A stretch of 55,800 nucleotides of DNA, filler included, from Dugesia japonica (lineage: Eukaryota), in assembly GCA_001938525.1 (NCBI GenBank). It is 5 parts of 5 records of this genome, joined end to end, with 100 filler letters (N's around TTAATTAATTAA, not from the genome) between each part and the next. Parts side by side here need not be neighbours in the genome. Positions count along the whole stretch, not along the records: positions 18,426 to 31,940 come from MQRL01596677.1; 4 more parts are not named here. The stretch is one strand, 5' to 3'. The position numbers and the translations under genes were made by a program. The notes beneath the pieces are model-generated. The model saw only the letters and a program-made list of their open reading frames with translations, was not told the origin of the DNA and did not search any database. Position 1 is the first letter of the stretch. The number at the start of each line of letters is the position of its first letter. Of the stretch, positions 1-55,800 are shown piece by piece.

Positions 1-761
1 AATTAATCAAAGGTTAAATCGAAAACAGATATTTATAAACATTAACAAATGATTGGTCAATTTTAAAAGTTGATATTTAGTTGCAAAATTTAGAAGCATC
101 GAATAATCACTAAAGGTGGGCAGACGGGGGGTAACCGTTTCCATGGCAACCGTATCAAACCTAGGTTTGTACAGCACAATATAAGTATGCGAAATATTTG
201 GATTCTAAATTGAAACCATTAGGAATTCTAATTTTGAATGTAAGGACAGTTTTGAGTTGGTAAATTTTATCTCAAATTCTGTTTTAAGTAATAATGATGA
301 GTTTGTGGTATCTTGATGTTTCTAGCTTATTCACTAATGTTACTTTTTGCTGGAAATAATAGATCTTTTTTGTGATTTATTGGAGAATAATTTGAGTGAT
401 CATTCTGAATTGAATATAGCTGCCTTTCGTGAATTGTTGACTTATGCAATGGCTAATGTTTCGTTTCTGTTTAACAATGAATGGTATAAACAGATTGATG
501 GAATGGCTATGGGTTCTGACTTTGGCTCCGACATTAGCATCAATTTTCTTGAAATAGCTTGTAGAACGAATGAACTGGTATTCTTTGAGTAAGCCTCTTA
601 CTTACAAAAGATATGTTGACGATGTTTTACTTATTTTTGGTAATCGTAAACATATTTTGCCTTTCCAGAGTTGTATGAATTCGTTACATCCCAATATTAG
701 ATTTACTGTAGAGGAGGAAAGAAATGATATTTTGCCTTTTTTGGATATTTTAATAGAAAGG
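1..761 (+). repeat. Direct repeat, copy 1 (copy 2 at 8774-9534)
   Basis: Appears identical to 8774-9534 (offset 8773); the ORF translations are identical. Confidence 0.95.
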
Positions 762-800
762 GAATCAACACATTATGAGACTGAAATTTACATAAAGAAA
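165..800 (+). mobile_element. Penelope-like retroelement reverse transcriptase fragment (frameshifted)
   Basis: Translates to YAKYLDSKLKP..VKDSFE..DVSSLFTNV, YKQIDGMAMGS, YKRYVDDVLLIF, NSLHPNIRFTVEEE..LPFLDILI, which are typical PLE RT motifs. Confidence 0.9.
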
Positions 801-911
801 AGTGAGAGTAGAGCATAGTGGAATAAATTAAAATTAAAATATGGAGTAATTTGTAAAATTGTTTTGGAATGGATCACTATAGTATTTTTAAAGTAGTATT
901 TATTTAGTAAA

Positions 912-1316
912 ATGGAACAGAAACAAATAACAATGAGTGGACGACTAACAGTAAATGTGGATCTAGATGACGTCGACAGAGCAATTACAGAGGAACCAGT
1001 ACAAACTCATACCCAACTGCTTAATCAACCTTTAAACCCTTATTTTACAATAAAAAACTTGTGGGATGAACATTGCAGAAACGTAATGAGAAATTCAGAT
1101 GTACTAAACGAACAATTACAACAGACCCAANNNNNNNNNNNNNNNNNNNNNNNNNNNNNNNNNNNNNNTGTGATGCAGATACACCGATTGAATAAAATAG
1201 TGGAGAATCAGAGACGGCAGATTACCGAGAATCAGAATTTTTAACTGCAAACCCTGAGCGGAACTAACAAAATTGTAGAGGATCTGAGACACCAAGTCTC
1301 AAATTCTTCCATTTAA
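912..1316 (+). pseudogene. Short coiled-coil ORF, probably retroelement accessory gene
   Basis: ATG 5 nt after TATTTAG; Q/E/N-rich heptads; reading continues past one stop at about 1242. Confidence 0.4.
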
Positions 1317-2267
1317 TTTGAGTTGGTTTTTCATGTCCTGAGCTATATTATTTTAAATAATTTTCTGTTGTTGTTGGATTGCTTATTTGAGCCTTCGGGC
1401 TTTAATTCTTTAATTATTAATTTCTTTGAGCATTTTATTGTTGATTATTATTTATTTTCCGTTTTTCGCTCTTCTGATATTAATTTTCGTTCAATAATTT
1501 TTTGAATTATTATTCCTTTTCTATCTGTCTCCAGTTATTAGTTATAGTCATTCTTTAACCACGGAATTTATCATTTGAGCATTCTCTTTATTCATCGTCT
1601 TCGTGAGCACTTTTAATGATTCTTTATCTTTCCGAGTTATTATTATACCAAGTGGACAAAATTTATTATTGTTATTACCAAGTTACAAATTCATAGTGCA
1701 GAGCTTATCCTATCTCAAATTAACCGATTACCGAGCGTATCCACAATCCTGAACACTATCGAGACGAGCGAGAGGATGTGGTACGGAGAAAAGAGTAACG
1801 TATGACAACGGATGCCAAGATGTAGAGTATTGTAATGTATGTGTTAAATAGTAACTGTGTTACTATGCAAAAAAAATAAATAATCAAAAACAGTAAAAGT
1901 ATCGTATAAGTAGAGTGGCAATCATATATATTTAATCAGTGCGTAATCAGCATAATCCCGATTTGTATATACAATGTATGAGTATTTTCGAAAAGTGTGA
2001 AGTGTTGATGTGGAGGTGATAATGATGGTGTGTAAATGGCCCAATGAGGAGTGGCATATGGTGTATCTATGAGTGCGATACTCGGTAAAATTGTAAATAA
2101 ACTTAAAGTTCGGATACAGTACAGTAACAGTAGTAAGGAGAACAATATTAATCTAATTTGTAATATCAGTTCAATTAACATTTGATTAACCAGTAAATTC
2201 TATAATCAGTACTCCCAATGTCTTAATGTATAAATATTTCATGTTTACCTGTATTTTAATTAAGAGA

Positions 2268-3167
2268 ATGGCATCCAGATATCAACACCGTATGAATCGG
2301 CAACGAGTTGTGATTAAAAGATATTACGAGAAAAGCAACCGAATCAGCGACGACAACTCCAGTATATATTGGGAATCGAAATCCGATGAGAATAAAACGA
2401 GTGAACAGCTAAGCGGTGGCGAGTCACCGAAATTACAGTCAAAGGTACTTGAATTAGAGAAGCAGGTTGAGAAGTTGGAAGTCAAGTTGAAACAATCACA
2501 ATCCCAACCCCAAAGCCACGAAAAACGATTTTTTGAAATAGAACAATCCCGTGCTCAGTGAAAAAAGACATGTTTGGCCAGAGAAGAGAAAATACATCAA
2601 CTACAAATGGAGTTATCATCCCTGCAAAAAAGACATCTTGATCAAGTTAGAGAGTTAGAAACTGAGATCAAATGGCAGAGTAAAAAGATCAAAATGCTTG
2701 AGAAAACCATAGAGTATAATAATGAAATCAGAAATNNNNNNNNNNNNNNNNNNNNNNNNNNNNNNNNNNNNNNNNNNNNNNNNNNNNNNNNNNNNNNNNN
2801 NNNNNNNNNNNNNNNNNNNNNNNNNNNNNAACAGGATGTGATCGAAATTCAGAATTTAGAAAATGCCGTAAAGCATCTACACGATGAGAATGTGCTTCTA
2901 AAAGAAATTCCCATCCGAGTGGTAATTCCACCACGTCAAAGTAAACCAATAAACCGCGAGCAGACGTTTTATACCTACAAAACCAATGGGCGACTTGTAG
3001 CCCCACAAATTAGTTTACTCGATCAGCGAGCCATTCAGAACAGACAAACCCAACCATCCCATTCCGAATCCAGCAGGTCAAATACGTTCTACCCCACGAC
3101 TTCAGAAAATGCACAAACGCAATGGCCATATTCAGCGTCCGAAGAGGATCTGTTCTGGAGTCGATAA
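2268..3167 (+). pseudogene. About 300-codon SMC-like coiled-coil ORF with one internal stop
   Basis: ORFs 2226-2561 and 2574-3167 are in the same frame, separated by a single TGA; long heptad region; ATG just after TTTTAATTAAG. Confidence 0.5.
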
Positions 3168-3743
3168 ATCTTTCGTGTCGAGCAGTTCTATGTTGCGTGT
3201 AAACTATGTAAATATTTATCGTAATGTGTGAAACTATTCATATTTGTGTCTCTGACAATTCCATACCAAAATGTCCTCTGACAGTTCAATACTGTCTGTT
3301 GGGTCGTCTTGAGTGTATTCTGCAGTTCTATGCTGCCAATCTCTCCTGAGCTATGCTGCTATCTCCAAGTCAAAGGTGTTCTCCAAATTCATTCTGTCCA
3401 TCAAGAGAAGATTCAAACTCTTGAACTTTATGATTGTATTGTGATCCAAGTGTGAGATAAATTCGACATTGTTTAATTATAATGCAGGGATCCAGGTATT
3501 AAAATGACAATTATGATGTAGATAAAGAACATAGAATTGATTCAGTGATTTAAATTGATTTTTTTTAAAAATCTGCATGTGTATTTCTTATATTTGATTA
3601 AAATAATATATTTTCAATTTTGTTATTTTTCTTCTTATTTCTTATCTGTATGTATTTTTTGACAAATTAGATTCTTGCTTGAGGGATCTTTTGACCAGTG
3701 TAAGTGACAACCGAGCTTCCCTAAAATCAAGGGTGCGAAATAA

Positions 3744-3839
3744 AGTAGATAGGAGTTAGAAGAGTAGGTGAAGAAATTGTTACAGAAGGAATTTTGAGAG
3801 AAATTCCGGGGCGGAACTTTTTCGAGGCCCCCAGTATTT
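3744..3839 (+). mobile_element. Probable Polinton terminus (AGTAG start) interrupted by element A
   Basis: AGTAGATAGGAG...AGTAGGTGAAG resembles the terminus at 18103 (AGTAGATAGATAGGAG...AGTAGGTCAAAG). Confidence 0.4.
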
Positions 3840-5214
3840 TGTTGAGCTGGAACACCAACATTAGACGAGGAACTAAAGAAATAAAGAAGGGTGAAAATAT
3901 ATAAGATAAAGAAGGATATGCACCAAAATCGATGATCTGGACCAAAATATTATTAAGAAAAGCATTATTATTATTATTATGGTTATTATTATTATGTAGT
4001 TATCATTATTATAATTATCATGGTGCGTTTTAAAAATTATCGAAAAAATGAAAATTAGGCGTAGGGGACCCAAATTTAGTGGGACGAAACTGAAAGTTAT
4101 ATGTAACAAAAGGCAATTATAGAATAAATAATAAAAATAATATACGCTAATATAATAAATTATTAAAGAGGCCTCTGTGACCCAATTTCATTATTATAAT
4201 AACGCTGTATCGCGTTTAATATTAATAATTATTATAATTACGACTGGTCCAATCATCACTGTCCTTGTCTAGCTGATAAAATAACACGAAAATAATCAGC
4301 AGTTTAGCTGACTCATTCCCTGCTAGATAAGGACTTGGCCTAACAACTAACCAATTCGTCACATAGGTCATATGAGGTGATGACCAAGATTTGTCAGAAT
4401 GCAAAAGTATGAGTTCGTGTGCAGAGGTACTGAGATATGCACACTGAATTCGAGCCTACAACAGCCAATCAGGAGAACAAACATCAGCATCGCATTGGCC
4501 GGTCAATTGAGGGCACAACAATCGCTTGTTGTTACAATGAATAAAAAGAGATGAAGAGAAAAATGATGGCCATTAATTCAAAACAAAAAATTTTTTTTAA
4601 AATAAATTAAAATTGATCTTAGCGACCATTTATAACGAAATAAAAGAAATTTTTAAAGAAAAAATTATCAAACTNNNNNNNNNAACTACCGATTAGAAGC
4701 GAAAAGAAGATAATTGCGGATAAACTTACCAGGAGAAGATAATCATAATTCAGAGTAAAATTTAATTTTATTTTTATTTGCAGTGATAATTATTATCCTG
4801 GGGGAGTGCCATTCACAGTGATTGTTTTCCAATTAGTGATCGGGCTCCTACTAAAAGCAAATATGTTATGTGGGTTAGGTTAAATTCGGGAATGAGGTTG
4901 CAGATGAGGAAGGAGATGAGATTTAATTTATGCCAACGTTAGAGAGCAATATCCAGAGTAAAAATAGGAGTTGTGAGGTCGATAGATGAGAGAAGAGTAA
5001 TTGAAAAAAAGGAAAATTCTGTTAGGATTTGGAAAGAAAATATTGCTGAGCCCGATCAGTCAGAGGAGGACGATCATTAATGCCCCATAGGGATGACTTT
5101 CGAATTTTTGTTTGTTACGATTGGTAGTCGGATTATTAGGCATGTTGTACAGGTTCCAATTTAATTTTAATTTGTTTTATTGTTTTAATTAAAAGTTTTA
5201 CGTTGAATAAACAC

Positions 5215-5495
5215 TTGATAATTTTGATTTTTATTATGTTATCAGTAATATTATTATTATTAATAGGAAATTTAAGATTCGAATTTTAAATAATGCAGTG
5301 CCTAATTTCAGTTATTTTATAGAAGTGTTTAGATTGACTATTTGATAATTTTGATTATTTTTTATGTTATCGTTAATATTACTATTATCCATAGGAGATT
5401 TAAGATTCGATTATTAACATTATTATTGCTGATATGAGATTTAGTATTCGATTTTAAATAATGCACTGCCTAATCTAAATTATTTTATGGAATTG
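5215..5495. repeat. Imperfect tandem duplication (about 125-150 bp, 2 copies)
   Basis: TTGATAATTTTGATT...TTTAAGATTCGA...TTTTAAATAATGCA.TGCCTAAT occurs twice. Confidence 0.75.
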
Positions 5496-5972
5496 ACTGT
5501 AGTTGATCACTAGCCAAATGTTCACTTCAAATTATGCATAAACAAGGCATAGTTTCGATCATTTTCTTAAGCCGATGTTATTCGACCATCCATGTAATGT
5601 TAGCTGTAAATGAAAGAATTTACTCGGATTATTACCTCCACGTTTTTAGTATTAATATTGGTATTACTGAGCAGTTCCGGGAAGTATGACATAAATCAGA
5701 GTAAATCAACGGGATGTCCAACGATGAGATCGAAGTTGTTTTTGCCCTAGACTGATAGGGAATTTCGTCATAGAGCTTGACCATGGCGAGAACGAGAAAA
5801 GATGTTTGCGATGAGGGAACATCTTTTCTGGTTCACGTCATGAAGCGGTGGAAAAGTTATAATAGGCCACAGGCCGAAGAAACGTTTTATTAATTCAAAT
5901 TTTGCCTTGTTACTTATAAATCTTATTTAATGTTGTAATGAAAATAGTTGATAAATTTATTTACCAGAAATA

Positions 5973-6403
5973 ATGACCGAATATTACCAGCCACATATCC
6001 CATTGGTACTCACCAATGATGCAGAGGAAGGAACGTTCTGGTTCCCTGGAGGAATACCGTAGAACTATTGGAGGAGCAGCGTGGTAAATATGAGAAAGAA
6101 AAGGCGGAGACGCTCGGCAAAGGAGGGCAGTTGGTAGCCTAATTCCGAGTGATCAAGCAGCGGCTGATTGACACCCAAAGTTCTCTTCAACGATGCCAGC
6201 AGGAGAACCAACAACTTCGCCAGGAAATGCAGTTGATCCAGGAAGGGGTAGAAAAATTAATTTAGTGCCACACCGAGAGTGGTGCACTATTGGGACACAT
6301 CAAAGATAAGCTCCTATTGAAGAACCCCGAGGGTGTTGCAAGGAGTTCCAACTCCCCAATTCCTCTCATTGTAAAAGTGGAGTCGTTGGCAAGGATTGAA
6401 TAA
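5973..6403 (+). pseudogene. Cassette ORF (coiled coil) in element A
   Basis: Acceptor TTTATTTACCAG (5967), ATG at 5973, degenerate frame ..IKQRLIDTQSSLQRCQQENQQLRQEMQLIQEGVEKL..; stop overlaps AATAAA at 6402. Confidence 0.55.
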
Positions 6404-6715
6404 TAAATGTTTACCTGTGACCGAATTGTGTTTTATTTGTTTCATTTTAAGCGATTAAACTCCAGTGATATGTACGTCACTTGTTTACTAAATAAATTGA
6501 GTCTATCGAGGTAGCAAGGAGTGGAATAGGTACTATCTAGCCACTAGTTTTGAATAAGACCTTGGTCACTGTGGAAAATTTATTCAGTGGGGTAAATCAA
6601 CATATAGCTTAGTTTTCTTTATAAATTGTACTAATTTACATCGCATTGCTTATATCTCATATTGTCCTTATGATTAATAACATGAATGTCAAATGAATAA
6701 TATCTAACATTTCAG

Positions 6716-7038
6716 TGAACAATTCAAACGACACCAAGGTACCACGAGGTAATGGAATCGACGCGCCGCACCGGTGGAAAGAGGAACGGCGATAACTAAA
6801 AAATGAGATTCTGCGGCTGAAAGGACAGGTCCAGAAGTCGGCGGCCAAGTACAACCAAATCAAAGAGAAGGAGCTATCCCTTCAACTCGCCAACAGGTTA
6901 ATGGCTGATGTCATTAAGACATACGCCGATAGAGAGAGTTCGATGTTTGTGACCTTGCGAACTCTCTGGTTGAACTATCGAGCGCCCGATCAAACGAACG
7001 ATCCGCCAGAACCAACAGTGGATTTGGACGCTGATTGA
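6716..7038 (+). pseudogene. Cassette ORF of the DRE/YADRESS coiled-coil family
   Basis: CTAAC branch point plus ATTTCAG acceptor (6715); frame ..LQLANRLMADVIKTYADRESSMFVTLRTLW.. with one internal stop; AATAAA at 7056; homologs at 27871 (minus) and 37011. Confidence 0.7.
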
Positions 7039-8286
7039 GGAGCTTGTATGTATAAAATAAATGTTATAAATTGTGACTGAAGCGTTATTATTTCTTGTTA
7101 CGAATTATTGGGAGGATAAAGTTTCTAAGAAGTGGAGCGGTGGTAATCCGACCTTTTCTTACTGAGTACGTGAGAGTTTTGTTGTCAGGGTTCACGGATC
7201 GATGAATAAGACGCGATATCGCAAAGTCGCGCTGGACCCGAGGAAAGAGAGGGGCACATCACAGAGGTGATGCAAACGCTTGTGGTTTTTATGTTGCCCC
7301 TAGATCAGATGACAAATTCTTAAAATGATTGAGAATGAAGAGAAATTTTTTTTTTTGTTAAAAATAAAAATCCTAAAAACCCAACAGTATATTAGATTTT
7401 AGACTAGAGACTTTTCTATTCGCATTCTGAACCAAAAGCTTTATATTAGTTTTATACTAATTAATATTAAAAAAAATTACTATCAATATAAATAAATTAA
7501 ATTTTTATGAAATATTGTAGAACACAGAAACAAGTTGTATTAAAGATTTTGTAAAAAAAATCTATTTTGAAAAGTTATATTGAAATCAAAATAATTGCAA
7601 AAAATTTTAAACAATAAAATTGATGAAAATAATTTTAATTTGGAAAATATATCTACTTGGTGTTTTTATTATAAAATTATCTTACAAGAAAAACATGTTT
7701 CAAATTAATAGTTAATAGTATTTGGACGATTTTCTAACATTCATTATATTAACAACTATAATAGTAATAATAATATTAATAATAATTTATATTATTTTGC
7801 ATTTTTTCATCAAAAATAAATAAAAAGGTAAAAGCGATAATTAAAATCATAAATGACAGTGTGATGTAATCAAATTGTGTAATTATTATGATAACTGAAA
7901 ACTGTAAACGAAATTCAACGCCACATGTTGAAAGAACAAAGATGCAACATGATAAATTATTGAGGTCGATATCAATTTTTGATTTTTGGCATAATTTTTT
8001 GTCAAGAAATAATCTTATTTAATAGGTTGTGAATATTAAATGAAACATGTTAATTTGATTTGTTAAATTTATTGGTTAATTGTTTATGATTTTATTTAGA
8101 TTTATAATTTTTTATAAATATTTCTTTATCGGTTATCATTTAAATAATAAAAATTACCTTTAATTAGATATTCCGATTCTCTAAAATCCATAGTTAAATT
8201 ATTAGTAAAAAATGAAATTTCGTTAAATTAAATTTGATTTTTAATTGAATATTTAAACAAACTAAAAATTGAATGTATTTTAAAAT

Positions 8287-8546
8287 ATTAATTTTATTTA
8301 TTATGTTTATTTAATATATCTTATATTTGAAGTATTGCAAGTATTGTGAGTATTTTGATAATACCATTTGCCGATAATATTACATGGATTTTATAATATT
8401 AATTTTATTTATCATATTTATTTATTAAATCTTATACTTTGAGTAATGCTAGTATTGATAGTATTTTGATAATAGTATTTGCTGCTAATATTGCTGGCAT
8501 TTAATGATATTAATTTTATTTATCATATTTATTTGTTAAATCTTAA
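8287..8546. repeat. About 111 bp tandem repeat, roughly 2.4 copies
   Basis: ATTAATTTTATTTAT...GTATTTTGATAATA units start near 8287, 8398 and 8509. Confidence 0.75.
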
Positions 8547-8773
8547 TTCATCCTGGTGATGATGATAAACAATGTTCGATGAGTGACGCTCATCAATAAA
8601 ATCCAGATTCCTACCTAGATAAAAAAGAGATAAACTCAAAGTTCTACAGGAACTACAAAAGAGAAACAGTGTAATCGTGCTGTTAGTAAGTGGTTTGTTT
8701 CATTTTTCTTTACGCTCTTGTTGATTTCAGATTTAATCGTAATATGTTCATGAGACAATTCCAGAAATCGGAT

Positions 8774-9534
8774 AATTAATCAAAGGTTAAATCGAAAACA
8801 GATATTTATAAACATTAACAAATGATTGGTCAATTTTAAAAGTTGATATTTAGTTGCAAAATTTAGAAGCATCGAATAATCACTAAAGGTGGGCAGACGG
8901 GGGGTAACCGTTTCCATGGCAACCGTATCAAACCTAGGTTTGTACAGCACAATATAAGTATGCGAAATATTTGGATTCTAAATTGAAACCATTAGGAATT
9001 CTAATTTTGAATGTAAGGACAGTTTTGAGTTGGTAAATTTTATCTCAAATTCTGTTTTAAGTAATAATGATGAGTTTGTGGTATCTTGATGTTTCTAGCT
9101 TATTCACTAATGTTACTTTTTGCTGGAAATAATAGATCTTTTTTGTGATTTATTGGAGAATAATTTGAGTGATCATTCTGAATTGAATATAGCTGCCTTT
9201 CGTGAATTGTTGACTTATGCAATGGCTAATGTTTCGTTTCTGTTTAACAATGAATGGTATAAACAGATTGATGGAATGGCTATGGGTTCTGACTTTGGCT
9301 CCGACATTAGCATCAATTTTCTTGAAATAGCTTGTAGAACGAATGAACTGGTATTCTTTGAGTAAGCCTCTTACTTACAAAAGATATGTTGACGATGTTT
9401 TACTTATTTTTGGTAATCGTAAACATATTTTGCCTTTCCAGAGTTGTATGAATTCGTTACATCCCAATATTAGATTTACTGTAGAGGAGGAAAGAAATGA
9501 TATTTTGCCTTTTTTGGATATTTTAATAGAAAGG
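8774..9534 (+). mobile_element. Second copy of the X-box segment plus Penelope RT fragment, truncated by contig end
   Basis: Duplicate of 1-761. Confidence 0.9.
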
Positions 9535-9634
9535 NNNNNNNNNNNNNNNNNNNNNNNNNNNNNNNNNNNNNNNNNNNNTTAATTAATTAANNNNNNNNNN
9601 NNNNNNNNNNNNNNNNNNNNNNNNNNNNNNNNNN
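9535..9634. other. Artificial contig linker (N-TTAATTAATTAA-N)
   Basis: Six-frame stop linker flanked by N runs; the same construct occurs near 18370, 31985 and 43750. Confidence 0.95.
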
Positions 9635-10327
9635 TTTAGAAAAACAAGTATTAAATCATCAAAACCATGGTCTCTATGTGGTCCTTTGCAACTAGATTTC
9701 ATGGATCATCCAAAGTATCTTTTTCCAGGTGTTAATCCTCCGATTCGATTAAAAAGAGCAAACCCCAGAATGTGTTTAGAATCTCAAATTGATGAACCAA
9801 AACATTAATTATTGGATGCAAAACTAATGGGAAGAAGAGCTCGAGTAAATTCATCAGTACTAACAGATCATTAAATTGGATTAACAAAACAAAATGCTAT
9901 TTATCCAATAAAAACCAAGGAAATTGTATCATTTTCATCATTTTATAAGGAGCAAATCTATGGAGATCATCGATTGCCAAACTTTATTCTAGTTTCATTT
10001 CAAGATGGCGAACGATATAAAGGAAGCTATAAAATACGAAGCTCACTTTTCGATAATTTCAATGTTACATCATTAACTCTATCAAGTAACGGCGAGTACA
10101 GAGTGACTTACACACAAGACTTTAAAAATGATGATAATAGTACATCAAATATGCAATCAATAGTTAGAAATTTGGGATATCTTAACAAGAATATGAATTG
10201 TGGAATAACAATTGAAGATTTTAAAACCAAATATTCATTTTTAACTTTTGTGCTAGCTCCAGATTTTGATATTAATCAGAGTCAATTACCGATGCTGGGA
10301 AATATTAAGCTAGATGTAAAATTTGAA
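9635..10327 (+). mobile_element. Polinton/adintovirus major capsid (hexon-like double jelly-roll) gene, degenerate C-terminal half
   Basis: SKPWSLCGPLQLDFMDHPKYLFPGV..IRLKR; YKGSYK...FDNFNVTSLTLSSNG; CGITIEDF..YSFLTFVLAPD..GNIKLDVKF. Confidence 0.8.
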
Positions 10328-11572
10328 ATCAAAGTGGTCAAGTCGAGGGAGTCGGCAACGGTTAATTCGGATCGACTACTGAGATGGATCGACGGTGAAC
10401 ATCAGTAATTAAAATGAAGTCGAGTAAATCATGACAGGGATTGTGCAAGGTCAAAGAAATTGAAATTGACTTGTGTTTTTCGTGGCGTGAAAAACATTGA
10501 GTAAACGTCAGAGAAAAGTCGAGTGAAATGTGGGGAGAGATTCAGAAAGTCAGGGTAAAATAAAACTGATTTTTGTTTTACTTTCCATCAACTAAAAGAG
10601 ATAATTTCAAATGAGGGTAGAAGTTCGGATAGTCAGAGAAACAACAAACTGATACTCGAATTTCTGTTCTTGTGAAATAACGAGTAATTATCAAGGAGAT
10701 AAATGAGATGAGATTGAATGAGTCGGTTGGAAGCAATTAGAAAATAAAGAAAATAACAAATTGATTTTGAATTGCTTTAGACAGTAGTATCAACATCAAA
10801 GGATCGGTGATATAAATCGAATTACAGGTAATTTTAATATTGACAAAGAAATAGATGTGACAAACTCTGAGATACTAAGAAACATGATGAAATCAAAGAA
10901 AAAATAGTGTTATGCAAGAAATCAAAGCAAAAGTCAATGATAATAAAATGATAATGAATGCGGAATTCAGATAAAATGCTCAGCAAAGNAANGTGGGAAA
11001 GGAATAAANTTAAATTTGTAAAATTAAAGGTGTGCATAACGAATTAAGAGAGTAAAGTAACATTAATAAATCGGATAATTGTGCAGTGTGTAAAAATGAG
11101 ACTTAAATATGTGTATATGTTAGTTACAAATAGAAGTATAATAAAGTAAACGATAACAAGTGTTAGTAAATTGATAAAGTGTGTAATGAGAACTAATGAA
11201 GTGTGTATTGAGAGTTAACTAAGTATGTGTTATGAACTAACAAAGTATGTATTGTGAAGTAATAGAGTATATTGTGTGTGTAATAAATAGTGTGAGTATG
11301 AATTAAAAAGCTAATGCAAATTACTAATAAATGCATAATAAAGTGATATAATTGGAGTGTATCATATTTTTCTTTCAAATTATTCATAAAATCAAACGAT
11401 CAAGAACTCAATCAGATAATTCACCATTGATATTTCAACTGACAGATACAATCTACAAAATACGACAAAGGATCAGAAATATTATTCGAGTAAAAAATCA
11501 CATCCATCCAAGACACAGAGATCAGCATCGCTCAATCCTCAAAGCAAAACCCCATACGATAAATCAATCTTA

Positions 11573-24400: not shown

Positions 24401-26621
24401 AACCAAGAAATATAATTGCAAACATGAAATATAATTTGCAAACTGTTACTAGAACTACAGTACAAAAAGGATGACTAGAAAAGCACGAAGAGTTCTGCCA
24501 TAAAAGCAAAAAAAGAAGCAGGAACATTTGTTAATAAGAAAAAGAGAAGTGAAAGAAAAAAAATGGGGAAATGAACCAGGCGAAAAATTTAAATGCGCGT
24601 AAAACTGTTGCAGAAAAACGACAAACATGAATAATATTGAAACGCGGAACTAGGAATCACAGATAATAATTCTTGACGTAGACCATCGTAAGATCGAATG
24701 ATATTAAGACCTCCTTTACAAGGGCGGTGATCTACAGTTAATATTCTATACCTGGAGAACTCCTTGAGCACAATACCTCTCTTTGGATGTAGGGTTCACC
24801 ACCACTGTTACATTCGATTAGGGTTCATTTTAGAAAAAATTACAAATTACAAAACTACCTGGAACTCTAATGATTCACGATTATTGTTATCTGGTATATC
24901 GACATTGAAAACAGTTCCCAAATCGACACTTGACTCATATGAACTTGTAGTATAATTACTGTTTAATGATTCACATGAATCAGAGATATCCGAACTGGAG
25001 TCGGATTCATCTGAATTCTCGTCGCTGTTTAATTTCTCAAATTTTTCTTTTTTCTCACACGTCTCCTCATTGGAATAGATTTTCCGGTATAATTCCAACA
25101 ATTCATCCATTGGTATTTCAGCGTCTTCTTTCAAGTGATCGATTTCCAATTTATTTTGCTCTGCATCATGAATATCTTCATATTTCTCTTGTTCAATCAT
25201 AGTCTCTTCCCAATCATCGCTAGCTTCAGCATCATCCAGCGGTATTTTTATTTCAACATCATCATCATCATTATTATTATTAATCGAAGGATCTTTATTA
25301 CTATGATTTTCTGAATTAATTTGCTCTTCTTCAACGTTACACTTGGAAATACCATTTTCATTATATTCAATCTTTACATCTCTCTCGTTTTCATTATTAT
25401 TTACTTCAGTAACGGTTTTAAAATAATCCAATGGTAACTCTTTAAGAATATCTTCTAATGACATATCGTTTTGCTTTTGTAATGCCTGAATTTCTTCCTC
25501 TATATTATAATCAACTTCCATTTCTTCTCTGTCTATTGTTTCTTCATCATCAGTCCATTCATCTTTTGCCTAAATTATAAATTATTCATACTTTATTCTT
25601 CTATTATCTAACAACAAATAATACCTGAAACTCAGGATCTTCTTCTGTTGATGTTTCGTTGTCAGCTGATGTGACTAATTTCAGATCTTCTGTCAACCAT
25701 TCAGTATATTTCTGTGTGGTTTCAATAACTTTCCCCAGATGGTCATTGATTGCTTCTTGGCGTCTAGCATCTAATCGAAATTTTTGTTTAGCTAATACAA
25801 TCTGCAAAAAATAACAATTAAAAGATTGAATTGTACTTTAAATCAAACCTTTTGCATTTGTTTCCACCATTCCTTGATAATTTTCGATACATTTAGACAG
25901 TGCTTTTTAGCTTTTATCGTTTCTTCTTTATTATTTTTTAACATTTGGGCTTCTTTTTCTTTAACATATTTATATGCAGCAACAGCCAACTAAATAATTC
26001 AAATTAATACAATATTTAACATGTTTATAAAAAAACTTTTTTCGCATCGACTTTTCGAATTTGCTTATTTGTAGACATATTATCTTGTAACCATTTCATT
26101 TCTTTAATTAATAAATCCCAATGAAAAATAGGTCTAATTGGGTCGGATTTTTTATTAATCATCTTTGATGACCAAAGATTATTTTTCTGAAGTTCTTCTA
26201 CTCTATTTAAAATACAACGTTCAGCAACAACACGATTGATTAATTCATCACTGTCAATATATTCTGGGTCAGAATCATCAGAATCATCAATAAAATATTT
26301 CTTTGAAATTTCAAAAGCATCATCAGATTTAGTATTGGAAATATCTCTTTTGTCATCATCAATTTGTAATTTCTTATAAAAAATAAATACATGGCCACTT
26401 TGTAAATAATTTAATTCGTGTATTGAAGTTTGGTATTTTTTATTAGAATCGTCTATTTCATTATTTATCACTGAAATAATTTCCTTTTTATATTTTGCTG
26501 AACAGGAAATTGCTGAAGCTGTTCGGCGTGGTATTTTGAAATTGTTATCACAAATTTTCCAATTATTTATAGAATTTGACGTTAAACTACTTCTAGTACG
26601 GGTGGAAATACATTCTTCCAT
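18426..26621 (-). CDS. SRCAP: SRCAP/Domino/p400 (SWR1-family) chromatin-remodelling ATPase, 3'-truncated by contig end
   Basis: Exons 26621-26037, 25989-25849, 25801-25625, 25569-24859, 22026-21529, (N gap)-21282, 19417-19225, 19181-18838, 18794-18426, with GT-AG borders in compatible phase. HSA (HWDLLIKEMKWL), LREYQHVGLDW, LADEMGLGKTIQ, ILDE, HREFNEWF, LHKVLRPFILRR, MQLRKVCNHPNLF. Confidence 0.95.
22345..23032. mobile_element. MITE in SRCAP intron with nested pogo/Tigger-type end (from 22492)
   Basis: TIRs CCCGTCAAAATAGCCCAAGACAAAATAG / CTATTTTGTATTGGGCCATTTTGACGGG; internal TACAGTCAACCCTCGTTATACCGCC. Confidence 0.65.
23498..23850 (+). mobile_element. Mariner transposase N-terminal remnant (intronic)
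   Basis: MGDIFEQRSCIKFCVKNKI; GRPPT; NRHLTVREFAEIVGISTGSV. Confidence 0.85.
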
Positions 26622-27547
26622 TAACTAAATTATTTTAAAATTATAATTCAATAAGTAGAAAATAAATTCTCAAATAAAATCAAATTAAAATTTACAGAAC
26701 GTACTTAGTGAATTATATAATTAATAAAAAATATCTAAAAATTTAAAGTATTAATAATTTTCAAATTTTAAAACAAATAACTACGATGGATAATGATGAA
26801 TATAGACTTTCTGTTACAATTAATAATAATTTAAATATTAAAATTACACACTTGAGTAATAACTCATAAATTGTGTGATAATTTCAAATATAAAAGGCGA
26901 AACGAGCTCAAAATAATTTTAATTAATTTACAGGTTTTTAAACATTGCCATATACAATCTGACAAATTATTTGTTGAACAATATATGAATACACAATGTG
27001 ATAAGAGATTTGAAAATTACTTATCTATAAATTATTTTAAAATGCTGATGAAGAAATATTTTTGTGATTAAATTATATGAAAATAAATATTTCAAAAACC
27101 GATTAAGTTAACTTTTTTATATAATGTCGTTTGAAATGCGAATGGTACAAATAATTCTTAACATTTGAAAATTAACCCTTCTGTGGTACCCAGGTAACAC
27201 AAGTATTTTATATTATAATTCATATTTTTTAAATAAAAAGAAAAAATCGATGATCAAAACTTTTTCTAACGGTGAATCATATTTTATTATTCTCAATAAT
27301 TACTTGAACTTGATGTAATGATTTATTGATGGTAATTTAATTTGCTAATTAGTTTTATTTGAAACTTCATAGAAAGTATTGTGCAAAAATTTTTTTTAAA
27401 AAATTTTAATTTTCTGATTAGATATTTTGGTAAGTAAATAGTAAAATTTTATTTTGATAGCAATTAAACACTTATAAACAAATAATTATATATGTACTAA
27501 ATTTAATTACTAGTGTTTTTATTATTTATGAAAATGGGTTATGCATG

Positions 27548-28830
27548 TGTTGAGCCTCGAGCTTTTCTACCCGAATAGGTAAAAATTTGACGATACCTAG
27601 TGAATCGTTCATCTGCTCCGGCTCACACGAGTTTTTGCGATAACCCATCTTTAGAAACTCGTCTTGCTAGTGATTTGCTCGATACTGGCATGATTTCCTA
27701 GATTAAAGACAAAAACAAACGATGGCAAATTATACATGTATTTATATTAATTACATGTTACGGGGATTCAAACATCTTTTCCTCTGTTATCCCACAGCCC
27801 GACACTATTACAACCTTTTTCACCTTTTTTTTACAACCTCCTTCCACGAGGTCTGTACGTTAGACAGGATGGACGACTCCCTGTCTGCATAGCTGTTCAC
27901 GATCTCTGCTAGCATTTTGTTGTTGTGGATGAGTGTAAGCTACCACTGTTTGCTCACATTGACTTACTTTTCAATATCAAAACCTTCTTGTAAATGGCGT
28001 TCTCATCTTGCATCTATTTAAGCTCTCGTCATCGCTGTATTAATTTGCTCGTCAGGTTACTTTTTTGGTGAGCAACTCCTCTCGACTAAGTCGACTTTTT
28101 TCATTGACATATTGAATAATAAGGTTTAGATATTTGGTTTTATCTCACATTTATCGACTAAGTTTAATTTATGCTTATCGATATTAAATTGATATAACAT
28201 AAAAGAAAAAAATTGAATTTGATTTTCTCTTTTTAATAAGATCAGTATTCTACTAAAACATGTATTACTATGAGCACATTATTAATAGTCTTCATTTAAA
28301 CTTCAGGCTTCTGCGGCTCTCAGAGTATGGAACCAAGGAGATGTTTGAAACGACCACCTCTCCAGCGGCAAAGATTGCTTAGCATTTTTGATAGAAGTTA
28401 GCTTGGACACTTTAAAGTAAATAATATATCTAAAAAATATATACAGATCTCGTCACACGTCACAAGTTAAGAAAGAAAACCATTATGTGCATGCATTTCC
28501 AGTAGCTAATGACATTATTTTTTGACTTCACTAAGTTATTGGAGAACTGATCCAATTTTCAGATATAGTTTCCCAGAGCTGTCTCCAGACAGTTTTATAT
28601 GGCTGCCCAATTGGTTTGATAAAGCTTTGGCTAGTCGCACGTCTTTTTGCAAGCATTGTTTTATTTATTTGTCAATGTCAAAAGAGGATTTTCTTGAATT
28701 TTCAATATCCACAGAGTCGAAGTTTGCATTATCGTAATTGAAAACCAATCGTTGGAATGTTCTTTATATAATGGAATTCTTTTTAAGAGTCTTAATTATT
28801 TTCTGATTCATTTCCGATATCAATAATTTA
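27548..28830 (-). mobile_element. Element C: 3' part of a cassette-bearing TGTTG...CAACA element (5' end not found)
   Basis: Ends GGCTCAACA on the minus strand; last cassette (about 28110-27750) encodes NNKMLAEIVNSYADRESSILSNVQTSW; further degenerate short frames at 28300-28410 and 28500-28815. Confidence 0.65.
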
Positions 28831-30079
28831 CCTTACAATAGTAGTAAATTAGTTTTTTACATATCACTGCGAGTGAACTCTATAATAATTCAAAAAATAT
28901 ATTTAGATCATGTATATCCGCAATCAATAATTACAAACATGTGTTTTTTTAATGATTTCAAATATTGTTCGGAAAACGTTTAAAGATATTACAATATGGA
29001 TATAAGAAATATATTATATATTAAACTAAACAAAAAATTATTTTTCTTTCCTTTTATAATCATAATAATAAAGTGGTTACCAAACTTATGAAACAACCAT
29101 ATATACAAGCTTGGTAGGAAAATATCGTTTAGTTGTTATTAAAATTAAATTCCACTTTGTTTATTGGGTAAAAGTATGGCTTAATTGAATTAGTATACTT
29201 TTAAATCATTTTTTATAAACTGCTTGTAAAAATAAATTATTTTTAGTAAATGATATTTCAGAATCTTTAACCGCTACAAATTAGGTCTCTTGCTTCAGAT
29301 TTCCATGAACCCATAACCCCTGGTTCTTGAGATTTTACAAACCTGTCGAGATACACACGACATTTCAGCTCTAATGCCGATTAAATGCAATTTAATATCC
29401 AACTGAGTTCAAAGAAAGTGCATCTCTGTGAATTAATTTTTATTTAAATAAATAATGTTTGAATTGAATCAAACAACTCTTCTTAATAACTAAAGTGCAA
29501 TTGAATTTAATCACAAAATATTTTCTTTAAAATATTTCACAAAAATCATAAATTTTCATTCATCGGCAAATCTGCAAATTTTACATAAAACTGAACTTGT
29601 TTTTATATTGCTCTAAACGCACACATGCAACTTGACGTTTACAACATTTTCTAATAAATGTACATCAACAAATGGTGTTTCAACTACAACTCTGATTTGA
29701 CTGTTACCATTATTCACCAAAAATATAACTTAACAAATAAATTTCTAGAATGATTTTCCAATCAAATGATTTGACCATATCAAAATTATATTGGTCGCAC
29801 AACAATTTTTCATTTATACTGGATTGACTCTCCTAAAATTTTAAAATAACTCAATTTTCTCTCAAAATTGTTAACAACCTCTTTATATCTTATGTGTAAA
29901 ATATTTTATATTCAAATTTATCATTTCATCTAAATTTAATTATTCAAAGTTTTCATAATATGTTTTTAACCAACTTCTTTTCAAAGTAAAATTTAAATTT
30001 CTATGTAATATAAATTTTATTAAAATTATCTAATAAAACTTGAGTAAAATATAAACAATTTTGAATTAATGTTCTAAAT

Positions 30080-30580
30080 CGATATATACAAAAGAGAGGT
30101 AAAGAAAAGAAGCAAAATGCAAAATTATTATTGTAGCTGGCTATACTGACAGCTTTTTTTTAGAATTGATAGATATAAATGTAGAAAAACTTAACGGATT
30201 AATGAAAAAAGATGAATTACTAGATACATCTAATTACAGTATAGATCATCCACTATATAGTAGTCATATGAATTCCGTCATTAGAAAGTTCAAAGACGAA
30301 AATAAGGGAGAAAAGTATTTAGAATGGATATTTTTAAGATCAAAGTGCTACAGCCTGCTGAGTTAAAAGAAACATTGAAAGCAAAAAATGTAACACTTAA
30401 AAATAGCAGTATCAACCATCAGACCTATATTGATTGTTATGATAATCATGANAAATTAGCAGTCGAATAATTTAGAATAGTTTCGAAAAATCATCAATTG
30501 TTTAGAACAAATTCAAAGAAATTAGCATTTAAGTAACAGCGATGATAACAGGTACTGAATAGGAAAAAATGAAAGTGTAC
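30080..30580 (+). mobile_element. Polinton pPolB C-terminal remnant
   Basis: IVAGYTDSFF, LLDTSNYSIDHPLYS, KFKDE, FLRSKCYS. Confidence 0.9.
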
Positions 30581-30689
30581 AATTATTATTGTAAAGTAGT
30601 TTTAAAAGCAATTTTAAATTTTTTGTATATTGAGACGAAATTATTAAAATTATTTATTAAATATTTTGAATTAAATCATAATACAGATT

Positions 30690-30915
30690 TGTTAAATAAA
30701 TATAAAATTTTACGTATTTAAATGTTAACAAAACTAAACTATTTTAAATATTTTAATGAAATCATAAAATAAATTTGTTAAATTATTCATAAAAAGTGTA
30801 CGTATTTAAATATTTACAAAACTAAACTTTTTAGATATTTGTAATTAAATTATAAAAGAACTTAGTGAACATAAAATTTTACGTATTTAAATGTTTACAA
30901 AAATCTAAACTTTAA
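30690..30915. repeat. About 85-90 bp tandem repeat, 3 copies
   Basis: TACGTATTTAAAT.TT.ACAAAA occurs three times. Confidence 0.75.
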
Positions 30916-30959
30916 ATTCTCTAAGTTCTCTAATCCATCAAAAATATTGTTCAATATAT

Positions 30960-31750
30960 CCGTCAAATCAATTTTTGATTACTCGACCCACTCCATAATT
31001 GTTCTAATATTCGAGCTTTATTCGTATACCCTTTTATGAATTTTCTATAATAGTTACAAATTCTGATAAAACTTTGCATTTTCTTCGCACAATTTGGTCG
31101 TAAAAAAGTTCTTATAGCTTCTCTCTTTACTGGATCTGTATGTACTCTTTTCACACAAATAATATGACCTAGAAATTTAATCTCATTCTGGAGAAACACA
31201 TTTTTCCGCATTTATCCTCAATTCTGCATCCTTAATTCTTGATAACACCATGGCAATAACTTTAATATGTTCTTGTTTCGAATTTGAGAAAATCAAAATG
31301 TCATCTAAATACACCATTGCCTCGACCAAACCTCCTACCACCTTTGGAATCATCTCTTGAAACGTTCCAGGTGCCGCCGCTATTCCAAACGGCATTCTTT
31401 TAAAACAGAATTGCTCTACTTTTGTTGAAAAAGCCATTTTCTCTTGTCACTCTTCATCTAACTCTACCTGATAGTATGCGTTCCCTTAGCCAACCGTACT
31501 GAAATACTCAGATCCGTCCAATTCATCCAACATTTTATTTTATATTCGGCATAGAAAAAGCCTGTATCGCTGTTATTGCGTTTAATCTCCTAAAATCTAA
31601 ATATAAACGAATATCTTTCTTCTAAATGCACACCAGTGGTGTATTACAAGGTGAATTGCATTTCCTAATGATATTATTTTCTAATAAATTCTGAATTACC
31701 TCGTCAATTTTACTTTCTAAAATTAATGGTTGCGAGTAGGTAAATAGTAT
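30960..31750 (-). mobile_element. Ty3/gypsy RT remnant (same family as 17100-18092)
   Basis: NIIRKCNSP, LDFRRLNAIT, FKRMPFGIAAAPGTFQ, YLDDILIFS, IKFLGHII. Confidence 0.92.
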
Positions 31751-32040
31751 CCCACTGAATGTTACTCAATAGAATATATATAATCAGTTACTCAAACATT
31801 TTTATTGGTTTTATTAATTTCTTCAACAACTTTTTCATGCATTTTCATCCTGCTTTTCATTTCTTAAAACGTCTTCAATTCTTGTTTCTTAATATCTATT
31901 TTCATTTCTTTGTCATCGAGAGCAATGAACAATAGAACTTNNNNNNNNNNNNNNNNNNNNNNNNNNNNNNNNNNNNNNNNNNNNTTAATTAATTAANNNN
32001 NNNNNNNNNNNNNNNNNNNNNNNNNNNNNNNNNNNNNNNN

Positions 32041-32274
32041 TCAAAAAAAAATTTGATCCCAAAAATCTTGGAAAAATCATAGCCCCAAAAATCATAGCCC
32101 CAAAAAATCATAGCTCCAAAAAATCATAGCCCCAAAAATCATAGCCCCAAAAATCATAGCCCCAAAAAAACAGCCCCAAAAAACATAGCCCCAGCGTAAT
32201 GTGTTTCCGACCCCCCCCCCGGAGGCTTGCCCAGCGCCATGTGAGTGGGGCTAATGCGCCACTATCCCCCTACT
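32041..32274 (-). mobile_element. Polinton-like terminus ending CCCCCTACT
   Basis: Reverse complement AGTAGGGGGATAGTGGCGCATTAG shares AGTAG and GCGCATTAG with 45213. Confidence 0.5.
32072..32192. repeat. About 15 bp minisatellite (AAAAATCATAGCCCC), roughly 8 copies
   Basis: Directly visible tandem units. Confidence 0.9.
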
Positions 32275-34130
32275 ATCATGTTTAACAACGAAAGTAATTT
32301 GTGATAAGTAATTGCACAAATGTCATCAGATCTTGAAATGAGATTTTTCAAGATTTAACATGCGAGAGATAATTTTACCAGATACTTTGGTAGAAAAACA
32401 TTTTAAAATAATTGGAGAAATTAAGAATGCAAAAATTTTAGTTTGGAATTCATGTTGAGTTCAAAAGAGATCATGAAATAAAAATTTGCCATTTATCTAC
32501 TTAGTGAAAGGTTTTTTGAAGAGGGAATTAGAGTATTAAATGAGAAGATTGTTGAAAGAAGCGAATTAGAAAGTAGCTGTACTTTTAGTAGGATATTAGA
32601 AATAAATTTCAACTTGACTAAAATAAGCAAAATAAGTTATATTCCAAAGTTAGAAAATCTTGTAATGAAACAAGCAATTGTTAATGTTAAAAACAGTGAT
32701 AATAAATGCTTCATATATAGTATTCTCGCAATTCTTAAACGAGATTTAATAGACAAAAAGCAAAGGAATCGGGTAGCACAATATAACGAGTTTATGTCAG
32801 ATTTTGTATTTGATGAAAATGATATGCCCTTGAAATTTGTGAATATTCCCAAATTTAAAAAAAAACACTGGATTAGCTATTAATGTTCTATCATGGAATC
32901 AGAACTTAAATGAAAATGATGAAGACGAGGTTGTCATGAAACATGCAAACTTAGATATAATTCACAAATCAAAAGTCGAGGGTAGTAAGAAAATTAATTT
33001 ATTATTATTTGAAGAGTGAGATCAATTTCATTACACTGCTGTGGTAAATTTGAATAGATTGATGAACAGAGATATTAATAAGAATGGTGTTCAAATTCAA
33101 TCAATCTGGTGCAAAAATTGCCTTAATGAATTCTGGGATAAAACATCTTTCAAGACTCTTGAACAAATTTTGTGAGAAGATACAAACGGGAACCACTCTT
33201 TCTAAAATGCCCACAGAAAAAGAATTAATATTTACAGATTATTCAAAAACTATGACTCCTTCGTATGTTATTTATGCTGATTTCAAATCAGTGCTAGAGA
33301 AGGATCCCGAACATTACCAAAAACATCTGCCTATATCAGCAAGACTTTGATTAGTAAATAATTTCACTAACGAATATCAATACCATCAATTTATAGGATC
33401 AGACTGTGTTTACAATTTCTTGACAATAATTGAAGAAATTACCTAGAGCATTATATACTTGTTGGGGTGAAACACCCGGTTTTAGAAGAAAATCAAGACC
33501 AGGGGCTCCAAATAAGAAAATAATAAAGTAAAGGACCAAAATAAAATTAATTAAGACTAATCACCACATGGTTAAAACTTGCAAGTATTACAATTAATAA
33601 AATCGGAAGAAAAGGCAAAAGGAATAAATAGAATATCGGATAGATGGAATATCATCTTTAATCAATGATATTAATTAAAAGAAAAATAATTTATTATAAA
33701 ATAAACAAAGAAATTATTATTGAAAATAATGGTTAATTATCAGGAAAATATTAATTAATTTTAGACAAAAAAGATTTAAAATTAGACAAAAATCTGTTTT
33801 TCAAAGATATCTCCGCTCAGAAAAATCACAGAGACTTTTAGTAAGAAAAACTGGATAGAGAAGGCAACTGGTCAATAGAATTTTGTAACAGGAAAGTTCT
33901 ACCATCACCAGGAGAGTTTTGGGAAGGATTTAAAAAATGGACCAATGAGGGGCCAGAAATGAAACATAAAACAAAGCCCTGAAAAACACAATGTGTCCTA
34001 AAAATAGGCACCAATAATATAGCAGAAAAGTTTCAAAACTTTTAGAATTTTTGACAAAACCCCAATCAGTAACAAGAAACAGAAAAAATAGAAGGTCAAT
34101 GAAAAGTGTGCCGAGTTGTATCCAGAAAGG

Positions 34131-34170
34131 TATATAAACCCTGCGAAATTTAGAAGAAATTCATTCATTT
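34131..34170 (+). promoter_or_regulatory. TATA box plus initiator of element B
   Basis: TATATAAA at 34131, TCATTC 30 nt downstream, three CCAAT boxes upstream (about 33942, 34011, 34062), GTGAGT donor at 34448. Confidence 0.55.
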
Positions 34171-36191
34171 TTACTAATTGTTGTACGTAATACCGTATTG
34201 TACTATTGTAATTACTAGCGTTAGAAAATTTATTCAAGGAGAATCTCGTTAATCAATTTTTCTTAACCCACATTGTAATACCACGATTTCTACTAAATTA
34301 ATTTATCAGTGTCTTTACTGAATTTCTAGAGGAGAAATATTTCATTAGTTAAGAAAGGAAATTTGTGGCAGAAATCAACAGCTATTTTCAACTGAAATCG
34401 ACTCCTGTTTGAAGATTAAACCGTTGCAGAATAAATTGTGCTTATAAGTGAGTAAGAATTTTAATGTTAATCGTATAAAATATTTAATGGAAATTGTAAT
34501 GATATTTTAATAAACAATTAATCCATAAATTTATTTTTGTTTAGAAAAGAATTTTAAGTTGAGTTTATATTGTTACTAATGCCATATACATTCCCACATT
34601 TCGCTAGTAAATAATGAAAAATTTCGTAACTCTACTCATGAGGTATGCAGAAGTCGACAGCTGATAGCCGTTATCTCACGCTGTGCATAACAATACATTA
34701 TGTCTGAATCAAAACTCCCTCTGTATTAGTTTTATTTTTTAGCATCTGCCACAGGCGATCAATTAATTACTGACATAAATTGTCAGGCCAAGTATGGAAC
34801 ACACCAACTTGACCACAAAGCACTAAAATTACACTTCACACTGCAAACTCACCATAAGGATGACACACCCACTCGTTTCAGGCAAATAAATGACACACAA
34901 TACAACCTTATTACTACCATGAACAAGATAAATTTTTTGCCTGATTATTGCCGACACTAAACAACAATGAAAAAAAACTACTACAGAGAGGGTATGGATT
35001 TTATTTTCATGTCAAGATCTTGAATCATTGGAGATTAAGTTCATTACAGCGACCTAATTCGAATTGTTAGAGTATCGCATGGTGGTGTATTATTATCTTA
35101 TCTGGTGGTTGGAACTAACATAGAACAAGTTATCCTGTTAATAACCGCTCAATGACTGATAGACTTATCGTGATTTAATCTTAACGCAGCGGTTAAGACT
35201 TCCAGAATAACTATTATAGTTAATATTATACGGAGAAAATTATGATAAATAAATTATTAATATTATTAAGGATATTCGTTATTATTATTATCAGCATTAC
35301 TATTATAGTTGATTATTATTATTAGATTTAAGAGTATTATTACTATCTCTAGTATTATGATGGTCAATATTATTGCTAGTATTATTATCGCTATTCCTAC
35401 TGATATTATTATTATTATTAGCTCTACTGTTACTATTAGTATTATTAGTTCCACCAACATTATTAATATTATTAATTATATTATTAATTTTGTTATTATT
35501 CTTATTATTAATCCACCACCATCAGTTTTATTATCACCATCATCATTAGTAACTTTAGATGAGTGAATAGTAATATTATTATAACTATGGTTAGGTTAAT
35601 ATTCCTCAACTTAGTTGCCTCTAAAATAACAGCCAAGATAAGCATTTTCTCATTCTTTCTTATTATTAGGGGTCGAGTAGTTGAATCCTGTTGGTTTTTC
35701 CTTTAAGCTAATGGTGGAAAATTTTATCGCTAATTTTTGAATAAACCCAATCTAATAATAACCCATGAGTGTGGCTTTATCACCAAATGGGAAGCTACTA
35801 TCTTCTTCTAATATTCGCTATAGCAATTTTAATAAAGGATTTCACAATGACGTCAAATCGGGTGGGATTCATGCATTAACTTTATTTAGATCATGCCGAC
35901 AGAACTAAGAATGGCCTTACGTACTATTTCGAAGCAACCCAAAACAGCGCGGCTTAAGCAACTTATCGGGCATTAATTATTTCCGCACATAGTAGAGCAT
36001 CCTGGCGAAACGGACCTACAGTGTTTCGCCGAGATGTTCCCGTTAGTACATCAAGTGGATATTGACGCGGATTCTTGATGGTCATGACGTCGTTCAGTGT
36101 GTTGCATTTAATAAACCTTTATATTAATCTTGTTCTTAATCAACTGCTGAATATTTACTATTGATGTTAACTGTTGTTACTTTTAGCTACA

Positions 36192-36595
36192 ATGAAATTC
36201 AAATCGGAGATATTGCTTGACCGACGAACCGGTAGTACCATCTTTAATAGATATAAGAACCCATATAATAGAAATGTTGGCGTTCAAATTGGACTCCTGG
36301 TGTAGTAGAGGAGAAAAGAAATTGGGACGCCACTGAGCGTCAAGCTTTCTATCAGTGGACAGGTCCCAACCGATTGCGCGTAGTATACCATGCGGTCCCA
36401 ACTTCACAGGTAGGCGCCAATGGAGAGCCACAGATAATCAGAGAATGGTATGAGGGTCCTTCTGTGGTCGACGTTACTACGGAGCACTTCCCCCCATTCT
36501 CGTACTTAAGTGCTTTCGTTCAAAACAATCTGTGGGGTATAAGAAATACTGAAGAAGGTGATAATAACGAATCTGCCAATAATGGTTTTGCTTGA
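36192..36595 (+). pseudogene. Cassette ORF in element B (unknown product)
   Basis: Acceptor TTACTTTTAG (36186), ATG at 36192, frameshifted, AATAAA at 36627. Confidence 0.5.
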
Positions 36596-36793
36596 ATAGT
36601 TGACTTGGCGACTTGTTGTAATTAGCAATAAAATTATCCTGGTTATAACTTGTGGTTAAATGGCGTCTATTTATCATCTTGCTTTGTTTTTCAACATCAT
36701 AACGATATAAAAAAATCTTTTAAATAATAAANNNNNNNNNNNNNNNNNNNNNNNNNNNNNNNNNNNNNNNNNNNNNNNNNNNNNNNNNNNNNN

Positions 36794-37112
36794 TACTAAA
36801 AAAAGTAAGAGAATCGAGCAGAGACCAGGAGATGACCTGGGATTTATATCGTCTCACGGAACGACAATGGGAGACCGATACCGCCACGGCTGAACGCAAG
36901 GTGCAAAGAAATAAAACTAAGTTTAGAAAAAAGCAGAGGCCTTTCATGCCCAAGAAAGACTCTGGAAAGGTCAAATCGAGTCATTTTCAGAGATCATCCG
37001 GTCTCTCCATGACCGTGAAAATAAACTGGTATCCGATATTTTGACCTTAAAATAGGCCATACCTCTCGAGTCATTGATGATCGATAAGGGCACGCAAACT
37101 TCACGACCCTGA
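36794..37112 (+). pseudogene. Cassette ORF of the DRE family in element B
   Basis: After a frameshift in the A run at about 36930: ..FSEIIRSLHDRENKLVSDILTL..; AATAAA at 37138. Confidence 0.6.
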
Positions 37113-37259
37113 TCTGTTATGAGTTTTTAGTTTTAAAAATAAATGACTTTTTGATTTATATTTATCTTGCTTTCCAGTCGTTTATGTTGATTTCGAGAGT
37201 TTTTCTTTTATTTAAATATTAATAGTGATCGGACCATCTTCTAATTTTAATTTTTTTAG

Positions 37260-37620
37260 TGCCACGAATCCAGCTACCCACCAGTTTACGTAGGTGTCAT
37301 CGTCTGGTTTAAAAGTTGCTTCTAGAACGCCACATTAAGGGCAGAACGAAAGATCGTTACTGCGACACTTGACCCAGAGAAATTGCCTTATTAATAAACT
37401 TGACTTAATCGTCAAAAAGCAGAGTGAAATAGCCAAGCAGACCAAACAACTATTCACGCATAGAATCGAATTCTTAGAACAATATATTGCGGATTTGGCT
37501 AACCGGCTAGAACAAGAGACGTGGACTAACTGGAATAGCGAAGATGATGAAGCCGCTTTTGGCTTCTCATCTGAAGAGCCTACCCATTGGTTAAACCCGG
37601 GTACTCTCAATTTCATGTGA
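37260..37620 (+). pseudogene. Last cassette ORF in element B (coiled coil plus acidic/aromatic tail)
   Basis: CTAAT plus TTTTTTTAG acceptor (37259); stop at 37620; AATAAA at 37630. Confidence 0.5.
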
Positions 37621-40164
37621 TTAATTAGTAATAAATCTTTGTATAGATTCATATTCATTTAATTTACAAACAACTATAAAGAGAAAATAGTGAATCCAAA
37701 ACAAAGGTATACGGTTTATACCCCAAATGAATGTTGGGTGTCAACCACGCTATACCGAAAATCTAATCAGGACATTAGATAAATTCTTGAAGGGGTCCCC
37801 TAAGGGCTGATTTTTCCCCAGCCGCCATTTTTTCTAACACCAACTCNNNNNNNNNNNNNNNNNNNTTACTATCAAGAAAATAGCAAAGAAAAGATGAAAA
37901 TAACAACAGAAGAAGATATTAAATTCAAAAAAACAACTATTTGTCATTTATGTAAGAAAAACATCATTAAATCGGTTCGATACCACGATCATTTCACTGA
38001 GAAATACATGGATGCCGCATGTTCAACTTATAATCTCAGTAGCAAAGTTCGACATGAATTACCTATAGTATTTCATAATCGTAGAGATTATGATTTGCGC
38101 CATATATTAAAGTATGAACTCAGTCAATTTTCTCACTGGAATATCTCATTTTTACCAACAACAAGCGTGAAATCTTCATGTTTGATTGTACACTTGAATA
38201 AAGTAACTATAAAGTTTATTAGTTCTTGTCAGTTTATCAATAGCTCATTGGACGCGGCTGTTAAAACAAATAAAACAACTCCATTAACCAGAGTTTAATG
38301 ATAACAGAATTATCAAATCAAAGGAAATTTTCCCATATGACCTCGCTACAAGCCTGGCCGTGTTGAAAGAAACCGAATGTATGCCACCAATATGGAAATA
38401 TGTCAATGAAGATTCGTATCAGAAGGCTCTGGGAATGTGGAATATTACTGGATGCAAGAATTTACTGGACTACATGATAATTTATCTAAAACTGCTAGAT
38501 AAATTATCATGTATTCCTGCTAGCTGACTTTTTTCAAGAATTTCGAGAGAAGTCTCTAGTACATAACGAATTGGAACCATTATGATTCTTTTGAATTCCA
38601 GGGATGAGCTNGGCATCAGCATTTATGACCCTAAAGGATCCTATTGAATTGCTTACAGACAATAATATGTTCTCATTTTTCGAGGGAGGCATCAGAGGTA
38701 GACTGTGTGGTTCAATGTGAAATCGAACGAAAACATTGATCTTTTGTTCATCGATATAAATAACTTATACGGATGGACATTAAGTCAGAAATTATCATAT
38801 ATGGATTTTCAATGGATTCATACCAGATTAGAGCAAATATTGGACGATTGTATCGTATGGCTACACAGTAGAATTTGACATGGAAATCTCGGACGAGTTA
38901 CATGGTTATTTAAGTGATTTGTCTGTTGGACCCAAACATCAGAGCCCACCAGGGAGTAAGATAAAGAAGCTGTTATTAACACACTATACGAAATTGAACT
39001 ATGTAGTACATTGACAATTACTACAACTGAACATGCAACTTGGTGTTAGGATTTTTAAAATACATAGAGCTCTGATGTTTACACATTATATTTTCAAGAA
39101 GTATATAGACGAAAATACTGAGCTAAGATCTCAGAGTACATCGGATTTGGATAAGAATTATTATAAGCTTTTGAACAATAGCCTCTACGAAAAACATTAG
39201 AAAATCTAAAGAAACTAATGAATCTCAGANTGTGCAATTCAGCTAAGAAGCTTATTACTAACGTTTTAAAGCCAAGCTTTAGGAAAACAATCAAAATAGA
39301 TCAAACTTTAATTGCGGTATTGATAGACAAGGATACAGTTTGTCTCAATCGCCCTTGCTTTATATTGGTCAGACAGTATTGGACTTGAGTAAGCTAAGAA
39401 TGTATCAGGTCTAATACATAGAGCTGGAGAAATATCGGAAAGAGAGAAAATGTACTATTAATATAGTGGTGGGAGATACTGACAGCTTTTTCCTGGAAGT
39501 GAAAGACATTAAATTGGAAAGATTACTAGAACTGATGGTTCAGGATGAGTTGATGAACACTGCAAACTATAATGCATAAGATTAGATTTATAAAAAGTGG
39601 AATTCAGTGGTAGGAAAATTCAAAGACGAAAGCAAGGGTACGAGATACAAGGAATTCATTTTTCTGAGATCAAAATGTTACAGTCTGCTTAGCGAAAAGA
39701 CCAGCATGAAGGCTAATGGAGTAACATTAAAAGATACCGACTTAATACTACAGTCGTATCTAGATTTTTACAACAACAATCAAGCGGTCTCAGTAAACCA
39801 ATTTAGGAAACCAATAGGTACAAGAAACCACCAATTGTACAGCTTTAAATGACCAAAAATAGCATTGACCAATACTGACGATAAGAGAGTATGGACACAC
39901 AAAAACACCAGTGTTCCATATGTGCAAATGTAGTTTGACCGCAAAAAATAAGACTTTGGATCAACAAAAGAATGTACAGGTAATAAATTTATTTGAACTT
40001 ATTAGAGATTTATTTTATTATTTAGTAATCAAAGGAAGAATCAAGTCACATGAAGAAACTTATGAAACTCATTGTATTTGAACTGTTTATTTTGAACTGA
40101 CTTTGTCCAACTGTTTGTAATTTATGTAATAAAGTTTGCCATTATGATTTATGTTTTTTTTATG

Positions 40165-40686
40165 TATTGTTAATATTGCCGGGGAGCATCTAATGTTAAT
40201 ATTTATATTGCGCGAAGGATATTAATGTTAATATTAATATTAACTAGGGAGCAACTAGTTTTAATGTTAATATTACTCAAGGAGAACTTAATAATACTAT
40301 TGCCCAAAGCGTCTAATGTGGCTTGGAAAGAAATTTGATTAACTACCTACAAATTTAAAATTTTTCTTTAATTTAAAAAAAAGTTAATTTCCATTGATTA
40401 CGCATTGGTTACGTATATTTCAAATTACACCATAAAAATAAACATAATTGAAATAGTAAAACAAAAATGAATTATAATTTTAAAAAAAATTAAACTTTCC
40501 GCCAAATATTTTCCGCGAAAAATAAATCCAAATAAATTCATAAAAAAATTGAACTAAACACAAAATATACTAGCAAAAATTACGTAATCAAATCGTTCCC
40601 ATTAAATATACGTAAAATTTATACACCACTAAAAATGTTCTATCCCATGGGGGGGTATAGTGGCCATGCCCTAGTTTTTATCTACT
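40165..40686 (-). mobile_element. Polinton terminal inverted repeat region downstream of pPolB
   Basis: Ends TATCTACT; TAATATTGCC/CTAGGGAGCAACTA subrepeats resemble the reverse complement of 45690-45770. Confidence 0.65.
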
Positions 40687-41341
40687 TGATAACATGGGTT
40701 TCAGCCTTACATAACTATATATTAACAATAACAACCACCCCAAAAAATTATAATGTCTGTGATAAATGGCTATTCTAGTGACCGGTTAACAAATAGTAAA
40801 TAATGGGGATATACTTAGTTATAAGTTCACTATTCGTTAAGACCTTACAAGGAAGACAGAATCGTTGAATGAATCCATAATAATCAATGAAAGAAATATC
40901 GATGATAAATGTTATAATATTTGAGATCATAAGTGACAGTCATGGTAATAAGAAGATAACTGAGGGCACATATGCATTAAGGGCTACTAAGACAAGTACA
41001 TAGTGTATTTCTAAGGATAAAAATAACTAAAGGTACAGCATCATAGTGAGAATAACGATGAGAGGAATTTTAGTTTTACTATTACAAGTAGTTATTGGAT
41101 AAAAATTATTAGACAAACCTAAAACAACAATGCACTAACAACTATTTAGTTATGTATCAGGGCAGAGAAAAAAACCCAACTAAAAGAAAAAGGACCTGAA
41201 TTCAAACTGCAAGTTGTGAGTAAACGATACTATTCCGAAGATCTAGCATAGGGATGCTAGATTAAATTTTTATCGAGGTTCTAATAAAGACCACAAACCC
41301 GGTTATCAAATAAAACATCCGGCCAAGGTGAAGCCCCAACA
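40687..41341 (+). mobile_element. Element D: 3' end of a related LTR-like element
   Basis: Ends GCCCCAACA (inverse of TGTTGGGG); CTATTCCGAAGATCTAGCAT..ATGCTAGATTAAATT is homologous to 37750-37787. Confidence 0.55.
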
Positions 41342-41387
41342 ATATTACTCCACAAAAAATACAAATAAAGATTTAACATCAATTAAA

Positions 41388-41965
41388 AAGTTGCCAGGTA
41401 AAACCGTAAAAAATACCGGACAAAATTATGAAATGAAACTTTATGAAATCATTTTTTTATATTTATCATTTCGAAAAGTAGCTTTTAGCAGTTTTTTATT
41501 TTTTGAAAATATTTCTCTTACATTTTGGCATGTATAAGAAATATTAAAGAAGATCCCTTTTAACTAAATTCAACGACACTCAATTACGTTTGTTGGTCCA
41601 TAGATTACGCTAAAAACTTTTCAACATTCGCATTCGAAACTGGAATCGAATAGACGAACTGAGCTATTTTTAATAAACTTGGTGCAGGCTCTTTTGAAAT
41701 TAATAGTTCCACTTTTCAAGAGAAGATGTTCCTTCAAGTGTCTCCATATAAATAATACTTTAATATATTACATATTAAACTAAAATTTTTATTAAATTAA
41801 ATTTTCCATAGCCTACTGAGGTTAAAAAATTTCAATGTAAAAATTTTTGAACCGTCAAAAGAAATACCGTACAACTGTACGCCCGGTCCTTCAAATTTTT
41901 CCAACCGGACAAGCAGTTGAATTAACGAACTACCCGGTTCAAAATTCAAAATTATCTGGCACCTG
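41388..41965 (-). mobile_element. Probable non-autonomous hAT element with transposase C-terminal trace
   Basis: Ends GTTGCCAG / CTGGCACCTG, CCGGAC-type subterminal motifs, weak dimerisation-like translation. Confidence 0.4.
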
Positions 41966-42757
41966 TATCGCTTATTCTTTTACAATTATCTGAGAATAAT
42001 TGCATAACTTGCAACATAGAATTCGACTACTCTAATTATTTAAAGGTTAATCAAGATAAACCTGAAAATAAATAATATAGCACCTAATATTCTGTAATAT
42101 GAATTTTAAAATTACGATGATTGCCAGAATAATTTTTAGACTTAACTATTGATTGGATTTTTGAAAGTTCAATAAATTAAAAAGCTTCCAATAAAAATGT
42201 TAGTTTTTCGTGGTTAGTAATTCGAATTTTCGACAATTGTCTTCTTTAGTAATTAACTTAATCCGGATTTATTAAAAACATTTTAAAAAATTTCATAAAA
42301 AAATTATCAAAATATAAAAATAAAATCAATTGATAACATTAATAAATTTAAAATATCAACGTTTTCAAAATATTAATATGTTGATTTAAATTTTTAATTT
42401 TGAATTATTAAATAAATAAATCTTAGATTTAGTTTCATTAAATAAATGTACCGATTATTTTCATTAAATAGGAGAATAATTTTATTCATTTCAAAATTTA
42501 AAAAAAAAATAAAATTTCATCTTTATACAAAACAATATTCAAAAAATAATGGTGCAAATAAAACATGCAATTAAGCTTTATTTATCAATTTTTAATTAAT
42601 ATTATTTTAATCTATAAATATATGGTTAAAATATTAGATATATATGACGTTTAAAGATGTCTGCAGTTTATATTTTGTTTACTAACTTTTAAAATAATTA
42701 TATATTTTTGTTTAAATTTTAGGTTATTTATATCAAATAATTAGAAACGTGTAATAA

Positions 42758-43705
42758 ATGGCTCCGGGCAAACCAGAAGCTGCTTTAGCTAAAGCGAAAG
42801 GTTAATTTGAATAAATTCCATTTTTTAAATTGAAAAATATGTTTTAAATTTAATAAATACTTTAATATATACATTTTAATAGATTTAATAAATGTTTCGA
42901 AACTAAATACGGCAATAGAAATTTTAAGTGAATGTATGAAAGCGCAGAAAAAACAAAAAGCATGGGTTAAAACCCACGAAGANGTTATGATGCTTTTGGC
43001 ACAATTATGTGTTGATAATAAAAAAAGTCTTCAGTTTAAAGAAATTATTCATCAGTATAAAAACATGACTTTTCAGGTTTATTAGTGAAATAATTATTCA
43101 TAAAGACTAATAATTTTCTAATAGATGGTTCCTAAATCGCTAGAGGATGTTGTTAAGTATTATTTATCTCTTGCAAAGCAACGAACAGAAGAAGCAAGAG
43201 ATCAAGCTAAAATACTTGTTCCGGATATTGATGATTTAGATAATCCGGATACTCCAGAAAATCTGATGTTATCCGCAATTAATGCCGATAGCGAACAAGA
43301 ACGTCAAGATAGAGCAATTTTGACTCCATGGTTAAAATTTTTGTGGGAATCNTATNGACAGTGTATGGAATTATTGAGAAATAATGTGAAATTCGAACGA
43401 CTTTATCATGATATTGCTCAAGAAACTTTTGAATTCTGTCAGAAATATGATCGAAAAGCTGAATTTCGTAAATTATCGGAAATATTAAGAAATCACATGT
43501 CGAAATTTCAACAGAGTTCTAATACAGTTGGAAATACTCCTCAAGCTCAAACACCAGAAACTTGGGTTTTGCATTTAGAAACTCGTCTGAAAATGTTGGA
43601 TTTTGCATTGAAATTCGAATTATACAACGAAGCGTTCAAAGCAGTCGAAGACGTTTGGAATTTACTAAATACGTCGAATATATCTGCTAAACCGAGAATT
43701 CTAGC
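42758..43705 (+). CDS. EIF3A: Eukaryotic translation initiation factor 3 subunit A, 5' part
   Basis: Exons 42758-42800, 42883-43076, 43125-43705; KPEAALAKA, LCVD..K, QYKN, IDDLDNPDTPE, LTPWLKFLWE, LLRNN..ERLYHDIA, RKAEFRKL, EAFKAVED. Confidence 0.95.
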
Positions 43706-43805
43706 NNNNNNNNNNNNNNNNNNNNNNNNNNNNNNNNNNNNNNNNNNNNTTAATTAATTAANNNNNNNNNNNNNNNNNNNNNNNNNNNNNNNNNNNNNNN
43801 NNNNN

Positions 43806-44758
43806 AGAAATTTAGAAAATGAGAAATTTTAAAAATTTCAATGGAGACTTCTGAAGAACGAGAATTTGTGAAGGAAAACCGGGAACGTATAAAATCAGAT
43901 GGTGCTTTGGTGAAAATTCTCACTGAAGATGTGATATTAGCAATACAAATAAATACGTCCATGAATTAACTTGAGAATATACATAAACACATGAAAAAAT
44001 TTATTGAGTTGCCTCAAAATTAGAGAAGTAAAAATTAAGCATCAGCTTTGCAATAAAAAAGACGTATTCAATGGAGTAAGAAAATCTTGTTTCCATACAC
44101 TAATTATAGATGAAAGCACTAATATTTTTGCACAAAAATATTTAGAAGTTGAAATCCCTTGGAGTGACACTGTAAAAGAATTATTGCAGCCTGTAAATGG
44201 TATTGATAGTTACGCTTTTATTATATTTATCGAAAATTTCTGTATACATTTCGAAAATAGATTTCCAGAAGAAGAATTAAAAAATTGGGAATAAGTTTGA
44301 TAACACAAGTATTATTAATTCACAAAATGACTTTGATTTAGGCAAACAGAATATAATGCAACTTTCTAAGAAGTACTCAAAATTAATGTCCAATCAAAAT
44401 GGTGATTTAGACAAGTTATGGAGAGAATATTCAGAATTGAAATATTCAATTTTGGAGGAAACCAAATCAGGATCATTTAAGACTTTTGATGAGACACTAA
44501 TCTTTGTTCAATCTAACCCCGAGTTTTCTAACATTGCATGCCTTTATAATATTATGGGAACTTTTCAAGCGTCTAGTACAAACTGTGTGCTCGGATTTTC
44601 TGTAATGAATTCGATAAAAACTAAATACCGAAACAAACTTGAATCAGATAATTTTAGATAATTTCATGAAAATTAAAATACATTTAGCAAATGGACACCC
44701 AATAGATAGTGAAAATTTATTTCAAGAATGAATTTCTAAAAATGGTTGGCGATAAAAC
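43806..44758 (+). mobile_element. hAT (ZNF862-like) transposase remnant
   Basis: FHTLIIDEST; TFQASSTNCVLGFSVMNSIKTKYRNKL (dimerisation motif). Confidence 0.85.
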
Positions 44759-44857
44759 NNNNNNNNNNNNNNNNNNNNNNNGTATGTAATTTTCTTCAAG
44801 AGATAAAAATAAAAAATAATGTTTGTATAATATTTATTTGCACAATTAAATTTTATT

Positions 44858-45210
44858 TTACACAGCTCTGAGAAAATTATACGGAACAATGACCACAAGT
44901 TTCTTTGCTGAATTACAAAGTTTTAAATTAATTCGCTTTTTCAAATTTTCAACAGTCTTACCATAAAGACTGTTGCTTATTAACTTACAACAATTTTTAT
45001 CTAACTCATTTTGACTTTCCGACCATAATGCAGTGTGTCCATCTACATAAGCTTCAAAGATATAATCTTGATTACATTTTACAATACTATGAATTTTAGT
45101 CACTTCAACCCCTATTTGTAATACAATTCAAGCAATCTCCATTGTATTACATAGTTTTCTTAAGGTGATTTGTTAATAATAATTTTTTAATTTTTGTACA
45201 TGGCAGCATT
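44858..45210 (-). mobile_element. Polinton pPolB remnant (motif B region)
   Basis: KKLLLTNHLK.NYV, CKLISNSLYGKTVENLKKR. Confidence 0.9.
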
Positions 45211-45212
45211 AG

Positions 45213-45770
45213 AGTAGGTAGATAGGTGCGCATTAGAACAGTACACACTAGGGTTTTTTTAAATTCAACTGTTCCCAATTTTAAACGTTTTGATTATTCA
45301 AAATATGTCCTGATAAGGGCAAAATTTCCAGATTTCAAGGTCAGCTGTTCCCGATTTTAAGCGTTTTGATTGGTTGAATTTTTTGTGTATATGCTGATTA
45401 CGAAATTCTTACATTGTTACGCAATGATGACGCCATAGTAGTGCAGTGATGACATCATGATTACGAAATCCAGATTTTCTTAATTGATATATTTTAATGT
45501 TTTTTTTGTTTAAATGAGATGAAATTATTTATTTATGTATTAATCTTTTTGTTTATATTGAATGATTTTAATAGTAATTTGTTTAAATGAAGTGAAATTG
45601 TTTAATTTTTGTTTAAATTAAGTAAAATGAATTATTTTATGTTTCAATTAAAGAAAATTAAAAATTTTTTAAAGTATATTTTTCCAGAGCACTATTAACA
45701 TTAGCAACATTAGTTCCCCTAGTTATATTAACATAAAATATTACCCAGGCAATATTAATATTAGTTGCTC
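45213..45770 (+). mobile_element. Polinton left terminal region
   Basis: AGTAGGTAGATAGG start; duplicated CTGTTCCC.ATTTTAA.CGTTTTGATT; subrepeats shared with 40165-40300. Confidence 0.65.
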
Positions 45771-45774
45771 TGGT

Positions 45775-46248
45775 TTCATGCTTTTAGATGTTCAACGGTT
45801 CATGCTATTAGTTGCTTCAGGGCTCATACTCATAGATTAGAATTTAGTATTAATGCTACAATACAAGAGTCAACAAAATTCTCTTTTTTCAAAATCGTTT
45901 TTCGAAATCGTTGGTCGAAAGATAAATCTGCATACCAAAAAGAGCTACGTTCTCAAAAGAAAGGACAGATAGAGAAAAGATAATTCAATAGAATTTGAAG
46001 AAGGCGGCACAATAAATGGAAAATTTCAAGAAAGATAAGCCAGAACAAAGATACTTTAAAGAGCCAGAGCGGGTATTAGTTCGAGTAGAACCACGCAAAC
46101 AAAAGAAAAACGGTTTCTATAAGAAGGACTATACCAGATAGTGAGATTTGTATCAGCACATCAAGTAGAAATCAAGTTTCCAAATTGTTTGAAAACCAGA
46201 AGAATAGAATGGCTAAAAAGATGGAAAACGTTTTGAAGGAGGGAAGAG
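45775..46248 (+). mobile_element. Ty3/gypsy integrase C-terminus plus polypurine tract
   Basis: LEFSINATIQESTKFS; GLYQIVRFVSAHQVEI..RRIEWLKRW; PPT GAAGGAGGGAAGAG. Confidence 0.75.
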
Positions 46249-47137
46249 TTATGGAAATTCGAAAGAACTTTGTTTGAATAATGCGAATTAACCTTATAAT
46301 TTATTTTAAAACAATATTATAATCACTTAGTTATTCTTCAAACACGATAGAAGACTAGGTTTTTGTAAATTATTTAATTAATCTTTTTATTGACTTTGCT
46401 TATTTAAAATAATTTCAATGATACTTTTTAGTTTGATTTTAATGAATAACTTTGAAATTTGCATTTAAACAAAATTAAATTGTAATTTATATTTATATAT
46501 TTTTAATATTTAAAATAATTTTTAAATTATTTTTTTTAGTGTTTGACTAATTTTTTAATGTTCATAATATATTTTTATTGATTTTTAAATAGTTTCTTTC
46601 ATCACATTACTATCTGAATTTGTAGTTGATTCTCCATTAAAAACAGAAAAACCCAAAAGATCGATAGTGTAAATGGTAATATAAAGTATTCATTAATTTC
46701 ACAATCGATTTCAAATTTAAAAACTAAAAACGATTTCAGCATTTTTAATACGAAACATTTAGTTTATTAATATATTCATAAGGTGAAATTTCAAATGAGA
46801 TTTTACACAAATCGATTTAATTAAACACACAATAACAATCATAGATGTATCAATTGGATTTTAATGTATATTTTAAATGTTAACATGGACATAAATTTAA
46901 ATTTAATGTCATTGGATTGATGTTAAATAAAAAATTCTTCAAATGCTAACGCAAAATATAATTTATGTTAATTTTGAAAGTTTAGATATCGATTGGTTTT
47001 TTATCGTAAAATGATATTATACATATGTTAACATGCTTGTATGTAAGATGGTTAGTGTGTTACCAGAACAGTTATTACATAATCAGTAGTTACAATAATC
47101 ATTGACACACTGAAATTATATAGATTTGTATGTAATA

Positions 47138-48913
47138 CACATATCCCCTAATTAACACTGAAGACAGGTTCCTTAGAAAACTGTGCAAATCGAAAACAAA
47201 CTAAAATGTACATAATTTAGTCATTTATTTCAACGTAAAATAAAAATAAATATATCTTAAAAAACAAAAATAACGGTCTATTCATAAAATGACAAAATTA
47301 TAAAGACATATTTATGTAATTCATTTCACATATAGAAAAAAGAAAAATAAATTAAAAAACTTAACCGAAAATTTAATTACTGTTATCACTTTCATCGACT
47401 ATTATTCTTTTCTTCCAAACTAATATGGTATCACTTTCATCACTCGATAGTATTTGATGCGATTTAAGTTCGATGTTAGATGAATTAAAAACAATTTCAG
47501 ATCGGCGAGCCTTGGTAATGAAATCCGTAATTAACAATCGTGTTTAATTTTTGGTAAAATCTGAATTAAGCGTTTATTAATGTATCGCTGAAATGGGAAA
47601 CATTGTTCAACATTCCGATCATTTTCTAATTTTCGTCGCAATGTCAAGTCCTTCACAGATGATTTTTGCTGTGAAAAAAACTGGTTCAGACTCCACTTCA
47701 CAAAGATAACTGTCCCGATCATTTGTCTCATAATAATGTAAATTGAATAATCCTCATCTAATTCTTTATCTTCCATTAATTCTATAATATCTGCCTCAGC
47801 AAAATCCTCAAAACTTTCTCCTCTCATTGTATGCGCCATCTCCATAATCTGAGAATATTCATGCTATAATGGTAATCTAGAACGCTCAGCTTCAACTGCA
47901 TCTGGCCATAATTTCTTCAACCAGTTATTGACCGTTGATTGCTTAATCTCTATAACACACCAACATGCTTAACAAAATTTAACACAAGCATCCATAATTT
48001 CGAGAGATTCATCATTTCACATTTGTTCTAAAATATATGTGAAACTTAATTTGATGTACAACTTGCACATCTTCGTGTTGTAAATCGTGAGGATTGCTGG
48101 GTTGATTACCAATTTAAAGAATGGTTTTAAAAGGCAAACTATTTCAACTTAAATACCTTTGACGTGTGAGATAAAAAAATATGAAAGCATTCATGGAAAG
48201 GTGTGGCAGTAACACAGGCCTTATTATTAGCCATCCAATAAATGGGAAGGTTATTGAGGTTTATTCCTTTGAAATTTTTTGATTTCTTAATAACCAATGG
48301 TTTTATTATGCGATCGCCTGAAGCGCTGATGCAGAAAAGAACCTTTATACAACTTTTCACTGCTTTATGATCACCAGCTAATTTATGAGCATTAGATATA
48401 TAGGTTTTTTCTGGCATTTCTATTCCAAAAAACCCAAATTCATCAACATTAAAGGTCTGGTTTGGAGTGTACGAATTAACGGCTATAATTTCAGCAGATT
48501 TGACTGGATATTGTTGCTCTCCATCTGAATCAGCAGATGTTTCCTGAGCTTTGTAATTGTATTGGTATCTATTGTAATCCGCTTTTAAGTGGTGTCTTCT
48601 AGCCATATCATTAATGCATTTTCCATATTTTCCATTGTCACATCTCATACGTATGTAGCTGTTCTCATACTTGTAGAAGATCAAGCTGCTACACTTTTTC
48701 TAATGGAGTATTCATACTTTTCTTTTTCTCCTTATAATTATTTATTAGTAAATATGAAATTTTCCAAATAGAAAAACAACAAACTGGAATTCAGAATAGA
48801 ACAGAATTAAAAAATGACTGCAGGAATTTTTAGTATTTTTAAAATCCCATATTTTAAAAACTGTGTAAAAGTTAAATCATGTAAATGAAGTATCACATGA
48901 AACGGGATAGGTG
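47138..48913 (-). mobile_element. pogo/Tigger DNA transposon (degenerate)
   Basis: YTPNQTFNVDEFG..MPEKTYI..KPLVI..W.ANNKA; ends CACATATCCC / GGGATAGGTG flanked by TA. Confidence 0.85.
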
Positions 48914-49502
48914 TAAAATCTATCTATACTATAGTTTATTCAATTTAAATTATTATTAATATTATATTAATAATTTATTATAATAATATTTGTGAGACAT
49001 ACTTACTTCTGAATTATCTACATCCATGTTATGCGGAAAAGAAGACATTTTTTGTTTAAAGTTTTTTGAAAATTTAATTTGGTTTAAATTATTTTTATGT
49101 ATTGTATTGTAACAAAAATTATTTGCTATAAAAATTTCTTTTAAAATATAATAGTAATATTTTTAGAATTATTTATAGTAAGCAAAATTATTTGAAAAAT
49201 TATTTTGAAAGAATTTAAAATTATTTTGAAAGAATATTGAAAAATATCGTATGTGTATTTATTTTGTTTAACAAGGAAATCAATATTTTTAAATATAAAT
49301 TTTATATTCTCAGATATGGATTATTTGTTTAAATACAATGGATTATTATTACATCTTTCAACTGTAATAAAACAATTGTGATAGTGAATTTGGTGTACAT
49401 ATTTCAATAAAACTAATGTATACATATGAAATCTGTCTATATTTGTATGAGGTTTGCATAATGTTTAGTGTATACTTATTGAAATTTATATGAGAATTGA
49501 TA

Positions 49503-49677
49503 TTTCACTCTGGTTTTCAAAATATTAATTAATCTTTTCAAAATATTTCACTATGCTTGTAGTAATATTGTACAATTGTGTAATATACAAAATACATTAA
49601 AATTTTGTACAATTTAAAAATCAAGTATAGCTAATATTTTGAAAAGATAGTTAAATATTTTGAAATTTTGAGTGAAA
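49503..49677. repeat. Imperfect inverted repeat (about 55 bp arms), foldback/MITE-like
   Basis: TTTCACTC..TTTCAAAATATT..ATCTTTTCAAAATATT..CTATGCTTG is mirrored at 49622-49677. Confidence 0.7.
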
Positions 49678-50089
49678 CATAATGAAAAACCCTGTAATTA
49701 TGTAATGAAATTAGTGTATGAATATTGAACTTCTTCTTCTGTTTATGTTTTAATAAGATTTTAATATTTTAATGAAATAAGTACAATACTTAATGAAATG
49801 TTTGTATGATTTTTTAAAGTTTATATACATTTGATAAAATTTTAATGTAACTAGTGTAAATATTTAAAAATTTTATGTTTTAATGAAATTTATATATTAC
49901 TCTAAAACCATTGGCAACTTTTTATTAAAAATAAAAGAATGACATTTAACAAAATATTTATTTGCAAATAAATTCGACGGAATAATACTGATTATCAAGC
50001 AACTAAAAAATTATTAAAATACACTATTTAAAAAGCTAAACATGATTATGTAATTTCAATTGTGCAAACCAAATAAAAAATCAATAAAA

Positions 50090-50400
50090 TAATTTAAAGA
50101 GTGATATTCAATCCATAAACTGGACATTAATTTTAGAATTTAATGACCTTTTCAACAAAGTTTAACAATCACTCTCCAAATAATTATTAAATCCACTGCA
50201 CAAGATCCTAAAATCAGAAAATTATCTATTAAATTTATACATTTTTTTCGATGCTCAAAAATATTTCTANNNNNNNTGGACTATGCTCTTAGACTCTGGT
50301 TTAAAGATAATGAGAAGTCTCTTTAATTTATGTGGCGTCACACTCAGTACATTTAAATTGATAAGCCAGATCAGAAATTTTATCATTATCAAGATAATCT
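50090..50400 (-). mobile_element. Penelope GIY-YIG endonuclease remnant
   Basis: SDLAYQFKCTECDAT*IKETSHYL*TRV*EH..DFRIL..ES..INVQ. Confidence 0.75.
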
Positions 50401-50780
50401 GTTTTATTGTATAACTAATTTCTGTATTTTTGTTTTTAAAATATAATTTTTGTTTATATTTTGAGATCTGTTTGAAATGATATTTATTTAAGTTCTCTAA
50501 AAAATTAATTAAAAATGGAATTATAAAAATTCAATTTTGTGTGTAAAATAAAGAAATTAAATGATTTATTTCAACGTTAATGATTATGTAAAATCACAAT
50601 ACATTTGAGCTTGTCAAAAGAATAAAATTAAATTGAAAATTGAAAGTTTTAAACAAAGCTGAAATAAAACAATTTCTAAAATATAGAAACTTTTAAGATT
50701 CTCAGGAACAATTCTGAGATCGATTTAGCATTTCAATATTCAATTTCAAAATATCGATCGTTGTTTTCATCTAGAATGAC

Positions 50781-50845
<65 letters not shown>
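50781..50845. repeat. (AAT)n microsatellite
   Basis: Perfect AAT run leading into an N gap. Confidence 0.95.
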
Positions 50846-52149
50846 NNNNNNNNNNNNNNNNNNNNNNNNNNNNNNNNNNNNNNNNNNNNNNNNNNAACAA
50901 TTATATTAATACACTTTGTTAGTCAATCTTATTAGTTGTTATTAATATTTATAGAAAATATCTTAATTAATATAAATTAACAACTAAAATATAATTTTAT
51001 TGATGGAATATAAATATCAAAATAACATGAAATATGAGTTGAAATTTGATTTGAAAAATGTCAAATATAACACGGCCAGGATGTCTATTTAATGGCCAAC
51101 TGTATTATCTAATGAAATCAATTTTTTTAATGTGTAATCTGTAATAAATCAAACTAATAAATAAACAATGTTTTATACCGATGTATACATGAAATTGTTA
51201 AAATAACAGAAGTACAAAAATTTGTCATATTTTTTGATAAAAAATGTCAATTTAATAATATATTAGATAAATATTTTTTGAGTATTTCTATGTTATAATT
51301 TATTCGGAAATCATTTAATTTGAATATTTATCAAATAATTGCTCATATATTAAAGTTTATTAAGAAAAATTAATTTAGTATTTTTTTAATAGTATTTGTT
51401 TATAGTTAATAAAAATTTGATGAATTCGAAGGGAAAATTAAAATTTAAACTGAAAATTTTTGGTATCATATTTAATTGAATAACTAACAATAATATTGTC
51501 AGATAACGTCAATAAATAAATGCGTTGTTTTAAAATATCTCGGAATTCTTATAANNNNNNNNNNNNNNNNNNNNNNNNNNNNNNNNNNNNNNNNNNNNNN
51601 NNNNNNNNNNNNNNNNNNNNNNNNNNNNNNNNNNNNNNNNNNNNNNNNNNNNNNNNNNNNATAACATACGAAAAGTATTTCGATGAAAACTTTAATTTCA
51701 AATGTTGATTAGAAATCCACATGAGTTTTAATTAAGATTTCTATTGCTGAGATTGCTGGTTAAATTTATTTTTATGAAATTATCTTTTCATTCTTCAATT
51801 AAATCAATCTAACAATATTTCAAGAAAATATAGACATTTCTGAATATATTGTAAAATTCTAACTTCTAATAATTCAATTTTGTTGAAGAAAAGTTGAAAA
51901 ATAATTTCAGAACATAAATTTATGAATCACAGAGATAATATTAACAAAAAACTATTAAGTAAATAATTTATCATTTTTATTGAGAATAAAATATTACGTT
52001 AGCAAGAAAGTAATGCTGTTTTTTCATGCATTATAAAGGGACTATTATTTTTTTAATCCAGAGGTTATCAACGTAAAAATTATGTTGTGCTGCTAGTTAA
52101 AACTACCTGCCTGGCTCTTAAATATTATTACAGAGATTATAGATCTATT

Positions 52150-53060
52150 TCGTTTAAATAATCTAATATTTCCAGATCGAAATGTGTGACGAAAAGCATT
52201 TGCAACGATTTATACGAGTTCCAGAAAGGCAGAAACGCCACTTTGACAACCAAAAAATTGTGTGCTGTTTTGGTGTCAAATGAAGTACAGGTCCGATAAG
52301 TTCAGCGATGGTTTAACCGTTTTTGAGGGGATATTTAAGAATTGTTTGTTTAATTATAATAGAGTGTCAACAGTATATAGAATCGCATGAAATAGATCGG
52401 AAAAAACAATAGATTCCAGGTCTGGATTCCTCATGATTTAAGCCTAGGTGAGAAGTCAATTTAAGTCCAGATATATCATTCATTAGTCATTGTACATCCA
52501 AAGAAACTACCCTTCAAATGAATTGNNNNNNNNNNNNNNNNNNNNNNNNNNNNNNNNNNNNNNTTATCCCCAGGCCAAACTTCAGTGCCAGTGCCAAAAT
52601 TAGGATTTTATCCAAAGAAGGCATTATTGAGAATTTTTCTGAGTTATCGAGGAGTAATTAATTTTGAATTGCTGGAAATGGATCAGGCAATAAATTCAAA
52701 AGTCCACTGCAAAATTCTTCACTGTTTGTCATTAATTAATTGTCAAATCATTAATTATCAAAATTTATGGTTTGATCAATAGAAATCAAATAATTTTCCA
52801 TCATCGAGGTACTAGATCATATACTGCAACAACTGAAAGCCTTTCTGTGGAAGTAATGCCTCAGCGATTATATAATCCGATATCACGCCTTTAGATAACT
52901 ATTTATCTCTTCAAGATTCTCTTCGATATAAAACTTTTGACACAATAACAGGCATTGAATTTGTCTTGAATTGCTGTTTCAATGAAAAGCTTAGTACCTG
53001 GTATAGGAATGGTATCGAAAGTTTGGTCAAATGTTTGGAAGATGTTGTAGATAAAAAAAT
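52150..53060 (+). mobile_element. Mariner transposase remnant
   Basis: WIPHDL, KLGFYPKKALL..GVINFELL..INSKV, decayed YSPDIAP.DYYL. Confidence 0.8.
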
Positions 53061-54412
53061 GTTTTCTATAGTATTCACAGAAACGGAATAATACTTTTTG
53101 TTTGCCTTTTATAACGCTACATTATCACTATAAGTCCCATAAGTAGATGATAAGTATTCACCATATCTTAATTTGGCAGGTAAAAATTGATTTTGGTCGT
53201 TTTTGTTTTATTTTGATGTTAATATTCCACAAACATTGAAATTTTCATTTAATTTCAACATATTTAGGGGTTACTATAACCTGAAGTTCAAAATAACTGT
53301 AGCAATTTAATCGAAATTAGAATTAAATTAATTGTAAATATATCAAACAAAACAAAACAACAAACTATTTAAACCCTTTATTTATTCTACTTTTAATTTC
53401 TTTGTACGCGCCTCACAAGATAACTCATCAAATGTCGATAATAATCTACACAATCATTTTTTTCGATAAAAAATAAAATATAATAATCTTTGCAAATTAA
53501 TTCAACTTCGTTATTAAATAATGATCTTTCAACTGATTCTTTCAAACATTTTCTTTATGGGATTTATTAAAGGTAATTATGGTAGACGATAAACTCCCTT
53601 ATCCCAAAGTTTATGGATTTTTCCTTAGAAAGAGAACGATGTATTCTCATCTTATTCATTATAAACACTATAAATAAATAACTATAGTAATTTTCAACAT
53701 TAAATTTTAGTAATTTTCTAGAAATAATGGTTTCGATCAAATTAAATTTTTGTTTTATAGATTTTCAAATTTTTGACTATTGTCTTCTTGAGGAATATTC
53801 AATGAAATCTCAAATGCGATCAATGGTTCAGTTCAACAATTATTCTCGCATTAATTGTAATTGTAAAATTTGAGTAACTCCAAAAGAAATAAAATTTAAA
53901 ACCCTGTATAAGGAAAGTTAATAAAAGTAACATTGATAATTAGATTGAAATTTTTATCTCTCGAGAAAATTACCCCAAATCAAATTAGAGCGTTTGAGTC
54001 CAATTCAACGTGAATAACGTTTTCTAGAACAAAATGCTAGAGTAATAATAATTATTTTAAAGTTCTGACTATTATTGACTAATTAAAATAAATAATAGTT
54101 TTTATTTCATATATTCGATATCTTGAAAATTTAAAATCATTAGTTATTAGGGCTTCTGAAAGCTAACTTTCTGCATTCGAAGGTAAACGATTTTTTTGTC
54201 AAGTAAAAACTTTATTTTTTTCTGTTACATATGGATTTAGGTTTTACACCGATTTATTATTATAGTTGAAAAAATATTTCTAAAGAATCAATATGCACCT
54301 AATTCTGCTTTAACATGAACTTTTTTTTTTACATAATTTTGATTTAACACAATTTAACAAAAAAATTCATTTTATTTTTACACGACTTGTTTTTCTTAAA
54401 CATGATATAAAC

Positions 54413-54786
54413 CAGTGGTTCCCAAAGTGATCCATACGGACCCCAAGGGGTCCCTGGGATATTTCAGGGGTTCCTTGGAAAATTAAAATTGATCTGGGGG
54501 TCCCTGAACAACGTCAGGGGGTCCGCGCAAGATTTTTTTTGTATTTTAAAACAAAAGTTATAATTTCTGAAAATACTTCTTCAACAAAATGTTTTATTTG
54601 AATTTTCTTTTTAAGTCACCATTTACCACTCAAGACATCAAAGTTAAATTTTTAATTTTTCTATTATACATTTATGCAGCTTTTCACCCAGGGTCCTTGG
54701 AAAAGTTTTGACCATGAAAGAGAGTCCTTGGGCAAGTTTTAACTAGGAAAAGAGGTCTGTAGACCAAAAGAGTTTGGGAACCACTG
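54413..54786. mobile_element. hAT (Charlie-type) MITE, 374 bp
   Basis: 14 bp perfect TIR CAGTGGTTCCCAAA; 8 bp TSD ATATAAAC/ATCTAAAC. Confidence 0.92.
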
Positions 54787-55633
54787 ATCTAAACGGTTGT
54801 AACTCTGTATGGGCAAAGAAATAAGCAATTGTTTTTGTATGCATTTGCATTTCGAGTTTCGTGCTTAAACGAAATGTGAAGAAGCACATTTTTTATGTTA
54901 AAAAAATATGAGTATATCTAGTGATAACAATAGTATTTAAGTTTTACAGAAATGTACGTTTTTTTTTGTCAGAAAGTGACAGCGAATAAATTTTTGTTAT
55001 GTGTAATTTATATTTATTTTTTTTTGTTTATTAACTATTGAGACGCCTTTTTCCTTTTTAAAAGAATAATTTGATTTTAATGTATCTGCAATTTGTATGA
55101 AATAAAAAGTTCAAGTAAGAACATGAAAATGAATTTTAATTTGCATTATTGTAAAATTTTTGCTACTTTATAAATCTGAAACTATTTCTCTATTTTTCAT
55201 ACATTCAATATCTTTTTTACCCGAATTCCTCTGGAACGTATCTAAGTATAAAAACATAATTGGGTGTGTACATTTATTTGATTTTGGCATACAGACTAAG
55301 TCAATTATAATTGCATTACTTCTATTTATATATTTATACATTCGATATATTGTAATTTATATTTATTTTGACAATTTTNCAATAAATAGTTGGTTCTATA
55401 TTACGGTAATGACAAAATATGAAATGATTAAATTACCATTATTTATTTATTTTAATTGCTCTTAATTTATAAAAATTACGGATGCATAATGTTCACAAAA
55501 ATTTTCACACTACATTGATTTTGTAAATTTTTTTATAATATTTTTATTTCACACTCATATTAAGTGCATGATATGATAAATTACAGTCAATATATATATA
55601 TTTATATTTATATACATATATAATTATACAAAC

Positions 55634-55785
55634 CTCTTTGATAATTTTCATAATTTCTGTAAGAGAATCATGATCAAATTCTCTTTGACTATATCTATCA
55701 TTATGATTATTTAATTCGAGAAATGCTGAAGAGTCTGAGTACATTTCTTTTACTATATAAAGCATAAAAAAGGAAATGCAACATC
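55634..55785 (-). CDS. Probable internal exon of an unidentified host gene
   Basis: TTTTTATTTTAG acceptor, open frame ..YIVKEMYSDSSAFLELN..EIMKIIKE, GTTTG donor; other exon-like blocks at 55230-55297 and 53380-53900. Confidence 0.4.
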
Positions 55786-55800
55786 TAAAATAAAAAAGAA

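Follow-up and report, generated by a model that had tools for sequence, protein, structure and literature searches.

Long terminal repeats (LTRs) are regarded as stretches of regulatory sequence, and a solo LTR as a scar devoid of genes. To our knowledge, an LTR normally holds at most one gene. A locus of Dugesia japonica (assembly GCA_001938525.1) raises the question of whether a solo LTR can instead carry several genes of its own. We analysed a stretch of 55,800 nucleotides, called the window here, which consists of five parts of five genome records joined at 9535, 18326, 31941 and 43706 by a linker set between N's; it has 29% GC and many N gaps. A preliminary description of this DNA had listed four related segments without enzymes, A (3840-7386), B (33460 to about 37865), C (ending at 27548 on the minus strand) and D (ending at 41341), and had read them as solo LTRs that contain small genes. 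The termini and flanks that it gave are all present: A begins with TGTTG at 3840, ends with CAACA at 7386 and is flanked by GTATTT and GTATAT, B begins at 33460, and C and D have TGTTG at 27548 and CAACA at 41341, respectively. Elsewhere in the window there are an animal-type eIF3a, an SNF2 gene, fragments of Polinton-type polymerase and fragments of gypsy reverse transcriptase.

Element A spans 3,547 bp, with a 9-N gap at 4675-4683. We measured its abundance as the summed depth of public contigs of three runs at 80% likeness to the window, a quantity not equal to copy number. Depth across A was 1,992-134,895, 647-45,328 and 38-1,110 in the three runs, and at 7642-8700, in the unique right flank, it was 48-195, 43-285 and 1.8-40, respectively. 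It drops sharply at the right end of A, and unique DNA begins with the flank GTATAT (7387-7392). The ends of A recur far more widely than its middle part. The highest depth bin, a terminal core at 7207-7291, occurs in many more copies than does the interior, and RNA reads that derive from relatives fit within this core but diverge outside it. The core has no Rfam match, and the folding of 7190-7310 is not unusual (z of -0.71 and -1.74). The best run contains only 31% of the words sampled, so either this copy of A is old or the runs come from a related strain.

No gag lies inside A or B, nor, as had been claimed, any reverse transcriptase, integrase or transposase: a Pfam search of six frames of each, with stops read as X, gave no family in 12 of 12 frames. 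Both ends of A and the left end of B are TG...CA termini of the TGTNR type with a short inverted repeat only. A is a real, very abundant, enzyme-less mobile repeat. Three other searches were negative for the window. Rfam gave no match at E up to 5, ARAGORN found no tRNA, and no relative of the units was found in viral and metagenome contigs, where three 20-mer matches were dismissed as GC-rich contigs alike over just 20-21 bases. A Penelope pseudo-LTR or retrozyme origin of A was rejected on the same Rfam search of the whole window, which returned no hammerhead ribozyme, although minimal hammerheads may escape Rfam.

The flanks of A had been taken as a target-site duplication. Their letters are as claimed, but the 6-bp copies GTATTT (3834-3839) and GTATAT agree at only five of six bases (a chance of about 0.01 for one length), and the left flank is itself part of a high-copy repeat, E0, which the preliminary description had not mentioned. 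Alternatively, they can be read as GTAT plus two extra T; only in that form do they fit a 4-bp duplication, which counts against the reading that we prefer below.

Element B, about 4.4 kb long (33460-37865, with a 62-N gap at 36732-36793), is bounded by two stretches of a decayed Polinton-type polymerase B gene, which by the motif order of Polinton pPolB we take to be contiguous pieces of one gene. TACT stands on both sides of B (33456-33459 and 37867-37870) as a candidate 4-bp duplication whose right copy is beside an N gap. The polymerase part downstream of B gave a weak DNA_pol_B_2 match (E 0.0017, below the cut-off), and a search for an intact relative found none. The right end of B is hidden by a 19-N gap: the sequence reads CAACTC and then the gap, and the base beside the gap misfits a CA end. 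B is a clean insertion in the decayed polymerase, as the preliminary description had it, with a downstream part that is weakly matched and a right end that is out of sight.

Which kind of mobile element has this form? We consider A to be probably a solo LTR derived from a giant Ty3/gypsy element of the Burro kind, carrying accessory micro-genes, and B, C and probably E0 (the repeat to the left of A) are likely to be the same in other, long-diverged families. We infer the LTR identity of the units from their ends and size, and for A from its high depth as well. In support are the high copy of A, the TG...CA ends, the apparent 4-bp duplication at B, the absence of an enzyme domain and a conserved small protein described below. 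Gypsy LTRs have a TGTNR pattern at their termini (PMC2836005), with which the ends found here agree. Burro elements have an internal region of up to 25 kb and a total length of over 30 kb (PMC6431247), and by arithmetic their LTRs would be about 2.5 kb or more, in keeping with the size seen here. Paired LTRs, a primer binding site (PBS) and a polypurine tract were not seen in the window for any unit.

The left side of A suggests a different arrangement. E0 (807-3833, plus strand) is a high-copy repeat, cut on its left, that holds coiled-coil ORFs at 912-1313 and 2292-3167 and ends in GAGGCCCCCA. Its high depth continues as far as A, and no further E0 sequence follows on the other side. A could therefore be a 5' LTR, read on the minus strand, to which the start of the internal region (E0) remains attached by way of a tRNA-Pro primer site; the apparent target-site duplication would then be a coincidence. 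On the minus strand, six bases past the left end of A, lies TGGGGGC, which is like the start of a Pro-type primer site. RNA at both ends of A leans first-mate-plus (e.g. 19.9 vs. 7.9, at low counts), which fits minus-strand genomic RNA; if the library is stranded, this RNA is opposite to the genes described below. However, the site matches the Pro 3' ends listed in supplement 1 of PMC13524379 at only 7 bases ungapped, whereas the PBS rule in that paper is 12 nt with at most 2 mismatches to the tRNA 3' end; a one-base bulge gives more matches and rescues it. The same supplement, in the part used here, gives no LTR or PBS for six S. mediterranea env-carrying elements. The junction bases are also ambiguous, since GAGGCCCCCA resembles the ends of C and D as well as the 3' end of tRNA-Pro. 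Finally, there is a 5- to 23-fold step up in depth from E0 to A, placed by bin arithmetic somewhere in 3768-3903; it speaks against a joined unit, but would also be expected if solo copies outnumber full elements. We regard an attached LTR as unlikely. If A is a solo LTR, it would have landed in a target copy beside the end of E0.

A and B might also be complete non-autonomous elements, mobilised by an integrase in the manner of Ginger-like or LARD-like elements, and not detached LTRs. This would account for the lack of an enzyme inside and for the ends of A being far commoner than its interior, as in internally varied derivatives. Ginger elements have TGTNR ends, and Ginger2 makes a 4-bp duplication with an RTATAY preference that is matched by the right flank of A (PMC2836005). 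Against this, Ginger1 and Ginger2 carry their own terminal inverted repeats (TIRs) of 40-270 bp and a Gypsy-integrase-like transposase (PMC2836005), and A and B have neither: no long inverted repeat was found in either of them, and none of 40-270 bp at their ends. The internal direct terminal repeat expected of a LARD was not seen in A or B. Such an origin therefore appears rather improbable to us.

Do the units belong together, as had been claimed? A comparison of A, B, C and D by blastn gave no match beyond AT microsatellites, and a sensitive alignment of the termini gave just one weak, AT-rich match, between B and D. The claim of four related segments is therefore not upheld at the DNA level; A, B, C and D do not appear as one DNA family in these comparisons, and their links are at the protein level. 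The observation that A and B start alike fared better. After a duplicated stretch (8774-9534) was dropped, the window holds 141 oriented TGTTG sites, so the pentamer alone is common. Nine of these read TGTTG-R-G, and five of the nine are claimed ends. The starts of A and B share 9 of the 12 bases after TGTTG, which places them among the 9 best of 9,870 pairs, and by inspection theirs is the sole GC-rich match among those 9. This likeness is suggestive, not decisive, for kinship. D is a candidate member that rests on its terminal pentamer, within the terminus-like GAAGCCCCAACA (41325-41341, plus strand), and its membership is unconfirmed. The sole translated match between segments joins A (6853-6969) and C (27960-27844), with 38% identity over 39 amino acids. 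Of element C, one end was located (27548-27963, minus strand), and the match lies in it.

The A/C match lies in the third of three gene-like frames on the plus strand of A. Micro-ORF 1 (4868-5080) has about 70 codons, an acidic end and one in-frame stop, and an acceptor-like site stands at 4783. Micro-ORF 2 (5973-6265) is coiled-coil-like, with a frameshift near 6045 and one stop, an acceptor-like site at 5967 and AATAAA at 6402. Micro-gene 3 (6716-7038), which we assign to a family named YADRE, has one in-frame stop, an acidic TVDLDAD tail, a branch/acceptor-like site at 6704-6715 and AATAAA at 7056. C carries a broken YADRE-family gene (27963-27823, minus strand), and the motif lies 464 nt (A) and 343 nt (C) from the same element end. 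B holds, on its plus strand, a micro-ORF (35977-36078) that ends in QVDIDADS before the stop, with AATAAA at 36110; an open frame of 107 codons (36272-36595) with AATAAA 31 nt downstream, for which no relative was found; and a coiled-coil-like open frame of 93 codons (37339-37620) with AATAAA 9 nt downstream.

Among the three frames of A, relatives were sought for micro-gene 3. In public protein sets, P0002 (112 amino acids, open) is 80% identical with E 2e-31, and P0004 (83 amino acids) is 51% identical with E 4e-5. These two of three matches were kept; P0003, a plant repeat protein with E 9e-7, was dropped as a spurious repeat match. The alignment of A, C, P0002 and P0004 has 9 invariant columns in the four sequences. 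Conservation of the protein without DNA similarity suggests a real gene under selection, and argues for YADRE as a conserved small protein family with at least one real gene. AlphaFold2 predicted a single long helix over residues 16-103 (mean pLDDT 83, pTM 0.45). The protein gave no Pfam family above the cut-off and only generic coiled-coil look-alikes in the Atlas. No longer or fused form was seen among 7,994 scored candidates of 197-2000 amino acids, which is weak evidence on this point.

Signals around the frames differ between the units. AATAAA falls within -15 to +35 of the stop in 4 of 5 plus frames of B vs. 0 of 4 minus frames, against a background of 0.16; two of these five plus frames share a single island next to a gap and are perhaps not genes at all. 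For A the same background applies, and the counts are 2 of 2 plus frames vs. 1 of 8 minus frames. The link was absent from E0 (0 of 5 plus and 0 of 6 minus frames). Acceptor-like motifs number 12 on the plus vs. 4 on the minus strand of B, and 5 vs. 7 in A. The motif VD[LI]D stands at the C-terminus of the A protein, P0002, P0004 and the B micro-frame, with two to three further residues behind it, and in E0 it occurs near an N-terminus. Taken together, the plus strands of these three units of the window hold it 3 times vs. 0.068 expected (0 of 500 shuffles), with the motif chosen post hoc. TVDLDAD and QVDIDADS resemble the SUMO-interacting core of PIAS (SIMb, VIDLT-like with an acidic flank; PMC3901395), and Burro polyproteins include a SUMO-like domain (PMC6431247). 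By this resemblance, the VD[LI]D tail is a candidate SUMO-interacting motif, a lead only.

It is very unlikely, in our judgment, that the units, whether LTRs or repeats, hold at most one real gene, most of the "genes" being pieces captured from the host or frames that arose by chance in GC-richer islands: the frames are short and most are broken, they gave no Pfam family above the cut-off and no Atlas family, and almost no RNA covers the interior of A in the one run, but the YADRE protein is conserved where the DNA is unalignable, and both the link of stops to AATAAA in B and the repeated occurrence of the VD[LI]D tail exceed the background.

The claim that the segments carry their own small genes therefore stands for A and B insofar as gene-like frames are present and the YADRE family is conserved, but all three frames of A are broken by stops or a frameshift, and the copy of A in the window is a decayed relic. 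The further suggestion, that the solo LTR remains a multi-gene expression unit, found no support for this copy. RNA was examined in one run of normal-tissue type, which by itself cannot show silence; about a quarter of it was read. In total 581 reads fit, 402 of them under 90% alike. They gather at the conserved ends of A and come mostly from relatives, and depth over 4438-6840 never exceeds 1.15 per strand per bin here. Among the 15 of 86 joints listed, none was an RNA-supported splice joint.

Returning to the solo LTR of a giant gypsy element as the preferred reading, we infer every step beyond the presence of an abundant insertion that lacks enzymes and holds a conserved small gene. Full elements would integrate with a 4-6-bp duplication at an AT-rich target. 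Recombination of the two LTRs would then leave one LTR with the original flanks, a unit that would not move by itself. The micro-genes would serve the parent element as accessory genes; kept in its LTR, they would be copied along with it in each round, and each may be a cassette of acceptor, ORF and poly(A) signal. Their orientation might be opposite to that of the genomic RNA, which would then escape their splice and poly(A) signals. If the genes were in sense, their several poly(A) signals would end the genomic RNA too early on its way across the 3' LTR, so that the antisense orientation is the simpler guess; against such a need, elements of the MDG1 group can live with a poly(A) site inside them, behind sORF1 (PMC11952523). 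The proteins, with a long helix and an acidic VD[LI]D tail, could conceivably be interaction adaptors with a role in regulating the element or in weakening its silencing by the host.

Parts of this scheme have parallels in known systems. Burro (GYPSM1) resembles A in an LTR size that would be several kb, in thousands of copies and in accessory ORFs (PMC6431247). The window that contains A also has, at another place, a gag that bears three CCHC knuckles like that of S. mediterranea Burro. Unlike the micro-genes of A, the accessory ORFs of Burro are upstream of or inside the polyprotein, and the portion of PMC6431247 used here describes neither LTR genes nor solo LTRs. The plant Ogre elements have LTRs of 1.9-6.5 kb, but their extra ORFs are in the internal region (summarised in PMC6431247). 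MMTV does have a gene in its LTR: the sag/naf protein is encoded in U3 and driven by LTR promoters, but this is one ORF region in a retroviral LTR (PMC9412291), whereas a 3.5-4.4-kb unit here holds several candidate cassettes. The Drosophila MDG1-group sORF1 and sORF2 encode accessory micro-proteins of 70-110 amino acids that are under selection, and a poly(A) site follows sORF1; they differ in being upstream of gag on the genomic strand, and sORF2 has a transmembrane helix (PMC11952523), which the YADRE model does not suggest.

Giant planarian gypsy elements with accessory ORFs (PMC6431247) and the LTR gene of MMTV (PMC9412291) are thus known, and several genes per LTR would be new as far as these sources go. 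Full-text literature searches gave no account of multi-gene LTRs; their scope did not extend to Repbase/Dfam or to Grohme et al. 2018 and the supplement of that paper, which may already annotate them. LTR elements are major piRNA targets in a planarian-type genome (PMC8532177). One may speculate, and we think it doubtful as a whole, that giant planarian-type gypsy LTRs hold arrays of antisense micro-genes, that their unrelated micro-proteins share a SUMO-binding-like acidic tail and counter piRNA-guided chromatin silencing, and that thousands of solo LTRs scatter these cassettes, which young copies still express. Multi-gene LTRs, if several long-diverged families have them, would mean that the genome encodes many more micro-proteins than are annotated, and these would be testable candidates for transposon anti-silencing factors.

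A fifth high-copy repeat, E0 (807-3833), lies to the left of A, the enzyme-less TGTTG...CAACA repeat, and its right end is six bases upstream of A. E0 is truncated on its left and has the same anatomy as the other repeats, with coiled-coil ORFs and a VDLD motif at 957. A 761-bp non-LTR RT fragment is present twice with 100% identity, at the start of the window (1-761) and just upstream of a join (8774-9534), and this duplicate is probably an assembly artefact. Four identical copies of an N44-TTAATTAATTAA-N44 linker occupy 9535-9634, 18326-18425, 31941-32040 and 43706-43805; sequences on either side of a linker may not be truly adjacent.

The right end of B, the enzyme-less insertion in a decayed Polinton-type polymerase, contains a second TGTTGGG-type start (37732-37846). 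B may be composite, or this start may be an internal motif. B also contains a probably non-coding, degenerate ATT-rich repeat (35203-35566), whose translation gives a frame of 85 codons rich in Ile or Asn.

A decayed Burro-like element (10330-16061) matches Retrotrans_gag (E 0.0011) and encodes three CCHC knuckles, after which comes a long polyprotein of unknown type; no LTR is visible at this element. Its start, with TGG close to the junction, lies immediately downstream of frame 9875-10330, which resembles a Polinton capsid gene and has no Pfam match. AGTAG-type motifs and short tandem repeats at 17060-17085, 18100-18325 and 45215-45240, which resemble Polinton termini, adjoin polymerase fragments. 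A decayed DDE_1 (pogo/Tigger-like) transposase fragment was found at 47531-48699 (minus strand, E 5e-7).

The host SNF2-family gene (18426-26624, minus strand, several exons) has a weak HSA match and looks Domino/p400-like. In an intron-like part of this gene, a GC-richer segment (20470-20868) carries a 54-nt imperfect palindrome and terminates in GCCGCAACA; it is possibly another element end.

What the first reader, a model, noticed from the sequence alone, without database searches (positions are those of the whole stretch)
27750..28110. Conserved unknown coiled-coil protein (DRE/YADRESS motif) shared by three elements
Seen: A (6716-7038) NRLMADVIKTYADRESSMFVTLRTLW; C (minus) NKMLAEIVNSYADRESSILSNVQTSW; B (36794-37112) IESFSEIIRSLHDRENKLVSDILTL. 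Across YADRESS (6922-6942 vs 27891-27871), 6 of 7 codons differ synonymously (tac/tat gcc/gca gat/gac aga/agg gag/gag agt/tcg tcg/tcc). It is the last or second-last cassette in each element. Inference: a real gene of about 100 aa under past purifying selection and a family marker; function unknown. The ORF track shows none of these three motif-bearing frames.
Basis: partly seen in the sequence, partly recalled or inferred. Interest (0 to 1): 0.78.

Follow-up and report, generated by a model that had tools for sequence, protein, structure and literature searches.

The report
Zipper micro-protein carried by jumping elements
Two of the three stretches are broken copies of a real, unnamed family of roughly 100-residue proteins predicted to pair into a two-stranded zipper; they sit in abundant repeats that are likely the long ends of large retrotransposons, and a short conserved tail may let the protein grip the host's SUMO tags, which is untested.

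Summary
The gene family is real; the third copy is doubtful. A (6709-7038) and C (about 28110-27826, minus) match a profile of 17 outside proteins at 5e-17 and 1.5e-10. B scores 2.4 and shares only the last 22 helix residues. All three window copies are broken. Eighteen intact-looking relatives (63-115 aa, 28-89% identical) keep an invariant YADRE. No Pfam, PHROG, PDB or viral-fold match was found. The protein is one long helix predicted to form a parallel homodimer (0.59, best control 0.00). Several near-invariant residues face outward, and 16 of 18 relatives end in a hydrophobic-acidic tail resembling a SUMO-binding motif. B is a 4.4-kb insertion starting TG inside a Maverick-like polymerase gene; A is also a high-copy repeat. 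Best reading: an accessory adaptor protein in micro-gene arrays of mobile elements, likely solo LTRs of large Ty3/gypsy elements. The carrier class and the function are inferred. The scan noted similar things on other pieces of this genome (e1-9268182, e1-9225201).

The parts
6709..7038 (+). Copy A of the YADRE gene; stop at 6793-6795 that other copies lack; ends in the acidic tail TVDLDAD
   Evidence: 68% identical over 109 aa to P0002; profile iE 5.4e-17; other copies read a sense codon at the stop
6700..6716 (+). Splice-acceptor-like site (CTAAC...TTTCAG) at the start of cassette A
   Evidence: seen in the sequence; not picked up by my regular expression; no spliced read at this place, so inferred
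7056..7061 (+). AATAAA poly(A)-type signal behind gene A
7183..7307 (+). Terminal ~125 bp of element A, TG...CA, far more abundant than the rest; other copies diverge just behind it
   Evidence: summed contig depth 126,000-181,000 against 200-21,500 in the other bins; loose ends
3840..7307 (+). Element A (left end tentative): high-copy repeat with several small decayed ORF cassettes
   Evidence: 5450-7400 covered by many diverged copies; left-end motif like B's, weak over 140 bp (6 of 200 shuffles reach the score); no target-site duplication seen
27826..28110 (-). Copy C of the YADRE gene; several stops and frameshifts upstream of the 38-codon open part 27939-27826; no acidic tail in frame
   Evidence: profile iE 1.5e-10; keeps 9 of the 10 invariant columns only if R60->K is excused and E23 is not counted: L55, N59, YADRE, T82 kept
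36796..37112 (+). Cassette B ('HDRE' type): possible distant sister gene; frame break near 36926, stop at 37053, tail ...DKGTQTSRP
   Evidence: weak scores; motif bin very deep
33460..37865 (+). Element B: ~4.4-kb insertion beginning TGTTGG inside a Maverick-like DNA polymerase gene; right end hidden in a 19-N gap; carries about four acceptor-ORF-AATAAA cassettes and no pol or transposase ORF seen
   Evidence: empty-site joints 33456/33458 to 37866 in other copies; another copy begins at 33460 with 716 unrelated bases before it; cassette signals; polymerase label recalled from motifs, not found by Pfam

Best explanation
A and C are broken copies of a real ~100-residue protein family carried in high-copy mobile repeats, likely the long terminal repeats of large Ty3/gypsy retroelements, and the intact protein is predicted to be a parallel two-stranded coiled coil that likely acts as an adaptor, binding a host partner on its conserved outer face and possibly SUMO through two acidic tails. 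Shown: the family, selection, the broken state of the copies, high copy number, and that B is a discrete TG-started insertion. Predicted: one helix (residues 9-86) and an in-register homodimer with a/d core 17, 20, 24, 27 ... 76, 80. Inferred: (i) each micro-gene is a separate last exon with its own acceptor and poly(A) signal, spliced to an upstream leader like accessory genes of complex retroviruses; (ii) near-invariant residues outside the core (L53, Q57, R60, D64, K67, D71, T82) form a partner-binding surface; (iii) the tail (VVDLD, TVDLD, TIELD types) is a SUMO-interacting motif shown twice by the dimer, tethering that partner to SUMOylated chromatin and so helping the element's transcription or blunting its silencing. 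Odds by step: real gene family 0.95; dimeric coiled coil 0.85; accessory gene of a mobile element 0.85; carrier is a solo LTR 0.55; tail binds SUMO 0.35; role against silencing 0.2.
For: Family: 18 proteins among 5,427 candidates; ten invariant columns; core identity 28-89%. Selection: pN/pS 0.44. Fold: AF2 helix 9-86, mean pLDDT 87; hydrophobic share d 0.79, a 0.57, f 0.05, with invariant Asn at a; P0002 and A lack exactly one heptad. Dimer: ipSAE 0.59, best of 3 controls 0.00, runs agree in at least 92% of contacts, partner pLDDT at least 79; the mark was reached by 21 of 30 solved homodimers and 0 of 23 single chains in microbes, by 17 of 29 and 0 of 30 in eukaryotes. Outer-face conservation 0.89-1.0 at b, c and f positions. 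Tail in 16 of 18 proteins at three distances from YADRE (21, 26, 31 residues), so it survives linker change; SIMs are a four-residue hydrophobic core with acidic neighbours (PMC12751080, passages read). Carrier: B is an insertion with a sharp TG start; A is high-copy and ends ...CA. Burro elements are giant Ty3/gypsy elements with accessory ORFs and a SUMO-like domain (PMC6431247, section 7 read). SMEDWI-2 represses LTR elements at chromatin level in planarians (PMC8532177, passages). SUMO links piRNA targeting to silencing in flies and worms (titles and abstract starts only).
Against: No pol, primer-binding site, paired LTR or target-site duplication was seen for any element; B's right end is in an N gap, and the apparent TACT repeat is not a duplication (table 5c). 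B, the only element with a proven insertion site, carries the doubtful member; A's left end and both ends of C are unproven. The 18 relatives come from 0.5-2.2-kb contigs with no names or context, so that they lie in such elements is assumed. Only 7 of 18 tails (VVDL) meet the three-hydrophobic rule strictly; the others have Thr or Ser first, P0019 lacks the tail, and the motif is loose and common by chance. SUMO binding was not modelled. Coiled coils can pass the dimer test by likeness to solved ones (animals 7 of 16; 1 of 7 eukaryote cases without a solved relative), and only two copies were tried. RNA is sparse: depth about 10-11 on one mate strand and 2-3 on the other in one run, under 1 in another, none of the 178 reads at least 99% like this copy, no splice joint, strand not settled.
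Confidence: 0.45

Rival explanations
1. The gene is an accessory gene of a different kind of mobile element: a non-autonomous TG...CA DNA transposon (Ginger-like, recalled), a Penelope-like element with extra coiled-coil ORFs (Terminon-like), or an endogenous DNA virus. The protein would again be a dimeric adaptor.
For: No LTR pair, PBS or pol is linked to any copy. A Penelope-type RT fragment (label recalled from motifs) lies at 338-818 on A's contig, followed by other coiled-coil ORFs. TG...CA ends are not unique to LTRs.
Against: No terminal inverted repeat stood out between B's two ends or A's two ends. B has a sharp TG start and no poly(A) or RT piece. The Maverick-like polymerase is B's target, not its carrier.
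Confidence: 0.25
2. The carrier is as in the best reading, but the protein works as a structural or RNA-handling factor (a Rev/CERV-like export factor, a Gag-binding scaffold or a decoy zipper), and the tail binds something other than SUMO.
For: The N-terminal half is basic (net charge +1 to +5 in 17 of 18). An LTR retrotransposon is known to make a spliced nuclear export factor, CERV of Cer1 (PMC10309623, abstract read). Most tails miss the strict SIM rule. B-type cassettes end instead in DKGTQT, like a dynein light chain LC8 site (motif recalled).
Against: No arginine-rich RNA-binding stretch or bZIP basic region is conserved; no Pfam family passes its cut-off. The conserved surface is in the C-terminal half.
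Confidence: 0.25
3. It is a host gene family whose fragments were captured by repeats; the window copies are passive pseudogenes and the element gains nothing.
For: All window copies are broken; the intact relatives have no context.
Against: Other copies of element A lack the stop, and the motif bins are deeper than their flanks in both A and B, as expected if many element subfamilies keep the coding block. No named host protein was found among 1.84 billion representatives or 5.8 billion clusters.
Confidence: 0.05

Closest known systems
Burro / GYPSM1 giant Ty3/gypsy retrotransposons of planarians (PMC6431247, section 7 read; Grohme et al. 2018 not held)
   Same: Abundant in an AT-rich genome, multi-kb terminal repeats implied (25 kb internal, over 30 kb total), accessory ORFs aimed at host ubiquitin-type systems.
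   Different: The section describes accessory domains in or before the polyprotein, not micro-genes in the LTR. No link of A, B or C to gag-pol was shown.
Accessory and regulatory proteins of complex retroviruses (Sag, Rem, Nef, Vpx; PMC12789967, passages read) and CERV of C. elegans Cer1 (PMC10309623, abstract read)
   Same: Small proteins from spliced messages, mostly downstream of pol/env, that act on host machinery.
   Different: No sequence likeness; here several cassettes each carry their own poly(A) signal; splicing and function are unshown.
SUMO-interacting motifs (PMC12751080, passages read)
   Same: Short hydrophobic core followed by acidic residues in a flexible tail.
   Different: Only 7 of 18 meet the usual three-hydrophobic core; binding untested.
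Leucine-zipper-type parallel dimers (GCN4, BAP31; weak PDB hits, E 0.06-0.7)
   Same: Leu at d, Asn at a, in-register dimer.
   Different: No basic DNA-binding region; hits cover only the generic N-terminal coil, not the YADRE block.

Membership tests
Solo LTR of a Ty3/gypsy retrotransposon | Begins TG and ends CA | tested here: inconclusive
   B starts TG at a proven left end, right end in an N gap; A ends CA near 7307, left end tentative; C has no ends
Solo LTR of a Ty3/gypsy retrotransposon | 4-6 bp target-site duplication | tested here: inconclusive
   Hidden in the gap for B; none seen around 3840/7307 for A
Solo LTR of a Ty3/gypsy retrotransposon | Same sequence found as a pair flanking gag-pol, with PBS and PPT | not testable with these tools
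   No genome held; pattern and protein scans of viral and metagenome contigs found nothing
Solo LTR of a Ty3/gypsy retrotransposon | Dispersed, multi-copy, discrete insertion without own replication genes | tested here: met
   Empty sites and a second copy for B; many diverged copies of A; no pol or transposase ORF seen inside
Burro/GYPSM1 | Sequence identity to Burro LTRs; giant Gag-Env-Pol polyprotein | not testable with these tools
TIR DNA transposon | Terminal inverted repeats | tested here: not met
   No inverted match between left and right ends of B or of A passed the shuffle filter; B's last bases are hidden
Parallel two-stranded coiled coil | Continuous heptad with hydrophobic a/d, Asn at a, in-register self-pairing | tested here: met
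   (prediction only)
bZIP | Basic region before the zipper; Pfam bZIP match | tested here: not met
   No bZIP family among the 25 of 46 weak families shown, none at cut-off for P0004; no conserved basic region
SUMO-interacting motif | Four-residue core with at least three V/I/L and acidic flank in a disordered stretch | tested here: inconclusive
   7 of 18 strict, 16 of 18 loose; tail is outside the helix, low pLDDT
SUMO-interacting motif | Binds the SUMO groove | not tested
   No SUMO sequence was available from the session's tools
YADRE family (this report): is B a member? | L55, N59, R60, YADRE, T82 and acidic tail | tested here: not met
   B keeps DRE and T82 only, and has another tail; likeness over columns 62-83 suggests a distant sister

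The most novel reading that the evidence does not exclude
Large planarian retroelements carry, inside their terminal repeats, swappable arrays of micro-genes, each with its own acceptor and poly(A) signal. One of them encodes a dimeric zipper with twin SUMO-binding tails that intercepts SUMO-dependent piRNA silencing: an element-encoded anti-silencing protein in an animal, with a sister family (B) that uses an LC8-type tail instead.
Probability: 0.15. Interest if true: 0.85.

Novelty: new variant of a known kind. Interest (0 to 1): 0.52.

Why it matters
Accessory proteins are well known for complex retroviruses but few are characterised for animal retrotransposons. A conserved 100-residue family with a defined dimer, a defined outer binding face and a short tail gives a small, easily made probe for how these elements persist under PIWI control in planarian stem cells. 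If the repeats are solo LTRs, many dispersed copies would each carry a set of such genes. If the SUMO link fails, it remains a new repeat-borne protein family useful for annotation.

Tried and rejected
No genome for this window. Pfam on 23 ORFs and on the 18 members: no family at cut-off for the YADRE proteins, only generic coiled-coil hits. PHROGs: 4 single weak hits. PDB sequences: best E 0.017, generic coils. Foldseek against viral models: 0 at E<=0.001, and a single helix is uninformative; PDB fold searches were not run for that reason. ESM Atlas: generic coiled-coil clusters only. P0006, one of the 6 hits, was dropped as a repetitive false hit without YADRE. Viral and metagenome contig scans by protein and by end motif: none. 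Search for intact B-type proteins: none among 5 candidates, a weak search with a 43-aa piece. Longer or fused forms were not searched with the word-index tool; the HMMER search of 1.84 billion representatives has no length limit and showed none. No indexed RNA holder is on record for A. Searches timed out and one search failed; redone in 55 and 71. Seven paper searches showed no description of this family or of micro-genes in planarian LTRs; Grohme et al. 2018 with its supplements and Repbase entries could not be seen and may describe these repeats.

Full report
Setting. The window is an AT-rich (about 18-43% GC per kb) draft of a eukaryote, with an intron-split SNF2 helicase gene and many repeat fragments. 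It is five contigs joined by stuffers, and A, C and B lie on three different ones. Earlier notes of this scan call the genome planarian; I did not test that. No genome is held.

Observation. The three peptides are there and the codon list is right. A and C are homologous beyond chance, with saturated silent sites and pN/pS 0.44, or 0.58 without the motif. All three copies are broken: A by one stop that other copies lack, C by several stops and frameshifts, B by a frame break and a stop. B is the weak link. It is not significant on the full profile, lacks L55, N59, R60, Y69 and A70, and stands out only for columns 62-83 chosen afterwards (0 of 300 shuffles; 41 of 300 for columns 53-83). Its motif is nonetheless a very abundant sequence in its own right, so it is likely a separate, perhaps distantly related family.

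The family. A's open part found one intact-looking 112-aa relative. A profile over 1.84 billion representatives gave 6 hits, of which 5 carry YADRE. A second profile gave 18 proteins of 63-115 aa: 12 from ENA, 5 from Logan, 1 from JGI and Logan, on contigs of 0.5-2.2 kb; none carries a name. Ten columns are invariant. Nothing known matches: Pfam, PHROGs, PDB sequences, viral folds, ESM Atlas.

Anatomy. AlphaFold gives one helix, residues 9-86 of P0004. The heptad is continuous from 17 to 87, with Leu-rich d positions, an invariant Asn at a, and a one-heptad deletion in the A subfamily. Two copies fold as a parallel in-register dimer on that register: 0.59 against a best control of 0.00, contacts agreeing at 92% or more, pLDDT 79 or more. 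That mark was reached by 21 of 30 solved homodimers and 0 of 23 single chains in microbes, and by 17 of 29 and 0 of 30 in eukaryotes; a pass may come from likeness to solved coils. Conservation is not confined to the core: L53, Q57, R60, D64, K67, D71 and T82 sit at b, c or f positions and are 89-100% conserved, which points to a partner-binding face. After a linker of three different lengths, 16 of 18 proteins, and copy A, end in a hydrophobic-acidic tail. Seven are VVDLD and meet the usual SIM rule (PMC12751080, passages); the rest are looser. C has no such tail in frame.

The carrier. B is a discrete insertion of about 4.4 kb: contigs of other polymerase copies join 33456-33458 to 37866, and another copy starts at 33460 with unrelated DNA before it. 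It begins TG; its right end and any duplication are hidden in 19 N. It holds several acceptor-ORF-AATAAA cassettes and no replication gene that I could see. A is a high-copy repeat whose copies end at a CA near 7307; a motif like B's left end lies at 3840 (weak). No terminal inverted repeats stood out. This fits solo LTRs of large Ty3/gypsy elements, a class known to be giant and rich in accessory ORFs in planarians (PMC6431247, section 7), but no link to gag-pol was shown. An earlier AI note reached the same reading for a 4.4-kb element on another piece, and another described a similar zipper gene; these are leads, not support, and I could not check that the latter is this family.

Expression. 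RNA reads from diverged copies cover A's motif thinly in one of two runs (depth about 10-11 plus 2-3 by mate strand); none of 178 reads is 99% like this copy, there is no splice joint, and the strand is unsettled. B's motif has depth 4-8 per mate strand in two runs.

Mechanism. I commit to an accessory adaptor: a small dimer made from a spliced message, binding a host protein along its outer face and, most likely among the tails' possible partners, SUMO. SUMO is tied to piRNA-guided silencing in flies and worms (search listing only), and SMEDWI-2 represses LTR elements in planarians (PMC8532177, passages), which would give such a protein a purpose. Every step after the dimer is inference. Rivals are another carrier class (0.25), another job for the protein such as RNA export in the manner of CERV (PMC10309623, abstract; 0.25), and passive capture of a host gene (0.05).

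Verdict. A new protein family in a known kind of role, in an unusual micro-gene layout. Seven paper searches found no description, but the primary planarian genome paper and repeat libraries were out of reach. PMC11410931 (passages) and PMC12789967 (passages) were used for background only. Interest 0.52; 0.85 if the anti-silencing reading (probability 0.15) holds.

Noticed in passing
window 9579, 18370, 31985, 43750: N+TTAATTAATTAA+N stuffers join separate contigs; neighbours across them are not real neighbours.
   Followed up: partly
window 1-761 and 8774-9534: A 100% identical 761-bp direct repeat holding a Penelope-type RT fragment (label recalled) at both ends of the first contig: assembly artefact or very recent duplication.
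   Followed up: no
window 11420-15830 (+): Decayed large Gag-like frame with three CCHC knuckles (Pfam 7.5e-17) followed by a twice-repeated unknown helical region (13153-13723 vs 14056-14678); three knuckles are also reported for Burro Gag. RT fragments at 17688-18097 and 31446-30963.
   Followed up: no
window 37089-37106 (+): Cassette B ends in DKGTQT, which resembles an LC8 dynein light chain site (motif recalled, untested).
   Followed up: no
   Followed up: partly
window 35831-37635 (+): In B the distance from one cassette's AATAAA to the next acceptor is 76-161 bases (36110>36186, 37138>37259, 35831>35992), reminiscent of operon processing by trans-splicing (recalled); no read evidence.
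   Followed up: no
window 7183-7307 (+): This terminal piece is about 6 to several hundred times deeper than the rest of A: a shared R/U5-like end of many subfamilies or a separate tiny element; it is the best-covered part in RNA.
   Followed up: partly
window 5959-6407, 36186-36632, 37259-37635 (+); 897-1244, 2190-3167 (+): Further small decayed ORFs, several coiled-coil, without a Pfam family at cut-off where scanned; no cross-match between A, B and C cassettes other than the DRE block.
   Followed up: partly
window 27433-27396 (-) vs 37753-37792 (+): A 40-base AT-rich match between DNA downstream of C and B's right end (0 of 200 shuffles, 72 comparisons) may mark C's end; weak.
   Followed up: partly
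window 18370-26624 (-), 42834-43757 (+), 9875-10408 (+), 30093-30476 (+), 44885-45069 (-), 48139-48699 (-): Host SNF2-family helicase gene (Pfam 2e-37; Domino/SWR1 label recalled), an eIF3a-like exon and Maverick capsid- and polymerase-like fragments (labels recalled), and a DDE_1 transposase piece.
   Followed up: no

Follow-up and report, generated by a model that had tools for sequence, protein, structure and literature searches.

Does the segment at 33460-37865 of the window (the whole 55.8-kb stretch of DNA analyzed here) hold a genuine multi-gene transcription unit, and, if so, what kind of element carries it and is it in use? The original prediction read the segment as virus-like, with one promoter and leader followed by serial cassettes, each comprising a splice acceptor, an open reading frame (ORF), and a polyadenylation (polyA) signal. 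We conclude that the unit is real and well-formed but dead. The window itself is gappy eukaryotic DNA of ~30% GC, crowded with decayed mobile elements. It contains an SNF2-family gene (PF00176) and a fragment of eIF3a, for which the best solved-structure matches are animal-type entries. Judging from the repeats, the source animal may plausibly be a planarian.

A discrete insertion in a DNA polymerase gene

The segment, hereafter element B, interrupts a polB gene at 33459/37866. The main landmarks are as follows:

32300..39937 (limits approximate), + strand: insertion host, a decayed protein-primed-type DNA polymerase B gene (putatively Polinton/Maverick-type; PF03175)
33460..37865, + strand: element B, a discrete 4.4-kb insertion, likely a solo LTR (empty-site contigs, DNA run X1)
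33460..33467, + strand: 5' end of element B, TGTTGGGG, with a TGTNR pattern (sequence)
37700..37846, + strand: conserved 3' terminal segment, homologous to a neighbor at 41180-41345 (local score 49)

The downstream flank of the host gene matches PF03175 (E 1.9e-6), and the gene is probably Polinton-type, a label taken from that protein family. Introns of the host DNA in the window are AT-rich and end in a T-tract and AG. Nine polB contigs (5 joint rows, DNA run X1) join 33427-33458 directly to 37866-37870. Since these contigs skip 33460-37865, the segment is an insertion into the polB gene that is missing from other polB copies; the contigs represent those other copies and do not establish the same allele as the window. 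They fix the 5' boundary of element B within 2 nt and hold two letters between 33458 and 37866. Look-alike 4-mers in the flanks were rejected as the target site duplication (TSD) of 4-6 bp expected for a gypsy-type LTR because the empty-site contigs keep both sides.

Element B begins with TGTTGGGG and follows TGTNR, the terminal pattern described both for gypsy LTRs and for Ginger transposons (PMC2836005). Its last 19 nt (37847-37865) form an N gap, within which lie the 3' terminus and any TSD. The similarity of 37700-37846 to the neighbor was reached by none of 100 best-of-window shuffles and none of 2,000 pair shuffles. This homologous neighbor terminates in CCCCAACA ~20 nt past the last read base of element B, and TGTTGGGG at the start of element B is the reverse complement of CCCCAACA. 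Judging from the matching distance of the neighbor, the 3' end of element B would be CA, hidden in the gap, and the CCCCAACA end of the neighbor points to LTR-type ends for element B as well. A pair of short LTRs at the ends of the element was rejected; the direct similarity of the ends scores 22, a value that 3% of windows attain. The longest stop-free frame in element B is 107 aa, and no primer-binding site (PBS), polypurine tract (PPT), second LTR, or attached gag-pol was seen for it.

A predicted promoter, ATG-free leader, and serial cassettes

The following features make up the predicted unit:

33942..34066, + strand: three CCAAT boxes (33942, 34011, and 34062) in an A-rich upstream region (motif search; not scored against chance)
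34131..34166, + strand: TATATAAA at 34131 and Inr-like TCATTC at 34161, 30 nt apart (motif search)
34161..34447, + strand: 287-nt ATG-free exon, predicted to be a non-coding leader (ATG count)
34448..34453, + strand: predicted splice donor GTGAGT, the only GTRAGT on the + strand of element B
34544..35253, + strand: possible further cassette(s), weak; acceptor-like AG at 34544 and 34742, broken frame from 34730, AATAAA at 35248
35870..36115, + strand: cassette 1; acceptor 35889, ATG 35893, one internal stop, stop 36078, AATAAA 36110
36165..36632, + strand: cassette 2; acceptor 36186, ATG 36192, stop 36595, AATAAA 36627
36794..37143, + strand: cassette 3; start lost in an N gap, stop 37112, AATAAA 37138
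37240..37635, + strand: cassette 4; acceptor 37259, stop 37620, AATAAA 37630

The CCAAT boxes, TATATAAA, the Inr, the GTGAGT donor, and the acceptors, ATGs, stops, and AATAAA signals listed in the original prediction all lie exactly where it had placed them. The promoter side is the strongest part of the layout. A scan of both strands of the 55.8-kb window for TATAWAWR plus TCAKTY at 27-33 nt returned the pair of element B and no other. The leader has no ATG against 4-5 expected (P 0.004-0.006; 14/1,877 windows), and the ATG-free stretch (34100-34463) ends just past the donor, with the first ATG 16 nt into the predicted intron. An AATAAA is also present inside the predicted leader, at 34430, and a further one is found at 35831. 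These two, the AATAAA at 35248, and the acceptor-like sites at 34544 and 34742 had escaped the original prediction.

Downstream, each of four GC-rich blocks (GC 0.43-0.46, versus 0.22-0.30 in spacers) is followed by an AATAAA and a T-rich spacer. The spacers between cassettes are 108-147 nt long, stop-to-AATAAA distances are 32, 32, 26, and 10 nt for cassettes 1-4, and AATAAA-to-next-acceptor distances are 58, 76, and 121 nt. All four ORFs are broken, which bears out the expectation of stops and frameshifts. Besides the internal stop in cassette 1, a frame change is needed in cassette 2 between the ATG frame and the open frame at 36272-36595, cassette 3 needs a frame change and has one stop inside, and cassette 4 contains two stops and lacks an ATG close to its acceptor, with a coiled-coil-like open frame at 37339-37620. 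An ATG follows within 3-5 nt at 2 of 5 acceptor-like sites in element B and at 3 of 5 such sites in element A, another element of the window described below, the sites being hand-picked. Formation of a start codon across the splice junction was considered and rejected, as three acceptors are followed by TG and, by our own reading of the frames, a long frame results in one of the three only.

Taken as a whole, the sequence layout of element B exceeds chance, although its components differ in this respect. The region 35860-37735 contains eight AATAAA, compared with 1.9-2.7 in local block shuffles, and none of 1,000 shuffles reaches eight. The same region holds three polyA-then-acceptor pairs versus 0.2-0.3 in shuffles (p 0.003-0.007), under pair criteria that were set after viewing and with very AT-rich windows elsewhere reaching 3-4 pairs. 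Neither the acceptor count of the cassette region (p about 0.3) nor the AG-exclusion zones before acceptors (p 0.11) were above chance. The enrichment over shuffled controls that had been proposed as a check is thus seen for AATAAA and, with post hoc criteria, for the pairs, but not for acceptors or AG-free zones. Element B carries 19 AATAAA on its + strand in total, and hence the four assigned to the cassettes were selected from a larger set.

The position of AATAAA relative to base composition provides a further comparison. GC-to-AT drops coincide with AATAAA at 3 of 3 sites in element B, 7 of 10 in element A, and 10 of 44 elsewhere (p 0.0006 for the two elements together and 0.007 for element A alone), in a scan that missed the cassette 2 drop. 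The - strand of the window is at background level (8/30). Element A (~762-7386) is a second element with the same grammar on the + strand. No BLAST similarity in DNA was detected between the two elements, and a protein similarity was rejected (best E 0.38); element A therefore represents a semi-independent repeat of the grammar. It ends CCCAACA at 7386, and the alignment of this end with that of element B is not significant.

Copies and coding content

DNA run X1 contains the window's own copy of element B, as indicated by near-identical pieces (0-4 differences) at 34254-34427, 34448-34655, 34839-35045, 36090-36440, and 36828-37019. Depth over the element was strongly uneven; these values are summed contig depths at 85% likeness, are inflated in A-rich bins, and do not represent copy number. 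Summed depth was 1,300-5,800 over the first 620 nt, 28-73 over 34242-35183, 5,687 at the end (3' half) of cassette 1, which is common to many contigs, 42-113 over cassette 2 and the adjoining bins, 14,376 in bin 36911-37067 of cassette 3 (the highest outside microsatellites), and 300-2,000 over cassette 4 and the 3' end. This patchiness suggests modules common to many diverged relatives, not one uniform family. Searches of viral contigs and protein searches with cassettes 3 and 4 found no related loci, and the 5' end motif had no match in viral contigs.

No protein homolog was found for cassette 2, or for cassette 3 when read through its stops, in the collections searched. These protein collections, including those used for cassette 4 and element A, may be poor in sequences from the animal. 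Cassette 4 had no homolog among 1.84 billion proteins; Atlas matches to it (0.92, phage hypothetical proteins) were set aside as weak, with a recognition score of 2,281, under 2,300. Pfam and PHROG searches of the element B frames returned sub-threshold coiled-coil-type matches only, the frames of 34544..35253 had no Pfam or PHROG match, and the element A ORF had no protein match at longer lengths either. A single-sequence fold of cassette 2 was uninformative (pLDDT 46.6), and searches for Rfam families and tRNAs each returned 0. Among 11 listed inter-copy differences inside ORF frames, two are synonymous (40 of 574 differences were visible), which gives no apparent sign of purifying selection.

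Expression of the window's copy

Three RNA runs carrying the same species label, of 1,592, 1,888, and 1,749 million letters (5.2 G in total), placed 28, 320, and 75 reads on element B, respectively. Of these 423 reads, 418 fit partly only and two were ≥99% alike to the element. No RNA read was present in the 15 joint rows listed of a total of 44, and no clustered RNA starts or ends occurred on element B in the three runs. Depth was 0 over 34242-34398 and 36126-36910, the leader attracted almost no reads, and depth in the donor bin (≤0.23) and acceptor bins (0-0.36) was so low that there is no room for a hidden three-read joint. Two signals were rejected: depth at 35184-35654 reflects cross-matching of an ATT microsatellite, and poly(A) loose ends at 33677/33713 lie in an A-rich tract with A runs on both sides.

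The RNA check therefore yielded neither a leader or spliced leader (SL) junction nor polyA-end evidence for the window's copy, which is silent or absent from the sampled animals. In the 3' half of the leader, the likeness of most relatives falls below 85%, and the RNA result concerns this copy and not the family. LTR elements are described as de-repressed when the piRNA pathway is knocked down (PMC8532177). Of the original claim of one promoter and leader serving serial cassettes, the grammar stands and recurs in element A, while the three RNA runs gave no evidence of its use by the copy at hand.

Nature of the element and processing of its RNA

For a single multi-kilobase unit that has a TG end and a predicted CA end but lacks an enzyme, a solo LTR is the simplest explanation. 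The reading that we prefer, and hold tentatively at close to an even chance, treats element B as the dead solo LTR of a giant retroelement of gypsy type (Burro-like). On this reading, its intact ancestor would have produced several small accessory proteins by joining a single AUG-free leader, through cis-splicing, to one or another last exon. The AUG-free leader and the donor are both present, so what cis-splicing requires is in place. In the intact ancestor, Pol II would have initiated near 34161, and the leader would have been spliced from the 34448 donor to one of several acceptors. If acceptor choice was coupled to the next AATAAA, each mRNA would have combined the leader with a single ORF, following the pattern of the adenovirus major late unit, while unspliced genomic RNA presumably read through the internal polyA sites. 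Element B would itself derive from a master element bearing gag-pol. Because genomic RNA must pass several polyA signals, polyA use coupled to splicing would be needed. Four to six such signals inside an LTR would be a burden for genomic RNA and count as a cost of the LTR reading, and the uneven DNA depth is evidence against it, as a uniform LTR family should show an even profile. A wider proposal is possible but rather doubtful: giant planarian-type retroelements may carry an adenovirus-like accessory operon inside the LTR, with the leader alternatively spliced to at least four last exons that each carry a single ORF and a separate polyA site, and with cassettes swapped between LTR families, such that every solo LTR would be a self-contained multi-gene unit scattered through the genome.

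Other explanations differ in how the RNA was processed or in what carries the cassettes. The leader donor might have served the first acceptor only, with later cassettes cut at their polyA sites and capped by SL trans-splicing, as in an operon. Flatworm operons have intercistronic distances of ≤300 bp (median 99 bp in S. mansoni), and cis- and trans-splicing are described as often using the same acceptors (PMC12582326). The AATAAA-to-acceptor distances fit this spacing, and element B resembles such operons in its co-oriented short genes <300 nt apart, T-rich spacers, and acceptors near ATGs. However, the flatworm SL ends in AUG (PMC12582326), yet two of five acceptor-ATG distances in elements A and B are in frame, which is the chance level and provides no phase bias. 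SL-like loose ends were absent among those listed, where acceptor reads were too few to form one, and element B differs from the operons described in being a mobile element with a cis leader and donor, in a host that is only putatively a flatworm. We consider the SL route unlikely. Alternatively, the cassette unit may be real and its carrier something other than an LTR, such as a non-autonomous, integrase-mobilized (Ginger-like) DNA element, a Polinton-associated module, or an internally deleted element. Ginger termini also follow TGTNR, with element sizes of 2.6-7 kb (PMC2836005); moreover, the DNA depth of element B is high towards the two ends and drops in between, and the element sits inside a Polinton-type gene. 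Nonetheless, element B has no 40-270 bp terminal inverted repeat (TIR) of the kind described for Ginger (compared in inverted orientation, the ends score at most 21, a value attained by 4% of 5,560 random windows, with the last 19 nt unread), and no transposase, including gypsy-integrase-like ones, was matched by Pfam in the frames scanned, although non-autonomous copies would still be possible. The nine polB contigs without element B show that it is not a standing Polinton gene, and a non-LTR carrier seems to us decidedly improbable.

It may also be asked whether a shared-leader panel exists at all, given that AT-rich spacers can mimic polyA and acceptor signals. Element B could then be a mosaic put together from decayed fragments, or a single gene with several exons. 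Introns in the window are themselves AT-rich with T-tracts and AG ends, element B is rich in AATAAA (19), and homologs, RNA, and an excess of synonymous differences are all absent in the searches made. The patchy copy depth, too, suggests modules of mixed origin. Against both of these readings, the blocks end without a GTRAG-type donor. They would also have to accommodate the unique TATA and Inr pair and the ATG-free leader, both independent of the cassette pattern, as well as an AATAAA enrichment at GC drops that repeats on the + strand of element A with the - strand at background. We judge that a mosaic or single gene with fortuitous signals has a small probability.

Relation to known systems

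Returning to the solo LTR, Burro elements are natural candidates for the family of element B. Burro/GYPSM1 are giant gypsy-like LTR retrotransposons of Dugesiidae, described with internal regions of up to 25 kb and total lengths of >30 kb, and with an env-like region as well as accessory ORFs (PMC6431247); this size and these accessory ORFs lead us to expect multi-kilobase LTRs. Shared features are the implied multi-kilobase LTRs, a TGTNR end, the presence of accessory ORFs, and the decay of copies through stops and frameshifts, and a gag with three CCHC knuckles occurs elsewhere in the window. Likened by description and not by sequence, the two differ in that the accessory ORFs of Burro are placed in the internal region or polyprotein, whereas the small ORFs of element B lie inside a putative LTR, each with a polyA signal.

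The adenovirus tripartite leader is reported to lack AUGs and to be joined to numerous mRNA bodies, which fall into five polyA families (PMC7851563). Element B, as read from its sequence, resembles this major late unit in its one promoter, AUG-free common leader, alternative 3' splice sites, and several polyA sites. It differs in size (4 kb versus 28 kb), in having one ORF per polyA site and not a family, and in lacking adenovirus proteins and inverted terminal repeats (ITRs), so the likeness is an analogy only. The "virus-like" label fits best in the sense of an LTR-retroelement or provirus remnant, and not in the sense of an adenovirus relative. Complex retroviruses provide a parallel for coding sequence inside an LTR, as in HIV nef, MMTV sag, and foamy virus bel, which are spliced accessory genes or ORFs in U3. 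They too use a common 5' donor for several accessory ORFs, but have a single polyA site in the 3' LTR, whereas element B has one per cassette and at least four between its TG and predicted CA.

The accessory ORFs of giant LTR elements are already known, as is the splicing of one leader to many ORFs in viruses. We found no account in the literature surveyed of an LTR that contains several cassettes, each with a single ORF and a single polyA site, and the original Burro account may cover such a layout. Solo LTRs are normally regarded as promoter relics, and the decayed, silent copy in the window, taken alone, is a well-formed fossil. If solo LTRs did hold working multi-ORF units, each copy could yield several small proteins that are missing from annotations, and do so without gag-pol; the element would have to solve the read-through of several internal polyA sites by its genomic RNA. 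Such units would also provide a well-defined case, in a mobile element, for testing cis against SL processing.

Recurrence of the cassette grammar in the window

The grammar of element B (33460-37865, plus strand), in which GC-rich blocks with broken ORFs carry acceptor-like sites and AATAAA signals and are separated by T-rich spacers, recurs in element A, the second element of the window (762-7386), and the two have no BLAST similarity to each other. The broken ORFs of element A are coiled-coil-like, and neither a 5' end nor a donor was located within 762-7386. Its features are as follows:

907, 2264, 4783, 5967 and 6715, acceptor-like sites
5206, 6402 and 7056, AATAAA signals
7386, CCCAACA, the end of the element

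Element A is flanked on each side by one copy of an exact 761-nt duplicate (1-761 and 8774-9534), a broken reverse-transcriptase fragment that, by its motifs, we take to be Penelope-like. The duplicate adjoins a scaffold gap and may be an assembly artefact. A third element is represented by its 3' end (41180-41341), which is homologous to the end of element B and terminates in CCCCAACA; the rest of this element, toward the 5' side, could not be located.

Details within element B

35266-35600, minus strand, Asn-rich, triplet-periodic stretch
37083-37100, KGTQT late in cassette 3
37823-37832, YY1-like CGCCATTTT close to the 3' end

The minus-strand stretch, which gave no Pfam match in the one frame scanned, could represent either an antisense ORF that has been broken or an AAT microsatellite that has decayed. 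An AATAAA lies 18 nt 5' of the predicted donor (34430-34453), an arrangement that recalls the competition between polyadenylation and donor use in retroviral leaders; this signal, at 34430, could mark the end of R. The KGTQT fits the dynein-LC8-binding motif KxTQT.

Gaps and neighbouring sequences

9535-9634, 18326-18425, 31941-32040 and 43706-43805, 100-nt gaps
9875-10408, 177-aa frame
16480-17010, repeated TTTCCCGCCAAA-like motifs accompanied by CCAAT, on the downstream side of the gag-like element
40490-40530, the same, downstream of the decayed DNA polymerase B gene

All four gaps contain an identical TTAATTAATTAA spacer. Being scaffolding marks, they do not guarantee that the sequences on their two sides are contiguous; none of the four lies within element B. 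The 177-aa frame, which to our eye resembles a Polinton capsid fragment, had no Pfam match, and its sole PHROG match was weak (tail-fibre). At 11420-15830, a broken gag with three CCHC knuckles precedes roughly 3 kb of unassigned, decayed coding sequence, an arrangement as in Burro polyproteins. The TTTCCCGCCAAA-like motifs are E2F-like.
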